Shown here: piece by piece, positions 1 through 64,000 of the stretch
Position numbering within the stretch: the first letter of the stretch is position 1
How the letters are laid out: each line of letters starts with the position of its first letter
Source: an uncultured Latescibacterota bacterium
Lineage (GTDB): Bacteria; Latescibacterota; UBA2968
Direction of reading: 5' to 3'
Length of the DNA: 64,000 nt
NCBI GenBank assembly: GCA_958295785.1
Contig: OY282377.1
Span: 3,328,385 to 3,392,384, forward strand
Translations under genes and position numbers: made by a program
The notes under the pieces: model-generated
Seen by the model: only the letters and a program-made list of their open reading frames with translations
What the model was told of the DNA's origin: nothing
The model's database searches: none

Positions 1-1105
1 CGCCGACGTGTTGGGCATCCCCTTTGATTTTACGGCAAAGCCCGTCGTTGCCCCGCCGCAGAAGCCGCGAGCGACCATTCAGGTAAAAGCCATACGCCCC
101 GAACGAGACGCGCTCGAAATTCGCTTTCCGCGCGTGGCCGGGTATCGCGTGGCATTGCCCCAAGAGCGACTTCGCGCCGCGTTTCATGAAGACGCGACAT
201 TGGTACTCACGCCCGATCTCGTGGGGCCATCGCGCACGCGCAACCAAGGAATCATCGGCGAGGGCGTCGATCTCACGCTGGTTCACACCAACAACCTGCG
301 GCACGCGACCCTGCTCTTTCACCTGACCAAGCGGTTGCTCTACACAAAGTGGCGCGATCCGGGCGAAGTGCCAAAGCTCCACCTGTTCGGCCAACTCAAA
401 CAGATCACGCGCCAGTGGCTGGACGACCACCTCGTTTGCAAGGGCGGCACGTACCCCGCGCAACTGATGTACCAGGAACTGGCCGACATCGCCTGCGAGC
501 GCATCACCGCCGCGATCACGCGCCACCACGCCGCCGAGCGTCCCGTTGAGGCCATGCTCGATTCCTACAACCCCTGTGGCTCCACCGCGCAGGTCAATTT
601 CAACACGTCCAAGACCCGGCGCTACGAAACCGATGCCCGGCGTTGCCACGTCAACTGGGTCGTCCTCGACAGCGACTGGGAAGCCGAGTTTTGCCGCGTT
701 GCCGAATCCCATCCGCGCGTCAAAGCCTACGTGAAAAACCACAATCTCGGCCTAGAAGTGCCCTATCGCACGGGTGCAGAGTCCCGCACCTACATCCCGG
801 ATTTCATCGTGCAGATCGACGATGGCAAGGGCGATGACGACCCGTTGCACCTGATCGTGGAGATCAAGGGCTATCGCGGCGAAGACGCAAAGGACAAGAA
901 GACCGCGATGGAAACCCATTGGGTTCCGGGCGTGAACCGCCTCCGCGATTACGGGCGCTGGGCCTTTGCCGAATTTACAGATGTTTACGAGATCGAATCC
1001 GCATTTGCCGATAGCGTGCGCCGGTTGGTCGCGAACCCGCAACTGACCGAGCTCGGAAATGAGGCCGCCGAAGGCTCTGCGGGCGGAGATACGACACTAC
1101 ATTGA
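1..1105 (+). CDS. Type III restriction endonuclease Res subunit, C-terminal part (5' end outside window); PD-(D/E)xK nuclease region
   Basis: ORF open to the window edge. C-terminal motifs YIPDFIV ... DDPLHLIVEIKGYRGED fit a PD..ExK endonuclease core as in Res C-termini. A Type III-like Mod lies on the same strand 3.8 kb downstream. Family assignment is from memory, not search. Confidence 0.5.
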   Translation, partial: ADVLGIPFDFTAKPVVAPPQKPRATIQVKAIRPERDALEIRFPRVAGYRVALPQERLRAAFHEDATLVLTPDLVGPSRTRNQGIIGEGVDLTLVHTNNLRHATLLFHLTKRLLYTKWRDPGEVPKLHLFGQLKQITRQWLDDHLVCKGGTYPAQLMYQELADIACERITAAITRHHAAERPVEAMLDSYNPCGSTAQVNFNTSKTRRYETDARRCHVNWVVLDSDWEAEFCRVAESHPRVKAYVKNHNLGLEVPYRTGAESRTYIPDFIVQIDDGKGDDDPLHLIVEIKGYRGEDAKDKKTAMETHWVPGVNRLRDYGRWAFAEFTDVYEIESAFADSVRRLVANPQLTELGNEAAEGSAGGDTTLH

Positions 1106-1187
1106 GCAGGAGGCTGTTCATGGTTTGACGCAGACGCGAAAGGACGAACGGAGTATTGACAAAGCCATCAACCCTAGAAGTTGACAA

Positions 1188-2252
1188 ATGGTGATGGGTA
1201 TTCTATCTTTATTTGAGTCAACAAAAAAATTGACTAAATTACTCATCCCAAAAATGGAGCGAGAAATGCAAGAAGCATTACAGGACACAGGCGGCAATAA
1301 TCAGCACGACGAGTCCCGGCGAAAAATGGAACGAAAAATACAAAGCGCGTTACAAGGCTTGGCTACCAAACGGCGGCGTTCCGTTCTTTGCTTCTATGGA
1401 GATATGGATCAAAAATCTGTCCAAAGGGTGCGTCGTATCGCGTCTCAACTAAAAGCATCCAATAAGTTATCGGTCTTGTTGGATTCTCCCGGAGGCTATA
1501 TTGAGGACGCCTATAGAATAGTTTTGACACTGCGAGAATACGCGGAGGATATCGAAGTGCTCGTGCCTCGGTGGGCAAAAAGTGCTGCGACCTTTTTTTG
1601 TCTCGCGGCGAATACCATTTATATCGGACGGTATGGAGAGTTGGGACCCCTTGATCCACAGATGCTAGATCTACAAGGAAGTGCGATGCTGATCCCCGCA
1701 CTGGAATCGTTTAAGGCACTTGATCAACTGTTTATCTTTTCTCTGGATTCATTGGATGGGATAGTCCAGCAATTGTTAAATAATGCGCCTATGGATATTC
1801 CCTATGCAATAGAACACGCACAACCATTATTCGCCGCAATCGTGTCGCCACTGTACTCCCAAGTTGATCCATATGAATTAGGCAATGCGGGAAGGGCGTT
1901 GGCTACCAGCGAGGAATATGCGATGAGAGTCATGGAGAGATGGGGATATTCAGAGATGGAAGACGACGCAAGACGGTGGACAGTACGACATTTAGTTTGG
2001 AACTATCCGACGCATGGATTTGTTATTGACTTGAAGGAAGCGAAACAGATCGGACTGAAAGCCGAAAGACTTGACCATGACTGTGACGAGATGTGCAGGG
2101 AGATATTGGAACTGCTCGACAGCGCAGATATCTCTGGCTACATTGGCATTGAAGTCCCCCCACCAGATGTCCAAGACAAGGAGAACAGGCATGAACCCAA
2201 AGGAGAGGAAATTGCAGAGAGGGATTCGGAGAGGCAACAGAACGCCGTTTAG
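1188..2252 (+). CDS. ClpP-fold serine protease of the S49/SDH (SppA-like) family, AT-rich foreign gene
   Basis: Motifs LLDSPGGYIEDAY and SAATFFCLAANTIYIGRYGELGPLDPQ are typical of ClpP/S49/SDH peptidases. GC content is markedly lower than the flanks. RBS-like AG-rich leader. Confidence 0.55.
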   Translation: MVMGILSLFESTKKLTKLLIPKMEREMQEALQDTGGNNQHDESRRKMERKIQSALQGLATKRRRSVLCFYGDMDQKSVQRVRRIASQLKASNKLSVLLDSPGGYIEDAYRIVLTLREYAEDIEVLVPRWAKSAATFFCLAANTIYIGRYGELGPLDPQMLDLQGSAMLIPALESFKALDQLFIFSLDSLDGIVQQLLNNAPMDIPYAIEHAQPLFAAIVSPLYSQVDPYELGNAGRALATSEEYAMRVMERWGYSEMEDDARRWTVRHLVWNYPTHGFVIDLKEAKQIGLKAERLDHDCDEMCREILELLDSADISGYIGIEVPPPDVQDKENRHEPKGEEIAERDSERQQNAV

Positions 2253-2587
2253 ACGCGAGAAGCCGTCCGAGCGATCGTCTCTTCGCGTCATGGATTGGTT
2301 GCGGCAAAGGCGAATCTATCGCGGCATCCGCCATGTGCCTTTCATGCCCTATGAGGATGATAGATCCAAGGGCAGATCGGGGTACTGAAAAGTCCAATTT
2401 CTGATCACATTCGCTCCACGGCAGTACGTCTTGCTCCTATCCGCGCAGCGCGGGCGGTCATGGGTAAGGCCGATCCCTTGGAGCTTTTTTTTGCCAGAAT
2501 ACACGACGGGGTACAACTGATCGCCGCTTAGGCCAGTAGTACCCCGGTTTCGCTGAGTGTCCCAACCTTAGTCATCAAAGAAAGGAG

Positions 2588-2839
2588 ATGATCGTGAAAG
2601 ACATTACCATGAGTGCCGCCGAGAACTTGATCGTATCAGCACACCGATGCGCGGCGGCGAACCGCACGACCTTAAACGCGCAATTTCAGTTGTGGCTGAA
2701 AGACGACATTCAGCGCAACGGAGACTGCGTTCAACGCGAAAATCAGGTTGCCGAAGCCATGAAAGTCATCCGCGATCTGCAAGGCAACATCTTCACTGGC
2801 GGGCGAAAATTTACTCGGGAAGAGATGAATGAGCGTTGA
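2588..2839 (+). CDS. hypothetical 83-aa protein (cassette copy 1)
   Basis: RBS AAAGGAG 6 nt upstream. An identical paralog at 3668..3919 differs by 2 aa, so coding is conserved in the duplicate. Confidence 0.5.
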   Translation: MIVKDITMSAAENLIVSAHRCAAANRTTLNAQFQLWLKDDIQRNGDCVQRENQVAEAMKVIRDLQGNIFTGGRKFTREEMNER

Positions 2840-3110
2840 AAGTTTGCTATTGCCCCTAGGATTGGTTATCATAATCGGCCTTAGTTCTGAACACCCTGCT
2901 GGGGAGGCTTCTTCATTCCACCGGCTCCCCAAGTCGGCTCTTGGTGGACAACCGCCGGATATTGACCGGCACCTTCTTTGATCTTAAAATGGGCATCCTC
3001 TTAGGAATAGTGAATGCCTGCCTAAAAAAATGACTGGAGGTCAAATAAGGAATTAAGAAAGAATTTGACCAAGCTATTCAATCGCAAGAGACGATCCACC
3101 CGGAGGTTTT

Positions 3111-3590
3111 ATGGCTACAATGACCTTTGATACCTACGCCTTTGTCAAGGAACTGGTTCAGGCCGGAATGCCTGAAGAACAGGCTGAGGTGCTGGCGCGT
3201 TCACAAGCGGCGTTGATTGCTGAAAAATTGGCGACCAAGCAGGATTTGAAAGAACTGGAATTGTGTGTGAAACGCGACCTGAAAGAACTGGAAGTGCGAT
3301 TGAAACGCGATATGAAGGAGATGGAATTGCGTCTGAAGCACGATATCCAGAAATTGGAACGCGATATGAAGGAGATGGAAGCCAATTTGAAACGCGATAT
3401 GAAGGAGATGGAAGCCAATTTGAAACGCGATATGAAGGAGATGGAATTGCGTCTGAAACGCGATATCCAAAAATTGGAACGCGACATGAAGGAGATGGAA
3501 TTGCGTCTGAAGCACGATTTGACCTTGCGTCTCGGCTCCATGATGGTCGTCGCTATCGGCGTAGTCGCTGCGCTGGTGAAACTCCTATAA
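3111..3590 (+). CDS. DUF1640-like tail-anchored coiled-coil protein with 11-residue (33-bp) repeats, copy 1
   Basis: RBS GGAGG. N-terminus MATMTFDTYAFVKELVQAGMPEEQAEV..LATKQDL resembles DUF1640 (from memory). Hendecad repeats LKRDMKEMExx follow. C-terminal hydrophobic anchor MMVVAIGVVAALVKLL. Confidence 0.6.
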   Translation: MATMTFDTYAFVKELVQAGMPEEQAEVLARSQAALIAEKLATKQDLKELELCVKRDLKELEVRLKRDMKEMELRLKHDIQKLERDMKEMEANLKRDMKEMEANLKRDMKEMELRLKRDIQKLERDMKEMELRLKHDLTLRLGSMMVVAIGVVAALVKLL

Positions 3591-3667
3591 GGATAATCCA
3601 TAGGTGATGGAGAAGCGGGCTTTGTTGCCTTGTTGTTCATTTTGGTATTAGTCATCAAAGAAAGGAG

Positions 3668-3919
3668 ATGATCGTGAAAGACATTACCATGAGTGCCGAC
3701 GAGAACTTGATCGCATCGGCACACCGATGCGCGGCGGCGAACCGCACGACCTTAAACGCGCAATTTCAGTTGTGGCTGAAAGACGACATTCAGCGCAACG
3801 GAGACTGCGTTCAACGCGAAAATCAGGTTGCCGAAGCCATGAAAGTCATCCGCGATCTGCAAGGCAACATCTTCACTGGCGGGCGAAAATTTACTCGGGA
3901 AGAGATGAATGAGCGTTGA
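3668..3919 (+). CDS. hypothetical 83-aa protein (cassette copy 2)
   Basis: Near-identical duplicate of 2588..2839. Confidence 0.5.
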   Translation: MIVKDITMSADENLIASAHRCAAANRTTLNAQFQLWLKDDIQRNGDCVQRENQVAEAMKVIRDLQGNIFTGGRKFTREEMNER

Positions 3920-4190
3920 AAGTTTGCTATTGCCCCTAGGATTGGTTATCATAATCGGCCTTAGTTCTGAACACCCTGCTGGGGAGGCTTCTTCATTCCA
4001 CCGGCTCCCCAAGTCGGCTCTTGGTGGACAACCGCCGGATATTGACCGGCACCTTCTTTGATCTTAAAATGGGCATCCTCTTAGGAATAGTGAATGCCTG
4101 CCTAAAAAAATGACTGGAGGTCAAATAAGGAATTAAGAAAGAATTTGACCAAGCTATTCAATCGCAAGAGACGATCCACCCGGAGGTTTT

Positions 4191-4757
4191 ATGGCTACAA
4201 TGACCTTTGATACCTACGCCTTTGTCAAGGAACTGGTTCAGGCCGGAATGCCTGAAGAACAGGCTGAGGTGCTGGCGCGTTCACAAGCGGCGTTGATTGC
4301 TGAAAAATTGGCGACCAAGCAGGATTTGAAAGAACTGGAATTGTGTGTGAAACGCGACCTGAAAGAACTGGAAGTGCGATTGAAACGCGATATGAAGGAG
4401 ATGGAAGCCAATTTGAAACGCGATATGAAGGAGATGGAATTGCATCTGAAGCACGATATCCAGAAATTGGAACACGACATGAAGGAGATGGAAGCCAATT
4501 TGAAACGCGATATGAAGGAGATGGAATTGCGTCTGAAGCACGATATCCAGAAATTGGAACACGACATGAAGGAGATGGAAGCCAATTTGAAACGCGATAT
4601 GAAGGAGATGGAATTGCGTCTGAAACGCGATATCCAAAAATTGGAACGCGACATGAAGGAGATGGAATTGCGTCTGAAGCACGATTTGACCTTGCGTCTC
4701 GGCTCCATGATGGTCGTCGCTATCGGCGTAGTCGCTGCGCTGGTGAAACTCCTATAA
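4191..4757 (+). CDS. DUF1640-like tail-anchored coiled-coil protein, copy 2 (29 aa longer through extra hendecad repeats)
   Basis: Same N- and C-termini as 3111..3590. The internal repeat count is expanded. Confidence 0.6.
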   Translation: MATMTFDTYAFVKELVQAGMPEEQAEVLARSQAALIAEKLATKQDLKELELCVKRDLKELEVRLKRDMKEMEANLKRDMKEMELHLKHDIQKLEHDMKEMEANLKRDMKEMELRLKHDIQKLEHDMKEMEANLKRDMKEMELRLKRDIQKLERDMKEMELRLKHDLTLRLGSMMVVAIGVVAALVKLL

Positions 4758-4887
4758 GGATAATCCTAGGTGATGGAGAAGCGGGTTGCACCTGTCTTTA
4801 CAGTGAAGACATGCAGGAAGGTCAACAGATACGGGGCTTGACCATTCAAAATCCATTCAAGTAACCATTGCAGAAAGGATCGCGCCC

Positions 4888-7800
4888 ATGGCGAAACGAT
4901 CAAGAACGCCCAAATCCGTTGAGACCCTCACGCACGGCGACGCGACGCGCAAGAATATTCCCACCGCCGAGTATCAGCCCGTGATGCGAGCGGAGGATCA
5001 GGCCCCAATCCGCGTCGCATATCAGCGGCGCAACCGCGATCTCGATCCGCAACTCGTTTGGCGCGGCAAGGACGAGCAAGATTGGTCGGACCTCGTTGTG
5101 CCCGCGCCGCCGCTTTTCATTCAGGAAAAGGTGCATCCGAAAGTGCTGATCGACGATCTGTTGCGCCAAAGCGCGGAGACAGCCACCACCGCGCCGGGGT
5201 TCCAGCCCGATTTGTTCGCCGACTTCAACGGCCTGCCCGACCCAAGCGCGGCGACCGAGTTCTACCAGCACGACGCCAACTGGTCGAACCGCATGATCCT
5301 CGGCGACAGCCTGCAAGTGATGGCCTCCCTGGCCGAGCGTGAGGGCCTGCGCGGTCAAGTGCAGTGCATCTATATTGACCCGCCCTACGGCATCAAGTTC
5401 AATTCCAATTTCCAATGGTCCACCACCAGCCGCGACGTGCGAGACGGCAAGCGCGAGCACATCACGCGAGAGCCTGAGCAGGTGAAAGCGTTTCGGGATA
5501 CGTGGCGCGATGGCATCCATTCCTACCTGACCTACCTGCGCGACCGCCTGACCGTAGCGCGGGATTTGTTGACCGAGAGCGGTTCGGTGTTTGTGCAGAT
5601 CGGCGATGAAAATGTCCATCGGGTGCGGGCGTTGATGGATGAGGTGTTTGGGGATGAGAATTTTGTCGGGGAGATTATTTTTAAAACCCGTAGCACATCT
5701 ACCAGCAAAAATCTGTCTGCGTTGAATGATTACATCATATGGTATTGTAAAGATATTAATGCACTAAAATTCCGTCAATTTTACATGCAGAAAAGTGCTG
5801 ACAGGGCGCGTTTCAATTTTGCCGATATTGATGGCGAAATTTTCAGTGTCAATGAAAAAAATATCAATATCGGAAGCGTTAAGTATTTCTCAAGTAGTAG
5901 TCTGTTCTCAACAAGCGGCGGAGACGCTTCCCGGATTCCCTTTGAGTTCTGTGGGAAAAAATATACCCCGGCAATCTCTCGTGGATGGCGATGCTCACTT
6001 GATGGGCTATTACGCCTTACCTATGCAAGCCGTATATTCAACCAAGGTAATTCTATCCGCTATAAATACTTTCACGCCGATTTCCCATTCGTCGAGGGCG
6101 GGAATCTATGGGATGATCAAATGTCCGAGCAAAACAAATCTTATGTGGTGCAAACATCTCCAAGACCCATTGAACGCTGCATCCTCATGACCACCGACCC
6201 TGGCGACCTCGTTCTCGATCCCACCTGCGGATCTGGCACAACCGCTTATGTCGCCGAGCAATGGGGCAGGCGGTGGATCACCATTGACACCAGCCGAGTC
6301 GCGCTCGCGTTGGCGCGTGCCCGCATCATGGGGGCGCGCTATCCCTACTACCTCCTCTCGGACAGCGCGGAGGGGCAGCGCAAGGAAGCGGAAATCAGCC
6401 GCACCGCGCCATCGGAAACGCCCGCATACAACGACATCCGCCAAGGCTTTGTGTATCAGCGCGTGCCGCACATCACCCTGCGCGACATCGCCAACAACGC
6501 GGAAATCGACATCATTTGGGAGAAATATCAGAAAACGCTCAAATCGCTTCGGGCATCGCTCAACAAGGCGGTGAACGAGGATTGGCGGGAATGGGAAATC
6601 CCGCGCGAAGCCGACGAATCGTGGTCGGACGCGGTCAAGGCATTGCACGGCCAATGGTGGGAACAGCGCATCGCACGGCAAACAGAGATCGACGCGTCTA
6701 TCGCGGCGAAAGCGGACTGCGAGTATCTCTACGACAAGCCCTACGAGGAGAGAAAGAAGGTGCGCGTCGCCGGCCCGTTCACGGTGGATAGCCTATCGCC
6801 GCACCGCGTTTTGGGCATCGATGAAAACGACGACCTCATCGACAGCGCGGCAGATCCCGAACTCGAGCACAGCGAATCGCAGGATTTTTCCGGGATGATT
6901 TTGGAGCACCTCAAAACCGCTGGCGTGCAACAGGCGCGCAAAGACGACCGCATCGCGTTTTCATCCCTCGCGCCGTGGCCGGGCGATTTGGTTTGCGCCG
7001 AAGGCACGTACGCCGAGGGCGACGCGGATTCTGGCATTTACAAACGCGCTGGCATTTTCATCGGCCCCGAGTTTGGCACGGTCTCGCGTCCCGATCTGGC
7101 GAGGGCCGTGCGCGAGGCGGGCGAGGCCGATTTCGATGTGCTCATCGCCTGCGCGTTCAACTACGACGCCCAATCCACGGATTTCGACAAACTGGGGCGC
7201 GTCCCGGTGCTCAAAGCGCGCATGAACGCGGATCTTCACATGGCCGACGACCTCAAGAACACGGGCAAGGGCAATCTGTTCGTGATTTTCGGCGAGCCTG
7301 ATATTTCAGTGGCGAGTGAAGAGTGGTTAGTGGATGGTTCAGAAAGGAGAATCGCGCCGTATGACATCTTTAAGCTCGTATCGGGAACGGATCGGCTGGC
7401 AGAAGTCAATAGACTTGACCGTGAGGAGTTACGCGCTCATGCGGCGCTTTCCCGCCGAGGGGAGATATGGGATTACCTCACAGATGCGGCGTGCCGCGTC
7501 CTCAATTCCGGCGAACATCGCGGAGGGACAGGCAAGGCGAACAACGAGGGAATTTCTCCAGTCGCTTGGCATTGCGCGGGGGTCTCGGGCGGAACTGGAG
7601 ACCTTTCTGACCTTATGCGAAAGGCTGGCACTGATACGGAGAGAGGCTTCCGAGAACTTGTTGGCAGACTGCGCCGAGATCAACAAAATGCTCAACGCGC
7701 TGATGAAATCACGCGCCACTCGCCACTAACCACTCGCCACTATACACAGGTCACTGTCCACGGCGTTGACGTCTTCCACCCCAACACCGGCGAGATTCGC

Positions 7801-8070
7801 AGCGATGACGCCGATGGAATCGCCTGTTGGTTCATCGACACGGACTATAACGAGGAGAGTTTTTTCGTGCGCCACGCCTACTTTCTCGGCGCGAGCGATC
7901 CGTACAAATCCCTCAAGACCACGCTCAAAGCCGAGATCGACCCAAACGCTTGGGCCACGCTGCACAGCGACACCTCGCGGCCGTTCGCCAAACCCAAATC
8001 CGGGCGCATCGCGGTCAAGGTGATCAACCACTTGGGCGACGAGGTGATGAAAGTGTTTCGGGTTTCATGA
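4888..8070 (+). CDS. mod: Type III-like Mod / beta-class N6-adenine DNA methyltransferase (1060 aa including a ~145-aa in-frame insertion)
   Basis: Motif IV IYIDPPYGIKFNS, then a low-GC TRD, then motif X/I SPRPIERCILMTTDPGDLVLDPTCGSGTT. Conserved C-terminal tail VHGVDVFHPNTGEI..IACWFIDTDYNEESFFVRHAYF..IAVKVINHLGDEVMKVFRV. Confidence 0.8.
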   Translation: MAKRSRTPKSVETLTHGDATRKNIPTAEYQPVMRAEDQAPIRVAYQRRNRDLDPQLVWRGKDEQDWSDLVVPAPPLFIQEKVHPKVLIDDLLRQSAETATTAPGFQPDLFADFNGLPDPSAATEFYQHDANWSNRMILGDSLQVMASLAEREGLRGQVQCIYIDPPYGIKFNSNFQWSTTSRDVRDGKREHITREPEQVKAFRDTWRDGIHSYLTYLRDRLTVARDLLTESGSVFVQIGDENVHRVRALMDEVFGDENFVGEIIFKTRSTSTSKNLSALNDYIIWYCKDINALKFRQFYMQKSADRARFNFADIDGEIFSVNEKNINIGSVKYFSSSSLFSTSGGDASRIPFEFCGKKYTPAISRGWRCSLDGLLRLTYASRIFNQGNSIRYKYFHADFPFVEGGNLWDDQMSEQNKSYVVQTSPRPIERCILMTTDPGDLVLDPTCGSGTTAYVAEQWGRRWITIDTSRVALALARARIMGARYPYYLLSDSAEGQRKEAEISRTAPSETPAYNDIRQGFVYQRVPHITLRDIANNAEIDIIWEKYQKTLKSLRASLNKAVNEDWREWEIPREADESWSDAVKALHGQWWEQRIARQTEIDASIAAKADCEYLYDKPYEERKKVRVAGPFTVDSLSPHRVLGIDENDDLIDSAADPELEHSESQDFSGMILEHLKTAGVQQARKDDRIAFSSLAPWPGDLVCAEGTYAEGDADSGIYKRAGIFIGPEFGTVSRPDLARAVREAGEADFDVLIACAFNYDAQSTDFDKLGRVPVLKARMNADLHMADDLKNTGKGNLFVIFGEPDISVASEEWLVDGSERRIAPYDIFKLVSGTDRLAEVNRLDREELRAHAALSRRGEIWDYLTDAACRVLNSGEHRGGTGKANNEGISPVAWHCAGVSGGTGDLSDLMRKAGTDTERGFRELVGRLRRDQQNAQRADEITRHSPLTTRHYTQVTVHGVDVFHPNTGEIRSDDADGIACWFIDTDYNEESFFVRHAYFLGASDPYKSLKTTLKAEIDPNAWATLHSDTSRPFAKPKSGRIAVKVINHLGDEVMKVFRVS
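7361..7729 (+). CDS. four-helix-bundle protein (23S rRNA intervening-sequence protein family) nested inside the mod ORF in another frame
   Basis: RBS AAAGGAGAA then ATG. Translation YRERIGWQKSIDLTVRSYALMRRFPAEGRYGITSQMRRAASSIPANIAEGQARRTTREFLQSLGIARGSRAELETFL matches the family hallmark IPANIAEG. Lies entirely within 4888..8070 in frame +2. Confidence 0.75.
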   Translation: MTSLSSYRERIGWQKSIDLTVRSYALMRRFPAEGRYGITSQMRRAASSIPANIAEGQARRTTREFLQSLGIARGSRAELETFLTLCERLALIRREASENLLADCAEINKMLNALMKSRATRH

Positions 8071-8100
8071 CCGCTTGAGACATCCATCAAAGGAGTTGCG

Positions 8101-8400
8101 ATGCTCAACACTGCGTTGGCCGTTGTGAAAAACGGCAAAATCGAAACGATAGAACACATTGCGTTGTCCGAAGGCCAAAAAGTGCTGGTAACTCTGTTGC
8201 CCGACGATGCGACTTTCTGGCAAGAAGTTAGCCAACAAACGCTGAAACGAATTTGGGACAACAAAGAGGACGATGTATATGCCCAATTAGACGTCGCCAA
8301 ACGCCGGGAACATGTGGCTCAGTTGAAGAATTCTTTCCAAAAAATGAGCCGCGATATGGGGCCTCGTAAATGGACGCGGGAAGATCTCCATGCCCGATAA
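8101..8400 (+). CDS. hypothetical protein with DUF104-like (AF2212-type antitoxin-like) N-terminus
   Basis: RBS AAAGGAG. N-terminus LAVVKNGKIETIEHIALSEGQKVLVTLLPDD resembles the DUF104 pattern. Confidence 0.45.
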   Translation: MLNTALAVVKNGKIETIEHIALSEGQKVLVTLLPDDATFWQEVSQQTLKRIWDNKEDDVYAQLDVAKRREHVAQLKNSFQKMSRDMGPRKWTREDLHAR

Positions 8401-8404
8401 AGAT

Positions 8405-8430
8405 AGGGAGGTCAAAGAAATTTGACCTCC
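8405..8430 (+). terminator. perfect hairpin gggaggtcaaa-gaaa-tttgacctccc after 8101..8400
   Basis: 11-bp stem with a GAAA loop. The 3' tail is A/T-rich. Confidence 0.4.
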
Positions 8431-8627
8431 CTAAATTATTGTAAAATATTTGGATGCGGAAAATTAAATCCAATGTTTGGATGTTGCGATATTAGAATTT
8501 TCAGATATATGTTGACGAATGAGATGGATTTTGATACATTTCGTAAAATTCGACATTCAACGAGAAGTATCTAAAATATCTTGTTGTAAGTGGTGGTTAT
8601 TTTCCAGTACAGACGCGAGAGGATATC

Positions 8628-9893
8628 ATGCTGACGCAACGCGAACTGGGGCAGCGGTTGAAGCGTGCGCGCGAGGCAATCGGGTTGACCCAACAGCAGG
8701 TTGCCGATAGCGTCGCGCTTACCCGCGTTGCAATTTCCCAAATCGAATCGGGACGACGGGCGGTCAGTTCATTTGAACTCCTGCATCTCTCGCGTCTTTA
8801 CGGGCGAGATATGGTCAGTTTTTTTGACGAAAATGCCCACATGCAGGAGGCGGAAAACGCACTGACTGTCCTGTTTCGCACGCATCCCGAACTGGTTCAA
8901 ACCCCTGCGTGCAGAGAAGCATTGCAACGGGCCGATGAGATATTCCGAGAATATCTCAATTTGAAAGCCCTTTTGGATTTGGATACAGAACAGAACCTGC
9001 CGCCTGTATATGCTTGTCCCGAACCGAGAAATGTTTGGGAAGCCATTCATAAGGGCGAGCGCGTCGCCGAGGCGGAACGCAGTCGTCTGGCGTTGGGGCA
9101 TGATCCCATCCGCGATATGACCGAGTTGGTGGAATCGCAGGGCATACCCATCATTGAAATCAATTTGGATGATCAGATATCTGGTCTCTTTATCGCCCAT
9201 ACAGAAACGCAGTTGTGCATCTTCGTCAACCGAGAACAACTCGGTAGGGCAAGGGCGCGAGTCGCATTTACTATCGCCCATGAATACGGTCACATCTTGC
9301 TTGACCGGGATAAAGTCAGTGCCATCAGCAGAATCTCAAACGAGCGCGATTTGTTTGAAGTGCGTGCGAATGCTTTTGCCGCCGCGTTTCTCATGCCGGA
9401 AGAAGGGGTGAGTCAATTTCTCAAAACCATCGGCAAAGGCGCGTCCAGCCGCGAAAAGCTGTTGGCCTATACCGTGCCCGACCTGCTCGTGGGGCATCAC
9501 CGCCGCTTGGCATCCACCCAAGTCCTCACGCTTTACGATGTCGTCAAGTTCTGCGCGTATTTTGGAACCAGCTTTGAAGCCGCCCTGTACAGATTGAGAA
9601 ACACAAAGTTTCTTTCCGAGGGATCATTTGATCAACTCTACGAACAAAAAGAAAAAGCGAGGAAAATTGGACAACATCTCAAAATAGAAGAAGGAAGGCG
9701 AGACCACCCCAGCAGTTTCGCGGTCAATTTCACGGGGCTGGCTATCGAAGCCTATCGGCGCGACAAAATCACGTACGACAAATTGGTCAATCTCGCAGCA
9801 CAAGTGAAATTTGATTCTGAGGTCATAGACGAAGTACTCTCCTGCATGGGACTGGAAAACAATCGCGAAGAAGCGATCTATCTTCCGGAGTGA
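8628..9893 (+). CDS. XRE-family HTH fused to an ImmA/IrrE-family (DUF955) metallopeptidase domain
   Basis: N-terminus LTQRELGQRLKRAREAIGLTQQQVADSVALTRVAISQIESGRR (HTH_XRE). HEYGHILLD supplies the HExxH motif, and ANAFAAAFLMPEEGV matches ImmA/IrrE. Confidence 0.7.
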   Translation: MLTQRELGQRLKRAREAIGLTQQQVADSVALTRVAISQIESGRRAVSSFELLHLSRLYGRDMVSFFDENAHMQEAENALTVLFRTHPELVQTPACREALQRADEIFREYLNLKALLDLDTEQNLPPVYACPEPRNVWEAIHKGERVAEAERSRLALGHDPIRDMTELVESQGIPIIEINLDDQISGLFIAHTETQLCIFVNREQLGRARARVAFTIAHEYGHILLDRDKVSAISRISNERDLFEVRANAFAAAFLMPEEGVSQFLKTIGKGASSREKLLAYTVPDLLVGHHRRLASTQVLTLYDVVKFCAYFGTSFEAALYRLRNTKFLSEGSFDQLYEQKEKARKIGQHLKIEEGRRDHPSSFAVNFTGLAIEAYRRDKITYDKLVNLAAQVKFDSEVIDEVLSCMGLENNREEAIYLPE

Positions 9894-9926
9894 TCTCGTG
9901 TAGAAAAAACAGAGAGCCAGTCATGC

Positions 9927-10418
9927 GTGATTACGGACGCAAATATTCTGATCAATTTTATCAAAATTGACCGTGTGGATATTCTCCAACACCTGCGAGT
10001 GTATACTTTTTACTTGCCCGAGGAAGTATATCGGGAAATCACATATCCAGCACAACGGCTCGTTTTAGATCGCGCCCTCAAAAATGGATGGCTGAAAAAA
10101 ATTGTGATAACGGATCAAAATGAATTGCGTTCTTATGCAAAATACAAACGACAAATGGGTGATGGAGAGGCCGCGTGTTTGGCGATTGCGATTTGTCGAA
10201 AGTGGCTCATGGCCTGCGATGAACAAAAAAAGAAACTGATTTCCAGAACAGTTTAGCATCATTTGGGAGCGGGCTATCTCCTGAATACACCGGGTATTTT
10301 GCTCAAGGCCATACGCGAGAGCATTCTCACTATATCACAAGCAGACGCAATCAAAAACACGTTGGCGCAGAACCGATTTGTCATGCCATTTGCCTCTTTC
10401 CAGAATTTTAGCGCACCA
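9927..10418 (+). pseudogene. PIN-domain (DUF3368-like VapC-type) nuclease gene interrupted by one in-frame TAG at 10254-10256
   Basis: GTG start. N-terminus ITDANILINF..DGEAACLAIAI is PIN-like. After the TAG the same frame continues HHLGAGYLLNTPGILLKAIRESIL..., a PIN C-terminus. Confidence 0.55.
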
Positions 10419-10513
10419 TAGCCCTGCTTCGAAAAAAAAGGCGTGAGGGTTTGTTTCCGCACGGCCTGTTACTCGGTCCAAAGCGATCAAATTTATGGCA
10501 TAAAAGAAATCCA

Positions 10514-10593
10514 TTCGCCAAACCCATATCCGGGCGCATCGCGGTCAAGGTGATCAACCACTTGGGCGACGAGGTGATGAAAGTGTTTCGGGT
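10514..10593 (+). repeat. direct repeat copy 2 of the mod 3' terminus (80 bp, 1 mismatch vs 7984-8063)
   Basis: ttcgccaaaccca[t]atccgggcgcatcgcggtcaaggtgatcaaccacttgggcgacgaggtgatgaaagtgtttcgggt matches the mod C-terminal coding sequence. Confidence 0.9.
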
Positions 10594-10611
10594 GTAAAGG
10601 AGTGGTAATTT

Positions 10612-13600
10612 ATGAATTTTCCAGACCAAAGCCATATTGACCGAGTCCGTGAAGCACTCTGGCAACGTTCAAGCGATGCGTCCGTCATGGTTGGGAGCGG
10701 TTTCAGCCGAAACGCCTTGAAATCCCGACCAGATGCAGACGACCCTCCAACATGGCGCGAAGTGACAAAAGCGGTATCCGATAAACTGTATTCCCAAGAC
10801 GACGGTAGCGATGTGATTTTGAGATCCTCGGCAACGGGCGACTTTTTGCAGTTGGCCCAAGAGTATGAGGCCGCGTTCGGACGCGGGGACCTGCATCTCT
10901 TTATCCAAAGGTTGATTCGGGACGACGATTTCAAGCCAGGTGATCTACATACGCGGTTGCTACGGCTTCCTTGGCGCGATGTCTTCACAACCAATTGGGA
11001 CACGCTTTTGGAACGGGCGTGTTCTTTTGTAGCTGATCGCGCCTACAGCGTTGTGAGAAACATGGATGAGATTTCGTTGGCTGATCAGCCTCGCATTATC
11101 AAACTGCACGGATCGCTTCCCGCACATTTCCCGCTGATTTTCACGGAAGAAGATTATCGAACTTATCCAAGGAAATTTGCTCCGTTCGTGAACACCGTTC
11201 AGCAAGCAATGATGGAAACAGTATTTTGTCTGATCGGCTTCTCGAGTGATGATCCAAATTTTTTGCAATGGTCGGGATGGGTTCGTGACAATCTGGGTGA
11301 ATCCGCCCCGAAGATATATTTGGCCGGATGGCTGGATTTGTCACCTCACAGGCGCAGGATGCTTGAAGACCGCAACATGGTTTCTATTGATCTTGCGCGT
11401 CATCCGCATGCGAACAAATGGCCGGAACACAAGCGACATCAATACGCAACCAATTGGATTTTGCATTCATTGGAACGTGGACGCCCATACGAAGTCACAG
11501 AGTGGCCTTCTCGATCAGAGCGGCAACTTCTACCAATACCGAAAGAACTTCAACCTGTTAAAGAAGTTGTTCCTGATGAACCAAGAGAGGAGATAGATGC
11601 GCCAGCGTGGCCTGGAAATGATTCGGGAAATTTATTAGAAAAGGTGAAGGAATGCCTCAAGATTTGGACGCATAACAGGAAAATCTATCCGGGTTGGTTA
11701 GCTACCCCCGCAAGTGCGCGACATTCCATGAGTTGGGACACCGAACAATGGGAATCACCGATTTTAAGCGTGCTTCCCAACTTTGCTCCAGTAGAACGCT
11801 TGAAAGCCATTCGGGAGTTGATGTGGCGCAGGGAAATCATGCTGGATCCGATCTCTAACGAACTTGAAACCGCCGCCCAAAAAATCTTGGAAGAGATAGA
11901 CTGCCAAGCTCGAACAATTGGGGGTGTTGCCGATACAAGCGTTAATTGGGCGGACATGCGGGAAACTTGGCGTACTGTCGCGCTCGTGCTCGTGACAGCA
12001 ACGAGATTTGAATTTGATGAAGACCTGTTTGAGGAACGGATTGCGGCACTGTCCCCTTTCCGTGACGATCATCCAGACATCGTTCAACGGATACATCACG
12101 AGCGTTGTCTATGGGCGGTTTATGCGCTCAATTTCGAGAAGTTGGAAGGCTTACTCAAGGATTGGAAAACTGAAAATTGTGATCCAGTCTGGATGATGAG
12201 AAAAGCCGCTATCCTTTTCGAAATAAATCAAAATGACGACGCAATTCAACTGATCAACCACGCGCTTTCGGCTATCCGTGAGAATCTTGGCGATAAACGT
12301 AGCTTAGCCGGTCCTTCCCGCGAGGGTTGGGCACTGTGGTTGGCACTGGCATTTGAAGAAGGATGGGGGGAACCAAATAAAAACCTTATTGACGCACCTC
12401 CAGCTTTCAGAAGATGGCAGGAGTTGGCATCGCTGAAATGTGATGCCTTCACAGAGAAACACTGGTACGCCGAAGCAATCAAAGGCAGTGAAGAAAAAAA
12501 AGAAAAACTGCCCTTCGACCTTGGTCAGGGGCAAGGGTATCACTTTCACCTATCCAATGCCGAATATGATCGATATATTGCAGCTTATCGTGCAATTCGT
12601 CTCTCTGAAGTAGCCGGGTTACCTCCATCTACTAGCAGTTTTGTCGTAGCTTCGGATATATTGAAACTTGCCGCCGATAGGCTAGCCATGACGAATCCAG
12701 AGATGACCGCACGTCTGATCCTTCGAGTTTTGAACTATGACGGGGACTCTATGCTCACGCATGTTCTTTCGCGTCCTCGGGTGGCCGCTATGCCAGTGGA
12801 CTCGGTGGAAAGGCTTATTCAGGTCTGTAACAATGCCATTGAATACGCGCTCCCTTGGATATCGGGTGGACGCAGGCATGCCATGTTCTGGATTGAACGA
12901 TTTCGCGTTGTCTTGGAAGTACTATCTCGGCTTGTTCTCCGATCTGATCCCGAAACGGCAGAAACTATTTTTGATAAAGCACTTGAATATTACCGAAATG
13001 ATCACATAGCTCAGTGCCGGCTTTTAGAAGGACCTGTCCAACATATTCTGAAACGTTCTTGGGAAACCTTACCTAAAGATCGCCAGACTGACCGCGTGCT
13101 CGATCTGTTGAATGCGCCTATTGTTGGTATAGACGGATTTACTGGATCTGAAGGCTACCCAGATCCCGGGAAATTGCTATATCACAGAAATCCTCTGCCC
13201 ATTCGCACGTCGGACAACGAGAACCACTGGCAAGAAATCATCAGTCTGAATGTGCGTGGTTTGAACGCTGGTGGGGAAGCGCGCAAACGAGCATCTGTCA
13301 GAATAGCCCAAATAGCCTCGAAAGGACGGCTGTCGGATGATGAGGAATCGCAAGTCGCTCAAGCACTTTGGAGCCAAGATCATACCAACCCCAATGATCT
13401 ACCGGGTGGAACTAATATCTATGAGTGGGTATTTCTTCTATTACCACAGCCGAAGCCAGGCCTTGCAGAAGAGCGTTTTCGTCGCAAATGGCTCAATACT
13501 GACAACCTCTCTCAAGGCGATGGGGCCGATTTGGATGAAATTCTCTCGCAAGTTGGTTCTGCGATTTCCGGACTAAAAGCTCACCAGCATCAGCTAACGC

Positions 13601-14415
13601 TTTCGGATAAAGAGAAGAACTATCTTGCAGACCTTGTCGGGCGGTGGGCAGAATGTCGACCGTTGCCAAAAATAGGGCACTTTCCAGATAATGAGCGCAT
13701 TCGTCTTGAGAATCGGGCCATTGATGGCCTGCTATTTATCCTATTGGCAGTGTCGATTCCAGAAACCACAGCTACAAAACTCTACAAAAAAGTTCAAGAC
13801 CTAAAAGAATCTGACACGCCAGGGCTGAGGCTTATCGCCAGCATTGTTAAGGCATTGCCCGATCAGGTTGATGAAATCGCTTTGTTTGTAAGAATGGAAT
13901 TGACATCTGATAATAAAGGCTGGGCCGGGAATGCTACACGGGGATTAAATTTTTGGTTAGAGGCTGCGTCCGATTCAACGCTCGGCATACAGCCTCCACC
14001 TGATGACTTGGTTCATGAAATTGGCATCGTAATCGCTACCCGTAGAAAAGTAGTTCTCAAACAGGCATTGGAGATAGCAAAATGGGTATTTGAGGAAGGA
14101 AGTGAGGAACAGAGAGAAGTCATTAGCCAGTTGACGATACAGGGGCTGGGTTATCTGATTGAGGAATTGCGATACGACAGAGAGCACGATCAGGATAATG
14201 ACTTTGATGTGCCGTTTTTGCGCTGGGTCTGCACACATCTTGCCTTAGCAATGGCGGAGCATGGCTTGGCCGACGACCCGACTGTTGCTCGCTGGCTGGA
14301 GATTGCCAAAGAAGACCCGCTCCCGGAAGTGCGGCAGGCAAAGCATTCCGCTTTTGCTCGTCAGCATAAGGAGAAGGAAAGCACGGGCGAAGAGCCAATG
14401 TCTCAAGCCGAGTAA
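10612..14415 (+). CDS. SIR2-like (SIR2_2/DSR-type) NADase-domain protein with ~950-aa alpha-helical C-terminal region; defence-associated sirtuin-like
   Basis: RBS AAAGGAG. N-terminal motifs VMVGSGFSRN, FTTNWDTLLE, IIKLHGS, LIGFSSDDPNF match the SIR2_2 family. Size and architecture resemble DSR1/DSR2. Confidence 0.65.
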   Translation: MNFPDQSHIDRVREALWQRSSDASVMVGSGFSRNALKSRPDADDPPTWREVTKAVSDKLYSQDDGSDVILRSSATGDFLQLAQEYEAAFGRGDLHLFIQRLIRDDDFKPGDLHTRLLRLPWRDVFTTNWDTLLERACSFVADRAYSVVRNMDEISLADQPRIIKLHGSLPAHFPLIFTEEDYRTYPRKFAPFVNTVQQAMMETVFCLIGFSSDDPNFLQWSGWVRDNLGESAPKIYLAGWLDLSPHRRRMLEDRNMVSIDLARHPHANKWPEHKRHQYATNWILHSLERGRPYEVTEWPSRSERQLLPIPKELQPVKEVVPDEPREEIDAPAWPGNDSGNLLEKVKECLKIWTHNRKIYPGWLATPASARHSMSWDTEQWESPILSVLPNFAPVERLKAIRELMWRREIMLDPISNELETAAQKILEEIDCQARTIGGVADTSVNWADMRETWRTVALVLVTATRFEFDEDLFEERIAALSPFRDDHPDIVQRIHHERCLWAVYALNFEKLEGLLKDWKTENCDPVWMMRKAAILFEINQNDDAIQLINHALSAIRENLGDKRSLAGPSREGWALWLALAFEEGWGEPNKNLIDAPPAFRRWQELASLKCDAFTEKHWYAEAIKGSEEKKEKLPFDLGQGQGYHFHLSNAEYDRYIAAYRAIRLSEVAGLPPSTSSFVVASDILKLAADRLAMTNPEMTARLILRVLNYDGDSMLTHVLSRPRVAAMPVDSVERLIQVCNNAIEYALPWISGGRRHAMFWIERFRVVLEVLSRLVLRSDPETAETIFDKALEYYRNDHIAQCRLLEGPVQHILKRSWETLPKDRQTDRVLDLLNAPIVGIDGFTGSEGYPDPGKLLYHRNPLPIRTSDNENHWQEIISLNVRGLNAGGEARKRASVRIAQIASKGRLSDDEESQVAQALWSQDHTNPNDLPGGTNIYEWVFLLLPQPKPGLAEERFRRKWLNTDNLSQGDGADLDEILSQVGSAISGLKAHQHQLTLSDKEKNYLADLVGRWAECRPLPKIGHFPDNERIRLENRAIDGLLFILLAVSIPETTATKLYKKVQDLKESDTPGLRLIASIVKALPDQVDEIALFVRMELTSDNKGWAGNATRGLNFWLEAASDSTLGIQPPPDDLVHEIGIVIATRRKVVLKQALEIAKWVFEEGSEEQREVISQLTIQGLGYLIEELRYDREHDQDNDFDVPFLRWVCTHLALAMAEHGLADDPTVARWLEIAKEDPLPEVRQAKHSAFARQHKEKESTGEEPMSQAE

Positions 14416-14501
14416 ATTGATAGAACCAACGATAGGCAGGCGAGAGGCAATGGCCCTGAAAAATTTTATGTACTGAACGGTATTGCCGTACACATTGCGA
14501 T

Positions 14502-14792
14502 ATGATCATTCGTTCTGTTCGACACAGGGGATTGCGCCAGCTGATAGAACACGACAATCCCCAATTCCTGCAACGCGACTTGGTTGACCGAGTACGCAAG
14601 ATATTGACGGCACTGATCTTGGCTGAGGATTTGGACAGTTTTATCGCCGATGCCCCTCAAGGCTGGCGCGTCCACCGTCTCTCAGGTAACCGTCAAGACG
14701 CCTGGAGCATTTCGATATCTGGCAATTGGCGGATCACGTTTGAAGAAGATACGGGCTATATTGACCGCTTAAACTTGGAGGATTACCACTGA
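14502..14792 (+). CDS. higB: HigB-type RelE/ParE-family toxin
   Basis: MIIRSVRHRGLRQLIEHDN ... GNRQDAWSISISGNWRITFEEDTGYIDRLNLEDYH matches the HigB killer-protein family. Toxin sits upstream of antitoxin, as expected. Confidence 0.7.
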   Translation: MIIRSVRHRGLRQLIEHDNPQFLQRDLVDRVRKILTALILAEDLDSFIADAPQGWRVHRLSGNRQDAWSISISGNWRITFEEDTGYIDRLNLEDYH

Positions 14793-15097
14793 TGGCAACC
14801 GATGGCCTCACAGTGACCATGACCCCTTCGCATCCGGGCGACTTCATTCGCACAGAGGTCATTGAGGAGTTGGGGGTAAGTGTGACGCGGGCAGCCGAGA
14901 TTCTGGGGGTTCGTCAAGCGACGCTTTCGGAGGTGCTAAACGGCCATGCCGCGCTATCGCCGGAAATGGCCCTACGCATCGAAAAGGCATTTGATATCAG
15001 CATGGATATGCTACTGCGAATGCAGGCTTGGTATGACGCCTCGCAAATGCGCGCCCGGGCAAATGAGATCGAGGTTCAACGGTACGCGTCCGCTTGA
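14792..15097 (+). CDS. higA: HigA antitoxin (XRE HTH)
   Basis: PSHPGDFIRTEVIEELGVSVTRAAEILGVRQATLSEVLNGHAALSPEMALRIEKAF matches HigA. Its start overlaps the higB stop (TGATG). Confidence 0.7.
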   Translation: MATDGLTVTMTPSHPGDFIRTEVIEELGVSVTRAAEILGVRQATLSEVLNGHAALSPEMALRIEKAFDISMDMLLRMQAWYDASQMRARANEIEVQRYASA

Positions 15098-15109
15098 TAG
15101 ATAGAGGCA

Positions 15110-15140
15110 GTGATGAAAGTATTTCGCGTTTCATGACCGC
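15110..15140 (+). repeat. direct repeat copy 3 of the mod 3' terminus plus 11 bp of native downstream flank (31 bp, 2 mismatches vs 8044-8074)
   Basis: gtgatgaaagtAtttcgCgtttcatgaccgc versus native gtgatgaaagtgtttcgggtttcatgaccgc. Confidence 0.75.
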
Positions 15141-15398
15141 ACTCGTGCGAGCGCATTGTGCGACTCTCCTTGGAACAATCGGTTTAGACATGTTTAGATG
15201 ATTTAGCCACAAAAGGCACACAGATGCTGTTACATAAAATGTTTCGCATGTAAGGGCACTGCGACGAAAGGCAGTGTCATCCATGAAAAAAAATGAAGAT
15301 TGGAGAGAGCTAAAGCGGAAAATTGATCGGGTCAAGCGCGATGTTTTCAACAGAAACCACTTGACACATCCTTGAGTGTGCGATACATTTTAAAACAT

Positions 15399-16488
15399 AG
15401 GACTTACGCAATTTTCATTGGAATATGAGGTGCTTTGAGTTGTTGTCTCAAGAAGTCAGCCACCCCCCGGTATTTGACTTGATAAATGGTTTGTCCTGTT
15501 TGATAGGCCACCTGCGCGAGTCTTATCCAAACGAACATCGCACACCCAATATGATTTCGTACCATGCGTGCCAACCGACATTGACACTTTTCAAGCCCGG
15601 TTACCTGTTTGACTTCGCGGTGAAATTGCTCAATTTTCCATCTTTGGTGACACACCTGTTGTACCCCTGAAGAATCGTTTTGAGCATGGTCGTTCGTTAC
15701 GACATACGCCGTGCGTCTGGCAGCAGACGCCACCCGGAATAATTTCACTTTGTGGTCTTTGGGGAACCCTCTGATTTTAATTAGCTTGCCTTGTTTGCGC
15801 TCCGCTTGAGTCCAAGTTAAGCTATCTACGCGCTGGTAGGGGGTTGTGCCTGCCGAATCGTCCACGCGCCGGTTCGTCTTGAGGGGACAATAATAGGTTT
15901 TTTGCATCTGCTCTATGTGTAGCATGACTGTTTTGGTCGCATACCAACTGTCCATCAAGACCCCGGTAAAAGGGAGGCCCTTCTGATAGACCAACCCAGA
16001 GAGCATGTCCTTGAGATGATCCCATTTGGTTTTGCCATCGCCTTGCGGGTCATAAATCCGATAGTCAATCAGCCAGAACCGATCCTGTTGCGGATGGACA
16101 TAGACACATGTGACCACCCCAATGCCGTTGATGACGCCTTGGGCGTTGCCGCTCTATTGACGGCGCACTCACGCGATCTTGCGTGCGTGTCGCTTGTCTA
16201 AAACCGTGTCATCAAAGATCACATAGCCTTTGGGCGTCAACGCGATGTGGTCTTTGACGTGTTCCCACACCAAGCGGGGAGGGATACGATCACCGGCGAG
16301 ATAGCGGTTGATCATATCATGACTGAACCCTTCGCTATGGTCGGCGAAATGGGTCAGGGTATAGTTGAGGGGACTGCTAAGCAGATACTGACAGTAATCC
16401 AAACGCGTCGGGTGGCGCATTGACACCTCCTCAAAGTGATAAATTTTACGGAATTGCACCCTTTGTTAACTCAGCATGCGTAAGTCCT
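15399..16488 (-). mobile_element. IS701-like (IS4/IS5 superfamily) insertion sequence, ~1090 bp, 12-bp terminal inverted repeats, 7-bp TSD AAAACAT
   Basis: Left inverted repeat (IRL) aggacttacgca at 15399-15410 and right inverted repeat (IRR) tgcgtaagtcct at 16477-16488. AAAACAT at 15392-15398 and 16489-16495. The element encloses a DDE transposase. Confidence 0.65.
15404..16459 (-). pseudogene. IS701-family DDE transposase with two in-frame stops (TGA 16169-16171, TAG 16154-16156)
   Basis: N-terminal part ..IFDDTVLDKRHARKIA* and C-terminal part ..DSWYA..QRWKIEQFHREVK (R-x3-E-x6-K signature) share one frame. The stops fall where the IS701 consensus GVxRQYSGTxGK has Gly (TGA) and Tyr (TAG). 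Confidence 0.65.
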
Positions 16489-16556
16489 AAAACATAGAGA
16501 TATAAACCTTTCTGTTCGCAAGAAATTGTAAGCGCACGGAAAGAGAGGGAAGGATA

Positions 16557-16594
16557 AAGGGTGCTTATGTGTAATTGAGCACCCTTCTTTTTTT
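16557..16594 (+). terminator. rho-independent terminator-like hairpin + T7 run
   Basis: aagggtgcttatgtgtaattgagcaccctt followed by cttttttt. Confidence 0.45.
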
Positions 16595-16656
16595 GAGGAG
16601 AATGTGGCATGGACATAACAGCGGTCTATCTCGATGGTGGATACAAGGAGACGCCA

Positions 16657-17013
16657 ATGTCTAAAATTGACTTTTACACCTGGAACAGATGAAGCACCTG
16701 TCGCAAGGTGAAAGCGTGGCTTTCACGAGAAGGGGTGGATGTGGTGGAAAGGGATTTTTTTGTGGATGGCTTTACAGACGCAGAACTTCGGGCGTTGCTC
16801 GGAGACCTGCCGCCGGATGACGTATTCTCGTGGCGGAGTCCGTCTGCGCGTGCGCTGAGGCGCGACCGAGATGCGGTGTCGGCAGACGAACTGATCCGTC
16901 TGATGGTGGCACAGCCTCGGCTGATCCGCCGGCCCTTGATCCGCGCAGGCGGGCGCCTGTTTGTGGGCACGGACAAGGCGGCGATGGCAGAGGCATTTCC
17001 CGGATTGGCGTGA
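16657..17013 (+). CDS. ArsC/Spx/YffB-family thioredoxin-fold protein with in-frame TGA at the first position of the CxxC-equivalent motif; candidate selenoprotein or nonsense pseudogene
   Basis: RBS AAGGAG 6 nt before ATG. Translation MSKIDFYTWNR-[TGA 16690-16692]-STCRKVKAWLSREGVDVVERDFFVDGFTDAELRALL...LIRRPLIRAGGRLFVG matches the family over ~118 aa. In Spx the same position reads SPSCTSCRK. A perfect 8-bp hairpin gtgaaagc-gtg-gctttcac starts 15 nt after the TGA. Confidence 0.5.
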
Positions 17014-17043
17014 CGCGCTTGCGTACAAGAAAGGGATTCACCG

Positions 17044-17470
17044 ATGAATTTCAACACCACCACATTTCGCCAATTGATGGGCAATGGCCTGAGTGATCGC
17101 GTGCCCCAGTTCCAACGCGATTATTCATGGGGCACGGACGAATGGGACGACCTGTGGCAGGACATGGTCGGGCTGTTTGGCGAAGACCCGGACCCGCGCA
17201 TTACATGGGCTACTCGGTGTTGCAATCGCCCGACAACCGAGCGTTCGACATTCTCGACGCGAGGCGTTCACCTATTTGGCAACAGCGGACAATCGCACGT
17301 TGGGAAAGACCGGCTTCTCAGAAAAGCGTCCTGTTTATCAAAAAAGCCAATTCGCCATCACTCGCAAATCAGCAGAAAACTGCGACACTTGGACGACCGA
17401 CAAAATTCGTTCACATCAGAACTGGATGGGCGAACGGGCATCTGGCGCGTCAATTTCTGAACCGACCTCA
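17044..17470 (+). pseudogene. DUF262 (GmrSD/ParB-like nuclease N-terminal domain) gene remnant, frameshifted and truncated
   Basis: NFNTTTFRQLMGNGLSDRVPQFQRDYSWGTDEWDDLWQDM matches the DUF262 N-terminal motif. The continuation (..ILDARRSPIWQQRT ~ DGQQRLT) appears only in other frames. Overlapping 3-frame ORFs signal decay. Confidence 0.5.
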
Positions 17471-17471
17471 A

Positions 17472-18527
17472 TCATCCCACCTCGACTTCTCGCCCCGTGC
17501 GACCCGATTCAAACACCGCATTGATAATTTCCACGGCATGGCGCGCGCTTTCAAGGCCGATCATCGGATCGCGGTCTTCGTTGATGGCCTCGACCAAGTC
17601 CGCAATAATCGTGGTGTGTCCGTCTGAACTGACCGCCATGGGGTCCGCGGAGATGTTCTTCTGCTTGTCTTCCCGGCTGCCGTACAAGCCCAGCATCTCT
17701 TCTTCTTCGGCTTCGTTCTCGCCCTGAATTTTCCAAGTGATCAGCTTTGACGCATCTTTCATAATGGACCCCTTCGCGCCGTAAATGGTCACCAGTTGGG
17801 AAAGGCCGGGGTAGCAACAGGTCGTCGTATAAACCGTGCCGATGGCGCCATTTTTGAATTTGAACAACGCCACAGTCTGGTCCTCGGCTTCGATGTCGTG
17901 CCCAAAGACGCCAAACATGCCCATCACAGACGCGACACCGCCGGCGAGCCACTGGATCAAATCCACGGTATGCACCCCCTGATTCATCAGTGAACCGCCG
18001 CCATCGAGATCCCATGTCCCCTTCCACGAGCCGTGTGCGCCCTGATAATAGCTCTGTGCGCGATACCACGGCAGATGGCCGTGTACCCCGATCAACTCGC
18101 CCAACTTGCCGCTGTCTATCGCCTCTTTAATGCGCCGGTTTAAGGGATCCAGACGCGCTTGAAAAATACACCCGGCCTTGACGCCGGCATCTTTCACCGC
18201 ACCGATGAGTTGATCCACGCGCTCGGGCGTAATATCCGCTGGCTTCTCCACGATCATGTGCTTGCCCGCATCTGCGGCCTGAATGCCCAGCGCGGCGTGC
18301 TTGCCAGACTCCACGCAAATATTGACGATCTGCACTTCATCGTCCTGAAGCATCTCTTCGTAACTCGCGTACGCCTTGCACCCATATTGCTCGGCCACCG
18401 GCTCCAAACGATCTTCATCCACATCGCACACCGCCACCAACTTCGCCCCTTGGGCCTCTGTGACAGATCGACAATGATGCTTGCCCATCCCCAGTCCAAC
18501 AACGCCAAAACCCAGTTCTTTTGCCAT
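17472..18527 (-). CDS. Gfo/Idh/MocA-family NAD(P)-dependent oxidoreductase
   Basis: N-terminal Rossmann motif GFGVVGLGMGKHH. Family-typical length and C-terminal domain. Confidence 0.8.
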   Translation of the reverse strand: MAKELGFGVVGLGMGKHHCRSVTEAQGAKLVAVCDVDEDRLEPVAEQYGCKAYASYEEMLQDDEVQIVNICVESGKHAALGIQAADAGKHMIVEKPADITPERVDQLIGAVKDAGVKAGCIFQARLDPLNRRIKEAIDSGKLGELIGVHGHLPWYRAQSYYQGAHGSWKGTWDLDGGGSLMNQGVHTVDLIQWLAGGVASVMGMFGVFGHDIEAEDQTVALFKFKNGAIGTVYTTTCCYPGLSQLVTIYGAKGSIMKDASKLITWKIQGENEAEEEEMLGLYGSREDKQKNISADPMAVSSDGHTTIIADLVEAINEDRDPMIGLESARHAVEIINAVFESGRTGREVEVG

Positions 18528-18744
18528 GACATCCTCCTATCGGAAAGATACAGATCGATTTCTCAAACGCGGCTCAATGTAATGAGACGCACTTTTGCGA
18601 ACAAGCCAAAAACCATCCCATAAGCCCTTGACATTTGGCGGAAAGAGGCGAAAAAAAAGATGGGAACGAGAGAAACAGAAGAGCTTGAGCTTCTGTGCTC
18701 ACCTCAACTACCAAACGGTTCGCAGTCCGTTGCCCCATTCTGTC

Positions 18745-18900
18745 CCCATCACCCGTAGGGACAGGCCCCTGTGCCCGACCAAATAGCCATCAGTTCCCTG
18801 CCTCCATCAGTCGTAGGGACAGGCCCCCGTGCCTGTCCTCGCACCCAGCGGTTACACCCAGCGGGCGAGCACGGGGGCATCGCCCCTACGTTTCCATCCT
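18745..18900. repeat. cluster of GC-rich REP-like palindromic repeats
   Basis: gtagggacaggcccc(c)gtgcc(tgtcc) twice, plus gagcacgggggcatcgcccctacgtttccatcct..atcttac. The same units occur at 6 other intergenic sites. Confidence 0.7.
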
Positions 18901-18913
18901 CGTATCTTACCTC

Positions 18914-20395
18914 TTAACTTCCATAAGCCCGTGCGAAAAGCAGAAAATCGCCCATTCCCACTTGCCCGTCCAGATCCAAATCAAAACGGGCGAATACCGT
19001 GGCGTATTCGCCCACCACTTTTCCGAAGGCATTGGCAAACAGGAGAAAATCTTCAAAACCCACTGTCCCGTTGCCATCAAAATCGGCACTGCGGGAGGTG
19101 CTCGCCTTGAGAAAAAGCTGCCGAACCGATTTGAAGACCGCGTCATCGGGCACTTTGGGCAAGGCATAAGTCACCACGCCCTCGCAAAAGCCTTGCCGCC
19201 GTTGCACCAGTGCCATTTTCACCTTGTCGCGGATGCGCTCGGGCGCGGCCGGTTCTCCGTTCCGTTTGACAAACTGCGGCCGGTTCGCCGCGATCATCAC
19301 CACCAATGGCAGGCGATACGCGCCCGCGCCCCGATAGGCCGGCGCGAAGTTCGCGCTCCAGTGTCCTTGAACCACCTGCTGCCACTCTCCCTCTGCGACC
19401 AAGCCCGCCACGACGGGTTCTTGGACTTCCACAGTGACGGGAAAGTTGGATACGCGCTTGCGGTCATAGACCCGAATGGTCAGGGTGACCTGTGATTTTT
19501 CCCCCACCCAAGGCGCGAGGGGCAGATCGACTGTTTGCCATATTCGTTCGCCGCCGGCCACGTCTTCTTCCCACACCACTTGGTCATCTATGAGCACCTG
19601 CTTGAAGTGGTAGCCCGCTGTTGGCCCCTCATAGCTGTCTTGTTGCGCCGTGCGAAGGACGTATTGCGCGGCATTGGACAGCACGCGAAACCGACGTTGA
19701 AGGCTGACGTGATCGCCCACTGCGGAGCGGGTGTACGCGGGATGGGAAAATTGCCATCTCGCGGGCGCGTCCAAGCGGTCATTTAACAACAGCCATGCCC
19801 GTTGCACGGTTTGCGCGGTTTTGGGATAGGCCGCCACCACGCCATCAATGGCCTCGCCATAGCCATCTATAAATTCCCGGTTTAACTCGCGGTAATACAT
19901 CAGGGGCCAGAACTCGAGATCGGGATTGACGGCCCGGGCCCGATGGCGCATGTCCAATACGTAATCCGGGGTGTACACATTGCGATTCGCCCAAAAGTCG
20001 TCGATCACAAATGCCTTCAAATTGGCATGGTCAATTGACAACCGCGCGATCTCTTCTGCCCAGCGCGGATAATCCAAGCGAAACGGCTCGGAATACCGCG
20101 TCCCGTAAATCGGCGGGCTTTCCGATGGCGGCACCAGATAAACCCATGTGTCGATCCCCGCGTCGCGCGCTACGGGCAAAAACCGCTTGAGATCGTCCCA
20201 ATCGGTTGCTCTGTGCCAGATCAAAAAAAAGTAGGTGTTGACGCGCAGTTCAGACAAGCGGCGCACCAGCACGGGCACATCCACGCGGTCGTCGGCCCCT
20301 CTCACCTCTGCATTGTAATCGGCCAGCACGGGCGGCGATTGGGCCAGCGCGGCCCTCGCGCTGAATATGAGCAGGAATCCGATAGCGAAACGCAT
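18914..20395 (-). CDS. secreted glycoside-hydrolase-like protein with C-terminal dockerin type I repeats
   Basis: Signal peptide MRFAIGFLLIFSARAALAQ (the start at 20395 has GAGG upstream). The C-terminus has two Ca-binding dockerin repeats DFDGNGTVGFEDFLLFANAFG / DLDLDGQVGMGDFLLFARAYG. Confidence 0.7.
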   Translation of the reverse strand: MRFAIGFLLIFSARAALAQSPPVLADYNAEVRGADDRVDVPVLVRRLSELRVNTYFFLIWHRATDWDDLKRFLPVARDAGIDTWVYLVPPSESPPIYGTRYSEPFRLDYPRWAEEIARLSIDHANLKAFVIDDFWANRNVYTPDYVLDMRHRARAVNPDLEFWPLMYYRELNREFIDGYGEAIDGVVAAYPKTAQTVQRAWLLLNDRLDAPARWQFSHPAYTRSAVGDHVSLQRRFRVLSNAAQYVLRTAQQDSYEGPTAGYHFKQVLIDDQVVWEEDVAGGERIWQTVDLPLAPWVGEKSQVTLTIRVYDRKRVSNFPVTVEVQEPVVAGLVAEGEWQQVVQGHWSANFAPAYRGAGAYRLPLVVMIAANRPQFVKRNGEPAAPERIRDKVKMALVQRRQGFCEGVVTYALPKVPDDAVFKSVRQLFLKASTSRSADFDGNGTVGFEDFLLFANAFGKVVGEYATVFARFDLDLDGQVGMGDFLLFARAYGS

Positions 20396-20633
20396 GATGG
20401 CGACCTCGGGCGAGTATCCGCTAATGAACGCAAATGAAAAGAAAAGATAAAAGGCGACAAGTGAGGAGTGAGAGGGCCAAAACCACTGCAAACGACTGAC
20501 GCGCCACTCGAGGCAGTCATATCATTTTTGTGGCTTATTACTCTGAGATGTACCTATATTAAGACCGCGCAACTTCAAAATAAAAAGAAAATCTGTGGCT
20601 CGCTTCAAGTGAGAATTTAACGATCAAAACGCT

Positions 20634-22616
20634 ATGGCTCTTCTCCAAACCCCATCTTTCACCTCTGAGGATGTCCAACACAAAGCGGCGCGCATCACGC
20701 CTCGCAGCATTGTTTTCGGGCTGGCGATCTCTTGTCTGGCAAGCGCGTGGGTGACGTATTCTCGCACGGCTGCCAACACGTCCGCCGTCAACATCACCCA
20801 CCTGCCCGTCGCCATCTTTGCCATCTTCCTCTGCGTTTTTACGGTCAATACCCTCTGGAAAATGCGGTTCGGCAGACCGGGCTTGGCGCCTCGAGAACTG
20901 GCTGTCATCTTTGCCATGGGCCTGATCGGCGCCCTCATTCCCGCGCGCGGTCTCACCGGCATCTGGCTGGGGCTGATGGCCGCGCCCTATTATTTGGCGA
21001 CGCCGGAAAACGGGTGGATCGACAATGTCCAACCCTATCTCTCGCCCTATCTCTTTCCGCCCAATGACCATCTCCAGACCACATTTCTCTACGAGGGCTT
21101 GCCCTCTGGCGTGCCCATTCCGTGGGAAGTTTGGATCGGGCCGATTTTTTGGTGGATCACTTTTATTTTGGCCGGCTTTGTCGCGTGCTTCTGCATCGTG
21201 GTCATTCTCCGCAAGCAATGGGTTGAAAGCGAACGCTTGGACTATCCCCTGCTCGCGCCGGTGCTCGAAATGGTCGGGCGCGATTCCTCGGCGCAAAGCG
21301 GTTGGCCGACCCTGTTTCGGGGCTACCTCTTTTGGATCGGTTTTGGCCTGGCGTTTGGCATCATCGGCTGGAACATCATCACCTATTTTTATACGACGGT
21401 TCCCCGCATCAGCATGAGCCCCAATGCCGGGCTTTTTTATTTTGCGCGCCTCTTCCCGCCGCTGTTGACGCATATCAATACTTATACCATCGGCTTTGGC
21501 TATTTTGTCAACCTCGAAATTCTCTTTTCAATCTGGTTCTTCCACTTTCTGCTGATGGGCGAAATCGCGCTGATCCGCAAAACCGGCTTTCAGTTTGGGC
21601 GCATGCACCAAAAAGGCGGCGGATGGGGCGATCCCCTGGTGCAGTGGCAATGCATGGGCGCGCTGTTCGTGTTCGTCGGATGGGGGCTTTGGACAGCGCG
21701 CCGCCACCTGAAGGCGGTCTTTCGGAAAGCGTGGACAAACGACCCCGATGTGGAAGACGCGGATGAACTTCTGTCCTATCGCACCGCGGTGATCGGCCTG
21801 ATTCTCGGTCTCATTTATATCATCGCATGGCTTCTGAAGGCGGGGGTCGCGCTGGGTCTTTTGGCGATCACCATACCGGCTGCCATTGTCATCTACATTG
21901 CCCTGGCGCGCTTTGTGTGCGAATCCGGCACTCTGTACTTGGGCATCCCCACAACGCCGCTCAATGTGGGCTTTCAACTCATTGGCACCGTCACCATCGA
22001 TCCCAGAACCATCGCCGTGGGATCGACCGCCCACGCGCTGCGCTGGATGCTGTTTATGCCCGCGTTGTCGCAGAACGCCAAAGTTTTCGACCAAGTGCCC
22101 GGCAATAAACGCACGCTCTTTTGGGTGCTGCTTTTGGGCTTGCTCGGCGCGCTTGTGGTCAACATTTCGATGGTGCTCTACTTGGGCTACACGCACGGGG
22201 CGTACAATTTTACGGAATACCCCTTTACCCGGTACGCGCCCCGCCTCTACGACGCCATTGTCACCAAAATCAAATCGCCCGAACCGGCTTCATGGGAGCG
22301 GATGGTGCTGTTCGCCTTTGGGGGCCTGGTTTTTGCCATACTCACGGCCCTGCGCTATCGCCTCCCCTGGTGGCCGATTCACCCCGTGGGCTTTATCATC
22401 ACCACCACGAGCATTCTCCACGAAATCACCTCGCTCATCATCGTCTGGCTGTTCAAAGCCATCGTCATTCGAGTGGGCGGTGTCTCCCTCTACCAGAAAT
22501 ATCGCCCGCTCTTTTTCGGCATCATCGCCGGCAGGGCCACGGGCGTGCTCGTCTCGTTTGTCGTCGATCTGATCTGGTTTCCCGGCGGGGGCCACGGCGT
22601 CCACGGTTGGGCGTGA
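20634..22616 (+). CDS. polytopic membrane protein, unknown function (660 aa)
   Basis: Many hydrophobic helices and protein-like composition. No recognisable catalytic motifs. Confidence 0.6.
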   Translation: MALLQTPSFTSEDVQHKAARITPRSIVFGLAISCLASAWVTYSRTAANTSAVNITHLPVAIFAIFLCVFTVNTLWKMRFGRPGLAPRELAVIFAMGLIGALIPARGLTGIWLGLMAAPYYLATPENGWIDNVQPYLSPYLFPPNDHLQTTFLYEGLPSGVPIPWEVWIGPIFWWITFILAGFVACFCIVVILRKQWVESERLDYPLLAPVLEMVGRDSSAQSGWPTLFRGYLFWIGFGLAFGIIGWNIITYFYTTVPRISMSPNAGLFYFARLFPPLLTHINTYTIGFGYFVNLEILFSIWFFHFLLMGEIALIRKTGFQFGRMHQKGGGWGDPLVQWQCMGALFVFVGWGLWTARRHLKAVFRKAWTNDPDVEDADELLSYRTAVIGLILGLIYIIAWLLKAGVALGLLAITIPAAIVIYIALARFVCESGTLYLGIPTTPLNVGFQLIGTVTIDPRTIAVGSTAHALRWMLFMPALSQNAKVFDQVPGNKRTLFWVLLLGLLGALVVNISMVLYLGYTHGAYNFTEYPFTRYAPRLYDAIVTKIKSPEPASWERMVLFAFGGLVFAILTALRYRLPWWPIHPVGFIITTTSILHEITSLIIVWLFKAIVIRVGGVSLYQKYRPLFFGIIAGRATGVLVSFVVDLIWFPGGGHGVHGWA

Positions 22617-22732
22617 CGAATGGACGAAAAGGCAAGACGCGAGATGATCGCCCATCCACTCTGCACTTCGGCCCGCCCTTACGCGCTCATCCCTTGGCTT
22701 TTGTGCCTTTTGTGGCGAAACGCGCTTTTCAC

Positions 22733-23464
22733 CTACACATAATCTTCTGCATTATCCACGGGATCGTAGCCAATTTCTTCGCGTGCATTTTGAATATCCC
22801 AATACGCCCGTGCGTTGCCCGAGATGCCGTAGTAAATCGCAAAATCAATTTTCTCAGGTGCGTCAATGCTTCGCCAAGTCAATTGCACGGTGTCTTTGTA
22901 ACTCAGCCAGGTCGATAAAATGCGGTCGCCGTTTCGATTGCGGACAGAGGAAACCGGTTGAAAGGATCCGATGCGGTGGCAGATCACGGACAGGCCGTAT
23001 TCATCGACATAATATCGCCCCAAGGCTTCGCCATAAGCTTTGCTCGCGCCGTAATAACTGTCGGGGCGCACGGGCATTTCCCATGTCGTGTAAATGGGGC
23101 CTTTTTTTTCGTACATGCCGGTGACGTGGTTGGTGCTGGCAAAAATCACCCGCTTCACTCCCTCGCGCTTGCACGCTTCGTAAATATTGTGCGTGCCGAT
23201 GATATTGGCCGCGACGGTTTCTTCAAATGTCGCGCCACCCGACGGATTACCCGCCATGTGGACCACGGCATCCATCCCATCCACAGCCTCTTCCATCTTT
23301 TCCAAATCCGCGATGTTTGCGACCCTCACTTCCTCGTCGTACTTCTGATCCAGAACGGTGCGGTGATACAGCACCCGCAACTGATACCGGTCGTGCAAAC
23401 CATCTGTGAGCACTTTGCCAATTCGCCCGGCAGCACCGGTAATCAACACCTTCTTTTTTTTCAC
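22733..23464 (-). CDS. NAD-dependent epimerase/dehydratase (SDR family)
   Basis: N-terminal VLITGAAGRIGK. Catalytic YGASKAYGE (YxxxK). Confidence 0.8.
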   Translation of the reverse strand: MKKKKVLITGAAGRIGKVLTDGLHDRYQLRVLYHRTVLDQKYDEEVRVANIADLEKMEEAVDGMDAVVHMAGNPSGGATFEETVAANIIGTHNIYEACKREGVKRVIFASTNHVTGMYEKKGPIYTTWEMPVRPDSYYGASKAYGEALGRYYVDEYGLSVICHRIGSFQPVSSVRNRNGDRILSTWLSYKDTVQLTWRSIDAPEKIDFAIYYGISGNARAYWDIQNAREEIGYDPVDNAEDYV

Positions 23465-23647
23465 ACCATCTCCCTTGAAAAAAGTGTTTCACATCAAATA
23501 AACATCTACGCGACAAAACGCATAGATACAGCCTATACCCATTTGATTTCAAGTTGACCCCCGACCACGGCTTCAGACAGGCACAGGGACGCCGCCTCTA
23601 CGATAGCAGGTCTCAATGAGGAAAGGGGAGGGGGCATAGTTCGTTTT

Positions 23648-23765
23648 AAGAAGCCCTAACATAAAGAAATCAAGCGTCTGAAACAGATGAGTGAACACCC
23701 GCAGGTACGCCTCAAAGGCGGCCTCTCACAAATCCATGGCAACGCTTTTTGTTAGGGACTCTAAG
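23648..23765 (+). mobile_element. MITE copy 1 (~118 bp) with 17-bp terminal inverted repeats (TIRs) and TAA TSD
   Basis: taa|gaagccctaacataaag...ctttttgttagggactc|taa. The core aatcaagcgtctgaaacagatgagtgaacaccc is conserved. Confidence 0.8.
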
Positions 23766-23779
23766 ACCGTTTCTAAGCA

Positions 23780-25501
23780 TCAGATCGCATCCTCGCGTGT
23801 GAGTTCGCGGGGGGCGACCATCAGGGTTTTTTCATTGCGAATGGTGACCAAGCCCGGGCGCGCGCCTCGGGGTTTTTGCACATAGCGCACTTCCGTGTGG
23901 TTGACCGGCACGCTTTTGGCCCCTCGCGCTTTGCTCCAGTACGCCGCAAGCGCGGCGGCTTCTTTCAGGGTCTTGCGAGAGGGGCGGTCGGCTCGGCCAT
24001 CGCGCTTGAGGATAACGTGGGATCCCGGGCACCCGTGGACGTGCAAAAAGATGTCGTCTCGCGCCGAGCTTTTGGTCAACCGGTCGTTTTCCGCGTTGTT
24101 CCGCCCCACCAGCACGCGCCAGCCGTCTCGCGTGCGATACCGCCTGGGGTGAATGTCGCCGGGCTGGCGTTTGGACTTGGAGGGCGATCTTTTCTTTTGT
24201 TTTTTGATCAAGCGCACGGCTTCCAATTCTCGGCGCATGGCGTCGAGTTCATCTTCCGATTGGATGGCGCAGAGGTGGTCGATATAACGCTGGAGGTCGT
24301 CCTTCTCCTGTTGCGCGACCTCGAGGCGTTTGCCGAGGATGGGCGCGCCTTTTCGCGCTTTTCGCGCCCGCTTGAGATAGTCGCTGGCATTTTCCGAAGG
24401 CGTGCGCCGCGGGTTGAGGGGAATGACCACGTCCGCGTTGGCAGGGTCAAACAGATCCGGCAGGGTTATGGATTCGACATGGAGGGGGATTTGCGCGAGG
24501 TGGCACATCAGCAAATTGCCCATTTTTTTGTACTGATCTGCGCGGCCCGCATCGGCTATATCTGCGCGGATGCGCGCGATTTTTCGCTCTGTGGTGGTCA
24601 GGCGATTTCGCAGGTCTTTTTCCAAATTTTTCTGTTGCCCTTTGCGCGCTTCTGCCCGCACTTCTCTCGCGGCAACATCCGCGATAGCTCGGCTCAAGGT
24701 TGGATATGTCTGTTCGGGCTGTGTGTGCCGAAGGGATAGGGCGCATACCACACTGCGATTGTCGTTGTCGCCTACGCGCGTTCCCCCGTCGCAAAATGGC
24801 GGCTTTTGAAAAAAGGCGCGGATGGTTTGGGCAAACGCGGCGAGCGCGTCGGGCGAGCGCGGGCGTTTTTCCATCAGGCCAGCGAGGTGGAGCAATTCGC
24901 GGGCGGATACCGGATCGAGCCCGGCGATGTGTTGGGTCAGCGCGTTGGCGCGGGCATCTTCAGGACAGTCGGTCAAAAAGGCCAGCGATTGTGCGGTCAA
25001 AATTTCGGGCGGGATGCGGGCGAGCGCGGGCGGCGGCTGATAGGTTTTTCCCGGGTATATGGCCCGCACGCGGTTTTGGCGCGAGCGAATGGATCGGAGC
25101 GATCCCAAAATTTTATCCGTCGCGCTATGGACGAGAATGACATTGGCATATCGCCCGATCAATTCCACGACAAGGCGGCAATCCGTGGACGTGCCAATGC
25201 GGTCGCGTTTGCGCGCGACGAGATGCACAATGCGTTCGTGGGCAATGTGTTCAATGCCGATAATCCCCCCACCGCGCAAGTAGCGATCCGCCCAGGGCAA
25301 GCGCGTGCGCCGCGCAGGCGGTTGGGCAAACACCACGCAACTCCTGTTCGGATGCGCGGAAAGCAAGAGATGACCGGCATCGCCCAGGTTCAAATACAGA
25401 TCGCGTTGATCCACCAAAAAGACATCGCGGATGAGACGATGGTCAATTTGCGGTCGCAGTTCATCGCACAATCTGCGAAGTGTGAGCGGGCTGAGATTCA
25501 T
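23780..25501 (-). CDS. rqcH: RqcH/FbpA-like NFACT-family ribosome quality control protein
   Basis: NFACT-N N-terminus, central coiled coil, and C-terminal DUF814/NFACT-R motif IFLHVHGCPGSHVILK. Confidence 0.7.
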   Translation of the reverse strand: MNLSPLTLRRLCDELRPQIDHRLIRDVFLVDQRDLYLNLGDAGHLLLSAHPNRSCVVFAQPPARRTRLPWADRYLRGGGIIGIEHIAHERIVHLVARKRDRIGTSTDCRLVVELIGRYANVILVHSATDKILGSLRSIRSRQNRVRAIYPGKTYQPPPALARIPPEILTAQSLAFLTDCPEDARANALTQHIAGLDPVSARELLHLAGLMEKRPRSPDALAAFAQTIRAFFQKPPFCDGGTRVGDNDNRSVVCALSLRHTQPEQTYPTLSRAIADVAAREVRAEARKGQQKNLEKDLRNRLTTTERKIARIRADIADAGRADQYKKMGNLLMCHLAQIPLHVESITLPDLFDPANADVVIPLNPRRTPSENASDYLKRARKARKGAPILGKRLEVAQQEKDDLQRYIDHLCAIQSEDELDAMRRELEAVRLIKKQKKRSPSKSKRQPGDIHPRRYRTRDGWRVLVGRNNAENDRLTKSSARDDIFLHVHGCPGSHVILKRDGRADRPSRKTLKEAAALAAYWSKARGAKSVPVNHTEVRYVQKPRGARPGLVTIRNEKTLMVAPRELTREDAI

Positions 25502-25584
25502 AAGCGGTCAGGAAACCAAGCGGTTAGCAATCAGCAGTCAGCAATCAGCAGTCAGCAAAACAAGCGATCAGTTGTCAGTCCGTC

Positions 25585-25770
25585 CGGCCCCATCTCCGTA
25601 GGGACAGGCCCCCGTGCCTGTCCTTGCACCCAGTAGCGCGGCGGGGGCTGAAAGCTGATGGCTGATTTTCAGCGATCAGTCGTCAGTCCGCCCGGCCCCA
25701 TCTCCGTAGGGACAGGCCCCCGTGCCTGTCTTTGCACCCAGCAGAGCGGCGGGGGCTGAAAGCTATTTTC
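25585..25770. repeat. two tandem REP-like units plus CAGCAATCAG microsatellite
   Basis: catctccgtagggacaggcccccgtgcctgtcc(t)tgcacccag..gcggcgggggctgaaagct occurs twice, preceded by cagcaatcagcagtcagcaa. Confidence 0.8.
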
Positions 25771-25904
25771 CCCAAACCGCAAAAGTGTACCAATAAACGA
25801 AAAAAATGAAAAGTAAAACATAAAAAATCAACCGCGCTATTCCATTTCCATTTTTCACCAGAACGGGAAACACCTATTGACATCACCGCAAACCGCTGTA
25901 AATT

Positions 25905-26440
25905 CATCTCATACCAATTTGATTTTTATTTGTCCGTATCCTGCCTCCCATCAGGGAGGGATGAGAAATGAGGAACAGATATTTTCCGTAGAGATCATGC
26001 GTTGCTCGTCTCAAGCGTTTGGTTCTGCCTCTTTGTGGATTGCCTTCGATGCGTTGGCTACGCCTGTGCCTACGGCGTGCGGCGTCAAACGCTCAAATTA
26101 TTCGCGTTTTCATACTTGTTTTCAACAGCAAAAAAAGTAGGCGAGCGGGGTACAACTGCCCCAGCAGTTCAAAAATGCCGCTCTCAAACGCCGAGGGGCT
26201 GGCACAGCGCAAAACGCTTTTGTAATAGCACGACATGCGCTGGCCTGCCAAGTGGGTTGCAAGAGGGAGGTTGGTTGCGAGACGGCCTTGCGCGCTGTGC
26301 GCGATGGCTTTATCCGATGGTCTTTTGGGATGGCCTGGTTGCAATGGCTTCTTTGAATGACTGCGTAAGGTCAAGGGGATCGCTTGCTGGCAACATAGCG
26401 CATTACATGAGGACAACAGCTATTCAATTTGGTATAAATT
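25905..26440 (+). repeat. ~530-bp non-autonomous element copy A (TIR taccaatttga/tcaatttggta), flanked by 13-bp direct repeat taaattcatctca
   Basis: ~85% identical to the reverse complement of 35545..36075. Internal GGGGTACAACTGCCCCAGCAGTT motif. taaattcatctca immediately flanks both ends. Confidence 0.7.
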
Positions 26441-26535
26441 CATCTCAAACGCATTTCATTCCCATTCCAATGGGACAGACGCTATCGCCAGAAAGGGAGG
26501 CACCGCCATGAAGGACCTGTCTATACATCCTGATG

Positions 26536-26676
26536 CTTGCAACACTCCTCGTTTCGTGTTCTGATTCTGGAGAAGAAGCATTAGCACCTGTGAAAATCGG
26601 TGACAAGTATGGGTATATCAACAAGGCCGGCGAGATCGTTATCAAACCGCAATTTGATGATGCTGGATATTTTTCA
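26536..26676 (+). CDS. small lipoprotein-like ORF (46 aa) with one WG-type repeat; possibly a gene fragment
   Basis: MLATLLVSCSDSG lipobox. GDKYGYINKAGEIVIKPQFDDAG resembles KWG/WG repeats. A rho-independent terminator follows at 26704-26751. Confidence 0.3.
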
Positions 26677-26703
26677 AAGTGATCTTTGTGGTCAAGATAA
26701 AAA

Positions 26704-26751
26704 AAAGCCCCATCTGAAATCGCTTGTGCGACCTCGGATGGGGCGTTGTTT
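26704..26751 (+). terminator. rho-independent terminator
   Basis: gccccatctgaaatcgcttgtgcgacctcggatggggc followed by gttgtttt. Confidence 0.5.
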
Positions 26752-26771
26752 TGATGGCGAATGCAGCCGCT

Positions 26772-26969
26772 TCAACTGTCCTGTCCAATCATTCGCTGGT
26801 ATTCGTCATGATGACCGATCCAAACCCAGATGAAATCTTCACCGTCTTCTACGGCAAGTGCTCTGTGGGCAATACCAAGGCGAATGGACCAAAATCTGCC
26901 AATTTTCTTGAAATGCAAAGAAGGGTGCCTTGGATTCGCTTTGAGCAATAGAAAATTCCGTCTCGCCAC
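26772..26969 (-). CDS. RelE/ParE-family toxin-like protein (65 aa)
   Basis: C-terminus FWSIRLGIAHRALAVEDGEDFIWVWIGHHDEY matches the RelE/ParE pattern RIGxYRxIY....IxVLRIGHRxxxY. Confidence 0.4.
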   Translation of the reverse strand: MARRNFLLLKANPRHPSLHFKKIGRFWSIRLGIAHRALAVEDGEDFIWVWIGHHDEYQRMIGQDS

Positions 26970-27031
26970 CTTTTGGACAGCTTCGGGAAGTTTCTCAAAG
27001 TCTCTCCAAAAGTGTGTTGTTGTCCGATGTA

Positions 27032-27241
27032 TTAAAGTGCCTTGAGCATTCCCTGTTCTTTTTCTTTTTTGGCCTCGGCAATTAAAAAATCCAACTTGCC
27101 CGATTTTGAGTCCGCCTCGATCTGCCTGTCCCAGTTTTCCCAGTCTTTTTCACTGAACCATTGCCTCAATGCGACGTAATCCGTTTCGGACAGGGCTTCA
27201 ATCGCCGCCTTAATGGCTTCTACATTTGCCGCCATCTCCAC
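27032..27241 (-). CDS. putative antitoxin/addiction-module component (69 aa) upstream of the RelE/ParE-like gene
   Basis: Small acidic helical protein placed immediately 5' of the toxin-like ORF on the same strand. Confidence 0.35.
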   Translation of the reverse strand: MEMAANVEAIKAAIEALSETDYVALRQWFSEKDWENWDRQIEADSKSGKLDFLIAEAKKEKEQGMLKAL

Positions 27242-27325
27242 CTCCTTATGATGGCTTGACAGTTTGGAGTCATACTGGTATTGTTTAGAGACTTACTCCC
27301 TAACCCCTTCCAACTTGGAGCTTTT

Positions 27326-28861
27326 ATGTCGAAAAAACAACCTTTTTCCCCTGTGGATTTGCAAAAAGACCTCAAGGATTTCCTCGAGCAAAAATACGGG
27401 AATCAGGTGGTCGTGCAACAGGGAGAACCCGCCGGGATGCGGGAAGGCCCGCGCGTGGAAGAACCCGCAGAGGAGACCATTGATTTTGACCTCAAACCCG
27501 AAGAATTAGAGGCGTATTTAGACGAGTATGTGGTCGAGCAGGGCGAGGCAAAAGAAGTGTTGGCAACCAAGATCTGCACGCACTACAACCGCATGAAGCT
27601 CGACCGCGAGGACCCGGAGTTTTCGCGCAAAAACGTGGGGCAGATCAAAAACAATATTCTCCTGATCGGGCCTACGGGCGTGGGCAAAACGTATTTGATC
27701 AAGTTGATTGCCCAACGCATTGGCGTGCCATTTGTCAAGGGCGATGCGACCAAATTCAGCGAAACGGGATATGTGGGCGGCGATGTCGAAGACCTCATTC
27801 GGGAACTGGTGCGCGAAGCCGATGGCAGCATTGCAAAGGCGCAATACGGCATTGTGTACATCGACGAAATCGACAAAATCGCGTCGGCCTCAAATCTGGC
27901 CGGCCCGGATGTATCGCGCACCGGCGTTCAGCGCAACTTGCTCAAGTTGATGGAAGAAACCGAGGTCGATCTCAAGGCGCCGCACGACCTCACGTCGCAG
28001 ATGGAATCGATGATGCAATTTCAGCGCAGCGGCAAAGTGGAGCGTCAAAAAATCAACACGCGCAATATCTTGTTTATCGTCAGCGGTGCGTTCAGCGACC
28101 TCGAAGATATCGTGCGAAAGCGGCTCAATTTGGGCAAAGTCGGGTTTCAATCCGGGCGCGACATATCCCATGAACAGGAACGGGATCGGACCACGCTTTT
28201 GCAGGAGGTCAAAACAGAAGACCTGATCGAATACGGGTTTGAATCCGAGTTTGTGGGGCGGTTGCCGGTTATGGCGATTTTGACGCCCCTGAGCGTTGAG
28301 AATCTCTACGCGATTTTGAAAAGCCCGACGAGTTCGGTGATCGTGGGCAAGAAACGCGATTTCAAAGCCTACGGTATCGATCTGACCTTTGACGATGCCG
28401 CGCTCGGGTTGTTGGCCGAACAAGCCGCTTTGGAACAAACGGGGGCGCGAAGCCTGGTCAGCGTTTGTGAACGCGCCTTGCTCAAATTTGAAAAATCGTT
28501 GCCATCCACGGATATCGCCGCGTTTCGCGTCACGCCAAATGTGATCGAATCCCCCGAGCACGCGCTTCAGCAATTGCTGGTCTCGCGGGGCACGGGCGCG
28601 TTTGTCGAGCAATTTCGGGGCACCTATGGCATCGCGCTCGCCTTTGACAATGAGGCACTTGGGGAACTCGCCGATAAGGCCGCCAACGAACATCGCACCG
28701 TTGACGAGGTCTGTCAGGCATTGTTCGACGATTACGGGCACGGGCTGAAATTGTTGGGGCACGCATCTTTTGAAATCACCGCAGAAGCCGTGCGCCAGCC
28801 CAAAGCCTTTCTCAATGGTTTGGTCAAGGCGTTCTATCAAGCGGATAGGGCACAAAAATAA
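27326..28861 (+). CDS. ClpX-like AAA+ ATPase lacking the N-terminal zinc-binding domain, with extended/duplicated C-terminal small domain
   Basis: Walker A ILLIGPTGVGKTYL. ATKFSETGYVGGDVEDLIREL, then Walker B GIVYIDEIDKIA. Sensor region SRTGVQRNLLKLMEE as in ClpX. No C4 zinc finger at the N-terminus. Confidence 0.7.
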   Translation: MSKKQPFSPVDLQKDLKDFLEQKYGNQVVVQQGEPAGMREGPRVEEPAEETIDFDLKPEELEAYLDEYVVEQGEAKEVLATKICTHYNRMKLDREDPEFSRKNVGQIKNNILLIGPTGVGKTYLIKLIAQRIGVPFVKGDATKFSETGYVGGDVEDLIRELVREADGSIAKAQYGIVYIDEIDKIASASNLAGPDVSRTGVQRNLLKLMEETEVDLKAPHDLTSQMESMMQFQRSGKVERQKINTRNILFIVSGAFSDLEDIVRKRLNLGKVGFQSGRDISHEQERDRTTLLQEVKTEDLIEYGFESEFVGRLPVMAILTPLSVENLYAILKSPTSSVIVGKKRDFKAYGIDLTFDDAALGLLAEQAALEQTGARSLVSVCERALLKFEKSLPSTDIAAFRVTPNVIESPEHALQQLLVSRGTGAFVEQFRGTYGIALAFDNEALGELADKAANEHRTVDEVCQALFDDYGHGLKLLGHASFEITAEAVRQPKAFLNGLVKAFYQADRAQK

Positions 28862-28871
28862 ACCTTACCCT

Positions 28872-29126
28872 CTACAAAATCCCCTTCGCCTTCAACCGCA
28901 CAATCAACTCCTCTTGCATCCGATTGCCATTCAGCGGGAAATCGCGTCGCGTCTTCGCATCCAACAGACGCTGAAATTCATATAGATCATCGACTTGCAC
29001 TGCCGAGCGGCGCAACTGCTTGAGCCGTTGCAAATCGTCAATGGCCCGAATGCCAGCGGCGAATTGATCGGCCACGGGCGGATCAAAGCGAATCTCCAGC
29101 ACATCAATTTGGTATCGGATGGTCAC
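28872..29126 (-). CDS. hypothetical protein (84 aa)
   Basis: ORF immediately downstream of murQ on the same strand, with a 4-nt overlap. Confidence 0.3.
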   Translation of the reverse strand: MTIRYQIDVLEIRFDPPVADQFAAGIRAIDDLQRLKQLRRSAVQVDDLYEFQRLLDAKTRRDFPLNGNRMQEELIVRLKAKGIL

Positions 29127-30025
29127 TCCCCCAAGACCGCGTTTAAGACACCCTTATTTTTTTTGAGCAATGCACGGGCTGTTTCGATAGAGACAGCCCG
29201 TTTTGTCATGACGAGGGCGGTTTTGAGGTCGCCCTGTGCGCGGTCGAGTGCTTTGCGGCTTTCTTCCGGGGGGAGATCCGCGATAAGTCCCAAAATGCGC
29301 TGGGCGCGATCCGAGAGTTTGTCGCAGGTGGGGGCGAGATCGATCATCAGGTTTTCATAGACTTTGCCCAAGCGGATCATCGCGGTCGTGGTGATCATGT
29401 TGAGGACGAGTTTGGTCGCCGTGCCCGCTTTCATGCGCGTGGACCCGGCGATGACTTCCGGCCCGACGACTGGGACGATTGCAACATCTGCGCGTGCGGT
29501 TCGCGCGGGATTGCATGTGAAAAACACGGTCTTCGCGCCGATGCGTTGGGCATATTCGAGCGCGCCGAGGACAAAGGGCGTGACCCCACTCGCCGCAATG
29601 CCCATAACGACATCATCGGATGTACAGGCGCGGGCTTCAAGGGCCGCTTTTCCGTCTTCGGGGTGATCTTCCGCACCTTCTTGCGACTGCGTCAACGCGG
29701 GCACACCGCCTGCGATAATGCCCTGCACCATGTCGGGTTGTATGCCGTAGGTCGGCGGGCATTCAGCCGCGTCGAGCACGCCGAGCCGCCCGCTGGTTCC
29801 CGCGCCCACGTAAAAGAGCCGCCCGCCCTTTTGAAATGCCGATACCACGAGATCGACAGCGCGGGCAATGTCGCCTATCGCGCCTTCAACCGCGCGGGCG
29901 ATTTTTTGATCTTCGGCATTGATGATTCGCAGCGCATCTACTGTGGAACAGCGGTCGATGTGCGTGCTGTTGGGGTTGCGCTGTTCCGTGAGCAACCCCG
30001 CCCATTTTGAGGCTTGCTCGTTCAT
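29123..30025 (-). CDS. murQ: N-acetylmuramic acid 6-phosphate etherase MurQ (SIS domain)
   Basis: MNEQASKWAGLLTEQRNPNSTHID...GRLFYVGAGTSGRLGVLDAAECPPTYG matches MurQ. Confidence 0.8.
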   Translation of the reverse strand: MNEQASKWAGLLTEQRNPNSTHIDRCSTVDALRIINAEDQKIARAVEGAIGDIARAVDLVVSAFQKGGRLFYVGAGTSGRLGVLDAAECPPTYGIQPDMVQGIIAGGVPALTQSQEGAEDHPEDGKAALEARACTSDDVVMGIAASGVTPFVLGALEYAQRIGAKTVFFTCNPARTARADVAIVPVVGPEVIAGSTRMKAGTATKLVLNMITTTAMIRLGKVYENLMIDLAPTCDKLSDRAQRILGLIADLPPEESRKALDRAQGDLKTALVMTKRAVSIETARALLKKNKGVLNAVLGE

Positions 30026-30178
30026 CTCTGCCTCCGAGAAATGCAACCACAGATAAACGCGGAGAGAATGCCAGGAAAATGCCAAAAACCCTCAGACAAT
30101 CCCTCGCAAAACCCATCTTCATTCCCCCCTTTTTAGGGGAGTATAAGAGGAGAGGCCGACCACTGACCCCTGATTTTT

Positions 30179-32941
30179 TTATTCATCTTCATTCATGCGC
30201 CGAAGGGTCTGACGCAGCGCGTCGATGCTTTGTCCGTAATCGGAAAACGCGCCCGAGCGCAAGTGTTTTTGGGCGGTTTCAAATTGGCGATAGGCCTGGC
30301 GGGCGAGTGCTTCGAGGTCTTCGGGCAAATTTTCAGACGCGGGCAGGGCTTTGATTTTGGCAAACACCCTGTCGAGCGCGTCGTTGAGGTCTTCGCCCAT
30401 CGCGAGGCGGTCCCCGTGAATGGCGAGCACGCGCTTGAGTTCTGGCATGCCGTTTTGGGAGGCGCGCAAATAGAGCGGTTCAACGTAAATGAACGAGTTG
30501 CGGATGGGAATGACCAGCAAATTGCCGCGTATGACATCGGAGCCGCGCTGATCCCACAGGGTGATCTCGCGGGAAATATCCGTGTCTTGATTGATGCGTT
30601 GTTCGATGAGCATCGGCCCGTAGATGAGCTTTTCCTTGGGCAGTTTATAGACCGTGAGTTGTCCGTAATTTTCGCCATCGCAACGCGCGAAAATCCAGCC
30701 GATCATGTTGGGTTTGTTCGATGGCGTGGCCGGAAGCATGAGGATGTATTCTTCGCGCTCCTCACCGGGCAAGCGAGCCATCACGTAATACGGGTGCATG
30801 CGAATGGGGCGGTCCATCGTGCCGTAGTATTCCGTGGGGATTTCCCACACATCTTCGCGGTTGTAGAACACGATGGGCGAGGTCATGTGATAGGTGTTGT
30901 AGAGCGATGCCTGAATGTCGAAAAGGTCGATGGGATAGCGCAGGTGGGCGCGCAGCGCGGGACTGATTTCATCGGCTGATTTGAACAGGTCCGGAAAAAT
31001 CGCCATATAGGTTTTGAGCAGCGGATCGCTCGTATCCCATGCGTAGAAAGAGACGCTGCCATGGTACGCGTCCAGCACCACTTTGACCGAATTGCGGATG
31101 TAATTCATTTCCCGCACATAAGGCCGGCCATAAGGCATAGAATAGGGGAACATGTTGGAGATCGTATAGGCGTCCTGTATCCAGACCAAGCGGCCTTCGA
31201 CCAAGACGAGATAGGGGTCGCTGTCGAAGTGGAGAAAGGGCGCGATTTTGTCGAACCGCCGAGGGGCATTTTCGCCAAAGCGCGTGCCGATGTGCCGGTC
31301 GAACATCATGCGGCTTTGCGGCGTGATCGCATCGGTAAAGAGGATGAAGGGATCGGCAAAGCGCAGGGCAAACGCGAGGCGCGTCAAAAACCCGCCCATG
31401 GGCACGCCGCCGCGCCCTTTGTAGGTCGTATAAATATTTTCATCGCCTTTGGGATAGTCGAACTCCGGGGTGTTGGTCTGAACGAGGACGTAGTCGCGCA
31501 TGTCCTCGCCGTAGTAGAGTTCGGGGCGGGCAACCGCAAGCCCGGCCGATGCGGCAGGGGGAATATCCTTGAGGAGAAACCCGGGCAGTCCCTCGGCGGC
31601 GATCTCGTTGGCCGGACTCATGACCAAGCCGTATCCGTGCGTGTACACCAGATGGCGATTGACCCACGTATCCCCGGGCAGGTCGCGCGGGTTTCTGGCG
31701 AGTTCGCGCGCGGCCAGCATGACCTGCCGATAGTCGCCATCAATGCGATAGCGATCCACATCCACACTGCGGAACTTGTAGTAGGATCGAATTTCCTGAA
31801 TCTGCGAGTACGTGTCCATCAAGGGCCGCCGGTCCCACAGGGGAATGCTCTGTATGGTGGCCTGATTGTTTTCGATATCGCGCGCCGTGAGGTCGGATTC
31901 TCCGGGAAAGGGCACTTCCTCAATTTTGTCCAAGGCATAAGCTTTGCGCGTGTAGTTGATGGCGTGTTGGATATAAGGGGCTTCCCGGTCAAATTCATTC
32001 GCCCGCACGACCACGAGTTCAAAGACAATGGGGATGAACCAACTCGCGACAATAAGCGCGCCGAGATAGGCCGCCGCGCCAAATCCGGGAATTTTCCAAG
32101 TGCGTAAGCGCGTGTTGTAAATGAGCAACCCCGCGAGGACAATGAGGCCGACGAGCATGACGCGATAGGCCAGAATCTGAATGTTGAGGTCCGTGTAGCC
32201 CGCGCCAAAAAAGGCTTCTTTGCGAAAGGAGTAGAGCAGTTCGTATTCTTTGAGCCAATAGCCCCACGCGAGTAAGAGGCCGAGCGCGGCGGCGAGAACC
32301 GAGATGTGCGCCCGCACATGCGGGGTTGTGATCCAGCGTTTGTCGTCGTAGCGAATGGCTCGGTCTCTGTGATAGGAAACAGTTGTGAAGATGCCCGTTA
32401 CGAGGATGGCGGCGATAAACCAACCCTGCAAAAAATTGTACAGCGGCAGGCTGAAAACGTAAAATGCGAGGTCGTACCCAAAAATGGGATCCGCAAGGCC
32501 AAAAGCAGAGGGATGGGCGTATTTGAGGACAACGGGCCACGCCGCGGTGCTCGCAACGCCCATAAAAAAGGACAACAGCGCGACAATGCCGATCCATGCG
32601 TAGCGTTGCCGGCGGGAGTGATCGGGCGGTGTGGAAACATCGCCATCAATGACGACCTCGAGCGCCATGATGCGCGTGGGTTGTCCATAATGCCGAGCAG
32701 CGGCAATGCTCAGGCCGCAGATCAGGGCAAACGCGCTGCCAAATGCAAACAAGACGAGGGTCTTGGTGCGGATGACCGTGACATAGGTATCGCGGAACCC
32801 GAGTTCTGAAAACCAGAGATAATCGGTATAGACCACCGCGAGCAGCCTAAGCCCGATGAACGCAGCAAAAACAGCAAAACCCAAAATGAGTATGATCAGC
32901 GTGCGTTTTGGCATGAGAATTTCCGGTTTTTGAAAAAGCAA
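30179..32941 (-). CDS. UPF0182-family large membrane protein
   Basis: 920 aa with N-terminal TM helices MPKRTLIILILGFAVFAAFIGLRLLAVVYTDYLWFSELGF, typical of UPF0182. Confidence 0.7.
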   Translation of the reverse strand: MLFQKPEILMPKRTLIILILGFAVFAAFIGLRLLAVVYTDYLWFSELGFRDTYVTVIRTKTLVLFAFGSAFALICGLSIAAARHYGQPTRIMALEVVIDGDVSTPPDHSRRQRYAWIGIVALLSFFMGVASTAAWPVVLKYAHPSAFGLADPIFGYDLAFYVFSLPLYNFLQGWFIAAILVTGIFTTVSYHRDRAIRYDDKRWITTPHVRAHISVLAAALGLLLAWGYWLKEYELLYSFRKEAFFGAGYTDLNIQILAYRVMLVGLIVLAGLLIYNTRLRTWKIPGFGAAAYLGALIVASWFIPIVFELVVVRANEFDREAPYIQHAINYTRKAYALDKIEEVPFPGESDLTARDIENNQATIQSIPLWDRRPLMDTYSQIQEIRSYYKFRSVDVDRYRIDGDYRQVMLAARELARNPRDLPGDTWVNRHLVYTHGYGLVMSPANEIAAEGLPGFLLKDIPPAASAGLAVARPELYYGEDMRDYVLVQTNTPEFDYPKGDENIYTTYKGRGGVPMGGFLTRLAFALRFADPFILFTDAITPQSRMMFDRHIGTRFGENAPRRFDKIAPFLHFDSDPYLVLVEGRLVWIQDAYTISNMFPYSMPYGRPYVREMNYIRNSVKVVLDAYHGSVSFYAWDTSDPLLKTYMAIFPDLFKSADEISPALRAHLRYPIDLFDIQASLYNTYHMTSPIVFYNREDVWEIPTEYYGTMDRPIRMHPYYVMARLPGEEREEYILMLPATPSNKPNMIGWIFARCDGENYGQLTVYKLPKEKLIYGPMLIEQRINQDTDISREITLWDQRGSDVIRGNLLVIPIRNSFIYVEPLYLRASQNGMPELKRVLAIHGDRLAMGEDLNDALDRVFAKIKALPASENLPEDLEALARQAYRQFETAQKHLRSGAFSDYGQSIDALRQTLRRMNEDE

Positions 32942-33266
32942 CTGCGGATGAACACAGATGACGCAGATAGGGGCTAAACGCCGATAGCCGACAGTTTCCT
33001 TTTGAAGTCACACATGGGGTTAAAGTACAAGAAACGAATGGGTTGAACAAGGTTTTTGTCTGCGTGCGTGCAATGCGTGTTTGCCCGTTTTAGAACTTGA
33101 CAAAGATGGGATATGGCTTTATTCATAAATGCGAATTGCAGGTCAAAAACGCGATTGCCAATGTGCATATTTTTGACGTGAGAGACCCCGCTTATGTTGT
33201 CTTTCGGCAGGCGAATTGAGCGTCTCCGCGTTTTCTTCTCTCATTTTTTTCAATCAAAGATCGAAA

Positions 33267-34631
33267 ATGGACGTTATCCAAGCATTGCATACACCGCGCA
33301 CAAAACCGCCCGTGGCGTTTAAAGATCTCGCGCATCGCGCGTTGCGCCGAGACGAATTTTGGCGGCGCATTCCCGCTTTTAGAAACACAGACGCACGCAC
33401 CTTTCACTCGCATGTGTTTCAGATGCGCCATTCGATTACCAGCGTGGGCAAGTTGAGGGCCGCCATTGGCGATCTCGTGTCCGATGGCTTTTATCGAGAA
33501 GTCGTGGCAGGGCTGCAACACGCGCCGATGAGCGTGCGAATTTCGCCGTATATTTTGAGCTTGATCAATTGGGATGACCCGTATTGCGATCCGATTCGCA
33601 AACAATTTTTGTCCCTCAGATGCGAGCAAAAGATAGATCACCCCGAGTTGCACCTCGATTCGCTCAACGAATTGGGAGACGCGCCCGTTGCGGGGTTGAC
33701 CCATCGCTATCCAGACCGCGTGTTGTTTCTCGTGTTGGACACCTGCCCCGTGTATTGCCGGTTTTGCACCCGAAGTTATGCGGTGGGGTTGGATACGGAA
33801 GATGTCGAAAAGGTGAATCTGCGGGTCAATCGGGCGCGGTGGGACGACGCGATAGGCTATATCCAATCGCGCATCGAGGTCGAAGATGTGGTGGTCAGCG
33901 GGGGCGACGTGTATCAACTCAAGGCCGATCAGTTGGAAGAATTGGGCAACCGCCTGTTGGATATCGACCACATTCGGCGCTTCCGGTTTGCCACCAAAGG
34001 CCCGGCCGTGATGCCGCAAAAACTCATTGCGGATGACGCATGGGTCGATGCGCTGACGCGCGTGGTGGATCGCGGGCGTGCCATGCACAAAGACGTGGTT
34101 CTGCACACGCATTTCAATCACCCCGCGGAAATCACGGACATCACGCAGGATGGACTCAATCGGCTGCTGTCGCGCGGGATCGCGATTCGCAACCAAGCCG
34201 TGTTGCAGCGCGGCGTGAATGACGACACTGAGACGATGATGCTCTTGGTCAAACGGCTGAGTTATCTCAATGTGCAACCCTATTACGTGTTTTTTCACGA
34301 TCTCGTGCGCGGCGTTGAAGATTTACGCACCACGCTCGATGACGGCCTCGCCCTTGAAAAAGCCATTCGCGGCACCACATCCGGGTTTAACATGCCCACG
34401 TTCATCGTGGATACCCTGGGCGGCGGCGGAAAGCGAGACGCGCATTCTTATGAGTATTACAATCGGGAAACCGGGATCGCCGTTTATATCAGCCCCGTGG
34501 TCAAGCCCGACGCCTTTTTCTTGTATTTTGATCCGCTTTGGCGTTTGAGCCGAGATGTTCAGGCGCGGTGGCAGGATGAGGTGGAGAGGAACAAGATGAA
34601 GGCAGAGGCGATAGAAGCGGCGGGAAGATGA
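33267..34631 (+). CDS. KamA-family radical SAM aminomutase (lysine 2,3-aminomutase-like)
   Basis: CPVYCRFCTRSY gives the CxxxCxxC cluster motif. Overall length fits KamA/EpmB-like proteins. Confidence 0.7.
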   Translation: MDVIQALHTPRTKPPVAFKDLAHRALRRDEFWRRIPAFRNTDARTFHSHVFQMRHSITSVGKLRAAIGDLVSDGFYREVVAGLQHAPMSVRISPYILSLINWDDPYCDPIRKQFLSLRCEQKIDHPELHLDSLNELGDAPVAGLTHRYPDRVLFLVLDTCPVYCRFCTRSYAVGLDTEDVEKVNLRVNRARWDDAIGYIQSRIEVEDVVVSGGDVYQLKADQLEELGNRLLDIDHIRRFRFATKGPAVMPQKLIADDAWVDALTRVVDRGRAMHKDVVLHTHFNHPAEITDITQDGLNRLLSRGIAIRNQAVLQRGVNDDTETMMLLVKRLSYLNVQPYYVFFHDLVRGVEDLRTTLDDGLALEKAIRGTTSGFNMPTFIVDTLGGGGKRDAHSYEYYNRETGIAVYISPVVKPDAFFLYFDPLWRLSRDVQARWQDEVERNKMKAEAIEAAGR

Positions 34632-34714
34632 GAGGTGAGACAGGAGAGATGAGAAGGCCACCCATCTGTCATTCCGGCGAAAGCCGAAATCCAGTTCGCT
34701 TAAGTAATCAGCAA

Positions 34715-34865
34715 TCAGCAGTCAACCCGTAGGGACAGGCCCCTGTGCCTGTCCTCTCTTTATTTTTCTTCATCTGTGTTCATCCCTGCTTACATCACTC
34801 AGGGACATGCCTGTGGTTGCTTTTAGGGACAGATTGGGCGGGGGCTGAACGCTGATTGCCAAAAG
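34715..34865. repeat. REP-like palindromic repeats
   Basis: cagcaatcagcagtcaacccgtagggacaggcccctgtgcctgtcc plus gggcgggggctgaacgctgatt. Confidence 0.7.
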
Positions 34866-34986
34866 CTGAACGCTCATTACGCAAAAGGGGCGACCAAACG
34901 CGGTCGTCCCTTTTTGTCATGAGAATATGTCGTTGAAAAATAAAATGATACTCAGAATGGATAGGGCTGTCAACTCAGTGCGTTGT

Positions 34987-35453
34987 TCACGGCGATTCGC
35001 ACAGCCAGCGTGCCATAGCTTTATCGGGATCGGCGATTTCTTCGAGGGAGGAGTAATAATAATCTTCCCAGCCGCGTTCTGGCAAACCCGTAAAGAGCAT
35101 GAGGTTGAGGGGATAGTGTTCCGAGTCGGTGCAACGGCGGAAGTCATCGCGGAAGAGAAAGGTTTTTTTCCCCAAAGCAATGGCAACGCCGAGCTCGACC
35201 ATCACGCCTTCATCGGGTGGGGTGCCATTGACAATGGCAAATACGGCGTCCGATTCCCCGACATCGCGCAGGTCGGCCTGCCCGATTTGATACGCCCATC
35301 CGGCTCGTGTCCGGTCAATTTGCTTGTTGCGTTCAAAAGGCTCCCAAACTTCTGCGCCCAGGGATTCGAGCGCGTGAACAAATTCGGGCAAGAGGTTCTG
35401 TTTCTGTTGCGCTGAAAATCCGTAGGGGCTGGCGAGATAAATCGTTTTGGACA
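34987..35453 (-). CDS. nucleoside 2-deoxyribosyltransferase-like protein
   Basis: RBS GGAGG. MSKTIYLASPYGF ... GVMVELGVAIALGKKTF matches the NDT family. Confidence 0.65.
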
Positions 35454-35544
35454 TGGCGGCCTCCGAAAAAAATAATAGACGAATCAACGAATGGATGAAT
35501 CGCAGGGGCACGGCCCCCGTGCTCGTGTGAAAATCAGTGGTCAG

Positions 35545-36075
35545 TTGTTATACCAAATTGAATAGCTATTATCCTCATGTGATGCGCTATGTTGCCAGCA
35601 AGCGATCCCCTTGACCTCAGAGAAGCCATTGCAACCAGGCCATCCCAAAAGACCATCAGACAAAACCATCACGCACAGCGCGCAAGGCCATCTCGCAACA
35701 CACATCCATCTTGCAACTCTCTTCGCAGGCCAACGCATGTCGTGCGACCCGCAAAGCGATTTGCGCTGTGCCAGCCTCTCGGCGCATGAGAGCGGCATTT
35801 TTGAACTGCTAAGGCAGTTGTACCCCGCTCGCCTACTTTTTTTGCTGTTGAAAAAAAGGAAGTCGCCGCACGCCGTAGGCACAGGCGTAGCCAACGCATC
35901 GAAGGCAACCCAGGAGGAGTTAGGACCAAACGCTTTAGACAAGCAACGCCTGAGTGCTACGGAACGTCTGTTCCTCATTTCTCATTCCTCATTCCTCATT
36001 CCTCTCTGATGGGAGGCAAGATACGGACAACTTAAAATCAAATTGGTATTGGGGGAGTAGGTCCCGATAATTTTA
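35545..36075 (-). repeat. ~530-bp element copy B (inverted relative to copy A)
   Basis: ataccaaattga...tcaaattggtat termini. Internal ggggtacaactgccttagcagtt. Contains (aatgagg)n. Confidence 0.7.
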
Positions 36076-36161
36076 AGATGGCTTCTGACATTTGGCAATG
36101 ACTTTCGCCTTGCATGCGCGGTACTTGAAAGATATAATAGCGTCTCAACTGCGAGAGCGAA

Positions 36162-37442
36162 ATGGGATTTTTACCAAAAAAGGGCAATGCGCGGTTCAAT
36201 TTTATCGTGGGCGTGTTCAACGGCGGGGTGTTCGCATTTGGCATATCGTTTTTAGACCCCACAACTGTTTTGCCCGTTTTTATTCGGCATTTTACGACAT
36301 CGGATACGCTGGTCGGGTTGGGCAGTTCGCTGCACCGTGCGGGTTGGCATTTGCCGCAGTTGCTCGTGGCGGGATATTTGGAGCGGCGCGTGCGGCGGTT
36401 GCCCGTGTACAGGCAGGCCAATGCCGTGCGTATGTCCCTGATTTGGGCCATTGTGCCCCTGATCGCGTGGTATGGACTGGCGCGGCCAGGTTTGGTGTTG
36501 GGCGGGTTTCTCGTCCTGTATGGCGTGGCGTCTTTGTTTGGCGGGCTTGCGGGCAATGCCTATACCGATATTGTGGGCAAATCCCTGCCGCGGTCGCACA
36601 CGGGCTTGTTTTACGCCTCCCGTTCGTTTTTGGGCGGCGTGTTGAGTATTATCGCGGGCGTATTGATCGAGTATTTTCTGCGCCCCGCAAATGGATATGA
36701 TTTTCCGATGAACTACGGCGCGATTTTCGCCCTGGGCGCGGGAATGATGAGTTTGGGCATTGGGTGTTTTTGTCTGGTTCGAGAGCCAGAGGGCGAGGTG
36801 AGCGCGGCGCAGAGAAACGCCATTGAGGTGATGCGCGGCATTCCGCGCTTGTTGCGCCGAGATCGCAATTTCGGTCGTTTTCTCTGGGTGCAAATCCTGT
36901 CTTCTGGCATCGGGTTTTCACTCCCGTTTTACGTGGTGCTCGCCCGCGAGGCGTTTGGCATTTCAGAAAGTACGGTCGGCTTTTTTTTGGCTGTGCAAAC
37001 CATTGGCGCGGCTGTTTTTAACGTGATATGGGGGCAGTTGTCCATCAAGCGCGGCAACCACCGCGTGGTGTTGGCCGCCGTGTTGGGCGTGGCGCTGATC
37101 CCGTGTTTGGCATTGGTTTTGAGCAGCTATGCCAGTGTGTTGCAACGCGCTTCCGAATGGGTGATCGCAGGCTGTTTCGCGCCGATTTTTTTTCTAATCG
37201 GCGGCACCACAACGGGCATTTTCATCGGGTTCAAAAGTTATCTTTTGGATATCGCCCCCGCAGAACGCCGCCCGACTTATGTGGGCATCACCAATACCGT
37301 GCTGGGCGTGGGGTCGCTCTATCCCATACTGGGCGGCGTGCTCGCGGATATGGTGCATCTACAAGGCGTGTTTGCCCTGTCTGCCCTCACGGTCTTTGCG
37401 GGGCTGTGGCTGTGTTTTTATTTGAAAGCGATGGGTCGTTAA
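36162..37442 (+). CDS. MFS transporter
   Basis: 12-TM hydrophobicity pattern, 426 aa. Confidence 0.65.
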   Translation: MGFLPKKGNARFNFIVGVFNGGVFAFGISFLDPTTVLPVFIRHFTTSDTLVGLGSSLHRAGWHLPQLLVAGYLERRVRRLPVYRQANAVRMSLIWAIVPLIAWYGLARPGLVLGGFLVLYGVASLFGGLAGNAYTDIVGKSLPRSHTGLFYASRSFLGGVLSIIAGVLIEYFLRPANGYDFPMNYGAIFALGAGMMSLGIGCFCLVREPEGEVSAAQRNAIEVMRGIPRLLRRDRNFGRFLWVQILSSGIGFSLPFYVVLAREAFGISESTVGFFLAVQTIGAAVFNVIWGQLSIKRGNHRVVLAAVLGVALIPCLALVLSSYASVLQRASEWVIAGCFAPIFFLIGGTTTGIFIGFKSYLLDIAPAERRPTYVGITNTVLGVGSLYPILGGVLADMVHLQGVFALSALTVFAGLWLCFYLKAMGR

Positions 37443-37466
37443 GCGAACATTTTCGAGGAGTGAGCA

Positions 37467-38948
37467 ATGCCCAAACAACCCAATATTCTGTTTGTGTTGA
37501 CCGATCAGCAACGCTGGGATACCATCCACGCGGCGGGCAATCCGCATATTCGCACGCCAGTGATGGATCGGCTCTGCCGCGAGGGCGTGAATTTTACCAA
37601 GGGATATACGCCATCGCCGGTTTGCGTGTCGGCGCGCGCATCGATCATCACCGGGCAATATCCGCACAACAACGGCTGTTTTGACAATGGATTCCCGCAA
37701 CCGACAGACCGCCCCTCGTTGATGGACTGCCTCGCGCGGGCAGGGTATTATTGTCACGGCGTTGGGAAGATGCACTTTACGGGTGATCGAAGGGGACTGC
37801 GGGGATTTCACACGCGCGATGTACAGGAAGAACTTTGCGGGGCGGTCGATGTGGACGATTACCTGAAGTTCGTACACGCGCAGGGCTTTGACCACGTCCA
37901 CGATGTGATGGGCGCGCGCGGGGAGATGTATTATATCCCGCAGATTTCCCAACTGCCCGCCCGCCTTCATCCCACCGCCTGGGTGGCGGACCGCAGCATT
38001 GACTTTTTGCAAAACCGCGATGCGTCCAAGCCGTTTTTTTTGTGGTCGAGTTTCATCCATCCGCACCCGCCGTTTTCCCCGCCAACGCCGTGGAACAAAC
38101 TCTATCGCGGCGCGTTGATGCCCTTGCCCAAACGCCCCGATAACACGGAAGACCTGTGGACGCATTTCAATCGCCATCAGAATCGCTACAAGTACCGCGA
38201 TGCGGGGTTGGATGATCGCATGTTGCAAGTGATGCGCGGGTATTACTGGGCGTGTGTGTCGTTTATCGACTACAGCGTGGGGCGAATCATCGACGCACTC
38301 GAAAAACAAGGGGAATTGGATCATACCCTGATTGTCTGGTCGTCTGATCACGGCGAGTTGCTCGGGGATTACAACTGTTTTGGCAAGCGCAGTTTTCTCG
38401 ACGCGGCCGCGCGCGTGCCCATGCTGGCGCGCTATCCCGACCGATTCCCGTGCGGTGTCGCGGAAGAAACGCCCTGTGGTTCGATGGATTTGATGCCGAC
38501 GTTTTTGGGCGCCGCGGGCGTTTCTGAAGTCGAGGCGGATTTGGACGGTTTGGACATGGCGGGTATGGTCGGCAGCGAGAACAAGCGCGTGATTTACGGG
38601 CAGATTCAGCGCGGCCAGCGCGGCGTGTACATGGCGTACAACGGCGATTTGAAATACATTTATTCGGCGGGCGATCAAAAGGAATATTTGCTCGACCACC
38701 GCGTAGATGCAGAAGAGACGCGCAATTGTGCGTACAATGTGCTGTACGCCTCAGCCGTGAAAGCCATGCGCGAAAACCTGATTGGCTTCTTTCAGGACGA
38801 GGGCTATACCGAACCCTTAGATGGCGGCAATTGGAAAGCCTTTGATCGAATTGCCGATCCCAAAAGCGCGGATGCAAATTTGTTGATCCAAGATGCGGGT
38901 TGGGCGACTCCCCACTACCGTATTCCGGGGTATTCGAGTACCCCATGA
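37467..38948 (+). CDS. sulfatase-family hydrolase
   Basis: NILFVLTDQQRWD, and the site C-V-S-A-R where the formylglycine C-x-P-x-R normally sits. Confidence 0.7.
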   Translation: MPKQPNILFVLTDQQRWDTIHAAGNPHIRTPVMDRLCREGVNFTKGYTPSPVCVSARASIITGQYPHNNGCFDNGFPQPTDRPSLMDCLARAGYYCHGVGKMHFTGDRRGLRGFHTRDVQEELCGAVDVDDYLKFVHAQGFDHVHDVMGARGEMYYIPQISQLPARLHPTAWVADRSIDFLQNRDASKPFFLWSSFIHPHPPFSPPTPWNKLYRGALMPLPKRPDNTEDLWTHFNRHQNRYKYRDAGLDDRMLQVMRGYYWACVSFIDYSVGRIIDALEKQGELDHTLIVWSSDHGELLGDYNCFGKRSFLDAAARVPMLARYPDRFPCGVAEETPCGSMDLMPTFLGAAGVSEVEADLDGLDMAGMVGSENKRVIYGQIQRGQRGVYMAYNGDLKYIYSAGDQKEYLLDHRVDAEETRNCAYNVLYASAVKAMRENLIGFFQDEGYTEPLDGGNWKAFDRIADPKSADANLLIQDAGWATPHYRIPGYSSTP

Positions 38949-39111
38949 GAGGATGAGCAACAACTTTGACCTTGCCAATGCTTTCCCCATGCCGCATTCT
39001 AACGACAATCCGCAAACAGTGTTTGGGACGATGCGTAAACACATACATTAACGCATCAAATATTTCGCGGACTCGGCAGCTATTTGAACAAAAGATTCAT
39101 CCGTAAATCAA

Positions 39112-39141
39112 AAAGAGCCTATTTTACAGGCTCTTTTTTTT
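39112..39141 (+). terminator. rho-independent terminator
   Basis: aaagagcctattttacaggctct + T8. Confidence 0.6.
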
Positions 39142-39194
39142 GGCATAATCATTGCATTAGAGATTGCAAAAACGCCGATTTCAAACGAGGCATT

Positions 39195-40304
39195 ATGTGC
39201 GATTATGCCCTACCTTGGTTGGTGCTCTACGCAGTGCCGGGCCTGGGGCCTGCTGCTTACTGCGCCCTTATCGAGCATTTTGAAACGCCCGAGAATATTC
39301 TTTCGCAATCTCCCCAATCGCTTTGCAGTGTCCCCGGCATTGGCCCGAGCACGGCGCAATCTATCTGTTGCAACCGGGACTGGGCATGGGCGCGTGATCA
39401 AGTTGCGCGGGTGCAGGGCATGGGCATTCAAATTTGCACGCTTTCCGATCCACTCTATCCCACCATTCTAACCCAAATCTACGCCCCGCCCTCGCTGCTG
39501 TTTGTAAAAGGCGACATCAGGGTGTGCCACCAGCCCACAATCAGCATCGTGGGATCGCGTTCCTACACGGCGTATGGACGAGAAACCGCGCATCGCCTAG
39601 GGGGCGATCTCGCCAGATCGGGGATCACTGTGGTCAGCGGCATGGCCGTTGGCATCGATGCCCATGCACACCGCGGCGCGCTCGAGCACGGCGTGACCGC
39701 AACGGTGCTCGGCAGCAGTTTGGATCGCCCCTAGCCCCCTGAAAACCGCGCCCTATTTGACCAGATTTGCGAACGCGGCGTTGTGTTATCGGAATTTCCC
39801 TTGGGCACGGCGCCAGAGCCGCACAACTTTCCCAGGCGCAACCGCATCATCAGCGGCTTGAGCTTGGGCACGGTCGTTGTTGAGGCCGGCACGCGGAGCG
39901 GAGCGCTGATCACCGCCCAATTTGCCCTTGACCAGAACCGCGATGTGTTTGCGGTCCCCGGTCCGATTTATTCGGGCAAAAGCCGGGGCACCAATGGCCT
40001 GCTTCGCCAAGGCGCCATTCTCGTTCAAATGGCGCAAGATATTTTGAGCGAGATCGAACTGCATCCCCCATCCTCCGATCAATCCCCTGAGCAAAACACG
40101 CCCCGCGATCCCGTTCTCCCCGAGCGAGAACAGCGCGTATGGGACGGCCTCGCACGCCTGTCTGACGCCGATGCCCCAGTGCATATTGACGCGCTTGCAA
40201 GGGAGACGGGATTCTCTTCTGGCGAGGCCCTCGACATCCTCTTGGGGCTTGAAATACAATGTCATGTCGAGCAACTGCCGGGCATGCTTTTTAAGCGCAA
40301 GTGA
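39195..40304 (+). pseudogene. dprA: DNA processing protein DprA with in-frame TAG (39732-39734) at the conserved Tyr of the LDxxYPxEN motif
   Basis: ..VGIDAHAHRGALEHGVTATVLGSSLDRP*PPENRALFDQICERGVVLSEFPLGT..RNRIISGLSLGTVVVEAGTRSGALITA. Both halves are in one frame. Confidence 0.7.
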
Positions 40305-40449
40305 AGCGCGGATGGACGAATAGACAGAACGGAGTACAACTGCGTAGCAGTTTATCAGCGACATGAATCGTAGGGGCGCGGCCCCTGTGCCCGCCCGAAC
40401 AGAGAAATAGACAAATGGACAGAACGGGCATAGGTATGCCATCCCATAC

Positions 40450-40503
40450 AAAGAGAGCCTTCTCACCCGCTTACGCACGCGGGAAAAAGGCTCTCTTTTG
40501 CTT
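40450..40503. terminator. bidirectional hairpin between dprA (+) and lexA (-)
   Basis: aaagagagcctt...aaggctctcttt has a 12-bp stem with T-rich tails on both strands. Confidence 0.5.
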
Positions 40504-40517
40504 CAATGGCGCATCGT

Positions 40518-41141
40518 TCAAAAAGACCGCATCAAACCGACAATTTTACCGGCGATTCGGAATGAATCGGAACTTTTACCTACCACAATGGGTTGGTAGG
40601 CTTTGTTTTCGGGCATCAATTTGACTTGCGAACCCTCTCGATAATAGCGTTTGACCGTGGCTTCTTCGCCGATCACAGCCACGACAATCTCGCCTTGATG
40701 CGCGGATTCTTGCTGCCGTGCGAGCACAAAATCGCCATCGAAAATCCCGGCATCGCGCATGCTATCGCCCTCGACTTTGAGGGCAAACACATTGCCTCGC
40801 GGCACAAAACCGGAATCCACTGCGAGCGTGCGCTCGATGTTTTCCGTTGCGAGGATGGGTTCGCCGGCAGCCACGCGACCGATCACGGGCACTTCGCGCA
40901 CATCGCCGGAAAGAGACGCATCTTGGTAATCCGTCAATTCAATGCTGCGCGACAACATGGCGGTTCGCCGAATATACCCCTTTTTTTCTAAGGCAGTCAG
41001 GGTGGTTCGCACGCCATTGGTCGATGCAATGCCAAACGCCACCATGATTTCTCGGATCGTAGGTGGGTAGCCATTGTTGCGGATCACCTGAGCGATGAAA
41101 TCGTATATCTCTTGCTGGCGTGCAGTGAGTTTTTTTCGCAT
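40518..41141 (-). CDS. lexA: LexA repressor
   Basis: N-terminal winged HTH. AG cleavage site VAAGEPI. S24 peptidase motifs GDSM ... KRY. Confidence 0.85.
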   Translation of the reverse strand: MRKKLTARQQEIYDFIAQVIRNNGYPPTIREIMVAFGIASTNGVRTTLTALEKKGYIRRTAMLSRSIELTDYQDASLSGDVREVPVIGRVAAGEPILATENIERTLAVDSGFVPRGNVFALKVEGDSMRDAGIFDGDFVLARQQESAHQGEIVVAVIGEEATVKRYYREGSQVKLMPENKAYQPIVVGKSSDSFRIAGKIVGLMRSF

Positions 41142-41557
41142 AACACACCTCCTTATTTCGAGTGAAAGACCTTTTTCCCTTCACATGCACATTTGAATAT
41201 AGTGAACGTTAGTGCATCCGTCAAGTTTTTATTCAAAATAAATTCCGATTTCCGCCCAAAGTTCCCGACCTTCGCCCGCTCTAAACGTTGCGAATCCCTC
41301 CGCATATCCTCTGCTTGACACCGCAAATACCCCCTTGTATTTTATGTTTGTGAACATACGAATAGACGGAACGGGGGTACAACTGGCCGTTGAACGGGCT
41401 TGAGAGGCAACCCGTTGTACCCCATTGCTCAGGCTGGTTCATCAATGTCGAACGGGTCTGCGGCAGCAAATCATCTACGCAGGTAGTGGTTTCGGCTAGA
41501 TGGTGGCCTTCTCGCGTTTTGCCTCTCGCTTCTCGCCTTCAGATCGGAAAGAGTACC

Positions 41558-42508
41558 ATGAAAAATCTCGCGTTTGACACGTACGTACCCTTTGCCTGGC
41601 AGGGCATTGGCTTGGCGATTCCCTCGGAATGGAATCCCGGCAAAATATCGGGAGAGGCCAACTCGGGCGAAGCGCGCCTCGATGATTCGCAAATTGCGCG
41701 TCTCGAGCTCGAATGGAAAGAAGCGCGGGGGGATGACCGCGTGGCGCAAATTGTGGATCGCTATATCGAGGGACTGGCAAAAAATGCCAAAAAACAAAAG
41801 AGTCGCCTGCGCGTTGAACGCAATCCCCAAGCGATTGACCTCGACCTTCCCGCCATGCAAAACACGCAGTATTTTTTGTGGGAATCGCGTTATACAGTCC
41901 ACACCTTGGCGACGTATAGCCCCATCTCGGATCGTCTCATTTTTATTCGCATCATGGAGCACCCAGATGAAACCCTCACCCCTGTTCTGCCCCGCGTTCT
42001 CAACACGCTTCGAGACACCGCGCCCGGCGAACCCTATACATGGGCACTCTACGACCTGATCTGCCAATCTCCGCCCGGATATGAACTCGAAAATTTTGAC
42101 CTCAAATCCGGGCATATAGGCTTGAAATTTGAAAGGGAAAACACCCTGCTCAACATCGACCGCCTCAGCTTGGCGCGCACCATTCTCAACAACAAAAATC
42201 TCGATGAGTGGTACATGGAGTTTTTTGCCAAAAGCCTCCGACACATGCACGTTGAAACCGATCTCCAAATCCGTGGTCCCAACCTCGTGCTCTCGGTCAA
42301 TGGCCGCCCCAAGAGCCGCTGGCATGGCCTGCTTCAGCCCTTGCCCTTTTGGAACACGCGCCCCCGGCAAAATCTATCGGGACGGGTTTGGACGGATTTG
42401 GAGGCGAATAAAATTTTTGCTGTTCAAACATTTTGGAAAAATTCCGAAGACGCGCCAGATTTGGATGCTTGTTGCGCGGACGTAACAGCCATTTCCAACG
42501 GAACGTAA
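41558..42508 (+). CDS. hypothetical protein (317 aa), divergent from lexA
   Basis: RBS GGAAAGAG. Protein-like composition. No family recognised. Confidence 0.45.
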   Translation: MKNLAFDTYVPFAWQGIGLAIPSEWNPGKISGEANSGEARLDDSQIARLELEWKEARGDDRVAQIVDRYIEGLAKNAKKQKSRLRVERNPQAIDLDLPAMQNTQYFLWESRYTVHTLATYSPISDRLIFIRIMEHPDETLTPVLPRVLNTLRDTAPGEPYTWALYDLICQSPPGYELENFDLKSGHIGLKFERENTLLNIDRLSLARTILNNKNLDEWYMEFFAKSLRHMHVETDLQIRGPNLVLSVNGRPKSRWHGLLQPLPFWNTRPRQNLSGRVWTDLEANKIFAVQTFWKNSEDAPDLDACCADVTAISNGT

Positions 42509-42527
42509 AAAACTGTGGAGTTCTGAT

Positions 42528-42950
42528 ATGTTCTTTAAGAAACAACCCAAAATTGGCCGCGAGGCCATGTTCAAATCCAAGCCCGTTCGCAACAATCAGG
42601 TCGAATGGGAGAAAAATGACGACGGCGAAATTCACGTCACCCTCACGCGCGGCGATTCGTGGAAGGTGCGTACCCTTTCCAAAATTTTCTGGATTCCCAA
42701 GACAAAAACCCTGGTGCTCGACGAAATTGGCGCGCAGGTCTGGGATATGTGCGACGGTCGCACAACTGTCGAAGCCATCATCAAACGCCTGGGCAAAACC
42801 CACCAACTCAATTTGAAAGAAGCCGAAATCTCGTTGCTCGCCTATCTCAAAAAGCTCGGGCAAAAGGGATTGCTCGGGTTTGCCGTTTCAAAAAAAGACC
42901 TGCCCGGCAGCAAGCGCCGCAGACGCGCCAGCGGCAAGGCATGGGGATGA
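42528..42950 (+). CDS. PqqD-family (RiPP recognition element-like) protein
   Basis: VLDEIGAQVWDMCDGRTTVEAIIKRLGKTHQLNLKEAEISLLAYLKKLGQKGLL matches the PqqD/RRE pattern. Confidence 0.55.
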   Translation: MFFKKQPKIGREAMFKSKPVRNNQVEWEKNDDGEIHVTLTRGDSWKVRTLSKIFWIPKTKTLVLDEIGAQVWDMCDGRTTVEAIIKRLGKTHQLNLKEAEISLLAYLKKLGQKGLLGFAVSKKDLPGSKRRRRASGKAWG

Positions 42951-43002
42951 GCCGCACAGGCGAGTATAGCCTACAACGCAAACTTCAGACGAGGAGAACA
43001 CC

Positions 43003-43581
43003 ATGAGCGAAGCCATCGCCTTTGACACACATCAATTCGTCAAGCACCTGACAGCCAATGGCTTTACCGAACAACAGGCCGAGGTCCTGGCCAACGAGCA
43101 GGTCAACTTGCTCAACAGCAACTTGGCAACCAAATCCGACATCGCGGCTGTCAAGGCCGATATCGAGGCTGTCAAGGCCGACATCGAGGCCCTACAGTTG
43201 GCTATTGAGTCCAAAATCGAGACCCAGCAGTTGGAGACCGAGTCCAAAATTGAGGCACTGCGATTGTCCACCAAGGCCGACATCGAGGCGCTGCGATTGG
43301 CGACTGAGTCCAAAATTGAGGCACTGCAATTGTCCACCAAGGCCGACATTGAGGCTGTCAAAGCCGACATCGAGGCGTTGCGATTGGCGACTAAAGCTGA
43401 TCTTGAGGCCCAGCAGTTGGCGACTGAGTCCAAAATTGAGGCGTTGCGCCTGTCCACTGAAGCCAAAATTGAGGCTATCAAATCCGATCTGCTGAAATGG
43501 ATATTTGGCCTCGCGCTCAGCTTGGGCGGCCTGATAGTCGGTCTATTTGCCATCGCAATCAAGATGCTTGGGGCGAACTGA
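43003..43581 (+). CDS. DUF1640-like tail-anchored hendecad-repeat protein, locus 2 copy 1
   Basis: MSEAIAFDTHQFVKHLTANGFTEQQAEVLANEQ..LATKSDI, then 11-aa repeats IEALRLATESK etc., then a C-terminal TM helix. Confidence 0.6.
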   Translation: MSEAIAFDTHQFVKHLTANGFTEQQAEVLANEQVNLLNSNLATKSDIAAVKADIEAVKADIEALQLAIESKIETQQLETESKIEALRLSTKADIEALRLATESKIEALQLSTKADIEAVKADIEALRLATKADLEAQQLATESKIEALRLSTEAKIEAIKSDLLKWIFGLALSLGGLIVGLFAIAIKMLGAN

Positions 43582-43676
43582 ATTTGTCTGTCCGTTATAT
43601 GCCAGCGGCAAGGCCTGGGGATGAGCCGCACAGGCGAGTATAGCCTATAACGCGAACTTCAGACGAGGAGAACACC

Positions 43677-44342
43677 ATGAGCGAAGCCATCGCCTTTGAC
43701 ACGCATCAATTCGTCAAGCACCTGACAGCCAATGGCTTTACCGAACAACAGGCCGAGGTCCTGGCCAACGAGCAGGTCAACTTGCTCAACAGCAACTTGG
43801 CAACCAAATCCGACATCGCGGCTGTCAAGGCCGATATCGAGGCTGTCAAGGCCGACATCGAGGCCCTACAGTTGGCTATTGAGTCCAAAATCGAGACCCA
43901 GCAGTTGGAGACCGAGTCCAAAATCGAGGCACTGCGATTGTCCACCAAGGCCGACATTGAGGCTGTCAAGGCCGACATCGAGGCGCTGCGATTGGCGACT
44001 GAGTCCAAAATTGAGGCACTGCAATTGTCCACTAAGTCCGACATTGAGGCTGTCAAGGCCGACATCGAGGCGCTGCGATTGGCGACTGAGTCCAAAATTG
44101 AGGCACTGCAATTGTCCACCAAGGCCGACATTGAGGCCCTGCGATTGGCGACTAAAGCTGATCTTGAGGCCCAGCAGTTGGCGACTGAGTCCAAAATTGA
44201 GGCGTTGCGCCTGTCCACTGAAGCCAAAATTGAGGCTATCAAATCCGATCTTTTGAAATGGATATTCGGCCTCGCGCTCAGCTTGGGCGGCCTGATAGTC
44301 GGTCTGTTTGCCATCGCAATCAAAATGCTTGGGGCGAACTAA
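43677..44342 (+). CDS. DUF1640-like tail-anchored hendecad-repeat protein, locus 2 copy 2 (29 aa longer)
   Basis: Tandem duplicate of 43003..43581 with the repeat region expanded. Confidence 0.6.
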   Translation: MSEAIAFDTHQFVKHLTANGFTEQQAEVLANEQVNLLNSNLATKSDIAAVKADIEAVKADIEALQLAIESKIETQQLETESKIEALRLSTKADIEAVKADIEALRLATESKIEALQLSTKSDIEAVKADIEALRLATESKIEALQLSTKADIEALRLATKADLEAQQLATESKIEALRLSTEAKIEAIKSDLLKWIFGLALSLGGLIVGLFAIAIKMLGAN

Positions 44343-44380
44343 ATTTGTCTGTCCGCCGAAGGAAACATCAATGGAACTTC

Positions 44381-44616
44381 TTTTTATTTGGTTTCTGTTT
44401 GGCATTGTCAGCGCGGTGGTTGCCACAACAAAAGGACGAAGTGGTTGTGGTTGGTTTGCCCTTGGAATTTTGCTCGGTCCATTTGGTTGCATTCTGGCAT
44501 TGGTCGTTCCAAAAAATCAGGCCGTGGCCGAGAAAGAAGCCGTTAAACGCGGCGAGATGAAAAAGTGCCCATACTGTGCTGAACTGATAAAAGCAGAAGC
44601 GATTAAGAGTCCCTAA
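44381..44616 (+). CDS. small 2-TM protein with C-terminal half zinc-ribbon, 3' end supplied by a MITE
   Basis: MELLFIWFLFGIVSAVV..GILLGPFGCILALVV..KKCPYCAELIKAEAIKSP*. The stop TAA lies inside the MITE TIR (ccctaacaaa). Confidence 0.4.
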
Positions 44617-44722
44617 CAAAAAGCGTTGCCCTGGATTTGTGAGAGACAGACTTTGAGGCATTCCTGCGGGTGTTCACTCATCTGTTTCAGACGCTTGATT
44701 TCTTTATGTTAGGGCTTCTAAG
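44604..44722 (-). mobile_element. MITE copy 2 (inverted orientation), TAA TSD
   Basis: taa|gagtccctaacaaaaag ... ctttatgttagggcttc|taa. Confidence 0.8.
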
Positions 44723-44793
44723 TGTCGCTATTGCGGAGAAGATGTAACCGGAAATTAGCCGACGTATCTTTCGATTTTTTTTTGAGTTTAATC

Positions 44794-44822
44794 TTGACAT
44801 TTTTGTATGCTTTGGGTAAGTT
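44794..44822 (+). promoter_or_regulatory. putative sigma70 promoter of the suf operon
   Basis: TTGACA-N17-TAAGTT ~40 nt upstream of sufB. The -10 element is weak. Confidence 0.3.
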
Positions 44823-44858
44823 TGCGCGGTGCTGACCCTTTCAATAAGGAGTTTTACC

Positions 44859-46328
44859 ATGAGTTCCCAAACGCAAGAGCTCGAAACGCTGGCGACGGGC
44901 GATTACAAATTTGGCTGGGTGACGGATATCGAGCAGGAATCCGCCCCCCCAGGTCTGAATGAAGACATCATTCAATTTATCTCCGAGAAAAAAAACGAGC
45001 CCGATTGGTTGCTCGCATGGCGCTTGAAAGCCTATCGCCACTGGCTGACCATGACCGACCCGCTCAAGCGCAAAAAGAGCGAGCAGTGGGCGATGGTCAC
45101 ATATCCGGATATCGACTATCAGCGCATCGTGTACTACGCCGCGCCCAAGAATGCGGGTGAGGGGCCGGAAAGTTTGGACGAGGTCGATCCCGAACTTCTG
45201 GCGACTTATGAAAAACTCGGCATTCCCCTCGAAGAGCAAAAAATGCTGACCGGCGTGGCTGTCGATGCGGTTTTTGACAGCGTTTCCGTGGCGACGACCT
45301 TTAAGGAAACCCTGGCCGAGGCGGGGGTCATTTTCTGCTCGTTTTCAGAAGCCGTGCAAGAGCATCCCGATCTGGTGAGAAAGTATCTCGGTTCGGTCGT
45401 GCCGCATACCGACAATTATTTTGCGGCCCTCAACTCGGCGGTCTTCAGCGATGGGTCGTTCTGCTATATCCCCAAGGGCGTGCGCTGCCCAATGGAGCTA
45501 TCGACGTATTTCCGCATCAACGCCGCCAACACAGGCCAATTTGAACGCACCCTCGTCATCGCCGATGAGGGGGCTTATGTGTCGTATTTGGAAGGATGCA
45601 CAGCGCCGATGCGCGACGAAAATCAGCTTCACGCCGCAGTGGTGGAGCTCGTCGCGCTGGGCAATGCACAGATCAAATACGCCACAGTGCAAAACTGGTA
45701 TCCGGGCGACATCAACGGCAAGGGCGGCATTTACAACTTCGTCACCAAACGCGGCGCGTGCCGGGGCGTCAATGCCAAAATTTCGTGGACGCAAGTAGAG
45801 ACGGGCTCGGCCATTACGTGGAAATATCCGAGTTGCATTTTGCAAGGCGACAACTCGGTGGGCGAATTTTACTCGGTCGCTGTCACCTCCCTCAAGCAGC
45901 AGGCCGACACTGGCACCAAGATGATCCACATCGGCAAAAACACGCGGAGTACCATCATCTCCAAAGGCATCTCTGCCCTGCGCGGGCAAAACACCTATCG
46001 CGGTGCCGTGCAAGTGCTCAAGGGCGCGCGCGACGCCAGAAATTTTACCCAATGCGATTCCATGCTCATCGGCGACCAGTGCGGCGCGCACACCTTTCCC
46101 TATATCGACGTCCGCAATCCCTCCGCACAGGTCGAACACGAGGCCACCACGTCCAAAATTGGCGAAGATCAAATTTTCTATTGCAACCAGCGCGGCATCT
46201 CCACAGAAGACGCGGTTTCCCTGATCGTCAATGGGTTTTGCAAGGAAGTCCTGGCAGAATTGCCCATGGAATTTGCAGTCGAAGCCCAAAAACTCCTCGG
46301 CATCAGCCTCGAGGGCAGTGTGGGATAG
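44859..46328 (+). CDS. sufB: Fe-S cluster assembly protein SufB
   Basis: RBS AAGGAG. Characteristic SufB sequence throughout, e.g. [43 protein letters not shown]. Confidence 0.9.
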
Positions 46329-46360
46329 GAACTATCCGAAAGCGCAAAGGAGGCCATCAC

Positions 46361-47407
46361 ATGGCAAAACAAATTGCACTCTTCAATCACAAGGGCGGCG
46401 TGAGCAAGACAACGACCACCTTCAACCTCGGCTGGATGCTGGCGAACAAGGGGAAGAAGGTGATCCTCGCCGACTGCGACCCGCAGTGCAATCTCACGGG
46501 CATGGTTTTAGGATTCATGGATGCTTGGGATTTTTCATCGACTTACGAGTCAAAAAAGGTGAAAAATATCCGCGATGGTCTCGCCCCCGCTTTTGAATCT
46601 CGGCCAGCACCTATTGAACCGGTAGTCTGCGAGCCAATCAAGGGGCAACCTAACATGCACCTGTTGCCCGGTCACATTGGCCTCGCCGAATACGAAGTCA
46701 CCTTGGGTATTGCACAAGAGTTGTCAGGCTCGCTCGTAACCCTACAGAACTTGCCAGGCTCTCTTCACCATCTCTTTTCTAAAACTGCCGAGAAGTACGA
46801 CGCCGATTTTATCCTTGTGGATATGAGCCCGAGTCTGGGGCCCATTAACCAAAACCTTCTGATGACGAGTGACTATTTCATCGTACCGATGATGCCGGAT
46901 TACTTCTCGGCGATGGCGACGGATAGCCTTGCCTCTATTTTGCCCAAGTGGTCAGAATGGGCAAAGGAAGCAAAAAAAATAAAAGCGCTCAGGGAGGCGA
47001 TTTATCCTTTTCCCGATAAGACACCCAAATTTCTCGGTATGATCGTTCAGAAATTTAGGCCAAAAAAAGAAATTCCTGCCGCTGCATTCCAAAATTGGAT
47101 CGATCAAATAGAAAAAGGAGTTGGGGAAAAGCTCATACCCGTGTTAAGAGAACGCGATATGTTGCTTCCAGAGAAGGTCTATCAAAAAAATGGCTTTCAG
47201 ATAGACCAACCGCTTCTTCAGATGGCAGACTTCAACAGTCTGATCGCCCTTTCGCAAAAGCACAACGCTCCTATTTTCGATTTGACCGATGAGCAAATTG
47301 GACAAACGGGAGTCGTGCTTGAAAGTACCAAGAAATCCATGCTTCAATTTCGGGATTTATACGCCAAAGGGGCGGATCTAATCATAAAGCTCGTTGAACA
47401 TGCTTAG
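46361..47407 (+). CDS. ParA/MinD-superfamily ATPase (deviant Walker A), AT-rich insertion in the suf operon
   Basis: RBS AAGGAGG. NHKGGVSKTTTTFNLGWMLANKGKKVILADCDPQCNLT. Its 3' end overlaps the next ORF by 8 nt. Confidence 0.7.
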   Translation: MAKQIALFNHKGGVSKTTTTFNLGWMLANKGKKVILADCDPQCNLTGMVLGFMDAWDFSSTYESKKVKNIRDGLAPAFESRPAPIEPVVCEPIKGQPNMHLLPGHIGLAEYEVTLGIAQELSGSLVTLQNLPGSLHHLFSKTAEKYDADFILVDMSPSLGPINQNLLMTSDYFIVPMMPDYFSAMATDSLASILPKWSEWAKEAKKIKALREAIYPFPDKTPKFLGMIVQKFRPKKEIPAAAFQNWIDQIEKGVGEKLIPVLRERDMLLPEKVYQKNGFQIDQPLLQMADFNSLIALSQKHNAPIFDLTDEQIGQTGVVLESTKKSMLQFRDLYAKGADLIIKLVEHA

Positions 47408-48002
47408 TGCCATTCGACAATTTCGTGCGAATATGGAACGGGTACGCGCTATCGGCGGGTTGTATGAGGCACTCGATCAATTGACGACACCTGCCGTAGA
47501 TGCAACAGATCTTTTACGCACACAAATCGCGATGGCTATAAGCGCGCTCGACCATTACATCCACTCGATCACCCGGATTGGGATGTTAGAGGTGTACGAT
47601 GAAAAACGTCCTCCGACCAATGCTTTTTCGCGCTTTCAAGTGACGATAGATGCGGCCATGACAGGGATTGCCGAATCGGTCGGAAACGCTTGGTTTGAGA
47701 TGGAAATCCGCGAGAAACACGGATATATGGCCTTTCAGCATCCAGACAAGATAGCGGATGCGGTGCGGCTTTTCTCATCGTGCGAGTTATGGACATCCGT
47801 TGCTTCGCAACTGGGGTTGACAGTACAAGACGTGAAAAATCGGCTTCGCCTTATCGTCGATCGCCGCAATCGGATCGTTCATGAGGCCGACCTGGATCCG
47901 AGTTATCCCGGGAGCCGTTGGCCTATTTCACCTTCTGACTCGGCGGAGGCCGCAGATTTTATCCAAGACATTTGCGAAGCCATTCATGAGGTTGTTACAT
48001 AA
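47400..48002 (+). CDS. HEPN-like protein (Rx4-6H motif RRNRIVHE near the C-terminus) co-operonic with the ParA-like ATPase
   Basis: ATG at 47400 overlaps the upstream stop. ..LRLIVDRRNRIVHEADLD fits the HEPN Rx4H signature. The predicted protein is all alpha-helical. Confidence 0.45.
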   Translation: MLSAIRQFRANMERVRAIGGLYEALDQLTTPAVDATDLLRTQIAMAISALDHYIHSITRIGMLEVYDEKRPPTNAFSRFQVTIDAAMTGIAESVGNAWFEMEIREKHGYMAFQHPDKIADAVRLFSSCELWTSVASQLGLTVQDVKNRLRLIVDRRNRIVHEADLDPSYPGSRWPISPSDSAEAADFIQDICEAIHEVVT

Positions 48003-48028
48003 ACCGCAACACAATGAGGGATGAATAC

Positions 48029-48778
48029 ATGTTGGAAATTCGGAATTTGCATGCCGGTGTGGAGGGCGCGAAAATTTTGCACGGCATTGATCTCGCGGTC
48101 AATGCGGGCGAAACCCACGCCATTATGGGCCCCAATGGGTCGGGCAAGAGCACATTGGCGCAGGTGCTCGCGGGGCACGAAGCGTATTGCGTCACGGCGG
48201 GCGAAGTTTTCTATCGGGGCGAAGACCTGCTCGATATGGCCCCTGATGAGCGCGCGGCGCAGGGCTTCTTTCTCGCGTTTCAATATCCGGTGGAAATCCC
48301 CGGCGTGAACAGCGCGTACTTTTTGCGGACGGCCCTCAACGCCATTCGCAAAGCGAGAGAGGAAGATGAGATCGATGCGTTTGACTTTCTCTCCCTGATC
48401 CGCGACAAACTCAAACTGGTCGAAATGGACGAAAAATTTCTCAATCGCCCGGTCAACGAGGGCTTTTCTGGCGGAGAAAAAAAACGCCATGAAATTTTGC
48501 AGATGGCCGTTTTGGAACCCCGCCTCGCCATTCTCGACGAGACCGATTCCGGCCTGGACATCGACGCGTTGCGCGTTGTTGCCCATGGGGTCAACACCCT
48601 GCACGGCCCGGACAAAGCGACCATTGTGGTGACGCACTACCAGCGGTTGCTCAACGACATTGTGCCCGATGTCGTCCATGTGATGCTCGACGGGCGCATT
48701 GTGCAATCGGGCGACAAAACCCTCGCCTTGGAATTGGAAGAAAAGGGATATGACTGGATAAAAGAAAAACGCGGTTAG
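48029..48778 (+). CDS. sufC: Fe-S cluster assembly ATPase SufC
   Basis: Walker A GPNGSGKST, ABC signature FSGGEKKR, Walker B LAILDETDSGLD. Confidence 0.9.
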   Translation: MLEIRNLHAGVEGAKILHGIDLAVNAGETHAIMGPNGSGKSTLAQVLAGHEAYCVTAGEVFYRGEDLLDMAPDERAAQGFFLAFQYPVEIPGVNSAYFLRTALNAIRKAREEDEIDAFDFLSLIRDKLKLVEMDEKFLNRPVNEGFSGGEKKRHEILQMAVLEPRLAILDETDSGLDIDALRVVAHGVNTLHGPDKATIVVTHYQRLLNDIVPDVVHVMLDGRIVQSGDKTLALELEEKGYDWIKEKRG

Positions 48779-48873
48779 ACAAACCCCGCCCCACGCGGCC
48801 AATCCGTCCATCCCCCTCGCATCCGACAGTGGAGATAGGCGGGACGGATAGCTTCTTTGAGGAAATGCGACAC

Positions 48874-50163
48874 ATGGCATACAATCACCCATCGTGGATT
48901 CGGAAATTTGAAACAGCGTGCAATGGGCAACCCCTTCGAGCCTTGCGCGAAACGGCAATGGTCGATTTTGACCGGTTGGGCTATCCCACCACCGCGGATG
49001 AAGCGTGGAAAAGCGTGAATCTGTCCGCGCTCATCAAGCCCGATTTCCAACCCGCTGCCCCTGTCCCGCTGTCAGATGCAGAATTGGCCCCCTTTCTCTA
49101 TCCCGACCTGCGGGCCATCCGCATCGTCTTTGTCAATGGGCACTACGCGCCAACACCTATATCTGAGGCGGCCTTAACTATCGCCAATCTCGCCGATGTG
49201 TATGACCACGCGCTCGTCAAAGCGCGTTTGGGAACACTCGCGCGAACAGCAAACCTGCCCTTCACGGCCCTCAACACGGCCTTCATGCGCGATGGCGTAT
49301 TTATCCGCGTTCCGCCAAATGTCGCGGTTGAAACACCCGTGCATCTCCTCTTTCTCACAACGGCTTCAGAGGTGCCCACGATATCGCATCCTCGCGTCTT
49401 GATCATCGCGGAAGAGAACAGCCAACTCGCGCTTGTCGAAACGCATGCCGGAATCGATACAGGCGTTTATTTTAGCAATGCGGTGACGGAAATCATCGCC
49501 CGCGACAATGCCAGTGTGGATCACATTCGCCTCGGGCTGCAAAGCAAGGAGGCATTGCACATCGCCAATTTTCAGGCCGAACTCGGGCGCAACAGCCGGC
49601 TGACTTTGCACGATTTTACCCTCGGCGGGGCATTTGTGCGCCACGACATCAGCGCGTACTTGCGCGGCGAGGGCGGCGAGGCCACGGTCAATGGCTGTTA
49701 TGTGCTCAACGGGTCTCAGCATGTGGATAATTATACCCTGCTCGAGCACGCCGAACCCCATTGCCCGAGCCACGAACTCTACAAGGGGATTTTGGGCGGG
49801 TCCGCGCGCGCCATTTTTCGGGGAAAAATTCACGTCCACCAAAAGGCGCAACACACAGACGCTTACCAGCAAAACGAAAATATTTTGCTATCGGACAATG
49901 CGCGGGTCAACGCCAAACCACAACTCGAAATCTATGCGGACGAGGTCAAGTGTTCGCACGGCGCGACTATCGGGCAACTCGACGAAAACGCCTTGTTTTA
50001 TTTGCAAGCGCGGGGCATTGCCAAAGCCGAGGCCCGGCGGCTATTGTTGCGCGCCTTTGCCGAAGAGGTCGTCGGGCGCGTGCCCCTTGCCCCTGTGCGG
50101 TCACATCTGAGCGATTTGATCGACGCGCGCCTCGCCCACATCCACGCAGAGGACATGGCATGA
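48874..50163 (+). CDS. sufD: Fe-S cluster assembly protein SufD
   Basis: SufB/SufD-family beta-helix region. Sits between sufC and sufS. Confidence 0.8.
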   Translation: MAYNHPSWIRKFETACNGQPLRALRETAMVDFDRLGYPTTADEAWKSVNLSALIKPDFQPAAPVPLSDAELAPFLYPDLRAIRIVFVNGHYAPTPISEAALTIANLADVYDHALVKARLGTLARTANLPFTALNTAFMRDGVFIRVPPNVAVETPVHLLFLTTASEVPTISHPRVLIIAEENSQLALVETHAGIDTGVYFSNAVTEIIARDNASVDHIRLGLQSKEALHIANFQAELGRNSRLTLHDFTLGGAFVRHDISAYLRGEGGEATVNGCYVLNGSQHVDNYTLLEHAEPHCPSHELYKGILGGSARAIFRGKIHVHQKAQHTDAYQQNENILLSDNARVNAKPQLEIYADEVKCSHGATIGQLDENALFYLQARGIAKAEARRLLLRAFAEEVVGRVPLAPVRSHLSDLIDARLAHIHAEDMA

Positions 50164-51440
50164 ATTCGCCATTGGACATCCTAACGCTTCAACCGCCCGA
50201 GGCTATCGCGCGTCCGGCACAGCCTTTTGATGTGCGCCGCATTCGCGCAGATTTTCCCATTTTGGGCGAACGAGTGCGGGGCCAACCGCTCGCGTACCTC
50301 GACAACGGCGCCACCGCGCAAAAACCATACGCGGTCATCGACGCGCTCGCGCATTATTACGCAACGCAAAATGCCAATGTGCATCGCGGCGTACACCACC
50401 TCTCGCAGGTTGCGACCGACGCGTACGAAGCGGCGAGGAGAAAAGTCGCATCCTTCATCAACGCGGCCTCGGACCGGGAAATCATTTTTGTGCGCGGAAC
50501 CACCGAGGGCATCAACCTCATCGCGCAAACTTTTGGACGCGAGGGCGTTGGCGAAGGCGATGAAATCATCGTCAGCGAAATGGAGCACCATTCCAACATC
50601 GTTCCGTGGTGGATGCTCTGCCGGGAAAAGGGCGCGAAATTGCGCGTCATTCCCATGAACGACCGGGGCGAATTCCGTTTGGATGCGTATAAAACCCTGT
50701 TCTCGCCGCGCACAAAACTCGTGTCTTTTGTCCACATTTCCAACGTGCTCGGCACGGTCAATCCGGCCGCGGAAATGGTGGGCATCGCGCGTGAGCACGG
50801 CGTGCCCGTACACATCGACGGGGCGCAAGCCGTGCCGCATCAGCGCGTAGATGTGCGCGAGATAGATTGCGATTTCTACACGTTTTCCGGGCACAAAATG
50901 TTCGCGCCCACCGGCATTGGCGTCCTCTACGGCAGGGAAACGCTCCTCGAATCCATGCCGCCCTACCACGGCGGGGGCAGCATGATCCAGCATGTGGATT
51001 TTGACGAGATCACGTACGCGGACTTGCCCAACAAGTTTGAAGCCGGCACGCCCAATATCGCGGGCAGCATTGGCTTGGGCGCGGCCATCGACTATCTCAA
51101 CAGCATCGACTTTGACGGCGCAGCGCGATACGAAGCCCAGCTCTTGGAATACGCCCACGCGGCCTTGCGCGCGGTGCCCGACCTCAAATTGATCGGCACG
51201 GCAAAGCACAAAGTGGGCGTGCTCTCGTTTGTCCTGTCCGACATTCACCCCCACGACGCGGGCACGATTCTCGACCTTGCCGGCGTTGCCGTGCGCGCCG
51301 GGCACCACTGCGCCCAACCCATTATGAAACACTACGACATCCCCGCAGCCACGCGCGCCTCGTTGGCATTTTACAATACCCGCGAAGACATTGACGCGCT
51401 GGTGCGCGGGCTTCACAAAGTGCGAAAGGTTTTTGGCTGA
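50160..51440 (+). CDS. sufS: cysteine desulfurase SufS
   Basis: ATGA overlap with the sufD stop. Class V aminotransferase. SGHKMFAPTGIGVLYG carries the PLP lysine. RAGHHCAQP carries the active Cys. Confidence 0.9.
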   Translation: MNSPLDILTLQPPEAIARPAQPFDVRRIRADFPILGERVRGQPLAYLDNGATAQKPYAVIDALAHYYATQNANVHRGVHHLSQVATDAYEAARRKVASFINAASDREIIFVRGTTEGINLIAQTFGREGVGEGDEIIVSEMEHHSNIVPWWMLCREKGAKLRVIPMNDRGEFRLDAYKTLFSPRTKLVSFVHISNVLGTVNPAAEMVGIAREHGVPVHIDGAQAVPHQRVDVREIDCDFYTFSGHKMFAPTGIGVLYGRETLLESMPPYHGGGSMIQHVDFDEITYADLPNKFEAGTPNIAGSIGLGAAIDYLNSIDFDGAARYEAQLLEYAHAALRAVPDLKLIGTAKHKVGVLSFVLSDIHPHDAGTILDLAGVAVRAGHHCAQPIMKHYDIPAATRASLAFYNTREDIDALVRGLHKVRKVFG

Positions 51441-51901
51441 TGTCCAATTTGCGCGAACTCTACCAGCAACTCATTCTGGATCACAACAAAAATCCCAGAA
51501 ATTTTCGCGCGCTCGATCCCGCGGACCGCTATGCCGAAGGCCACAACCCCCTGTGTGGCGATAGGGTGCAGATCTATCTCCAAATTGAGGGCAACCGCAT
51601 TGCAGAAATCGGCTTTCAAGGGTCGGGATGCGCGATTTCCAAAGCATCGGCGTCTTTGATGACCGAAGCCGTTCAAGGCAAAACCCTCGGCGAAACAGAA
51701 GCCTATTTCAAAGACTTTCAGGCGATGCTCACCGATCCGACCAGCGAGCCGGACCTCAACCATATAGGCAAATTATCGGTTTTTGCCAGCGTGCGCGACT
51801 ATCCCACCCGCGTCAAGTGCGCGACCCTGTCGTGGCACGCGCTTCGGGCAGCCATAGAAAATGCCCACACACCCGCAACCACAGAAAGAGATGACCCATG
51901 A
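51440..51901 (+). CDS. sufU: SufU/NifU-type zinc-dependent sulfur transfer protein
   Basis: NPLCGDRVQIYL ... GSGCAISKASASLMTEAV ... VKCATLSWHAL. Confidence 0.85.
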   Translation: MSNLRELYQQLILDHNKNPRNFRALDPADRYAEGHNPLCGDRVQIYLQIEGNRIAEIGFQGSGCAISKASASLMTEAVQGKTLGETEAYFKDFQAMLTDPTSEPDLNHIGKLSVFASVRDYPTRVKCATLSWHALRAAIENAHTPATTERDDP

Positions 51902-52311
51902 GCCTCTTGAACATATTCCGCAAAGATGACGCCCCTGCAACACCCAAAGGGGAAATTCACAATATCGAAGCCCCGCCAACGCCCGCATCAAAAGACCCCA
52001 TCGACCCCGAGGCGGTCCGGGAAGAAATTGTGAAGGCCCTCAAAACCGTGTACGATCCAGAAATTCCGGTTGACATTTACGAACTCGGCCTCATCTACGA
52101 TATCAAAGTGGAAGAAGACGGCAATACATTCGTTCTAATGACGCTGACCGCGCCCAACTGCCCGGCCGCGGGCATTTTGCCCGGGCAAGTCGAATCGGCC
52201 GCCCGATCAGTCGATGGCGTTTACGATGTCAAACTCGATCTCGTTTTTGACCCCCCCTGGACGCCAGAACGCATGTCAGAAGCGGCCAAACTCGAGTTGG
52301 GGATGTTTTGA
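51898..52311 (+). CDS. DUF59/MIP18-family Fe-S assembly protein (SufT-like)
   Basis: VYDPEIPVDIYELGLIYDIKV ... LTAPNCPAAG. Confidence 0.75.
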   Translation: MSLLNIFRKDDAPATPKGEIHNIEAPPTPASKDPIDPEAVREEIVKALKTVYDPEIPVDIYELGLIYDIKVEEDGNTFVLMTLTAPNCPAAGILPGQVESAARSVDGVYDVKLDLVFDPPWTPERMSEAAKLELGMF

Positions 52312-52357
52312 ATGCGGCACTTCGCGGTGTCCATTTTCCATCTCAAAAGGAAAAACA

Positions 52358-53938
52358 ATGCTCTTGACGCTTAAACAGGCGAGCGAATGGGCATCGGAAT
52401 ACGCCAATAAAAACGTGACGCCTTCCAATATCTCGTATTTGATTCAGTACGCGCGGATCAAATGTGTCGTCAATAACGGCGTCAAGCTCATTCCCAAAGA
52501 AAGCCTGATTGCGTACTACGCCGCGCACCAAAAGCGCCGAGAGACCCGGTGGAAAGAACAACTCGGAAGCGACTTGAATTGGCATCTTTCCTTTGAAGAG
52601 GTCAAAGAAGCGGAAACCACGAAGCACGTACACCGGTTGCACCCCTACAAAGGAAAATTCATTCCCCAACTGGTCGAATATTTCTTGGACGACCATACGG
52701 ACGACTTTAAGCGGGACACCTATTTTGAGCCAAATGATATTGTCCTCGACCCTTTTTGTGGCAGTGGGACCACACTGGTTCAAGCCAACGAACTGGGCAT
52801 GCACGCCATTGGCATTGATATTTCGGCTTTCAACGCTTTGATCGGCAATGCCAAAGTTGCGGGTTACAATTTGGGCGAGTTATACGCCGAAAGCTGGAAA
52901 ATTACAACCGCCCTGAGAAATTTTGTATCCCGCTCGAACATCCTCACATTTGACTCTAAACTCGCTGAACGGCTCGCGGCCTTCAACGCGGCGCATTTTT
53001 CCGTTGCTTTCAAGCAGCGGGTCAAAACCGGGGAAATTGATCAGAAAAACTACGGCAACGAAAAGGACGCCGCCTTTCTGAAAACGTATCGCCAACTCGT
53101 TGCGGAGTACCAAATTGATTTACGGATGTCTGCGGACTCGGGTAGCTTTATGCGACATTGGTATCTGCCGTGCATTCGGGCGGAGATCAATTTTGTCCAC
53201 AGCATGATTCGACAAGTCGCAGATGAGGCGACCCAAAGAGCACTGATGCTGATTTTGAGCCGCACCATCCGCTCGTGCCGGGCGACAACCCATGCGGATT
53301 TAGGCACGTTAAAAGAACCGATCACAACGACCTATTATTGCCGAAAACACGGAAAAATCTGCAAACCGCTGTTTTCCATTTTGGGTTGGTGGGAGCGATA
53401 CAGCGAGGACAGCGTACAGCGATGGGATGCGTTTAGACAGATAAAAACGGATACTTTTCAACACTGTTTGACCGGGGATTCTCGAACCATCGACATTTTT
53501 AAGGCCGTCAGACAGGCGAATCCGCGTCTCGCCGAACGCGCCGAAAAACAACGGATCAAGGGCATTTTTTCCAGCCCGCCTTATGTCGGTTTAATCAACT
53601 ACCACGACCAACACGCCTATGCCTACGATTTGTTTGGTTTCAACAGGCGCGATGAATCGGAGATCGGCCCTTTGTTTAAGGGCAAGGGGAAAGAGGCCAG
53701 AGCATCGTATATTCGAGGGGTGTCGGAGGTCTTAAAGAATTGCAAGCGATTTTTGGCAAAAAATTGCGACGTGTTTCTCGTGGCAAACGATCAGTTTGAC
53801 ATATATCCGACCATAGCGGAAAGAGCGGGGATGCAAATTGTTGACCAGCACAAACGGCCCGTCTTAAATCGCACGGAGAAAAACAGGGGTTCGGCGTATT
53901 CCGAAACGATATTTCATCTGAAAGCACAAAATCACTAA
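52358..53938 (+). CDS. alpha-class N6A/N4C DNA methyltransferase with N-terminal extra domain, AT-rich
   Basis: Motif X HPYKGKFIPQLVEYFL and motif I LDPFCGSGTT near the N-terminus. Motif IV FSSPPYVGLINY lies ~250 aa later. GC is lower than the flanks. Confidence 0.7.
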   Translation: MLLTLKQASEWASEYANKNVTPSNISYLIQYARIKCVVNNGVKLIPKESLIAYYAAHQKRRETRWKEQLGSDLNWHLSFEEVKEAETTKHVHRLHPYKGKFIPQLVEYFLDDHTDDFKRDTYFEPNDIVLDPFCGSGTTLVQANELGMHAIGIDISAFNALIGNAKVAGYNLGELYAESWKITTALRNFVSRSNILTFDSKLAERLAAFNAAHFSVAFKQRVKTGEIDQKNYGNEKDAAFLKTYRQLVAEYQIDLRMSADSGSFMRHWYLPCIRAEINFVHSMIRQVADEATQRALMLILSRTIRSCRATTHADLGTLKEPITTTYYCRKHGKICKPLFSILGWWERYSEDSVQRWDAFRQIKTDTFQHCLTGDSRTIDIFKAVRQANPRLAERAEKQRIKGIFSSPPYVGLINYHDQHAYAYDLFGFNRRDESEIGPLFKGKGKEARASYIRGVSEVLKNCKRFLAKNCDVFLVANDQFDIYPTIAERAGMQIVDQHKRPVLNRTEKNRGSAYSETIFHLKAQNH

Positions 53939-53953
53939 TGGGCGGTATGCGAT

Positions 53954-54583
53954 ATGGACCGCGTTTTCATCTACTGGGACAATTCCAATATTTTTCACGA
54001 GGCGCAACGCCTTGCCGAAGAACGCAATGAAGGTGCTGACGCCCGTTACCGCGTGCGTATTCACTTCGGCAACTTGTTGCGCTTGGCGCATGCCGACCGA
54101 CCGCTGGCAAAGGCACTCGCCGCCGGTTCTGTGCCGCCGGAAATGCGCCAGTTGTGGAATCGGATGGAAAGCGGGGGTGTGGAAGTCCAGTTGTTTGACC
54201 GCGGCAACCCAGAACGCGGCGAACAAGAAATGCCCGACCGCGTGTTGCAGTTGCGAATGTTGGAAGACGCGCTGGATTACAACGGCGACCCCGGCATTGT
54301 GGTGTTGCTGACCGGCGATGGCGCGGGCTACTTGCAAGGCGCGGGTTTCCACAGCACGCTGGCGCGCATGCACAAACGCGACTGGCGCGTGGAAATCCTG
54401 TCGTGGGCACACGCTTGCAACCAGCGGATGCGCCGATGGGCAGAAGAAAACGGGGCGTTTGTGGCGTTGGACGACTTTTACGAAGCCATAACCTTCAGGG
54501 AGCCATCCAGGGCCGGGTTTGCGCTCGCGGCGGCACGCGATTCTGCGGCATTGGATTTGTCGCAGCGGGCGATGGCTCAATGA
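53954..54583 (+). CDS. NYN/LabA-like (PIN-fold) nuclease domain protein
   Basis: MDRVFIYWDNSNIFH ... IVVLLTGDGAGY matches NYN motifs. 16 nt downstream of the MTase. Confidence 0.6.
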   Translation: MDRVFIYWDNSNIFHEAQRLAEERNEGADARYRVRIHFGNLLRLAHADRPLAKALAAGSVPPEMRQLWNRMESGGVEVQLFDRGNPERGEQEMPDRVLQLRMLEDALDYNGDPGIVVLLTGDGAGYLQGAGFHSTLARMHKRDWRVEILSWAHACNQRMRRWAEENGAFVALDDFYEAITFREPSRAGFALAAARDSAALDLSQRAMAQ

Positions 54584-54606
54584 CGCGAAAATAGAAAGGT
54601 GTTTTT

Positions 54607-55089
54607 ATGAAATTGAGCGCGCAAGAAGAATACGGCCTGCGCTGTCTCCTGCAAGTCGCGCAGCGCGAATCCGAAACGGGAGCGAGCATTGCGATTCCCG
54701 AAATCAGCCGCGCCGAAGGCTTGTCCCCCGCCCATGTGGGCAAACTCGTGCGCCTGTTGCGAATTGGCAACCTCGTCAAAAGCGTGCGCGGTCAAGCTGG
54801 CGGTTACAAATTGGCGCGACCCGCCCGCGAAATCCTGATCGCCGATGTGCTCGACGCGCTCGGCGGTCCGTTCTTCAACGACGACTTTTGCGACGAACAC
54901 ACGGGCCATGAAGCGTGTTGCACGCATTCTGTCAACTGCTCGATTCGCACCCTCTGGAACGCCATCCAATTTGTGGTCGACCAGATGCTCGACCGCATTA
55001 CATTGCAAGACCTGATGGGCGATGGGCAGCAGCTTGAAACCCATCTCGCGCACAAAGCCGACAAACTCTTGCAGGTGGCGATGCCGTAG
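54607..55089 (+). CDS. Rrf2-family (IscR/SufR-like) transcriptional regulator
   Basis: N-terminal wHTH LSAQEEYGLRCLLQVA. Cys-rich cluster region C..EAC..C..C. Confidence 0.75.
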   Translation: MKLSAQEEYGLRCLLQVAQRESETGASIAIPEISRAEGLSPAHVGKLVRLLRIGNLVKSVRGQAGGYKLARPAREILIADVLDALGGPFFNDDFCDEHTGHEACCTHSVNCSIRTLWNAIQFVVDQMLDRITLQDLMGDGQQLETHLAHKADKLLQVAMP

Positions 55090-55134
55090 AGGCGTGAGAC
55101 GAGAGACGTAAGATGGGCCTTCTCACCTCTTGTA

Positions 55135-55200
55135 TCTTTGGGCGAGCACGGGGGCATCGCCCCTACGTTTCTATCCTTCCATCTTACGTCTTACTGCTTC
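55135..55200. repeat. REP-like unit
   Basis: gggcgagcacgggggcatcgcccctacgtttctatccttccatcttacg. Related reverse-complement copy at 57110-57160. Confidence 0.7.
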
Positions 55201-55261
55201 CGTTTGTTTTGCCGACCACTGCCCACTAACTGCTGAGAGCTTTTTTTTGAGGAGAAATGTT

Positions 55262-55846
55262 ATGAAGATCACCGTTACGGATGTTGCACAAACAGAAATC
55301 ACCCGCTTGATTTATGAACAAGAACAGGTGATTACAGGCGTGCGGATTGCCGCTGAGGCGACATCCCCGTTGCAGGCCAACTACCGCCTCGCCTTTGTGG
55401 CCGAAGGGCAGGACACGGGCCGCGATACCGCGATTCCATTCGATGGCTTCAACATTTACATCGACGGAGACAGCGTGCCTTATACCCAAGACATCACGCT
55501 CGATTTTGTCGATGGCCTGATGGGGCGCGGTTTCAAAATTGACAACCCGCACAAAGTGCCGCCGCACCTCAAAGGCAGCGTGGCTGAAAAAATCCAAATG
55601 GTCATCGACGAAAAAATCAACCCGAGCATTGCCGCGCACGGCGGGCATGTGGCATTGGTCAATGTGGAGGAAAACGCAGCCTATCTTCAATTTGGCGGTG
55701 GATGCCAGGGCTGTGGGATGGTCGATGTCACGCTCAAGCAGGGCGTGGAAGTCATGATCAAAGAAGCCGTTCCCGAGATCGAAAGCGTCCGCGACATCAC
55801 AGACCACGCCGAAGGCACCAATCCGTATTATCAAGCCGCGCAGTAA
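55262..55846 (+). CDS. NfuA-like Fe-S carrier (degenerate A-type domain + Nfu domain)
   Basis: C-terminal LQFGGGCQGCGMVDVTLKQGVE carries the Nfu CxxC motif. Confidence 0.65.
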   Translation: MKITVTDVAQTEITRLIYEQEQVITGVRIAAEATSPLQANYRLAFVAEGQDTGRDTAIPFDGFNIYIDGDSVPYTQDITLDFVDGLMGRGFKIDNPHKVPPHLKGSVAEKIQMVIDEKINPSIAAHGGHVALVNVEENAAYLQFGGGCQGCGMVDVTLKQGVEVMIKEAVPEIESVRDITDHAEGTNPYYQAAQ

Positions 55847-56097
55847 AGGCCCGATGCCCACCGCTACGCGCAAAAACAAAGCACCCGATTCTCTTATGTG
55901 AAATCGGGTGCTCTGTTTTGGATCCCGTTTTAACATTGATTGTGACTGCGAAAGGCGCGAAAAGACGCGAAAAAACAATTAAATTTGTGTAACCTGGAGG
56001 CTGTCCAAAGCGGTCGCACGCGCCGGAATTTCTGCGGCAAAAGAATGAGATTGTCGATGCGATATTCCCCGCCTTGTAGGCACTTTGCACTATTTCC

Positions 56098-57075
56098 ATG
56101 CCCCACATCATTGTCGAAAATCTGATCAAAACCTTTCACATCGCCCAGCGGCAGCCCGGGGTTTGGGGTGCGTTGCGCGGCGTCATACATCGCAACTACC
56201 GCGAGATCGCGGCCTTGGACGGCATCTCGTTTGCGATTGAGCCCGGGGAACTCGTGGGTTATATCGGGCCGAATGGCGCGGGAAAATCCACCACGGTCAA
56301 AGTCTTGTCCGGCATTCTCGTGCCAGACGCGGGGCATTGTGAAATCCTCGGGCGCGTCCCGTGGAAAGAACGCATCGCGCATGTGGCGCGAATCGGCGTG
56401 GTCTTTGGGCAACGCACGCAATTGTGGTGGGATTTGCCGGTCATCGAATCTTTTGATTTGCTCCGCGACATCTACCGCGTTGACCCGCGCCAATACGGGC
56501 AAACCCGCGATGAATTGATCGCCCTGCTCGCCCTCGAAGATCTCCTCGACATTCCGGTGCGCCAACTCAGTTTGGGACAACGCACGCGCTGCGACCTGGC
56601 CGCGGCCCTCATCCATCGCCCGGCCATCCTGTTTTTGGACGAACCCACGATAGGCTTGGACGCAGTCGCCAAACTCGCGGTGCGCGACTTTATCAAACGT
56701 CTCAACCGCGAGCAAAACATCACGGTCATCCTCACCACGCACGACATGGACGACATCGAAGCCCTTTGCACGCGCGTCATGGTCATCGCGCAGGGACAAA
56801 TTTTGTCCGATGGCACGCTCGAAGCCCTCCGCGACCGAGTCACCAAAGAGCGGCGTCTGATCGTCGATCTGGAAGGCACGGAAGACATCGCGGATCCGGA
56901 CGCCCATGTGATCTTGCGAGACGGGCATCGCGTGCATCTCGCGTTTGATCCGGACCGCATACCCCCCGCGGAGTTGATCGCCCGCATCACCGCGCATCAC
57001 CCCGTGCGCGATCTCTTTGTCGAAAACGCGCCTATCGAGGAAATCATCTCGCGCCTTTACGCAGAAAATCGCTGA
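56098..57075 (+). CDS. ABC transporter ATP-binding protein
   Basis: GPNGAGKST, LSLGQRTRC, ILFLDEPTIGLD. Confidence 0.85.
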   Translation: MPHIIVENLIKTFHIAQRQPGVWGALRGVIHRNYREIAALDGISFAIEPGELVGYIGPNGAGKSTTVKVLSGILVPDAGHCEILGRVPWKERIAHVARIGVVFGQRTQLWWDLPVIESFDLLRDIYRVDPRQYGQTRDELIALLALEDLLDIPVRQLSLGQRTRCDLAAALIHRPAILFLDEPTIGLDAVAKLAVRDFIKRLNREQNITVILTTHDMDDIEALCTRVMVIAQGQILSDGTLEALRDRVTKERRLIVDLEGTEDIADPDAHVILRDGHRVHLAFDPDRIPPAELIARITAHHPVRDLFVENAPIEEIISRLYAENR

Positions 57076-57264
57076 CGGATTTGCCACAAAAGGCACAGAA
57101 TGCGAAGATAAAAACGTAGGGGCGCGGCCCCGTGCTCGCCCAAAGATACAAGACGTAAGCCCCACCCAACCACCCAACCGCGTTTTTCCGATTCGTTGAT
57201 AAACGGGCTTGATAAACGGTCAGTTGTCCCCCGCTTTGCGGATTCGCCGCGTACTGTGAATTTT

Positions 57265-58077
57265 ATGAACACATACTTATCTGACAGCAAAGCGTACGCG
57301 GCGGTTTGTTCGGCCAGGTTCCGCACGCTCTTGCAATACCGCGCCGCGGCATTTGCGGGGTTTGGCACGCAACTCTTTTGGGCTCTCATCTACATCATGA
57401 TCTTCGAAGCGTTTTACCGATCCTCACCTGCGACACAGCCCATGACCTATCCCGAAGTCGTCACCTATATCTGGCTCTGCCAAGCCTTTCTCGTCATCCT
57501 CCCGTTCAATGCAGACCCCGACATCCGCGCTATGGTGCGGTCGGGCAATGTGGTCTATGAACTCCTGCGCCCGGCCAATTTGTATTTTTTCTGGTACAGC
57601 CGCGCCATCGCGCAACGCACTGCGCCCGGGGTGTTTCGCGCCCTGCCCATACTCATCATCGCGCTCGTCTTTTTTGAGATGGATCTGCCGCCCGATTTTT
57701 TAGCTGCAGGGGCATGGTTCATCTCGATGATCTTTGCGGTCCTCATCAGCGCGGCCCTCACCAATCTGTTGAACATTTCCCTGTTGTGGACCCTATCGGG
57801 CGAGGGCATAAGCGTCCTCCTCGCGGCCTCGGCAGGGCTGTTGAGCGGGCTGACAATCCCCTTGGTGTTTTTCCCGGACTGGTCGCAGGCATTCATCGCC
57901 TTCCTCCCGTATCGATACGTGATGGACATTCCCTTTCGCTTTTACCTCGGCCACCTCTCGGCAGACCAAATCTGGAATCACTTGCCGTTTCAAATTGGGC
58001 ACCTCGTCGCGCTGATCGCGGCGGGGCGTCTCATTCTCAACCGCGGGATTCGCAGGCTCGTGGCGCAAGGAGGATAG
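57265..58077 (+). CDS. ABC-2 family transporter permease
   Basis: 6-TM hydrophobic profile. Sits downstream of the ATPase. Confidence 0.65.
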   Translation: MNTYLSDSKAYAAVCSARFRTLLQYRAAAFAGFGTQLFWALIYIMIFEAFYRSSPATQPMTYPEVVTYIWLCQAFLVILPFNADPDIRAMVRSGNVVYELLRPANLYFFWYSRAIAQRTAPGVFRALPILIIALVFFEMDLPPDFLAAGAWFISMIFAVLISAALTNLLNISLLWTLSGEGISVLLAASAGLLSGLTIPLVFFPDWSQAFIAFLPYRYVMDIPFRFYLGHLSADQIWNHLPFQIGHLVALIAAGRLILNRGIRRLVAQGG

Positions 58078-58079
58078 CG

Positions 58080-58883
58080 ATGACCAACGCGCTTCGCCTT
58101 TACGTGCATTATATCGGTCAATCGGTTCGCAGCCAGATGCAGTATCGCGCGTCATTCCTCATGCTCTCGCTGGGGACTTTCTTCCAAACGGGCATCGATT
58201 TTCTCGCGGTTGCCGCGCTCTTTGCGCGATTTGAACACATTCACGGATGGGCCCTCCCCGAGGTCGCGTTTCTCTATGGCCTGATCAACATCGCCTTTGC
58301 GTTTGCCGATGCTGCATCTCGCGGGTTTGACCTGTTTGGCATCATGGTCAGAAGCGGCGATTTTGACCGCCTCTTGTTGCGCCCGCGCAGCACGGCCTTG
58401 CAACTCGCCGGGCAGGAACTCACCCTGCGCCGCGTGGGGCGTCTGCTCCAGGGCTCAATCGTCTTTTTGTGGGCGTGTCACACCCTGGACATCGCGTGGT
58501 CCGCGCCCAAGGTCTGTCTCGCGTTGTTCGCCATCTTCGGCGGGGCTTGCCTTTTTGTGGGCCTCCTGGTCATGCAGGCCACGCTCGCGTTTTGGACCAC
58601 CGAATCTCTCGAACTGATGAACACCATGACGTATGGGGGCGTGCAGACCGCGCAGTATCCCATGACCATTTACCGCGCCTATTTTCGCAAATTTTTTACT
58701 TACGTCGTTCCCCTCGCGTGCGTAAATTACCTGCCCGCGCTGGCCGTTCTCGAACGCAGCGACCCCCTCGGATTTCCCGTTGTCTTGCGGTGGATCGCGC
58801 CCATCATCTGCATTGTCTTTCTCGTTGTCGCCCTCCAAGTCTGGAAAATCGGCGTGCGCCATTATCGCTCTACGGGGAGTTGA
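58080..58883 (+). CDS. ABC-2 family transporter permease (second)
   Basis: RBS AAGGAGG then ATG 58080. Multi-TM. Confidence 0.65.
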   Translation: MTNALRLYVHYIGQSVRSQMQYRASFLMLSLGTFFQTGIDFLAVAALFARFEHIHGWALPEVAFLYGLINIAFAFADAASRGFDLFGIMVRSGDFDRLLLRPRSTALQLAGQELTLRRVGRLLQGSIVFLWACHTLDIAWSAPKVCLALFAIFGGACLFVGLLVMQATLAFWTTESLELMNTMTYGGVQTAQYPMTIYRAYFRKFFTYVVPLACVNYLPALAVLERSDPLGFPVVLRWIAPIICIVFLVVALQVWKIGVRHYRSTGS

Positions 58884-58932
58884 GGACCTAGGACAGACGA
58901 ATAGGCGAATCATTTGCCCAAAGGGGCTTTCT

Positions 58933-60204
58933 TTGAACACCACCACGCTCTTTGACCAGGCGTATGAAAACCGCAAACGCCCGATTCTAAAAAAAGTCGT
59001 CGATCAAATTCGACCGATTTACACAGCGGAAGAACTGACCGCCATGCGCGTTGATCCCATCAACCGCGCGATTCTGTCGCAGCGTTCGGGGCGCGGTTTT
59101 GTCAATCGGGATTTGCTCGAAACCGCGCTCGGCAATTTGCTCGAATGCGTGGCGCCCGGCTCTCACAATGTGTCTGAAACCGATTACGCGACCCTGATTG
59201 AAAATATCGAAGAAATTGTCGATCAGCTCTACGCGATGATCTACCAATCGCTTCAGGCCGCGCAAGGCCAGGCCGATCCGATAGAAGAGGTGGCGCTGCA
59301 ATCGGCGTTCGCGCTCGTCTCTCAGTTGCCCCGCCTGAAAACCCGCGCGCTGTGGAACCGCTTTGCCTCGCTCAAAGACCCCGCGGTTTGGGATGCGTAT
59401 TTGCGAAACGCCTACGGGTTGGACGAAGACGATCTCGCTTCTTGGATCTTTTCGCCCATCATTGACGACGCCATCGAAGCGCGTTCGTTCGCGCCTTACG
59501 AAACCTTTCTCGCGGACAAGGGCTTGGAATTGGCCTTGGCGTATCAGATGCAACTCGTCGCGAGTGCCTATCCCGGATGGCGCGTTTTGTTCTACCACGA
59601 CATCGCCCATGCCCTGACGCAAAAAGGCGAGATTGAAACGTTCGACTGCACGCCCATTCCCTTGTTGCCGCGCGCCATCTCGGAACTCGGCGGACGCTAT
59701 TATCAGGCCGACATCCATCCGGAAACCACCATCGCGGACGCCAATTTTCTCGAACACCCCCACCGCGGCCTCACCACAGGGCAAACGGGCGTGATCGGGT
59801 ACGGGTGCATCATCTACCCCTGCACCCTCGGCGGGCTTACAGAACGCGCACGGCAGAGACATCCCACCATTGGCAATTTTGTCAAAATCGGCACAGACGC
59901 CACCTTGCTCGGCCCGGTTGTGATCGGCGACCGCTCCACCATTGGTAGCGGCACGGATATTTACGGCTTTGTGGAAACGGGCACCGGTTGTCAAATCGCG
60001 TCGTCCGTCGTACTCGGCACCGTGCGGTCCGGCGCGCGCGACCCGGGCAAAATCATCTTGGGGGATCACGTCCGCGTAGGCGACGGCACCATTGTCGAAA
60101 ACAGCACGGAACTGGATCTCATCATTCCCGACAAATCCGAAATCCCGGCCCGCTCCCACATCGTCAACGACGGCTTCGGCAATCCCAAATACGCACGGGA
60201 GTAA
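58933..60204 (+). CDS. protein with C-terminal left-handed beta-helix (hexapeptide repeat) domain; start uncertain
   Basis: Hexapeptide repeats GTDATLLGPVVIGDRSTIGSGTDIYGFVETGTGCQIASSVVLG. The N-terminal half is unassigned. Confidence 0.5.
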   Translation: MNTTTLFDQAYENRKRPILKKVVDQIRPIYTAEELTAMRVDPINRAILSQRSGRGFVNRDLLETALGNLLECVAPGSHNVSETDYATLIENIEEIVDQLYAMIYQSLQAAQGQADPIEEVALQSAFALVSQLPRLKTRALWNRFASLKDPAVWDAYLRNAYGLDEDDLASWIFSPIIDDAIEARSFAPYETFLADKGLELALAYQMQLVASAYPGWRVLFYHDIAHALTQKGEIETFDCTPIPLLPRAISELGGRYYQADIHPETTIADANFLEHPHRGLTTGQTGVIGYGCIIYPCTLGGLTERARQRHPTIGNFVKIGTDATLLGPVVIGDRSTIGSGTDIYGFVETGTGCQIASSVVLGTVRSGARDPGKIILGDHVRVGDGTIVENSTELDLIIPDKSEIPARSHIVNDGFGNPKYARE

Positions 60205-60345
60205 AAGCGAAAGGCAGTGATCAGGGGGCGGTGGTTAGCCCGCTCAACGAATCTACGAATCAGCGGAACGGGGTACAACCGGCCGGTTCTCAGGTCAGTT
60301 CATCAACTCAAGGCCCGATAAAATCATTCGCAGGAGAAATACGAT

Positions 60346-60582
60346 ATGGACACATCTACCGTTGACCTGAAATTTGCTGCTGATCTGTTGCGCTTGCCCT
60401 ATTCGCAAATTTGGAGTGACTATGATGAAAGGGCTGATGTCTTGTATCTCAGCTTTGAGAAACCCCAGCGCGCCGATGACAGTGTGATGGAAGCTGACGG
60501 GAATATTTACCACTATCGCGGTGACCGTCTGGTTGGTATTACGCTGCCCAATGCGCGCACGCGCTTCTGTGCAGATGGCTGA
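60346..60582 (+). CDS. DUF2283-family small protein
   Basis: YDERADVLYLSFEKPQ...GNIYHYRGDRLVGITL matches the DUF2283 pattern. Confidence 0.5.
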   Translation: MDTSTVDLKFAADLLRLPYSQIWSDYDERADVLYLSFEKPQRADDSVMEADGNIYHYRGDRLVGITLPNARTRFCADG

Positions 60583-60729
60583 CCTTTTGCGCCATACCCA
60601 AAAAATAAAAAGCCCGAGTTCATTGCGAACCCGGGCTTGTGTTTTGCAAAAAAAGAGAACGCCCCTGCATCGAAAGAGCCGGGGCGTAAACTTCGGCTCA
60701 GATGCGTTTTTGAGTGCTTTTCCGAACAC

Positions 60730-62288
60730 TCAGTACCAAAGATGCGAAAAATGTACACCAATACCGAACGTTGTTAAGCCAGATGCGGGTTTGCCCCAAG
60801 TCGCGTCTAAACCGATGATCCAATTCTTTGAGACCTCGCGCCCAACGCCAATACCGAGTCCAAATCCTGTTGAAGATTCATAATTATCTTCAAATGGCGC
60901 AAAAACACTATTGAATCCAATGACTGCCGAAATGAAATTCGCATGGGTATCTTCGGATAGAAAGTAAGTTATTCCAAGTCCACTCGTACTGCTGGCAATC
61001 GTGATACCAACAGAATCGTACCAGAGGACTTTATTAGACCAAGTTATTGCTGTCCGATTGCTCGGCGCATATCCAATGAGAAAGTCTGTTTTCACAGCAA
61101 ACTTTGACTCAGTACCAAGAGTCAGATCATTGCGGGCATATCCCATACCGGGACCAACTCCCAGTATAAATCCCGCCCTATTTCCATCAGAAGCAAATCC
61201 AGTTCCAGAAAATTTGTTGGGCTTCAATTCCTCGCCTGCTTCCTGCTTTGCTTTGATCTCCTTGTCAATGGCAATCAAGTTGGCAAAGCGTTCTGAATAG
61301 GGTGGGTGTATTGTTTTGTAGAAACTCCCGCTTATTTCGTTCACCCTGCGCCAAAACTCGGAGACATCTGTTGTTGGTATGCCTGCGTTCGCCAACAGAT
61401 ACATGGCTAAATAGTCGGCTTCGCGCTCAAAGTCCTTGCTAAAGGCCCAGTCCTCATTTGACGATTTTGACGAATTCCAATCATTATTCCCAAATGGACC
61501 ACTTGAACGCGGAATAATAGCTATCAGAGTGATAGCTATTATCTTACCAATCAAGGAATCACGTTTCATCCTGCTTAAGTGCTTTTTTATCTTATGCGCC
61601 AATTGGTGAGCAATGACAAACTGAAGTTCTATGTCGGACTGTGTAAAGTCCATCATGCCTCTTGTGACGTAAAGCGTTCCATCGGCAAAAGCGTAGACCT
61701 GTTCGCTCATCATCATCATATCAATGGCGAAAGGCGTAGCTTCAATGCCTCGTATGTTCAAAGTCAAGAGTTTCTCATCGCGCTCGACAACGAAGTTCAC
61801 CCATCCATCATCATGGGCGTCTTCCATTTTTTTTTGAAATCTTTCGAGGACTTAAATCGCTTGTTCATGACAGCAACAATGCGATCTCCGGGCTGCATTC
61901 CTGCAGTGTCGGCGGGCGAGTTTTTCAAAACGTACCACACATACACGGCAAAAGGCTTGTGTGTATCAAAGCCAAATTCTTTGATCAAAACTTCGCGTTT
62001 GTATGGTTCTATATCTTTTTCATAGTGATCGAGGGCGGCGTAAAGGAATCCGAAATCGTATCCAACTTGTCGGTGGGGACTGACGTTCACGGCAGCGCGT
62101 TGTAGAGGATAGGCCAAATTGTAAAGCTTGATCATGCGTACCTTATAGTCTTTCACAATCTGGCGGTAGGCTTCCTTCAATTCTGCGGCCTGTTCGGCGT
62201 TCGGTGGTTGATGTCGCGTGGAAGCGCAACCCAAAAACAGGATCGAGAGCACGCAAAAGAACAAGCAATGATAAATCCATTTTTTCAT
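60730..62288 (-). pseudogene. lipoprotein with PDZ-like segment, M48-like peptidase domain (HQLAH instead of HExxH) and C-terminal beta-barrel, split in two ORFs at an A9 homopolymer (61827-61835)
   Basis: N-terminal part MKKWIYHCLFFCVLSILFLGCAS ... ends KKKWKTPMMMDG*. C-terminal part MEDAHDDGW... starts at the same A-tract in another frame. Changing the tract by 1 nt fuses the two parts. The C-terminal part ends with the aromatic residues GIGVHFSHLWY. Confidence 0.5.
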
Positions 62289-62453
62289 CTCAATCTCCTT
62301 TGTTGTGAAAAAGAAAACAGCGATAAATTGAACCGCCAGACCTGTACACCGCTTCGCGTTTCTGAAACCTCCTTTCAATGCTTCATTCATTGCCTTGATC
62401 AAAATCCGATCAAGAACAAGAATGTCCACAAGAACGCCGCTAACAACTCCGAT

Positions 62454-62572
62454 TAAGAAGCCCTAACATAAAGAAATCAAGCGTCTGAAACAGATGAGTG
62501 AACACCCACAGGAACGCCTTAAAGTCGGCCTCTCACAAATCCAAGTCAACTCTTTATGTTAGGGCTTCTAAG
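62454..62572 (+). mobile_element. MITE copy 3, TAA TSD
   Basis: taa|gaagccctaacataaag...ctttatgttagggcttc|taa. Confidence 0.8.
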
Positions 62573-62646
62573 TCTTTCGTCATTCCGGCACACGCGCCAG
62601 TATCGAAAATACCGGGGCATTTTTGCGCGCAGAGTAAATTCAATTC

Positions 62647-63030
62647 TCAAGAAGAAGAAGATCCACTACAGTTTTGAGAAGACCTTTCTACGCTACTGAT
62701 GAGCGTTATGCCGCCAGATGTTACGCCCACCCCAAAATCCTGACCACTCTCACATCGGCTTCTCAAGTCGCTATTGAGATTGAGTTGCGAACAGGCAGTT
62801 CTGAGGGCAGCACGCAAGGCTTCCTCTTGAGTAGCACCTGTGCCGCTGCCACTTCCCGATCCAGAGGGTGAACTAAGATTTCCGATCGTCGCGGGCCTAA
62901 GGGTCAAGGTCACGGTACATCGCCATGAGCTTGACCCATTTGATCCACTCGGATCGTCCTTTCCACAGGCATAAGCGAAGCACATGACCATCAGAGTGCC
63001 CCCAAAGAGAAGCAACAGCTTGAACTTCAT
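62647..63030 (-). CDS. small Gly/Ser-rich lipoprotein
   Basis: MKFKLLLLFGGTLMVMCFAYACGKDD signal/lipobox. MITE copies lie on both sides. Confidence 0.45.
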   Translation of the reverse strand: MKFKLLLLFGGTLMVMCFAYACGKDDPSGSNGSSSWRCTVTLTLRPATIGNLSSPSGSGSGSGTGATQEEALRAALRTACSQLNLNSDLRSRCESGQDFGVGVTSGGITLISSVERSSQNCSGSSSS

Positions 63031-63106
63031 TGCCCAAGTTCGCGCTTGCTTACAAAGATATTGCATAAGTTTCCTCCTTGAAAAAGGGATATATGAGCCT
63101 GTCTAA

Positions 63107-63236
63107 CTAAGAGTCCCTAACAAAAAGAAATCAAGCGTCTGAAACAGATGAGTGAACACCCGATAGACAAGCTCGAAACGCCTCAAAGTCGGCCTCTCAC
63201 AAATCCCTGTCAACTCTTTATGGTAGGGCTTCTAAA
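63107..63236 (-). mobile_element. MITE copy 4, TAA TSD
   Basis: taa|gagtccctaacaaaaag...ctttatggtagggcttc|taa. Confidence 0.8.
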
Positions 63237-63466
63237 TCTACGGCATCGAGAAAGCGTTGTGAAAAAAAAACTTTTCAAAGGCGATGACAAATGAAACGAA
63301 TGGGTGAGGCGAGCTGACCGCTGGAAATCGGCTATCAGATTTACTAACATTGTGCTTCGCGTGCATCTATCAACCCCCCATCCCTCCGCCCAAAGCGATG
63401 TATGGGCTGACGGCTTGTTTTGCTGACCGCTGACCGCTTGGGCGGCGGATGGGAGGAAGGGCACAT

Positions 63467-64000
63467 TCATTCAAACGGCATGACAGCGGAGGGATGATCG
63501 GATGCGGCGAAAGACAGCACCCGGTCGTGCAGGGTTGGGCCGTGCAATTCGCGGTAATACGCGAACAAATACTCGTTGCAATAGCCCGCCCACTTGCCCC
63601 ATCGCGCCTCGGCCCATTGGCATATCTTCGCCTCGGAACCGGTGACGCCATACCATTCTCGGGCAAATTTTCGCACCCATGTATCGACGGGCACCGCGCA
63701 CAGCCGATCCAGCGAGAAAAGATCGATGCACCGCGCAACCTTGATGCCAACGCCACTGCCGGATAGGGCGTGCAAATCGTCTGCGACAGACCGCCAGGTT
63801 TCGAGGTCCGCGGGACCGCGGATGGCGTTTGCGATAAATCGTGCGGTTGTTGCCACGCGCTCTGAACGCCAGCCAAACCGGTGATGCCTGTAAAATCCGC
63901 CATCCAATTCGGCGAGTGCGTCGGGAGATGGAAATGTCCAGTACGTCTCGCCATCAAAAATCCGTTTATTGCCCAAGGTGCGGGCGATAAATCCGATCCG
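63467..64000 (-). CDS. 8-oxoguanine DNA glycosylase-like HhH-GPD protein (N-terminus beyond window end)
   Basis: GVGIKVARCIDLFSLDRLCAVPVDTWVRKFAREWYG matches the OGG/AGOG HhH-GPD motif. The ORF runs off the window. Confidence 0.6.
   Translation of the reverse strand, partial: RIGFIARTLGNKRIFDGETYWTFPSPDALAELDGGFYRHHRFGWRSERVATTARFIANAIRGPADLETWRSVADDLHALSGSGVGIKVARCIDLFSLDRLCAVPVDTWVRKFAREWYGVTGSEAKICQWAEARWGKWAGYCNEYLFAYYRELHGPTLHDRVLSFAASDHPSAVMPFE

Follow-up and report, generated by a model that had tools for sequence, protein, structure and literature searches.

Genes embedded between res and mod in a Type III-like restriction-modification family

Genes that sit inside multi-gene defence systems have been sought by 'guilt by embedding', in a survey of Hma, BREX, DISARM and Type I restriction-modification (R-M) loci (Payne et al. 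2024, bioRxiv 10.1101/2024.01.29.577857). Classic cases of embedding are PrrC in the EcoprrI Type IC locus and TgvAB in a Type I R-M cluster of Vibrio cholerae (PMC11411939). The Type III-like family described here, in which res precedes mod, was not among the systems analysed in Payne et al. 2024. We analysed a 64,000-nt stretch of DNA from an uncultured Latescibacterota bacterium (the window; all positions refer to it), near the start of which positions 1106-4887 separate a res gene from a mod gene. Inserts of this sort are usual in the enzyme family, so the interval is a fresh case of something that defence operons are known to do, now in a Type III-like family. The initial annotation knew of no Type III system arranged in this way; Type III-like loci are outside the survey, but embedding as such had been described for other defence operons.

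The flanking genes are an R-M pair, as initially annotated:

2..1105 (ORF 8-1105), plus strand: 3' third of res, PD-(D/E)XK endonuclease domain; the gene starts outside the window
4888..8070, plus strand: mod, 1060 aa, DPPY and FxGxG motifs, PF01555, PADLOC MTase_III

The Res C-terminus (8-1105) is a Res homolog of the BPTD_3080-family restriction endonucleases (NCBIfam NF046055, 1.8e-111, model positions 634-968 of 970) and also matches Pfam RE_endonuc (PF19778, 1.1e-5). Because the window begins within res, the helicase part is seen only in a sister locus from an independent assembly (L081), whose complete Res of 1029 aa carries a PF04851 ResIII helicase, giving the Type III combination of SF2 helicase/ATPase and C-terminal PD-(D/E)XK domain. 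Mod matches PADLOC MTase_III (PDLC03632, 1343 bits) and PF01555 (7e-33, residues 158-474), and its translation shows YIDPPYG and DPTCGSGTT, with DPPY before FxGxG and the target-recognition domain (TRD) between them. The pair therefore resembles, from sequence alone, the EcoP1I/EcoP15I-type enzymes, with their beta-class N6/N4 methyltransferase, central variable TRD and Res made of an SF2 helicase and a C-terminal nuclease. On the other hand, NCBI files this Res in a family of its own (BPTD_3080), Mod in this family is far bigger than the classical Type III enzymes (~920-1060 aa), and the order is res then mod rather than the mod then res of EcoP1I/EcoP15I. We found res before mod in 75 of 75 loci and in annotated plasmids, including those in RefSeq, and we label the locus 'Type III-like' because of this order.

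L081 shows the same arrangement at 99.3% identity to window positions 1-5666, and its genome differs from the window in the Mod TRD and in the cargo downstream. The region encoding the TRD (5667-6169) has low GC and is swapped relative to L081, and mod also carries an in-frame insertion of ~450 bp near 7305-7756. With a GC content of 0.48 in the cargo, 0.61 in the R-M core and 0.54 in the remaining window, cargo and core both depart from the host background in composition.

To place the interval in its family, we compared loci with a BPTD_3080-type Res and a ~920-aa Type III Mod in the order res to mod, taking the best 80 of at least 577 matches, which is not a random sample. Across 75 related loci the gap ranged from -2 to 4607 bp; res and mod were adjacent (within 150 bp) in only 17, extra sequence was present in 58, and cargo exceeded 500 bp in 50. 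The initial premise that this gap is normally a few bp was therefore mistaken, while its view that 1106-4887 is an insertion of cargo, not a conserved cluster of housekeeping genes, was borne out. Cargo families included Schlafen AlbA_2 with HATPase_c_4, Bro-N, Fic, HepT/MNT, 23S-IVP, ORF6N, YhcG, DUF1828, AAA_15/21, HTH-M78, HNH and IS elements, and 75 of the 87 cargo ORFs of at least 100 aa (86%) were co-oriented with the operon. The slot is thus empty in a minority of family loci and otherwise holds changing, mostly co-oriented accessory genes.

These features are those of embedded cargo as described by Payne et al. 2024, namely a position between core genes, variable content and shared orientation. 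The content likewise mixes toxin-antitoxin, defence-like, mobility and unknown genes; the share of co-oriented genes is 96.7% in that survey against 86% here, and the share of occupied loci is 62.7% for Hma systems against 58 of 75. Functional coupling of the kind seen for PrrC and EcoprrI is not indicated in the window. This adds a Type III-like family, widespread and highly mobile, to the Type I R-M, BREX, DISARM and Hma systems in which embedding is documented. About three quarters of the sampled family loci are occupied, which makes the slot a place to look for new defence candidates.

The 3' end of res and the 5' end of mod are strongly conserved, with 70-92% identity across phyla. This pattern suggests that the two ends serve as recombination anchors, in which case cargo would be swapped or acquired locally; neither an integrase nor an att-like site was found. 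Co-orientation would let transcription of the operon include the cargo without cutting off mod. Taken together, we consider the interval most probably to be a cargo slot, here occupied, within a mobile Type III-like R-M operon, holding three independently acquired pieces and not one system. The first piece and its surroundings are:

1181..1209, plus strand: promoter-like site TTGACA-17-TATCTT just 5' of the protease (consensus scan, 10/12), a match alone that we give no functional weight
1266..2252 (ORF open from 1188), plus strand: SDH-type ClpP-fold serine protease, 328 aa (PF01972, homologues, AF2)
2290..2388, plus strand: conserved mini-ORF (MDWLRQRRIYRGIRHVPFMPYE...) 3' of the protease, putatively coding, motif kept in relatives
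2413..2492, plus strand: terminator-like long hairpin followed by U8 (MFE -35.7 kcal/mol, z -1.9)

The protease has 1280 homologues, and its start was set at Met 1266, where homologues begin, which gives 328 aa. For this S49/SDH ClpP-fold protease of the initial annotation, PF01972 was matched above its cut-off (5e-11, 42.6 bits against 31.3), with the match confined to the core (78-168 of 286). The NCBIfam SDH equivalog NF047768 scored 55 bits, below its 250-bit cut-off; S49_N and CLP_protease matches were also below cut-off, and matches to the NfeD N-terminal domain were weak. With respect to PF01972/NF047768, the protein is most aptly called a diverged relative. Its AF2 model (pLDDT 87) retrieved ClpP, SppA and 1510-N in Foldseek (probability 1.00, target TM 0.54-0.66), and S74, G76, G77, K105, S106, D130 and H250 are invariant in 30 sampled homologues that share 45-84% identity. 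With a ClpP-like fold in the predicted model and conserved Ser, His and Asp in the alignment, the protease looks catalytically intact. It shares the ClpP-like core, the GG oxyanion motif and the Ser nucleophile (here in AKSAAT) with the SDH (PF01972), SppA/S49, NfeD/1510-N and phage head-maturation proteases, but differs from these families in a ~100-residue helical insertion and in having neither membrane anchor nor signal peptide. The best-matching phage families, phrog_21683 and phrog_11747, are both function-unknown.

The protease occupies the res-mod slot of four other related loci (five with the window), which seem to be one lineage, as the MAG of L003 belongs to Latescibacterota and Res shows its highest identities to that phylum; this may therefore reflect a single acquisition rather than repeated recruitment. 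It lies directly 3' of res in the window and in L174, where it is followed by an intact small-ORF/PIN pair, MNT/HepT and mod. In L003 and L173 it is parted from res only by other inserts, such as transposases, and stands directly 5' of mod; none of these three loci carries DUF1640. The MDWLRQRRIYRGIRHVPFMPYE motif is kept 3' of the protease genes of L081, L173, L174 and L175, and the L174 version is extended to 76 aa and overlaps a PIN gene. Copies of the hairpin, 80-100% identical, are present in L081, L003, L173, L001 and L034, and it stands immediately 5' of mod in related loci.

Recurrence in five slots could mean that the protease is a third component of one sub-lineage that regulates the R-M enzyme, by degrading Res (restriction alleviation) or by tuning the Res:Mod ratio. 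ClpXP-dependent degradation of HsdR is a precedent in Type I restriction alleviation, but that mechanism depends on an unfoldase, which this locus does not encode. Most family members lack the protease, which was found in 1 of the 80 sampled loci, the further contigs coming from protein look-ups, and homologues at 61% identity adjoin an nSTAND NTPase without R-M genes. The protease occurs without R-M genes in L175 and adjoins an unrelated methyltransferase-HNH gene in L176. More distant relatives, which carry a conserved partner gene of ~80-85 aa, lie in temperate phages and a plasmid: next to the XRE/ImmA switch in a Klebsiella prophage, 3' of the integrase in a Burkholderia phage of P2-like type, and in an inovirus-like plasmid, where zot and int flank the gene. 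We therefore consider a regulatory role improbable.

In our view the protease gene stands on its own as an accessory or defence-type gene and does not encode an enzyme subunit, and it is the only piece of the interval that is likely to be useful here. Since it recurs in places where defence genes accumulate (this family's res-mod slot, beside the nSTAND NTPase and methyltransferase-HNH genes, and among accessory genes of temperate phages), it could, possibly with the small adjacent ORF, represent a new single- or two-gene anti-phage or abortive-infection system. We offer this as a tentative idea. Among the candidates in the slot, the uncharacterised ClpP-fold protease comes first.

The second piece is a toxin-antitoxin remnant:

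2594..2839 (81 aa, GTG) or 2588-2839 (83 aa, ATG), plus strand: vapB antitoxin copy 1, 72 homologues
2829..2845, plus strand: vapC (PIN toxin) 5' stub copy 1, start codon plus MSVES, 17 bp
3674..3919 (83-aa ORF 3668-3919), plus strand: vapB antitoxin copy 2, with A→D and V→A near the N-terminus relative to copy 1
4778..4864, plus strand: vapC 3' remnant, last 28 codons plus stop, 87 bp

VapB homologues at 85%, 75% and 62% identity are each overlapped by a PIN-domain gene by 11 bp, and in the window the vapC stub overlaps vapB by the same 11 bp. As in VapBC type II systems, the small antitoxin has an invariant C-terminal tail, GGRKFTREEMNER. Its sequence pattern of a short strand and two helices would suit an N-terminal DNA-binding fold such as ribbon-helix-helix; the AF2 monomer model has a low pLDDT of 55, and a profile search of VapB against the PDB gave nothing significant. 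The intact vapBC of L178 aligns with the window at 90% nucleotide identity up to 2845, where the match breaks off, and resumes near the end of the interval (L178 5693-5800 against window 4778-4885, 90%). Overall, its DNA matches 2581-2845, 3661-3925 and 4778-4885 at 90-91%, with the intervening 313 bp missing. A tblastn search with the PIN protein of L082 detected the same remnant (window 4760-4858, 79% identity over 33 aa, E 4e-14). Unlike in the homologues, no toxin gene overlapping the antitoxin is left in the window: vapC is present only as its first 17 nt and last 87 nt, so the two vapB copies are better read as an orphan antitoxin, or possibly an autorepressor, than as a toxin-antitoxin system.

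The DNA that displaced vapC carries the third piece:

2568..3647, plus strand: tandem unit copy 1, 1080 bp, comprising vapB, vapC 5' stub, DUF1640 segment, 10 nt of the vapC 3' end and a 26-nt filler
2846..3611, plus strand: inserted DUF1640 segment copy 1, a 265-bp upstream region plus the gene
3111..3590, plus strand: DUF1640/CCDC90-like, predicted tail-anchored coiled-coil protein copy 1, 159 aa (PF07798, 1.1e-11)
3612..3647, plus strand: duplication junction, 10 nt of the vapC 3' part (3612-3621) plus the 26-nt filler
3648..~4790, plus strand: tandem unit copy 2, 99% identical to copy 1 besides 87 bp of additional coiled-coil repeats
4191..4757, plus strand: DUF1640/CCDC90-like protein copy 2, 188 aa (+29 residues; PF07798, 2.1e-11)

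Both proteins match PF07798 at about 1e-11 (45.3 and 44.4 bits; cut-off 33.5), in line with the initial DUF1640 assignment. LATKQD at the start of the stalk fits the beta-layer motif [aliphatic]-A-T-K-[polar]-[DE] defined for the DUF1640/CCDC90-like family (PMC4786415). The hydrophobic 19-mer LGSMMVVAIGVVAALVKLL stands at the extreme C-terminus, which is why we, like the initial annotation, predict a tail anchor. The proposed hendecads are present as 11-residue units with 7-residue heptads interspersed (DNA spacings of 33, 21 and 54). As judged from sequence, these are tail-anchored coiled-coil membrane proteins built like MCUR1, CCDC90B and prokaryotic homologues (N-terminal head, LATKQD, stalk, anchor), but differing from them, in this lineage, by tandem amplification with stalks that vary in 7- and 11-residue steps; no link to restriction is demonstrated.

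The segment 2846..3611 has no homology to vapBC, and its gene part is 77-86% identical to the three tandem DUF1640 genes that L001, which has no protease, carries between res and mod. The 26-nt filler is similar to the last part of the spacer separating those genes, and the 265-bp upstream region contains a promoter-like site at 2962-2990 (consensus scan). The tandem duplication, exact in outline, lies where the initial annotation put it, as do the ORFs. In a region so internally repetitive, an assembly artefact of the coiled-coil gene might be suspected, but we regard this as barely conceivable because L081, assembled independently, has the same two copies of 159 and 188 aa and the same junction. 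The copies also differ at specific positions, by three substitutions and by repeat indels of 33 and 54 bp inside the coiled coil.

The initial annotation paired the 83-aa protein with DUF1640 as a two-gene cassette and joined both to the protease; as VapB, the 83-aa protein instead belongs with a PIN partner gutted by the DUF1640 segment. A single auxiliary defence or abortive-infection module, in which the protease acts on or with the coiled-coil membrane proteins under an 83-aa regulator beside the R-M enzyme, would fit the shared orientation of the genes and their retention at 99.3% in L081. It would also fit the weak NfeD matches and the fold match to the stomatin-specific protease 1510-N, as NfeD-type proteases cut a membrane-anchored partner encoded alongside. 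However, the components are found apart in the closest relatives, the protease without DUF1640 in L003, L173 and L174 and DUF1640 without the protease in L001. DUF1640 arrays of 8-13 tandem genes adjoin an ABC transporter without any protease in related genomes (L088-L092), and the toxin remnants flanking the DUF1640 genes mark the 83-aa protein as the antitoxin of a PIN toxin. In PADLOC-DB 2.0, the protease and VapB had no match at E<=0.01, and the matches of DUF1640 (ZorA tail, LeoC; best 5e-6) were weak and are coiled-coil noise, so that no cargo protein matched a protease or defence model. The single-module reading is already disfavoured, and we think it very unlikely. An auxiliary defence role is possible for the protease alone, and an anti-restriction role, also raised initially, found no support. 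The locus is a caution that adjacency within a defence operon does not make one system.

Three separate acquisitions, the reading we prefer, would have followed one another in four layers. The oldest would be the protease with the short conserved ORF downstream and the hairpin, the state of L003 and L173. A vapBC pair, ~90% identical in DNA to chromosomal vapBC of environmental metagenome contigs, would then have inserted between hairpin and mod. The DUF1640 gene with its own upstream region would next have taken the place of ~313 bp of vapC, which destroyed the toxin and orphaned vapB, and the 1080-bp vapB-ΔvapC::DUF1640 unit would finally have duplicated in tandem, its coiled-coil repeat number drifting (159 against 188 aa). 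This family behaves alike at another site of the genome and in the arrays of relatives. This would amount to a dated, base-resolved record of slot evolution, in which a toxin-antitoxin pair is captured, its toxin destroyed by further insertion and the resulting unit duplicated.

The destroyed vapC, together with IS elements in the slots of L003 and L173 and a Mod frame in L003 that stops after 384 aa at a ~1.08-kb insertion, might suggest that the whole gap, protease included, is inert hitch-hiking DNA in decay. This is rather unlikely, given that the protease retains all its invariant catalytic-type residues across 30 homologues at 45-84% identity and that two diverged genomes each keep vapB and the two DUF1640 ORFs intact. 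Since both vapB-DUF1640 copies are kept there at identical lengths, the unit could be under selection; reading it as a decayed toxin-antitoxin system does not predict such retention. Elsewhere in the window, a second tandem DUF1640 pair is present at 43003-43581 and 43677-44342, and its members also differ by 29 aa in length.

The ORF map of the initial annotation held, both in ORF positions and in the profile matches of the genes, including its reading of 8-1105 as a Res homologue:

8-1105, C-terminal third of res (NCBIfam 'BPTD_3080 family restriction endonuclease', 1.8e-111, model positions 634-968 of 970; Pfam RE_endonuc)
1188-2252, protease ORF (PF01972, SDH-type); homologues begin at the Met at 1266
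between the protease gene and mod, two ORFs of 83 aa each, plus PF07798 matches (DUF1640/CCDC90-like) in ORFs of 159 and 188 aa
4888-8070, mod, Type III-class methyltransferase of 1060 aa (PF01555, 7e-33; PADLOC MTase_III, 1343 bits)

GC content is 0.48 for the cargo against 0.61 for the conserved stretches of res and mod; the remaining 50 kb of the window stand at 0.54. Neither the cargo nor the R-M core matches the host background, and the view of the cargo as foreign DNA inside an R-M operon is upheld. No PADLOC defence model matched the cargo proteins. No tRNA or Rfam RNA was detected in scans that covered the full window, so the window holds no tRNA-type integration site and no known RNA element.

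A res-mod distance of a few base pairs had been taken as normal, which is not the case in this family. In a scan using one genome per species, the Res C-terminus had at least 577 relatives; our analysis took the best 80 of them. Since these span many phyla at 71-92% identity, the R-M system is highly mobile; RefSeq plasmids also bear the family, with the annotated order likewise res then mod. In the 75 loci from this best-80 sample that possess both genes, the distance from res stop to mod start ranges from -2 to 4607 bp: 17 loci lie at 150 bp or less and 8 at 150-500 bp, the gap measures 500-1500 bp in 26, and a further 24 exceed 1500 bp; the 3782 bp of the window rank third. Schlafen AlbA_2 with HATPase_c_4 fills the slot at 10 loci and two Bro-N groups do so at 12; other cargo includes Fic/DOC, HepT with MNT, 23S-rRNA-IVP four-helix bundles, ORF6N, YhcG/DUF1016, DUF1828, AAA_15/21, HTH-M78 peptidase, HNH-DUF222 and IS transposases. 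The ORF families in the slot thus recur yet change between loci, and 75 of 87 slot ORFs (at least 100 aa) are co-oriented with res and mod. 'Embedded' genes have been described in Hma, BREX, DISARM and Type I R-M systems, with 62.7% of Hma loci occupied and 96.7% of the embedded genes in the same orientation (Payne et al., bioRxiv 10.1101/2024.01.29.577857); characterised examples are PrrC and TgvAB (PMC11411939). The slot follows the same pattern in this Type III-like family, of a class that lies outside that survey's coverage. A filled slot is therefore the norm in this R-M family, and embedding itself is a phenomenon already described for other defence systems.

The nearest relatives are the Candidatus Latescibacterota-labelled MAGs L001 and L003, with Res identities of 90-92%, and the environmental metagenome contigs L081, L173 and L174, found by protein look-ups. 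In L003 and L173, the protease gene and its trailing sequence are followed directly by mod; window 1180-2493 aligns with L003 14069-15379, and the alignment resumes from window 4872 at L003 15389. L174 has the order res, protease, intact small-ORF/PIN pair, MNT/HepT and mod. L001 carries three tandem DUF1640 genes, an ~85-bp element (window 2408-2490) and mod, with neither the protease nor the 83-aa gene present. Protease homologues also adjoin an nSTAND NTPase without R-M genes (L175) and a methyltransferase-HNH gene (L176). Among the loci compared, the full set of pieces occurs only in the window and in L081, a near-twin from an independent assembly. Together, these arrangements argue that the cargo pieces are mutually independent, and the proposal of one protease-plus-membrane-protein module is disfavoured since its parts are found separately in relatives. 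L003, the closest relative in the genome collection, also has two DDE transposase genes inside the slot; its mod is split by an ~1.08-kb insertion at 16557-17636, with the ORF ending after 384 aa, and this copy of the R-M system is probably inactivated.

The 83-aa protein has 72 homologues of 72-124 aa (most 73-83 aa), among which the C-terminal tail GGRKFTREEMNER is invariant. Next to homologues at 85%, 75% and 62% identity lies a PIN-domain gene of 138-141 aa that overlaps the vapB homologue by 11 bp, and in two of three cases these pairs are chromosomal without an R-M link. The window retains both ends of such a vapC gene: the start, at ATG 2829 with the same 11-bp overlap and the peptide MSVES, and the last 28 codons, at 4778-4864 (79% identity, E 4e-14, tblastn with an intact PIN query). 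Alignment with the intact vapBC DNA of contig L178 gives 90-91% identity at window 2581-2845 and 3661-3925 and 90% at 4778-4885, and 313 bp of the L178 vapC interior are missing from the window. Filling this gap is the DUF1640 segment, made up of 265 bp of upstream sequence (promoter-like site at 2962-2990) and then the gene. These remnants identify the 83-aa protein as a predicted VapB antitoxin deprived of its toxin; a PDB profile search and an AF2 model of VapB were both uninformative. The 83-aa and DUF1640 genes had been described as a duplicated two-gene cassette: the tandem duplication stands, and the cassette does not, since the 83-aa gene is the putative antitoxin of a gutted PIN gene. 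The vapC start codon also opens a chimeric 50-aa ORF (MSVESLLLPLGLVIIIGLSS...; 2829-2981 and 3909-4061) with a hydrophobic N-terminal stretch. Since the 11-bp overlap of intact vapBC pairs is kept, this ORF may be translationally coupled to vapB; it is probably a by-product of the vapC replacement.

The vapB-DUF1640 stretch is duplicated head-to-tail with a period of 1080 bp (2568-3647, then 3648 to ~4790); three substitutions separate the copies, as do indels of 33 and 54 bp within the coiled-coil repeats. Copy 1 retains only 10 nt of the vapC 3' part (3612-3621); 26 nt of filler come next, and copy 2 then begins, which suggests that the duplication came later than the vapC replacement. The slot would first have held the protease; vapBC would have been inserted after that state, DUF1640 would have replaced vapC, the unit would have been duplicated in tandem, and the repeat number in the coiled coil would have drifted. 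L081 is 99.3% identical to window 1-5666 and shares both copies as well as the 159- and 188-aa lengths, which rules out an assembly artefact. Past this stretch, L081 has another Mod target-recognition region (5667-6169), possesses an extra IS1595 and a TIR gene past mod, and lacks Dsr2, suggesting that the slot cargo was stable while the remaining island turned over. It is possible that the vapB-DUF1640 unit is kept by selection. A further idea, that the DUF1640 segment is a small mobile element bounded by terminal inverted repeats (CCTAGGATT at 2855, complement at 4762), was dropped: the motif holds a 6-bp palindrome, occurs in the window and L081 only, and is missing around the DUF1640 genes of L001 and of the arrays described below.

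The DUF1640 protein itself proved to be the tail-anchored, hendecad-repeat protein proposed (PF07798), with a family head, 11- and 7-residue repeats and a C-terminal anchor. Its LATKQD matches the beta-layer consensus [aliphatic]-A-T-K-[polar]-[DE] (PMC4786415). Weak PADLOC matches to ZorA, LeoC and LmuB were rejected as coiled-coil composition. Many distinct paralogues among 1297 homologues share the same multi-megabase contigs. Metagenome contigs with close DUF1640 homologues carry 8-13 of the genes as a tandem array beside an ABC transporter operon (L088 7653-10777; L089-L092 about 580-9530), each gene coding for 87-170 aa and spaced from the next by about 65-100 bp. Gene number and length vary by contig, and IS1595 copies are inserted. 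We know of no description of such arrays. The window holds a second tandem pair (43003-43581, 192 aa, and 43677-44342, 221 aa) that shares about 33% identity with the copies in the R-M locus and shows a 29-residue difference, exactly as in the embedded pair. DUF1640 is a lineage-amplified family, and the arrays and second pair indicate that tandem duplication accompanied by a change in stalk length is habitual for these genes rather than a property of the R-M locus.

The chief remaining value of the locus lies in the protease as a defence candidate. The assignment as a ClpP-fold SDH-type serine protease was confirmed, with S74, G76, G77, K105, S106, D130 and H250 invariant in 30 homologues (45-84% identity) and an AlphaFold model (pLDDT 87) whose top structural matches are ClpP, SppA and stomatin-specific protease 1510-N. 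SDH family membership appears marginal: PF01972 passes for the core only, and the score with the NCBIfam SDH equivalog is 55, below its cut-off of 250. We detected no signal peptide or membrane segment in the protease, and an exact-sequence look-up gave no match. The neighbours of 51 distant relatives are mixed (67 ORFs scanned: a few methylases, a DpnII enzyme, AAA ATPases, recombinases and IS), and the sole consistent one is a small ORF without a Pfam match. Downstream of relatives at 25-30% identity lies a conserved family of mutually homologous small ORFs (80-85 aa, and 80-103 aa over the contigs below), often with overlapping stop and start and with no Pfam or PHROG match:

L111, 2475-2732, small partner ORF
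L119, 1958-2212, small partner ORF
L124, L128, L129, L163, L167 and L170, further contigs with the small partner ORF

This arrangement suggests a two-gene module. The close subfamily has another short downstream ORF, MDWLRQRRI... (MDWLRQRRIYRGIRHVPFMPYE...; window 2290-2388), which is kept even at 61% protease identity and in L174 forms the N-terminus of a 76-aa ORF coupled to the PIN gene. Next comes a long hairpin with U8 (2413-2492); L001, L003 and L173 have this element directly upstream of mod, and L034, a related locus, likewise conserves it. Phage relatives of the protease occupy accessory positions: beside an XRE/ImmA pair in a Klebsiella prophage, after the integrase in a P2-like Burkholderia phage and, on an inovirus-like plasmid, between zot and int. 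Two PHROG families of unknown function match the protease at about 1e-30, and a viral-contig scan gave a single relative. Literature searches on the SDH family returned only unrelated 'SDH' papers, and those on ClpP-like proteases in anti-phage defence returned nothing relevant. Since the protease or its relatives are found in accessory phage positions, beside an NTPase and in the R-M slot, a defence or exclusion role is plausible.

Within mod, a complete 23S-rRNA-IVP/four-helix-bundle gene coding for 131 aa (7334-7729; PF05635, 1.4e-34) lies in another frame, inside an ~450-bp insertion (7305-7756) that is absent from Mods of 918-926 aa. The nested gene also occurs in L011, L081, L002, L022 and L027. 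The Mod frame runs on through the insertion to give 1060 aa in the window, 1067 aa in L081 and 1075 aa in L011, whose IVP is just 52% identical; the frame is broken in L002. When the IVP gene was shuffled among synonymous codons, 2.2% of trials for the window and 10.7% for L011 kept an open Mod frame. On either side of the insert, Mod-frame residues show conservation across the window, L011, L022 and L027. This may be a genuine gene within a gene at a tolerant linker. The middle of mod (5667-6169; GC 0.43), presumably the target-recognition domain, has no similarity to L081, which is otherwise 97-99% identical, and the difference looks like a specificity swap between close relatives.

Downstream, 83 bp of the mod 3' end recur as a direct repeat (98%; 7981-8063 and 10511-10593), and a second cargo block lies between the two repeat copies:

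8101-8400, 99-aa ORF ending RKWTREDLHAR, within the block
8628-9893, RmrA-like HTH and M78 peptidase, within the block
9927-10256, truncated DUF3368/PDC-S70 gene, within the block
10612-14415, Dsr2 (NCBIfam, 2e-190), after the second repeat

In L021 and L173, a Dsr2/SIR2_2 gene directly follows the mod stop. This placement and the repeat-bracketed block mark the region downstream of mod as a putative second insertion hotspot.

Follow-up and report, generated by a model that had tools for sequence, protein, structure and literature searches.

A 23S rRNA IVS-like cassette carrying a four-helix-bundle gene, nested in the open frame of a type III-like Mod methyltransferase gene

How can a complete gene lie inside another gene, in a different reading frame, without closing the frame of its host? 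The question is raised by a methyltransferase gene (mod) in the 64-kb stretch of DNA analysed here (the window), in which the initial annotation had placed a four-helix-bundle (4HB) gene, complete with its own ribosome-binding site, in frame +2 inside mod, and had described the mod frame as remaining open through the insertion and resuming a conserved C-terminal block. Both descriptions hold: the nested gene is matched by PF05635 over its full length and is preceded by AAAGGAG, and there is no stop in the Mod frame from FGEPDI (which ends at 7305) to VHGVDVF (which starts at 7756), from where the frame runs to the conserved C-terminus. The term "nested in-frame", on the other hand, fits the insertion only in that it is open and of suitable length; the 4HB gene itself lies in window frame 2, with Mod in frame 1, and is thus +1 relative to its host. 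The features on which the argument turns are the following.

8-1105, forward strand: 3' part of a Res gene, restriction endonuclease domain (PF19778 RE_endonuc, E=1e-5); the window begins within the gene
4888-8070, forward strand: Mod methyltransferase, type III-like, 1060 aa, the host gene, reading through the cassette (PF01555, E=7e-33)
7039-7305, forward strand: highly conserved Mod block ending in FGEPDI and adjoining the insertion site on its 5' side (88% mean column identity in alignment A1)
7308-7741, forward strand: IVS-type cassette, arm to arm, 434 nt (inverted repeat; junctions from three filled/empty allele pairs; MFE fold pairs the arms)
7308-7333, forward strand: left arm, heptamers AGTGGCG AGTGAAG AGTGGTT AGTGG, Mod reading VASEEWLV (inverted repeat)
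7343-7349, forward strand: Shine-Dalgarno-like AAAGGAG, putative internal initiation of 4HB (read from the sequence; function inferred)
7361-7729, forward strand: 4HB gene (23S rRNA IVS protein / S23p family), 122 aa, +1 relative to Mod (PF05635, TIGR02436, 2GSC)
7716-7741, forward strand: right arm, inverted heptamers CCACTCG CCACTAA CCACTCG CCACT, Mod reading HSPLTTRH (inverted repeat)
7756-8070, forward strand: C-terminal domain of Mod, in frame beyond the cassette (conserved whether alleles are filled or empty)

Host gene and nested gene

The closest solved relatives of Mod are type III Mod subunits (6K0W, E=2e-21; EcoP15I Mod 4ZCF, E=4e-17), homologues are present in more than 591 species, and two related loci (L103 and L104) carry a complete ResIII+RE_endonuc gene upstream of Mod. 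Judged from sequence and surroundings alone, the host meets the criteria for a type III restriction-modification (R-M) Mod, namely a methyltransferase domain and a Res gene in the operon. Besides Res, the ORFs examined near Mod comprise a protease, coiled-coil genes, HTH-M78 and SIR2_2. A full-length AlphaFold2 model of Mod (50-sequence alignment; pLDDT 54, pTM 0.31) was too poor to place the insertion site on the surface. Note that moderate AlphaFold2 confidence within the insert may merely be carried over from covariation in the 4HB frame that overlaps it.

The identity of the nested gene is confirmed: PF05635 matches across profile positions 5-106 of 106 with 119 bits (cut-off 33.8; E=1e-34) and TIGR02436 at E=3e-35 (120.7 bits against a cut-off of 24), the sequence is related to solved pentameric 4HB proteins (2GSC, XCC0516, E=2.9e-21; 2RLD, E=8e-10), and the published RxxxSxxxNxxE motif (PMC3936711) is found in its translation as RAASSIPANIAE. 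The Shine-Dalgarno sequence stands 11 nt ahead of the ATG and is good in the window, weaker in several homologues. A scan for promoters and terminators returned one weak promoter-like site inside the 4HB gene and nothing upstream, and was uninformative; no second copy of 4HB was detected in the 64-kb window by tblastn.

Which of the overlapping frames is selection looking at? Differences among 4HB homologues fall on the first, second and third positions of 4HB codons in proportions of 21, 25 and 54%, and at the amino-acid level the 4HB frame is 76% identical, compared with 60% for that of Mod and 56% for the third, which is non-coding. Purifying selection acts on the 4HB gene in its own right. 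Because of this codon-position bias and the frame-specific identities, substitutions fit selection on 4HB, with the Mod-frame peptide merely kept free of stops. The same pattern speaks against the insert being a true Mod domain.

Boundaries, empty alleles and the open frame

Aligning Mod with its homologues, the check proposed in the initial annotation, defines the empty site as FGEPDI-DILDADDGQIQVK-VNGVDVF. The ~440-bp insertion inferred earlier is not a plain insertion: some 450 nt (7306-7755) stand in place of 39 nt of empty alleles, which leaves the gene longer by 411 nt (137 codons), and the Mod frame would read the extra codons as a passenger segment (for example, the peptide SVASEEWLVDGSER). 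Homology to the empty allele L001 stops at 7304, and in three filled/empty allele pairs the junctions are sharp, without target-site duplication. No Rfam family matched 7150-7900, so that there is no sign of a group I/II intron, an rRNA or a known RNA.

The cassette is bounded by 26-nt imperfect inverted repeats of AGTGGNN heptamers that are 81% complementary. Tandem heptamers (AGTGGCG AGTGAAG AGTGGTT AGTGGAT) precede the 4HB ORF, and the right arm overlaps its last codons and stop. These arms (7308-7333/7716-7741) had been missed in the first reading. Their duplex is predicted at -45 kcal/mol (z=-5.3), a stability not equalled by any of 300 shuffles; the MFE fold closes the cassette with the arm stem, and the fold of the element as a whole reaches z=-2.0. 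In every nested cassette the arms have remained complementary (z from -2.6 to -6), even in one, L106, with a different heptamer flavour. A covariation test that compared cognate with non-cognate duplex energies could not discriminate because most cassettes share the AGTGG core.

Among species-level Mod homologues, the empty site with its 13-residue loop is the rule (~90%; of 79 loci, ~74 are empty, four are filled and one is a deletion derivative), and in a plasmid collection 31 of 31 Mod homologues were empty, with no annotated filled example. Filled and empty alleles are intermingled in the Mod tree, their flanks share 89-96% nucleotide identity in filled/empty pairs, and near-identical Mod alleles differ only by the presence of the cassette; the presence/absence polymorphism is thereby established. 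Decay is also seen: 4HB is truncated in L002 and L114 and mostly lost in L075, with Mod open in all three, and ORF-less derivatives consisting only of arms occur elsewhere (L120, L137). The case that would have refuted the original interpretation, homologous Mod proteins with the same segment but no 4HB similarity in the alternate frame, does not arise: wherever a homologue has the extra segment, its alternate frame contains 4HB, intact or as a remnant.

Could the Mod frame simply be open by chance? In the window, synonymous-codon shuffling of the 4HB ORF gives P=0.04 for an open frame. However, an open -1 frame is found in ~10% of 123-codon chunks from the window's own long ORFs, and calibration on these ORFs gives an observed/expected ratio of 0.74; synonymous shuffling alone overstates significance. 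Because ~10% of own-ORF chunks are equally open, the open frame of the window is not significant on its own, and we drew significance from multi-locus data rather than from a single locus. Across ~35 distinct inserts there is not one stop in the Mod frame, against 1.2-4.1 expected per insert, and the third frame always contains 5-16. Gap lengths (219, 447-456, 477, 504, 525 and 540 nt) are all multiples of three. When Mod inserts were sampled through a DNA 21-mer, a choice blind to reading frame, 21 of 25 were open and in phase, and the frame is also kept in ~100 protein clusters. The left-arm 21-mer AGTGAAGAGTGGTTAGTGGAT is common to 31 metagenome loci. As judged by comparison across this wider sample, frame preservation could not be chance.

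These data bear on the simplest reading of all, that the locus is nothing special: a decaying Mod pseudogene open by chance in GC-rich DNA, or a true Mod domain of 150 residues with a spurious 4HB overlap. The single-locus calibration, with an open -1 frame over 123 codons that is not rare, is what such a reading would predict. It would not predict a frame kept in 21 of 25 unbiased loci and ~100 protein clusters, nor the strong purifying selection that is demonstrated for the downstream Mod domain (dN/dS = 0.06 across nine filled alleles); and it sits badly with a full-length 4HB match, with variation that peaks at 4HB third codon positions, with a Mod-frame peptide barely more conserved than the non-coding frame and with a segment that most homologues lack. 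We regard it as highly improbable.

Comparison with rRNA intervening sequences and other in-frame elements

To our knowledge, intervening sequences (IVS) and S23p/4HB genes have for 30 years been oddities of rRNA genes only, with no known function or route of spread. IVS carrying S23p/4HB genes occur in the 23S rRNA of Coxiella burnetii, Leptospira, Brucella and Xanthomonas (Warrier et al. 2016, PMC4990558), and that of Coxiella burnetii is 428 nt long, with a 28-bp terminal stem and three tandem heptamers (GACAGAT) before the S23p ORF (PMC4990558). The nested cassette resembles it closely in length (434 versus 428 nt), in an inverted-repeat stem of ~26-28 bp, in heptamers ahead of the ORF and in PF05635 cargo, and it meets the structural criteria for an IVS (an element of ~0.4-0.75 kb bounded by stem-forming terminal inverted repeats, with tandem heptamers ahead of the S23p ORF). 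The IVS link drawn in the initial annotation from the cargo gene is therefore stronger than claimed: the whole element has the architecture of the Coxiella IVS (PMC4990558). Further parallels with 23S rRNA IVS are sporadic presence and absence among close relatives, ORF-decayed and ORF-less derivatives, and a position at the tip of a hairpin-like feature in the host product. The differences are equally clear. The host is a protein-coding PF01555 ORF rather than helix 25 or 45 of 23S rRNA; the Mod cassette would be tolerated via an open host frame, rRNA IVS via RNase III excision and fragmented rRNA; and the Mod-nested 4HB gene has a Shine-Dalgarno sequence and is under purifying selection, unlike the Coxiella ORF, which is seemingly untranslated and decaying.

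The likeness nonetheless invites a reading at the RNA level, in which RNase III would cut the arm stem, free the 4HB message and cut Mod mRNA, and would in this way tune or shut down Mod or split it. Arm complementarity is conserved in all nested cassettes, even with the deviant heptamers of L106, the arm stem closes the MFE fold, and in Coxiella RNase III has been shown to excise the IVS at a stem of this type (PMC4990558). If the insert were cut or removed, however, it would need neither a stop-free Mod frame nor a length that is a multiple of three, and both are kept. The part of Mod beyond the insert lacks its own start signal and is under strong purifying selection, the stem is imperfect and the whole-element fold only weakly stable by its z-score, and free-standing relatives of the element (see below) have direct rather than inverted arrays. 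We think action of this kind quite unlikely. Conserved arm complementarity does suggest a stem-dependent step, for which our preferred reading, that of a tolerated cassette, has no use.

Protein-coding hosts of selfish DNA are not without precedent. Rickettsia palindromic elements (RPEs) were reportedly found inserted in frame in ORFs by Ogata et al. in 2000. In-frame palindromic elements and MITEs in ORFs have since been reviewed (PMC10969869). Like these, the cassette is inverted-repeat, probably selfish DNA in a coding gene that would be translated within the host protein, in a permissive loop and with the frame intact. RPEs, however, are 100-150 bp long, free of genes and present in multiple copies per genome, whereas the cassette comprises 434 nt with a complete selected gene in another frame, is single-copy in the 64-kb window and recurs at one homologous site across phyla.

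With inteins and homing introns the cassette shares presence or absence at a single defined position in a conserved gene, alleles that intermingle in the host tree and, by inference, preservation of host function; it differs in having no splicing chemistry, no homing endonuclease and a cargo frame distinct from that of the host. By the criteria of a Cys/Ser/Thr N-junction, a His-Asn plus Cys/Ser/Thr C-junction and a splicing domain conserved in the host frame, an intein can be rejected: inserts begin with different residues (S, T, D, E, I), the C-junction is ..RHY-TQV without terminal His-Asn, and there is no conserved splicing domain, host-frame identity being 60% against 56% in the non-coding frame. 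Similarly, 4HB shares a fold superfamily with Avd (bAvd) of diversity-generating retroelements (DGRs) but only weak HMM similarity (E=1e-3 to 1e-4); it is not an Avd by either dedicated profile (PF22296, 19.8 bits against a cut-off of 40; NF033474, 22 against 80), and no reverse transcriptase (RT) was present among the neighbouring ORFs examined.

Recurrence beyond Mod and the persistence of the cassette

An ORF-preserving insertion of this kind had been considered unusual when the locus was first described. It is no one-off: hundreds of related Mod genes show the same nesting, and in BREX PglX the same cassette occupies two sites, always +1 to the host, as verified at the DNA level, most PglX homologues being without it. 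Protein-level signs, in the form of hallmark arm peptides, extend to other methyltransferases of MmeI/Eco57I type and to DUF1156 methyltransferases. In the same peptide search, a kinase match (P0300, E=5e-4) is unconfirmed, and an FG-GAP/RTX match (P0306) is probably spurious. Keeping in mind that the search was seeded with the window's own peptide, and that the enrichment in defence methyltransferases is subject to this ascertainment bias, an IVS-type cassette can now be placed in protein-coding genes, always in the single phase that leaves the host frame open, and in many phyla it is met again at homologous positions within type III-like Mod and within BREX PglX.

Close relatives of 4HB (72-75% identity) are also free-standing in housekeeping intergenic regions, with heptamer arrays at their flanks that are direct, not inverted. 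The closest non-nested relatives adjoin pheS, argJ and the PolIII alpha gene, not defence genes, and the free-standing relatives have only ~30% of the expected stops in the -1 frame. Because close relatives stand free in housekeeping regions, a Mod-specific function of 4HB is disfavoured.

The broader possibility is that 4HB is a functional accessory of defence methyltransferases, a Mod/PglX regulator or an Avd-like nucleic-acid-binding partner, whose nesting secures co-expression and co-inheritance, which would make the cassette a domesticated element and not a selfish one. Purifying selection on 4HB would then be expected, as would nested cassettes in Mod, at two PglX sites, in MmeI/Eco57I-like methyltransferases and in a DUF1156 methyltransferase, and published surveys place PF05635 genes inside cas loci (PMC3936711) and find PF05635 to be the commonest Pfam near DGR RTs (PMC10053308). 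If the accessory were needed, however, we would not expect ~90% of Mod and most PglX homologues to work without it, near-identical Mod alleles to differ solely by its presence, or 4HB to be inactivated or deleted with Mod intact, as in L002, L114 and L075; nor does it fit that the closest non-nested relatives lie beside pheS, argJ and the PolIII alpha gene and that the same family lives in rRNA genes. We consider an accessory role unlikely.

The overall best explanation, to which we assign a probability of about 0.6, is a tolerated, probably selfish nested cassette. An IVS-kind cassette consisting of two heptamer arms, a ribosome-binding site and a 4HB gene, an anatomy that the data above establish, would have replaced a short loop tip between two conserved Mod strands. 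The only insertions tolerated would be those in which its one alternate frame without stops, -1 relative to 4HB, falls into the phase of the host, and because only these are tolerated the cassette would always be found +1 to the host. Mod would then be translated through the cassette and bear on the loop a passenger peptide of ~137 residues that is not itself under selection. Since Mod protects the host in the R-M system, purifying selection on it would keep the passenger frame free of stops and frameshifts, and ribosomes initiating internally in the +1 frame would produce 4HB as a protein of its own; in the absence of expression data, both read-through and internal initiation are inferred. 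Inferred, too, are selfishness and the route of spread, in which the cassette would hitch-hike between Mod alleles via recombination in their highly conserved flanks, travel with horizontally mobile defence operons and occasionally colonise BREX PglX and intergenic regions. The two options of the initial annotation, that Mod tolerates an insertion of ~145 aa or that 4HB is a small selfish or regulatory element selected to preserve its host gene, thus both find support as complementary aspects of a single explanation.

Tolerance does not account for the first entry of the cassette into a site, no transposase, recombinase or target duplication having been found. The strong enrichment in defence methyltransferases, at three or more unrelated sites, could also mean a functional link rather than tolerance. 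A tentative further reading, which we would not favour on present evidence, is that of a distinct class of mobile element adapted to ORFs as well as rRNA, with a stop-free -1 frame as a property of the element (in keeping with the shortage of stops in that frame among free-standing relatives), a preference for R-M and BREX methyltransferases, and a 4HB protein that acts in conflicts between defence and mobile DNA, for instance by binding heptamer arms or modulating methylation. If true, this would be the first biological context outside DGRs for the large, function-less PF05635 family.

In the searchable literature, which is incomplete, we found no description of nested 4HB genes in methyltransferases, of heptamer/STRR links or of PglX insertions. 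Host tolerance of a 137-residue unselected insert, expression of a gene within a gene in the same orientation, and the role of 4HB are now testable. Gene callers either pass over the nested 4HB gene, so that the methyltransferase is reported at an inflated size, or break the host gene in two, and annotation and REBASE-style classification are therefore systematically affected.

Anatomy of the nested cassette

The Mod gene, its neighbours and the element that it carries occupy the following positions in the window:

8-1105: part of the Res gene, RE_endonuc domain; the window starts inside the gene
4888-8070, plus strand: Mod ORF, 1060 codons, PF01555 N6/N4 methyltransferase domain
7308-7333: left arm of the cassette
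7361-7729, plus strand: four-helix-bundle (4HB) ORF, 122 codons
7716-7741: right arm of the cassette
10612-14415: SIR2_2 gene, 1267 codons, 3' of Mod

Between Res and Mod lie a ClpP-like protease gene and then two coiled-coil genes. Mod's nearest solved structures are the type III Mod subunits 6K0W and EcoP15I Mod (4ZCF).

The initial annotation described a complete 4HB gene with its own ribosome-binding site inside mod, and this is borne out: the ORF matches PF05635 (23S_rRNA_IVP) end to end (E=1e-34), reaches E=3e-35 with TIGR02436 ('four helix bundle protein') and E=3e-21 with 2GSC, a pentameric protein of solved structure, and AAAGGAG lies 11 nt 5' of its ATG. Also as described, the Mod frame is stop-free across the cassette region and picks up the conserved C-terminal domain again thereafter. 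The wording 'nested in-frame' is right only for the insertion, which preserves the Mod frame, but not for the 4HB itself, which is read +1 relative to Mod. What had been missed is that the 4HB is bracketed by inverted heptamer arms of 26 nt, imperfect and 81% complementary, the left reading AGTGGCG AGTGAAG AGTGGTT AGTGG and the right, which overlaps the last 4HB codons, being its complement. The arms pair significantly in all 11 nested cassettes examined (-29 to -50 kcal/mol, z -2.6 to -6), and the whole-element fold in the window closes on the arm stem (z=-2.0).

Heptamers vary by cassette (AGTGGNN versus GAGTANN), with left and right arrays remaining complementary. In some cassettes, the longer 540-nt inserts, the 4HB stop is followed by a direct and then an inverted heptamer array; such arrays are located at 4363-4540 in the Pseudanabaena loci L097-L102 and at 10180-10270 in locus L106. 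Mini-elements without an ORF, made up of left array, short loop and inverted array, occupy intergenic or gene-end positions in three further loci (L120 ~3150-3240, L137 ~970-1090, L135 ~1030-1100); they share the exact 21-mer of the window left arm and look like cassette derivatives of the MITE kind.

Filled and empty alleles at the Mod site

The insertion boundary, which the initial annotation had put after FGEPDI, could be delimited from Mod homologues to the interval between FGEPDI and (V/I)NGVDVF. With the conserved Mod block ending FGEPDI as query, a scan in which each GTDB species was represented by a single genome recovered the Mod family in more than 591 species. Among the best 79 Mod loci having both flanks, about 74 are empty, with 36-72 nt, usually 39 nt (DILDADDGQIQVK), between the two motifs; four are filled (450 or 477 nt with a 4HB gene), and one (L075) has 219 nt, retaining both arms with most of the 4HB gone. 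Note that in the protein database the segment is present in about 100 of the 120 top Mod matches, a share that is too high, since the insert formed part of the query.

When the Mod flanks are placed in a neighbour-joining tree, filled alleles are scattered thoroughly among empty ones, and filled/empty pairs can be close: nucleotide identity is 96% on both flanks for L104/L060, 93-96% for L103/L040 and 89-91% for the window and the Latescibacterota locus L001. In such pairs homology ends directly past GAGCCGGAYAT and restarts at CAGGTCAAG or TCAAGGTC, with about 441-452 nt replacing 30-41 nt of loop codons in the filled alleles; comparison of the pairs revealed no target-site duplication at the junctions.

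Two of these pairs also contain, mid-gene, some 470 nt without detectable similarity (L103 6780-7249 versus L040 4623-5080; L104 6758-7257 versus L060 4577-5100) within Mod alleles otherwise 93-96% identical, probably a swapped target-recognition domain.

Constraint on the host frame and on the 4HB gene

From the window alone, selection for the open frame is not demonstrated: the Mod frame stays open in 4% of synonymous shufflings of the 4HB ORF, and the -1 frame is open in about 10% of 123-codon chunks from the window's own long ORFs. Across loci, host-frame stops number zero in some 35 distinct nested cassettes, versus 1.2-4.1 expected per cassette and 5-16 in the third frame, and insert lengths (219, 447-456, 477, 504, 525 and 540 nt) are all divisible by three. 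In an unbiased sample, collected from JGI metagenomes by the exact left-arm 21-mer with reading frames disregarded, 25 of 31 loci lie in the Mod site, and 21 of these 25 carry inserts that are open and in phase; the others comprise one TAG in the Mod frame with the 4HB intact (L113), two multi-frameshift pseudogenes (L112, L119) and one insert broken up by other DNA (L127). Mod is open even where the 4HB is truncated (L002, L114) or gutted (L075). Over the 97 Mod codons 3' of the insert, nine filled alleles give a dN/dS of 0.06 (with saturated dS); this domain is evidently still translated. Across loci the open host frame is under selection; multi-locus frame preservation and the dN/dS of 0.06 essentially exclude a chance or pseudogene reading of the nested arrangement.

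Within the insert, eight 456-nt examples differ mostly at the third codon position of the 4HB (54% of differences, versus 21% at position 1 and 25% at position 2). Translated in the 4HB frame they have an amino-acid identity of 76%, as against 60% for the Mod frame and 56% for the third, non-coding one. The excess at position 3 and the 4HB-frame identity show the 4HB to be a selected gene; on the same comparative evidence the Mod-frame peptide is a passenger, the absence of stops being its only visible constraint. A genuine Mod domain is ruled out by the frame-specific identities (Mod frame 60% versus third frame 56%), as is an intein; the junction residues of the inserts vary too. The cassette region matches no Rfam intron or RNA family.

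Anatomy, polymorphism, frame preservation and these two selection signatures are direct observations; the mechanistic steps are inferred. The cassette possesses one stop-free alternate frame, and insertion placing that frame in phase with the host ORF, with some 140 extra residues tolerated, would leave a functional host protein. Loss of function would be strongly selected against in a methyltransferase that protects its host against the partner restriction enzyme, and because of this the frame would be maintained even after 4HB decay. Translation of the 4HB presumably relies on its Shine-Dalgarno sequence within the Mod mRNA, and the simplest explanation for spread among Mod alleles is homologous recombination in the strongly conserved flanks (mean identity 88% over 88 residues across phyla) together with transfer of whole defence operons. 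We put the probability of this account, a tolerated in-phase nested cassette, at roughly 60%.

Relatives in other contexts

The nearest 4HB proteins (76-84% identity) all lie in the same Mod site, and are annotated as genes only because Mod is interrupted by an IS or a contig end. Relatives at 72-75% identity are free-standing and intergenic, beside pheS, argJ or a PolIII alpha gene, and flanked by perfect direct heptamer arrays (AGTGGAT x4, GGGGATA/GGGATTA, AGGGGTC x3); their -1 frame is stop-poor too (0-2 stops observed versus 3-5 expected). In a tree of 4HBs this free-standing clade and the common Mod-site type are sisters; the other Mod-site type (L016), with its 161-residue gap, falls outside both, and two PglX cassettes cluster together. 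The separate placement of the two Mod-site types argues that the site was filled at least twice or that cassettes were exchanged.

Searched against 1.8 billion representative proteins, the Mod-frame peptide gave 69 matches, many of them Mod relatives, some just 30-40% identical to the window Mod, in which the insert occupies the homologous site. Hallmark peptides of the arms (V[DG]S[ED][QE]W.V.S ... H[SW]PLTT.H[LY]) also occur in unrelated proteins, namely MmeI/Eco57I-type methyltransferases (P0280, P0285, P0288, P0291, P0296-P0298, P0304, P0308), a DUF1156 methyltransferase (P0283) and, tentatively, a protein kinase (P0300). P0304 is a homologue of BREX-1 PglX, and 23 of its 120 best homologues have the peptide at either of two sites where it recurs, 2 at both. 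In the DNA of two PglX loci the 4HB is intact, +1 to the host and bracketed by inverted heptamer arms; the host frame is open and the third frame has 13-18 stops. One of these loci (L106) sits within a complete brxA-brxB-brxC-pglX-pglZ-brxL operon. Such hosts might suggest a real functional link between the 4HB and defence methyltransferases; keeping in mind the free-standing copies, we regard this, one of the two main rival readings, as unlikely.

Rickettsia palindromic elements (RPEs) are translated within host proteins; the same is inferred for the window cassette which, unlike RPEs and MITEs, carries a selected gene in another frame. The Coxiella 23S rRNA intervening sequence (IVS), a selfish element of 428 nt, has terminal inverted repeats that pair into a 28-bp stem cleaved by RNase III, three tandem GACAGAT heptamers 5' of its S23p ORF, strain-variable repeat number and ORF decay (Warrier et al., PMC4990558). 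The window element (7308-7741) shares its size, arms, heptamers and cargo; against rRNA IVSs, the sole feature it fails is location in rRNA, and it works likewise in a new niche, residing in ORFs. An arm stem acting at the RNA level, dependent on RNase III, would be in keeping with the paired arms, but there are no data on RNase III processing and we consider this less likely still. PF05635 genes are known from rRNA IVSs (PMC4990558), between cas genes and beside DGR reverse transcriptases (PMC3936711; PMC10053308), and are also reported in rRNA insertions of CPR bacteria. In the searchable literature, the coverage of which is incomplete, we found no report of one nested frame-preservingly in methyltransferase genes.

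Several minor observations concern these loci. In four assemblies (L083-L086, ~3400-4940) an IS (DDE_Tnp_1, IS4/IS5-like) lies exactly at the outermost left-arm heptamer of a Mod-borne cassette, an identical event that splits Mod and leaves the 4HB intact. The PglX proteins P0341 (aa 321-463, 1187-1320) and P0347 (aa 287-412, 1126-1266) appear, on protein-level evidence only, to hold two nested cassettes each, one per recurrent site. Small PDDEXK_3 (PF13366) genes near free-standing or nested 4HBs (L090, L092, L093 ~5900-7000; L106 5443-5811) may be another small cassette family in the same niches.

In the window, an 83-nt direct repeat (7981-8063 and 10511-10593, 98% identical) copies the last mod codons, its second copy stopping 15 nt short of the SIR2_2 gene. 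The 2.5 kb between the copies hold a 99-codon ORF (8101-8400), an ImmA/IrrE-like HTH + Peptidase_M78 gene (8628-9893) and a 109-codon ORF (9927-10256); the segment has the look of a cassette whose insertion between mod and SIR2 duplicated the junction. Between res and mod, the tandem CCDC90-like/DUF1640 coiled-coil genes (3111-3590 and 4191-4757) have internally repeated 'DMKEMEANLKRD' units, and blastn of 3074-4747 against L001 finds several segments similar to one another, which suggests recent duplication. Each genome fills the gaps that separate res, mod and a third large gene (SIR2_2 or SLFN_AlbA_2) with small modules of its own, among them PIN/VapB, HepT/MNT, BrnT, HicB and HTH-M78 (window 1188-4757 and 8071-10597; L103; L104), and these operon junctions act as small-cassette hotspots.

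Follow-up and report, generated by a model that had tools for sequence, protein, structure and literature searches.

A divergent DSR2-family defence sirtuin in a variable cassette array behind a type III mod gene of an uncultured Latescibacterota bacterium

Within a stretch of 64,000 nucleotides from an uncultured Latescibacterota bacterium (GCA_958295785.1 OY282377.1:3328385-3392384), in the following called the window, we identified a gene for a large SIR2 protein which, judged by its sequence, is a new member of the already known single-gene DSR2 defence family and most likely represents a phage-triggered NADase that aborts infection. Taken as a whole, we consider it very probable that the gene encodes a DSR2-family single-protein abortive-infection sirtuin, that it constitutes one unit of a variable array at the end of a mod gene, and that the HigBA module next to it is an independent neighbour. 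The SIR2 NADase is presumably kept inactive until the C-terminal solenoid binds a phage-made protein, whereupon the activated sirtuin would hydrolyse the cellular NAD+ and halt phage replication. The gene itself is best read as a swappable unit behind the 3' end of the type III mod gene, without a fixed place in the chromosome. The features of the region are compiled in Table 1.

Table 1. Features of the sirtuin region (positions counted from the first letter of the window).
Feature	Position	Strand	Evidence and remarks
3' part of type III restriction gene res, cut by the left end of the window	8..1105	+	Similarity to the L204 ResIII gene
Type III DNA methyltransferase gene mod, 1060 aa, array anchor	4888..8070	+	PADLOC MTase_III PDLC03632, 1343 bits; Pfam N6_N4_Mtase, E=7e-33
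mod 3' end, reference repeat copy	7981..8074	+	Repeat search, families D3 and D4; alignment of all copies
Cassette 1: orf99, HTH + M78-peptidase gene, DUF3368/PIN-like gene	8101..10421	+	Pfam, PADLOC
Second mod-end copy, 83 nt, 98% identical to 7981-8063	10511..10593	+	Repeat search; stop codon retained, followed by the sirtuin ribosome-binding site
DSR2-family defence sirtuin gene, 1267 aa	10612..14415	+	PADLOC Dsr2 and NCBIfam NF041819 matches
SIR2 NADase domain (residues 1-300), catalytic Asn128 and His166	10612..11511	+	Alignment to 8wkt_A and 6lhx
All-helical HEAT-like solenoid, presumed sensor (residues ~340-1245)	11629..14346	+	AlphaFold model
higB toxin gene, 96 aa	14502..14792	+	Pfam PF05015 HigB-like_toxin, 36.4 bits (cut-off 27)
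higA antitoxin gene, 101 aa	14792..15097	+	TIGR02607, 89.6 bits (cut-off 47.7); Pfam HTH_3
Third mod-end copy, 31 nt, 94% identical	15110..15140	+	Stop codon and 7 nt beyond included
IS element with DDE_Tnp_1 transposase, within old mod-downstream DNA	15393..16496	-	Terminal inverted repeats; Pfam on identical L202 genes; flanks contiguous in L204

The sirtuin ORF begins with ATG, is open across all 1267 codons and is preceded by an AAGGAG ribosome-binding site (10598-10603), which is located 8 nt ahead of the start codon. The initial annotation had proposed a canonical SIR2_2 N-terminus, and all four motifs quoted for it were found, namely GSGFS at residue 28, TTNWD at residue 126, IIKLHGS at residue 162, and GFSSDDPNF at residue 209. 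The Pfam scan assigned residues 124-256 to SIR2_2 with 67 bits (cut-off 24.5) and yielded no further domain above cut-off. Over nearly its entire length the protein is matched by the Dsr2 models of PADLOC (PDLC02184; E=5e-187; residues 7-1231 corresponding to model positions 11-1205 of 1222) and NCBIfam (NF041819; 635.5 bits; residues 7-1232). The latter score falls far short of the equivalog cut-off of 1400 bits, so that the protein is a homologue, not an orthologue-grade match, and belongs to a divergent Dsr2 clade. A DSR1 identity was ruled out, since the PADLOC matches at E<=0.01 did not include the Dsr1 model. The size of the ORF, together with more than 4000 homologues in the databases, argues that it is not a chance feature. 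The clade occurs mainly in genomes of uncultured Nitrospirales, Latescibacterota, Dehalococcoidia, and Gemmatimonadota, and the homologues as a whole are patchily distributed across phyla, including one archaeon, and bound to islands. A search for an expression signal gave none above chance, and a search of the published literature retrieved no experimental work on this DSR2 clade. The sirtuin extends a family already covered by PADLOC and NCBIfam by a divergent clade from uncultured lineages.

DSR2 of Bacillus subtilis 29R (1005 aa; PDB 8k98, 8wy8, and others) is a tail-tube-activated, DSAD1-inhibited tetrameric NADase and, to our knowledge, the only DSR2 that has been studied mechanistically. 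Mutation of its residues N133/H171 removes both defence and NADase activity (bioRxiv 10.1101/2021.12.14.472415; PMC10981675). In the alignment with this protein (8wkt_A), these residues pair with N128/H166 of the window sirtuin. Among 71 aligned homologues His166 is invariant and Asn128 occurs in at least 90%, and every residue that is invariant in this set is retained in the window protein. The modelled SIR2 part superimposes on SIR2-only DSR2 chains with TM values of 0.72-0.76, and the SIR2 domain is 76% identical among homologues compared to 57-58% for the helical region. An NADase activity, an oligomeric state and a phage-protein trigger like those of the B. subtilis enzyme may be assumed by analogy. 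The end-to-end Dsr2 matches, the two catalytic residues and the location in a defence island of low GC content bear out the proposal of a DSR-like defence sirtuin. Of the two objections that the initial annotation had itself named, a loss of the catalytic residues is contradicted by the alignment, and a housekeeping deacylase of the CobB/Sir2 type was ruled out because the domain is SIR2_2 and not classical SIR2, the protein comprises 1267 residues, the gene is missing at the corresponding locus of a related strain (L202), and its distribution is patchy.

The C-terminal part had been described as a helical region of about 950 residues resembling that of DSR2. The first half of this description holds, as the structure models predict an all-helical fold from about residue 333-340 to about residue 1245. 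The likeness to the tail-tube-sensing domain could not be recovered, neither by profile nor with the model of the C-terminal part alone. The family profile aligned to B. subtilis DSR2 exclusively in the SIR2 part (residues 44-227), and Foldseek with the C-terminal AlphaFold model (938 residues; pLDDT 84.7, pTM 0.85) returned generic HEAT-type solenoids only (karyopherins, SF3B1, CAND1), with B. subtilis DSR2 absent from the best 50 matches. With the full-length model (pLDDT 80.9), the best 43 PDB matches were all full-length B. subtilis DSR2 chains (E 6e-12 to 9e-9, TM 0.42-0.52). Since neither the profile nor the C-terminal model showed a likeness in this part, tail-tube recognition cannot be transferred to the window protein, which probably responds to another phage protein. 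The interest of the sirtuin lies mainly in this departure of its sensor region from that of the one DSR2 that has been studied.

The gene is embedded in an island with a GC content of 0.48-0.50 compared to 0.55-0.60 in the core genome. The cassette array is anchored by mod, in which an in-frame insert of 426 nt (about 7305-7746) is present. Upstream, window positions 1-1040 share 92% identity with the terminal part of a ResIII-domain gene (1007 aa) of the related strain L204, and res homologues lie upstream of mod in seven DSR2 loci. As had been claimed, the sirtuin directly follows a repeat of the mod end, its ORF starting 18 nt past the second mod-end copy, and the same junction occurs in L001, L002, L003, L037, and L065. 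The DNA to the right of the third copy adjoins mod directly in L204. Cassette 1, situated between mod and the second copy, contains an RmrA-like gene (8628-9893; PADLOC RmrA E=7e-33, Pfam HTH_3 and Peptidase_M78) and a DUF3368/PIN-like gene (9927-10421) that is interrupted by a nonsense mutation at 10254; L202 has an intact 174-aa copy of the latter gene. A GmrSD remnant is also found among the decaying neighbour genes. Mod-end copies flank DSR2 in six further genomes (L002, L004, L005, L006, L008, and L037), where all of them terminate at the mod stop codon. The copies comprise the last 30-190 nt of mod and separate defence cassettes, a pattern seen in several phyla; the other units found between them encode AAA_15/AAA_21 ATPases, SIR2 with HerA, FRG-TPR, DUF4435, Schlafen, and a subtilase with an AAA protein. 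When 67 loci of this mod family were sampled without bias, a further mod-end copy turned up in only about three and DSR2 in none, which indicates that the array is lineage-restricted.

Comparison with three close relatives showed that this position holds a different cargo in each of them. L202 is 99.7% identical to the window rightwards of position 14355 and has an identical HigBA, but DSR2 is reduced to its last ~70 nt, which follow a unit of Transgly and DUF4238 genes. In L204, window positions 10468-14671 are missing in a clean deletion that comprises DSR2 and the 5' end of higB. L001 carries DSR2 at 87.7% nucleotide identity, followed by just the first 21 nt of higB. Between close strains, units are gained, replaced and deleted, for which recombination at the mod-end copies or close to them is the simplest route. 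Such a comparison makes the turnover of defence genes directly visible, which is rarely possible.

The same comparison bears on the role of HigBA. The predicted HigB/HigA pair was found behind the sirtuin, in toxin-first order and with a 1-nt overlap, both genes scoring above curated cut-offs. The initial annotation went further and regarded the sirtuin and the addiction module as one co-delivered cassette; on such a reading the module would stabilise the defence gene. It is true that both are enclosed by the second and the third mod-end copy and that the junction of DSR2 3' end, spacer and higB is common to the window, L001, and L202, with the L204 deletion being compatible with the same junction; this suggests that the pair has travelled together for some time, with HigBA as a long-standing neighbour of this DSR2 allele. 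However, HigBA lies downstream of DSR2 in none of 80 other DSR2 loci (in two it is located ~3.5 kb upstream), and in six genomes a mod-end copy follows 17-43 nt after DSR2, so that the unit there is DSR2 alone. Moreover, DSR2 was lost twice with HigA retained (L202, L204) and HigBA once with DSR2 retained (L001). These independent losses imply that the toxin–antitoxin neighbour demonstrably did not shield the sirtuin from loss, and we consider a common cassette unlikely. From the locus comparison HigBA is an adjacent, separable neighbour and not a conserved partner, presumably functionally independent and not needed by the sirtuin, and its position beside DSR2 is lineage-specific.

Given that two related strains have lost DSR2 and that its neighbours are decaying (nonsense mutation in the DUF3368 gene, GmrSD remnant, IS insertion), the sirtuin might be viewed as a pseudogene in waiting or, alternatively, as a regulatory deacylase without a defence role. 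We regard this as highly improbable, because the frame is intact over 1267 codons, the residues invariant in 71 homologues are all kept, the Pfam family is the defence-type SIR2_2 and not classical SIR2, and the spread over phyla is patchy and island-bound.

Clustering of the neighbours of 82 DSR2 loci yielded no family present in more than 10 of them, the recurring ones being restriction-modification enzymes of four types, and DSR2 is predicted to work as a single gene without a conserved partner. A restriction-modification gene (type III, type ISP, type I, or MmeI-type) was located within 4 kb in 35 of the 82 loci, mostly upstream and on the same strand, and in L002, L003, L037, L065, and L072 the DSR2 start codon, on the mod strand, is no more than ~45 nt away from the mod stop codon. 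These figures would fit a sirtuin that is coupled to restriction-modification and fires as a back-up when a phage disables Mod/Res, similar to PrrC with EcoprrI, its helical region sensing the state of the complex instead of a phage structural protein. However, the nearby systems belong to four unrelated enzyme classes, which favours co-location in islands over a specific protein partner, and more than half of the loci lack such a gene in their vicinity. In the window, mod and DSR2 are kept apart by 2.5 kb belonging to another cassette, unrelated genes replace DSR2 at the same site in related strains, and B. subtilis DSR2 acts without a partner (bioRxiv 10.1101/2021.12.14.472415). We thus assign only a small chance to such a coupling and retain the single-protein defence sirtuin as the preferred reading.

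As for the array, the mod-end copies might be working exchange sites instead of scars. Every defence cassette, including DSR2, would bring along a short mod-end piece of its own, with which it could loop out and re-insert by recombination behind any related mod gene. A widespread type III methyltransferase gene would thereby act as an integrase-free landing pad, and defence genes would pass between bacteria of different phyla living side by side. Three observations agree with such a mechanism: the right boundary is identical in all mod-end copies, Nitrospirales and Latescibacterota share the left boundary (76 nt) behind DSR2, and in L002 and L037 the copies are more similar within a genome (93-96%) than between the genomes (89%). 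We nevertheless put it forward as a tentative proposal that is somewhat doubtful at present. If it were true, defence genes would have a simple, homology-based way of spreading among the phyla of a common habitat.

In relation to known systems, the window sirtuin is closest to the Dsr2 family defined by Gao et al. (2020, as cited in bioRxiv 10.1101/2021.12.14.472415), whose models (1215-1222 positions) are similar to it in length and match it end to end. Both share the N-terminal SIR2 domain, a helical remainder without any other recognisable domain, the single-gene organisation, and the occurrence in defence islands. With B. subtilis DSR2 it shares the plan of SIR2, helical middle region and HEAT-like solenoid, but it is ~260 residues longer and the sequence and profile similarity stops at the SIR2 domain. 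The closest SIR2 domain by sequence is that of ThsA from Thoeris (PDB 6lhx, 7uxt; E=1e-10 to 5e-12). A ThsA identity was nevertheless rejected, as the ThsA models match the SIR2 part only (residues 66-236) and the protein has a solenoid C-terminus and no SLOG/Macro domain; likewise, no gene for a TIR-domain ThsB is present near the sirtuin, the neighbours being the HTH-M78 protein, DUF3368, and HigBA. The HigBA pair, with its toxin-first order, overlapping genes and scores above curated cut-offs, shows nothing unusual compared to known type II modules of this kind.

An integron cassette array was dismissed, since the Pfam assignments of all called genes in L202 and L204 contain DDE transposases but no integrase, no attC-like element is seen among the annotated neighbours, and the repeats are coding fragments with variable left ends. 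A literature search retrieved no description of an array of cassettes bounded by mod 3' ends. Like defence-island hotspots and integron-like arrays, the array in the window lines up strain-variable, repeat-bounded defence units in a row at one site, but it differs from them in that its repeat consists of the end of a protein-coding gene (the 3' end of mod), with a right edge fixed at the stop codon and a variable left edge.

The sirtuin gene of the window is a DSR2-family defence gene (hereafter DSR2) with a HigBA toxin-antitoxin pair adjoining it. Of more interest than this call is the result that DSR2 is one unit of an array of swappable defence units at the 3' end of a type III methyltransferase gene, mod. 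The initial annotation had placed a repeat of mod directly before the sirtuin gene and a HigB/HigA pair after it, and both were confirmed, whereby higB precedes higA in the toxin-first order that is typical of HigBA. Read from the left, mod is followed by orf99, an RmrA-like HTH-M78 gene and a DUF3368/PIN-like gene up to the second mod end, by DSR2, HigB and HigA up to the third, and then by older DNA that is interrupted by an IS element and continues with ArsC and a decayed GmrSD gene. The DSR2 stretch, with a GC content of 0.48-0.50, is bordered by the mod gene (0.54-0.58) and core genes (0.55-0.60). A search for promoters and terminators in 7900-15450 yielded the same counts as shuffled controls.

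Features of the DSR2 locus (window positions)
Feature	Position	Strand	Remarks
Type III res gene, end	8-1105		left of DSR2
Type III mod gene	4888-8070	+	1060 aa; left of DSR2
Mod-end copy 2	10511-10593		98% identical to last 83 nt of mod (7981-8063); directly before DSR2
DSR2 ORF	10612-14415	+	1267 open codons
higB	14502-14792		score over curated threshold; 86-nt spacer after DSR2
higA	14792-15097		score over curated threshold
Mod-end copy 3	15110-15140		repeats last 31 nt of mod (8044-8074); directly after higA
IS element	15393-16496	-	DDE_Tnp_1 transposase split over two ORFs (15404-16117, 16169-16459)

Eighty genomic loci with DSR2 homologues were fetched, together with one metagenomic contig. 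At about 12 loci (L001-L009, L037, L065, L072), from Nitrospirales, Latescibacterota, Gemmatimonadota, Thermoanaerobaculia and unclassified bacteria, DSR2 lies after the same large type III mod gene or a copy of the end of this gene. The distance from the mod stop codon to the DSR2 start is at most about 45 nt in L002, L003, L037, L065 and L072, and a mod-end copy follows DSR2 by 17-43 nt in L002, L004, L005, L006, L008 and L037, being 76 nt long in five of these six. Every copy has its right edge at the mod stop codon, while the left edges vary, giving lengths from about 20 to 190 nt. Additional copies bound additional units, which comprise AAA_15/AAA_21 ATPases with small partner genes, SIR2 plus HerA, an FRG-TPR protein, an AAA_21 ATPase with DUF4435, DUF6602 plus an AAA protein and a subtilase, and Schlafen/AlbA_2 proteins, all of them of the sort usually met in defence islands. 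The two copies inside each of the genomes L002 and L037 are 93-96% identical, compared with 89% for equivalent copies between the two, which points to continuing recombination or a recent duplication. On a Gemmatimonadota contig (L007, 2-3607) a SIR2 plus HerA pair stands downstream of a mod-end copy and ahead of DSR2, so that two different SIR2-based systems are stacked in one array. An unbiased search of metagenome contigs with the mod-end pattern gave 67 mod-family loci with at least 1.5 kb of downstream DNA, of which only about three carried an extra mod-end copy and none DSR2; the phenomenon is thus restricted. A literature search yielded nothing specific on arrays anchored at the mod 3' end, and the arrangement may be undescribed.

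Three close relatives are decisive for the link between DSR2 and HigBA. L202 (5.63-Mb contig) is 99.7% identical to the window from 14355 rightwards, with identical HigB and HigA, and shares the RmrA-like/DUF3368 unit and the 83-nt mod-end copy (98.3% identity). Between this copy and HigBA it carries Transgly, DUF4238, a small ORF and then a DSR2 remnant, namely only the last ~70 nt, encoding ARQHKEKESTGDEPMSQAE and the stop. L204 (5.48-Mb contig), at 84-92% identity to the window, lacks exactly 10468-14671. The missing piece takes in the 83-nt copy, the whole of DSR2 and 170 nt from the start of higB; higA is still present, followed by a mod-end copy of 107 nt and a Schlafen gene. In the third relative, L001, the 76-nt copy, DSR2 and the spacer are all present, at 87.7% identity, and are followed by only the first 21 nt of higB. 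The DSR2-higB junction is therefore old among these few relatives. The initial annotation had regarded the sirtuin and the addiction module as a single co-delivered cassette. This was not supported: HigBA was found downstream of DSR2 at none of the 80 other loci (a pair lies about 3.5 kb upstream in two of them), and DSR2 was lost twice with HigA kept (L202, L204) and HigBA once with DSR2 kept (L001). The two modules can be separated, and the sirtuin was lost in spite of the toxin-antitoxin pair.

Two models are consistent with the formation of the array. In the first, a circle consisting of a cassette and a mod-end piece would integrate by homologous recombination into the resident mod end, which would leave the cassette between direct repeats, and the reverse reaction would release it; in favour of this are the copy behind DSR2, constant at 76 nt in two phyla, and the high identity of copies within a genome. 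In the second, incoming DNA would replace resident genes with the right-hand join near the end of the resident gene, whereby the scar would be retained because it carries signals for the next gene; the ~70-nt DSR2 remnant in L202 favours such replacement. The third copy of the window marks the original junction, since the DNA after it directly follows mod in L204. No integrase is annotated near the arrays of L202 and L204. An integron was rejected as an explanation, as there is no integrase and the left ends of the repeats vary. Direct repeats of flanking DNA (40-430 nt) also bracket DSR2 homologues in other contexts, e.g., beside type I or type ISP genes (L017, L023, L032, L045, L050, L064, L075, L078); these repeats hint that insertion with target duplication might be general for the DSR2 gene.

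Clustering of the neighbours within 4 kb at 82 DSR2 loci revealed no conserved partner, with no neighbour family occurring at over 10 loci. Those found repeatedly were type III mod and type ISP (10 loci each), type I HsdR (9), Schlafen (8), HsdM and MmeI-type enzymes (4 each). A restriction-modification gene is near DSR2 in 35 of the 82, which fits co-location in islands and not a specific protein partnership. Mod and DSR2 as a fixed two-gene system was likewise rejected, given the absence of DSR2 from the 67 mod-family loci, its position next to four different restriction enzyme classes and its exchange for other genes in the sister strains.

Several further elements were observed around the array. 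Within mod, in another reading frame, lies a gene for a 23S-rRNA-intervening-sequence protein (ORF 7334-7729; four-helix bundle, PF05635, Pfam E=1e-34). The insert (7305-7746) is flanked by 26-nt inverted repeats (7308-7333, 7716-7741), which pair into a long terminal stem when the RNA is folded (z = -2.8), and the mod frame is open throughout its 426 nt. It is also present in L037 and missing from most mod homologues, whose alignments leave out residues 813-953. The insert has the look of an rRNA-type intervening sequence that has come to lie within a protein-coding gene. Between res and mod, a ClpP/S49-type peptidase gene (1188-2252) precedes two paralogous genes (3111-3590, 4191-4757) for coiled-coil proteins with a C-terminal membrane helix; both are made of 33-nt and 54-nt tandem repeats in differing number (repeats 4327-4689), giving a peptide repeat of the form LKRDMKEMEx. 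Just past orf99, a perfect 13-bp hairpin (TAGGGAGGTCAAA/TTTGACCTCCCTA, 8404-8433) has a terminator-like score on both strands. In the first cassette, the DUF3368/PIN-like gene (9927-10421) has a C-to-T change at 10254 that creates a stop codon (CAA to TAA) relative to the intact 174-aa gene of L202; thus, the likely toxin/effector of the RmrA-like pair is truncated in the window. The IS element, with terminal inverted repeats AAAACATAGGACTTACGC and GCGTAAGTCCTAAAACAT, cuts a Transgly-type gene, of which just the first ~30 codons are left (15284-15376). In L204 the sequences on either side of it are joined, which makes it a recent insertion into DNA that at first lay behind mod. The decayed GmrSD/DUF262-type gene (17044-17470) is intact for about 60 N-terminal codons before its frame is broken, and was probably another array unit, because an intact homologue in L004 begins right after a mod-end copy.

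DSR2 itself is preceded by an AAGGAG ribosome-binding site 8 nt ahead of its start. The DSR-type assignment made from the sequence was borne out by the Dsr2 models of PADLOC (residues 7-1231 against model positions 11-1205 of 1222, E=5e-187) and NCBIfam (635 bits over residues 7-1232). Since 635 bits is well under the equivalog cut-off of 1400 of the latter, the protein belongs to a divergent clade of the family and is not the characterised orthologue. The PADLOC Dsr1 models gave no match, and matches to the PADLOC models for ThsA, LmuA and Argonaute-associated SIR2 were confined to the SIR2 domain. All four SIR2 motifs quoted initially were found (GSGFS at residue 28, TTNWD at 126, IIKLHGS at 162, GFSSDDPNF at 209), and Pfam placed SIR2_2 on residues 124-256. 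More than 4000 homologues are present in the protein database, and the best 120 are mostly ~1200-1300 residues long with 53-83% identity. Identity of homologues to DSR2 is 76% in the SIR2 domain versus 57-58% in the helical region, which fits a conserved effector fused to a sensor that evolves faster.

Alignment with the B. subtilis DSR2 chain 8wkt_A, whose numbering is one below that of the full protein, equated Asn128 with N133 and His166 with H171; ThsA His152 also aligns with His166. B. subtilis DSR2 loses both defence and NADase activity when N133 or H171 is mutated (bioRxiv 10.1101/2021.12.14.472415; PMC10981675). His166 is present in all of 71 aligned homologues and Asn128 in at least 90% of them. 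As both residues are aligned and conserved, the objection that catalytic residues might be absent falls away. The analysis shows that the protein belongs to the family, that its active site is intact and that it consists of a SIR2 domain plus a solenoid. An AlphaFold model of residues 1-1200 (71 sequences, mean pLDDT 80.9) retrieved full-length B. subtilis DSR2 chains as all of its top 43 PDB matches (E 6e-12 to 9e-9), with TM scores of 0.42-0.52 over the target, and matched SIR2-only chains at 0.72-0.76. The initial annotation had also likened the C-terminal region to the DSR2 sensor, in B. subtilis a HEAT-like C-terminal domain (residues 548-1005) that captures the tail tube protein by its D1 domain (PMC11850899). 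This analogy was not supported: residues 330-1267 modelled alone formed an all-helical solenoid (pLDDT 84.7, pTM 0.85) whose best matches were generic solenoids (karyopherins, SF3B1, CAND1; TM 0.15-0.32), B. subtilis DSR2 was absent from the top 50 matches of this 938-residue model, and the family profile, run against PDB, aligned with B. subtilis DSR2 over residues 44-227 only, not beyond the SIR2 domain and no better than to ThsA. Beyond SIR2, the modelled protein therefore appears to resemble B. subtilis DSR2 in plan and not in detail. By analogy with B. subtilis DSR2, it would be kept inactive, a newly made phage protein would bind the solenoid, the SIR2 domains would then hydrolyse NAD+ to ADP-ribose and nicotinamide, and the infected cell would cease to support phage growth.

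Follow-up and report, generated by a model that had tools for sequence, protein, structure and literature searches.

We propose that the open reading frame at positions 16657-17013 (plus strand) of the window, by which we mean the whole 64,000-nucleotide stretch of DNA analysed here, is an intact gene of the ArsC/Spx/YffB superfamily whose predicted thioredoxin-fold product has selenocysteine (Sec) where the CxxC redox motif would have its first Cys (U12-S-T-C15). Judged from the sequence and its relatives, we put the probability of this reading at roughly 0.88. The fold by itself is unremarkable, and the decisive evidence is comparative. A preliminary description of this DNA had put the gene forward as a candidate selenoprotein, and that overall claim is now supported by the conservation of the TGA, by coding constraint on both sides of it, by the Shine-Dalgarno sequence and start codon, and by a covarying hairpin. 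The features concerned, with the evidence for each, are as follows.

16645..16650, plus strand: Shine-Dalgarno sequence AAGGAG, 6 nt 5′ of ATG 16657 (sequence)
16657..17013, plus strand: predicted selenoprotein coding sequence (translation, PF03960, Spx match, coding potential, 60 homologous loci)
16690..16692, plus strand: in-frame UGA, the predicted Sec codon (residue 12), which opens the U-x-x-C motif (TGA in homologues, Spx alignment)
16699..16701, plus strand: TGT encoding Cys15, the resolving cysteine of U-x-x-C (invariance, Spx alignment)
16708..16726, plus strand: predicted bSECIS hairpin inside the coding sequence (folding, pairing conservation, covariation, synonymous suppression, published constraints)
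16695..16737, plus strand: putative and uncertain lower-stem extension, 16695-16699 pairing with 16733-16737 (minimum free energy fold of the window)

The frame reads MSKIDFYTWNR-TGA(16690-16692)-STCRKVKAWLS... and contains 118 codons counting the internal TGA; a second TGA (17011-17013) terminates it, and the product is 117 residues long (M1...R11-U12-S13-T14-C15...A117). With a codon-usage model trained on the long open reading frames of the window, the coding potential is 0.20 and 0.19 on the two flanks of TGA 16690, compared with a training mean of 0.18, and this TGA ranks first among all TGA sites in the window for two-sided coding potential. When the window was screened for a second selenoprotein, both by motif plus hairpin and by codon usage, 16690 emerged as the sole convincing site. 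We note that the TGA codons at 9891 (plus strand) and 58457 (minus strand) are also flanked by good coding potential in the same frame (421 + 120 and 173 + 100 codons, respectively). No redox motif lies at either TGA, and these are most likely neighbouring genes that share a frame by chance, or a disrupted gene.

A protein search over 5.8 billion sequences returned 233 relatives. The best 120 of these 233 are all 89-103 aa long, cover 73-85% of the query and are truncated at the N-terminus, beginning at assorted Met or Val codons 3′ of the TGA, which is the signature expected of gene callers that halt at a Sec codon. A second search, over 1.84 billion cluster representatives, returned 363 relatives at E ≤ 1e-3, among which N-truncated entries (the Sec forms) are mixed with full-length CxxC forms; in the latter, a Cys aligns with the Sec position. 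One entry (P0125, 179 aa) is translated straight through, with a Trp where Sec is predicted (FWNRWSSCRK); it is presumably the product of a gene call under genetic code 4 or 25.

That the gene models among the best 120 of the 233 relatives begin 3′ of the TGA, and that GTG 16708 opens a 101-aa reading frame, would also be expected if the true start lay downstream, at GTG 16708 or later, so that the 11 upstream codons were a leader peptide or noncoding and the hairpin a translational regulator. The starts chosen by gene callers vary between homologues, which means that there is no single conserved downstream start. Furthermore, a product begun there would be deprived of strand β1 and of the entire CxxC active site (Spx residues 2-13), the upstream F-Y-T-W-x-R segment is conserved as protein and in frame with the remainder, and full-length Cys homologues run uninterrupted across the region. 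We therefore consider a downstream start very improbable.

The codon itself was followed through a genome scan with one genome per GTDB species, which yielded 60 loci and, with the window, 61 sequences. All 60 are from metagenome-assembled genomes (MAGs) labelled Candidatus Latescibacterota, Dehalococcoidia, SAR202 or Chloroflexota. TGA occupies the homologous codon in 58 of the 60 loci (59 of 61 sequences counting the window), and in these 58 the frame is open from a start 8-13 codons 5′ of the TGA and is interrupted by one stop only, at the identical position. The two remaining loci (L053 and L060), which are the most divergent of the set, have TGC (Cys) there. Whether orthologues carry Cys or TGA at this codon had been posed as a question in the preliminary description, and the answer is thus TGA nearly throughout. 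A GGAG- or GGAGG-type Shine-Dalgarno sequence lies 5-9 nt 5′ of the start codon in 57 of the 59 TGA-containing loci, so the good ribosome-binding site and ATG reported earlier for the window are not only present (AAGGAG at 16645-16650, ATG at 16657) but kept among its relatives. On the 5′ side of the TGA, F/Y-Y-T-W-x-R is retained while its codons vary synonymously (four for Thr, namely, ACA, ACC, ACT, and ACG, and six for Arg). On the 3′ side, Cys15 (encoded by TGT or TGC) is invariant in 57 of 57 distinct sequences. The comparison of homologues thus indicates purifying selection at the amino acid level on both sides of the TGA. Lastly, 20 of the 59 Sec-type genes, the window gene among them, terminate with TGA, from which it follows that UGA is not globally reassigned.

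Downstream of the TGA, the preliminary description had pointed out an 8-bp stem with a GUG loop at 16708-16726, beginning 15 nt past the UGA, and this element is present at those coordinates. Positions 16708-16715 (GTGAAAGC) pair perfectly with 16719-16726 (GCTTTCAC) over 8 bp, and the apical loop GUG (GTG in the DNA) occupies 16716-16718. The fold of a 76-nt segment is not striking when taken alone (z = −1.15). Of the 1107 TGA triplets that the window contains, however, only 7 (0.6%) are followed, at a distance of 8-25 nt, by a perfect 8-bp hairpin. Conservation of the hairpin could be assessed in a gapless alignment of the 60 nt from the TGA in 59 Sec-type sequences. Among the 55 distinct sequences, 97.7% of the cells of the 8-bp helix are paired. 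Three helix pairs show compensatory changes (UA>CG, AU>GC, and CG>AU/GC), one further pair switches between A-U and G-U, and RNAalifold returns exactly the 8-bp helix. The helix is also retained in a subclade in which the peptide encoded by this segment is A-R-E-L/F-L-S instead of V-K-A-W/S-L-S.

Because the hairpin is embedded in the codons for V-K-A-W-L-S, its constraint is also visible in synonymous variation. Within the hairpin, Val is encoded by GTG in 49 of 49 cases, Ala by GCG in 48 of 48, and Leu by CTT or CTC only, whereas four to five codons are used for these amino acids elsewhere in the gene; the mean synonymous-codon entropy is 0.56 in the hairpin versus 1.16 outside it. The Cys-form loci L053 and L060 contain no comparable hairpin. 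The check on hairpin conservation that had been called for earlier therefore comes out in favour of the element in all of these respects: pairing, covariation, suppressed synonymous variation, and absence from the Cys forms. We do not claim the lower-stem extension of the hairpin, as pairing in the equivalent helix reaches only 68% among homologues and RNAalifold does not return it.

Published constraints on bSECIS elements (PMC13188914, Figure 2 legend) ask for an apical loop of 3-9 nt (3 nt here), an upper stem of 4-16 bp (8 bp), a G within the first two positions of the loop (GUG, that is, G then U), a UGA-to-loop spacing of 16-37 nt (23 nt), and a minimum free energy of ≤ −7.5 kcal/mol (−8.6 kcal/mol for the minimal hairpin, 16708-16726). 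Every one of them is satisfied by the hairpin, which bears out the earlier remark that its spacing and loop G are bSECIS-like. As in the bSECISearch model and the Escherichia coli fdhF type, the stem-loop lies directly 3′ of the UGA within the reading frame and has a small loop beginning with G-U, with a spacing of 23 nt in the present case. A scan of the whole window against Rfam at gathering thresholds gave no match, and a permissive scan of 16640-16800 gave chance-level matches only (flpD, for instance, reached 12 bits where its gathering threshold is 40, E = 5.7).

An ordinary CxxC ArsC-like gene in which TGC or TGT had mutated to TGA would be a pseudogene, and the preliminary description had named this nonsense mutation as its alternative. 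Cys forms of the family do occur, and an insertion sequence (IS) and a truncated GmrSD gene lie nearby, so that, with mobile and decayed DNA adjacent, local decay is conceivable. Yet the copy of the gene in a sibling strain (contig L061, 97.6-99% identical to the window) differs by merely two substitutions, both synonymous. Since 58 of 60 species-level genomes, from two phyla, share the TGA, we can exclude a nonsense mutation private to this genome. The purifying selection 5′ and 3′ of the TGA, the retention of the Shine-Dalgarno sequence and start codon, and a hairpin that is co-conserved with the TGA and missing in Cys forms only all speak against decay as well, and we give a pseudogene a vanishingly small chance. 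The gene is intact amid a fluid neighbourhood.

That neighbourhood differs between the two strains by two insertions in the window. A 1.09-kb IS at 15400-16488, missing from L061, ends 169 bp 5′ of the selenoprotein ATG and has minus-strand reading frames at 15404-16117 (DDE_Tnp_1, E = 2e-9) and 16169-16459; the flanking matches overlap by ∼10 bp, which suggests that the insertion made a target-site duplication. Immediately 5′ of the IS are a HigB-like toxin gene (14502-14792) and an HTH_3 antitoxin gene (14792-15097), which overlap by 1 nt. A 3.8-kb segment at 10573-14385 is likewise missing from L061. The segment codes for a protein of 1267 aa (10612-14415) whose N-terminus carries a SIR2_2 domain (PF13289, E = 2.5e-18) and which is probably the product of a strain-variable defence gene. 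On the 3′ side, 17044-17460 holds a GmrSD/DUF262 restriction-endonuclease remnant, whose first ∼40 residues match PF03235 before the frame is broken (it continues in other frames at 17093 and 17127); L061 has the same 98-aa truncated form. Upstream in L061 are genes for an N6_N4 methyltransferase, TIR/AbiTii, and HTH + Peptidase_M78. Taken together, the flanks resemble a defence island (methyltransferase, TIR/AbiTii, HigBA, GmrSD remnant), which has no bearing on the selenoprotein assignment. Within the segment shared with L061, a terminator-like hairpin of 11 pairs followed by a T-run (16557-16586, plus strand) lies 70 nt 5′ of the ATG and suggests that the gene is transcribed alone and not with the HigBA pair.

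Across the loci there is no conserved operon partner. The neighbours in Dehalococcoidia are unrelated, and the sole recurrent neighbour in Latescibacterota is a convergent GFO/IDH/MocA oxidoreductase gene. In a rough, unbootstrapped neighbor-joining tree of ∼115 residues from loci L001-L060 and the window, 16 Latescibacterota sequences and the window form one clade nested within Dehalococcoidia/Chloroflexota. Identity across phyla is 73-76%, as high as that within a phylum, and the SECIS is nearly identical. The nested clade, the high identity across phyla, and the near-identical SECIS suggest that the gene and its SECIS spread horizontally together, a transfer that may have run from Dehalococcoidia to Latescibacterota sharing marine hosts. 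Several of the MAGs appear to be sponge-derived, judging by the names of their records alone.

The protein matches PF03960 (ArsC) at 61.9 bits over residues 7-111 when Cys is substituted at the TGA, against a cut-off of 24. Its best PDB match is Spx (6ghb, E = 6e-12); next come a "arsenate reductase" from Brucella (2kok) and YffB (1rw1), and the assignment to the ArsC/Spx/YffB family made in the preliminary description holds on both counts, with the redox motif aligned. In the HMMER alignment, U12 lies opposite Cys10 and C15 opposite Cys13 of Bacillus subtilis Spx (CTSC motif). The earlier proposal that the UGA stands for the redox Cys of U-x-x-C agrees with this alignment and with the TGC in L053 and L060. 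The scores against the nearest NCBIfam models are as follows.

TIGR01617 (Spx/MgsR), the best NCBIfam model: 68.6 bits, below its cut-off of 75.05
NF008107 (YffB-type): 41.1 bits, below its cut-off of 121
TIGR00014 (ArsC proper, glutaredoxin arsenate reductase): 30.9 bits, below its cut-off of 106.05
NF041106 (ArsC family (seleno)protein, ArsC_rel_Se_1): 28.2 bits, below its cut-off of 85

Since all scores lie under the cut-offs, the protein is a member of the ArsC superfamily that falls outside every curated subfamily. With Spx/MgsR (TIGR01617; 6ghb, 1z3e), it has in common the N-terminal CxxC redox switch, here with Sec for the first Cys, and an RRP motif. It differs from Spx in lacking the C-terminal extension of ∼15 residues (approximately Spx residues 115-131; 117 versus 131 aa), so that it ends near Spx residue 117, and in having a Pro opposite Spx Gly52. 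In Spx, Gly52 is required for the contact with the α-CTD. YffB-type proteins (1rw1; NF008107) are of similar length (114-119 aa), share the ArsC fold, and have no C-terminal extension, as in the window protein, but the match to 1rw1 reaches just E = 9e-8. Members of NF041106 resemble the window protein in belonging to the ArsC superfamily, in carrying UxxC near the N-terminus, and in length (∼107-118 aa). With ArsC (TIGR00014) and "Arsenate reductase 1 (UxxS)", the window protein shares PF03960 and the Sec or Cys at the equivalent N-terminal catalytic position, although its motif is UxxC and its sequence is much nearer to the Spx and YffB types than to ArsC proper.

Selenoproteins of this superfamily have a published record, as had been stated in the preliminary description. 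In 2005, an "Arsenate reductase" selenoprotein with UxxS was reported from the Sargasso Sea (PMC1088965), and "Arsenate reductase 2 (UxxC)", with 42 sequences assigned to cd03032 (ArsC_Spx), followed in 2008 from the GOS data (PMC2398784, Zhang and Gladyshev). Most "Arsenate reductase 2" reads in GOS Dataset S1 are of the DWYY-x-R-x-G-U-T-x-C type (PMC2398784), and this majority subtype, used as a positive control, scores 116 bits with NF041106. Three reads (JCVI_READ_1318105, 1121231, and 1095390070075) are of a minor subtype, YYTWNKUSTCKK...ERD-F...RSPS...EPRLIRRPL (PMC2398784), which shares with the window gene the motifs YTW-x-[KR]-U-S-T-C-[KR]-K, ERDFF, RSPS, and EPRLIRRPL. JCVI_READ_1318105 and the window protein share 42% identity (E = 1e-30), and their NCBIfam score profiles are the same. 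The subtype is therefore already on record as a selenoprotein, though never split from the majority type and without a curated model. The signature of the clade can be written W-x-[RK]-[UC]-[ST]-x-C-[RK]-K...ERDFF...FSW[RK]SPS...EPRLIRRP. The GOS sequences are anonymous reads from the surface ocean, whereas the window gene, like its 58 relatives, belongs to an assembled genome of Latescibacterota or Dehalococcoidia, and all of these are at most 42% identical to the GOS reads.

Our literature search, which also covered SAR202 and sponge symbionts, returned nothing specific on Sec use in Latescibacterota and, for Dehalococcoidia, the ranking in BSepDB alone. BSepDB places two Dehalococcoidia MAGs in the top ten of bacteria by selenoprotein richness, at 46 and 49 genes (PMC13326102), and one of them bears a UUID-style isolate label like that of the genomes that carry the homologues. 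ARAGORN found no tRNA, and hence no tRNA-Sec, in the window or the 60 loci, which sample a tiny part of each genome. When SelA, SelB, and SelD of E. coli were compared by tblastn with the same sequences (∼508 kb, a negligible share of each genome), there was no match. UGA 16690 could in principle be read through without Sec, for example, by a near-cognate Trp or Cys tRNA with stimulation from the hairpin, in a genome lacking Sec machinery; the W that P0125 carries at the Sec position would fit such decoding, as would the negative outcome of the sel-gene, tRNA-Sec and literature searches above. Against this, the hairpin agrees with the SelB-type bSECIS consensus on every point, and the UGA falls on the catalytic Cys of a redox motif, a kind of position at which Sec and Cys exchange as a rule (PMC1088965). 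The same subtype was classed as a selenoprotein in the GOS study (PMC2398784), and related Dehalococcoidia MAGs are very rich in selenoproteins (PMC13326102). Trp in a CxxC active site would, moreover, destroy redox function, yet the motif is strongly selected. We judge readthrough without Sec to be improbable, if less so than a downstream start, and retain Sec insertion as the preferred reading.

Under Sec insertion, translation would initiate at ATG 16657, and as the ribosome reached UGA 16690 the hairpin at 16708-16726 would recruit SelB-GTP-Sec-tRNA(Sec), so that Sec would be inserted at this codon in place of termination. The mature protein would then be expected to alternate between a selenol/thiol and a selenenylsulfide state, its proposed activity being that of a thiol(selenol)-disulfide reductase or an oxyanion reductase. 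Judging solely by what is known of the family, the function is most likely that of a selenol/thiol-disulfide, possibly oxyanion, reductase working through a U-x-x-C selenenylsulfide cycle. The nearest characterised relatives are Spx-type redox-switch regulators and not arsenate reductases, which makes it possible that the protein is not an enzyme but a redox sensor based on selenium, with another protein, e.g., RNA polymerase, as its binding partner. We regard the sensor as unlikely. If true, it would be the first selenoprotein transcriptional regulator.

The scientific novelty of the gene is limited, given that UxxS and UxxC selenoproteins of the ArsC family have been catalogued since 2005 and 2008. 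The value of the finding for annotation is more immediate. The closest database proteins (the best 120 of 233) are truncated at the N-terminus and so lack the active site, and because no NCBIfam model recognises the clade, automated pipelines keep mis-calling the gene, and dozens of genomes from Latescibacterota and Dehalococcoidia are affected. Beyond annotation, the gene offers a clean case of an RNA structure constraining synonymous sites within a coding sequence. Finally, we found no published record of Sec use by the source Latescibacterota lineage, and the gene marks this lineage as a probable user of Sec.
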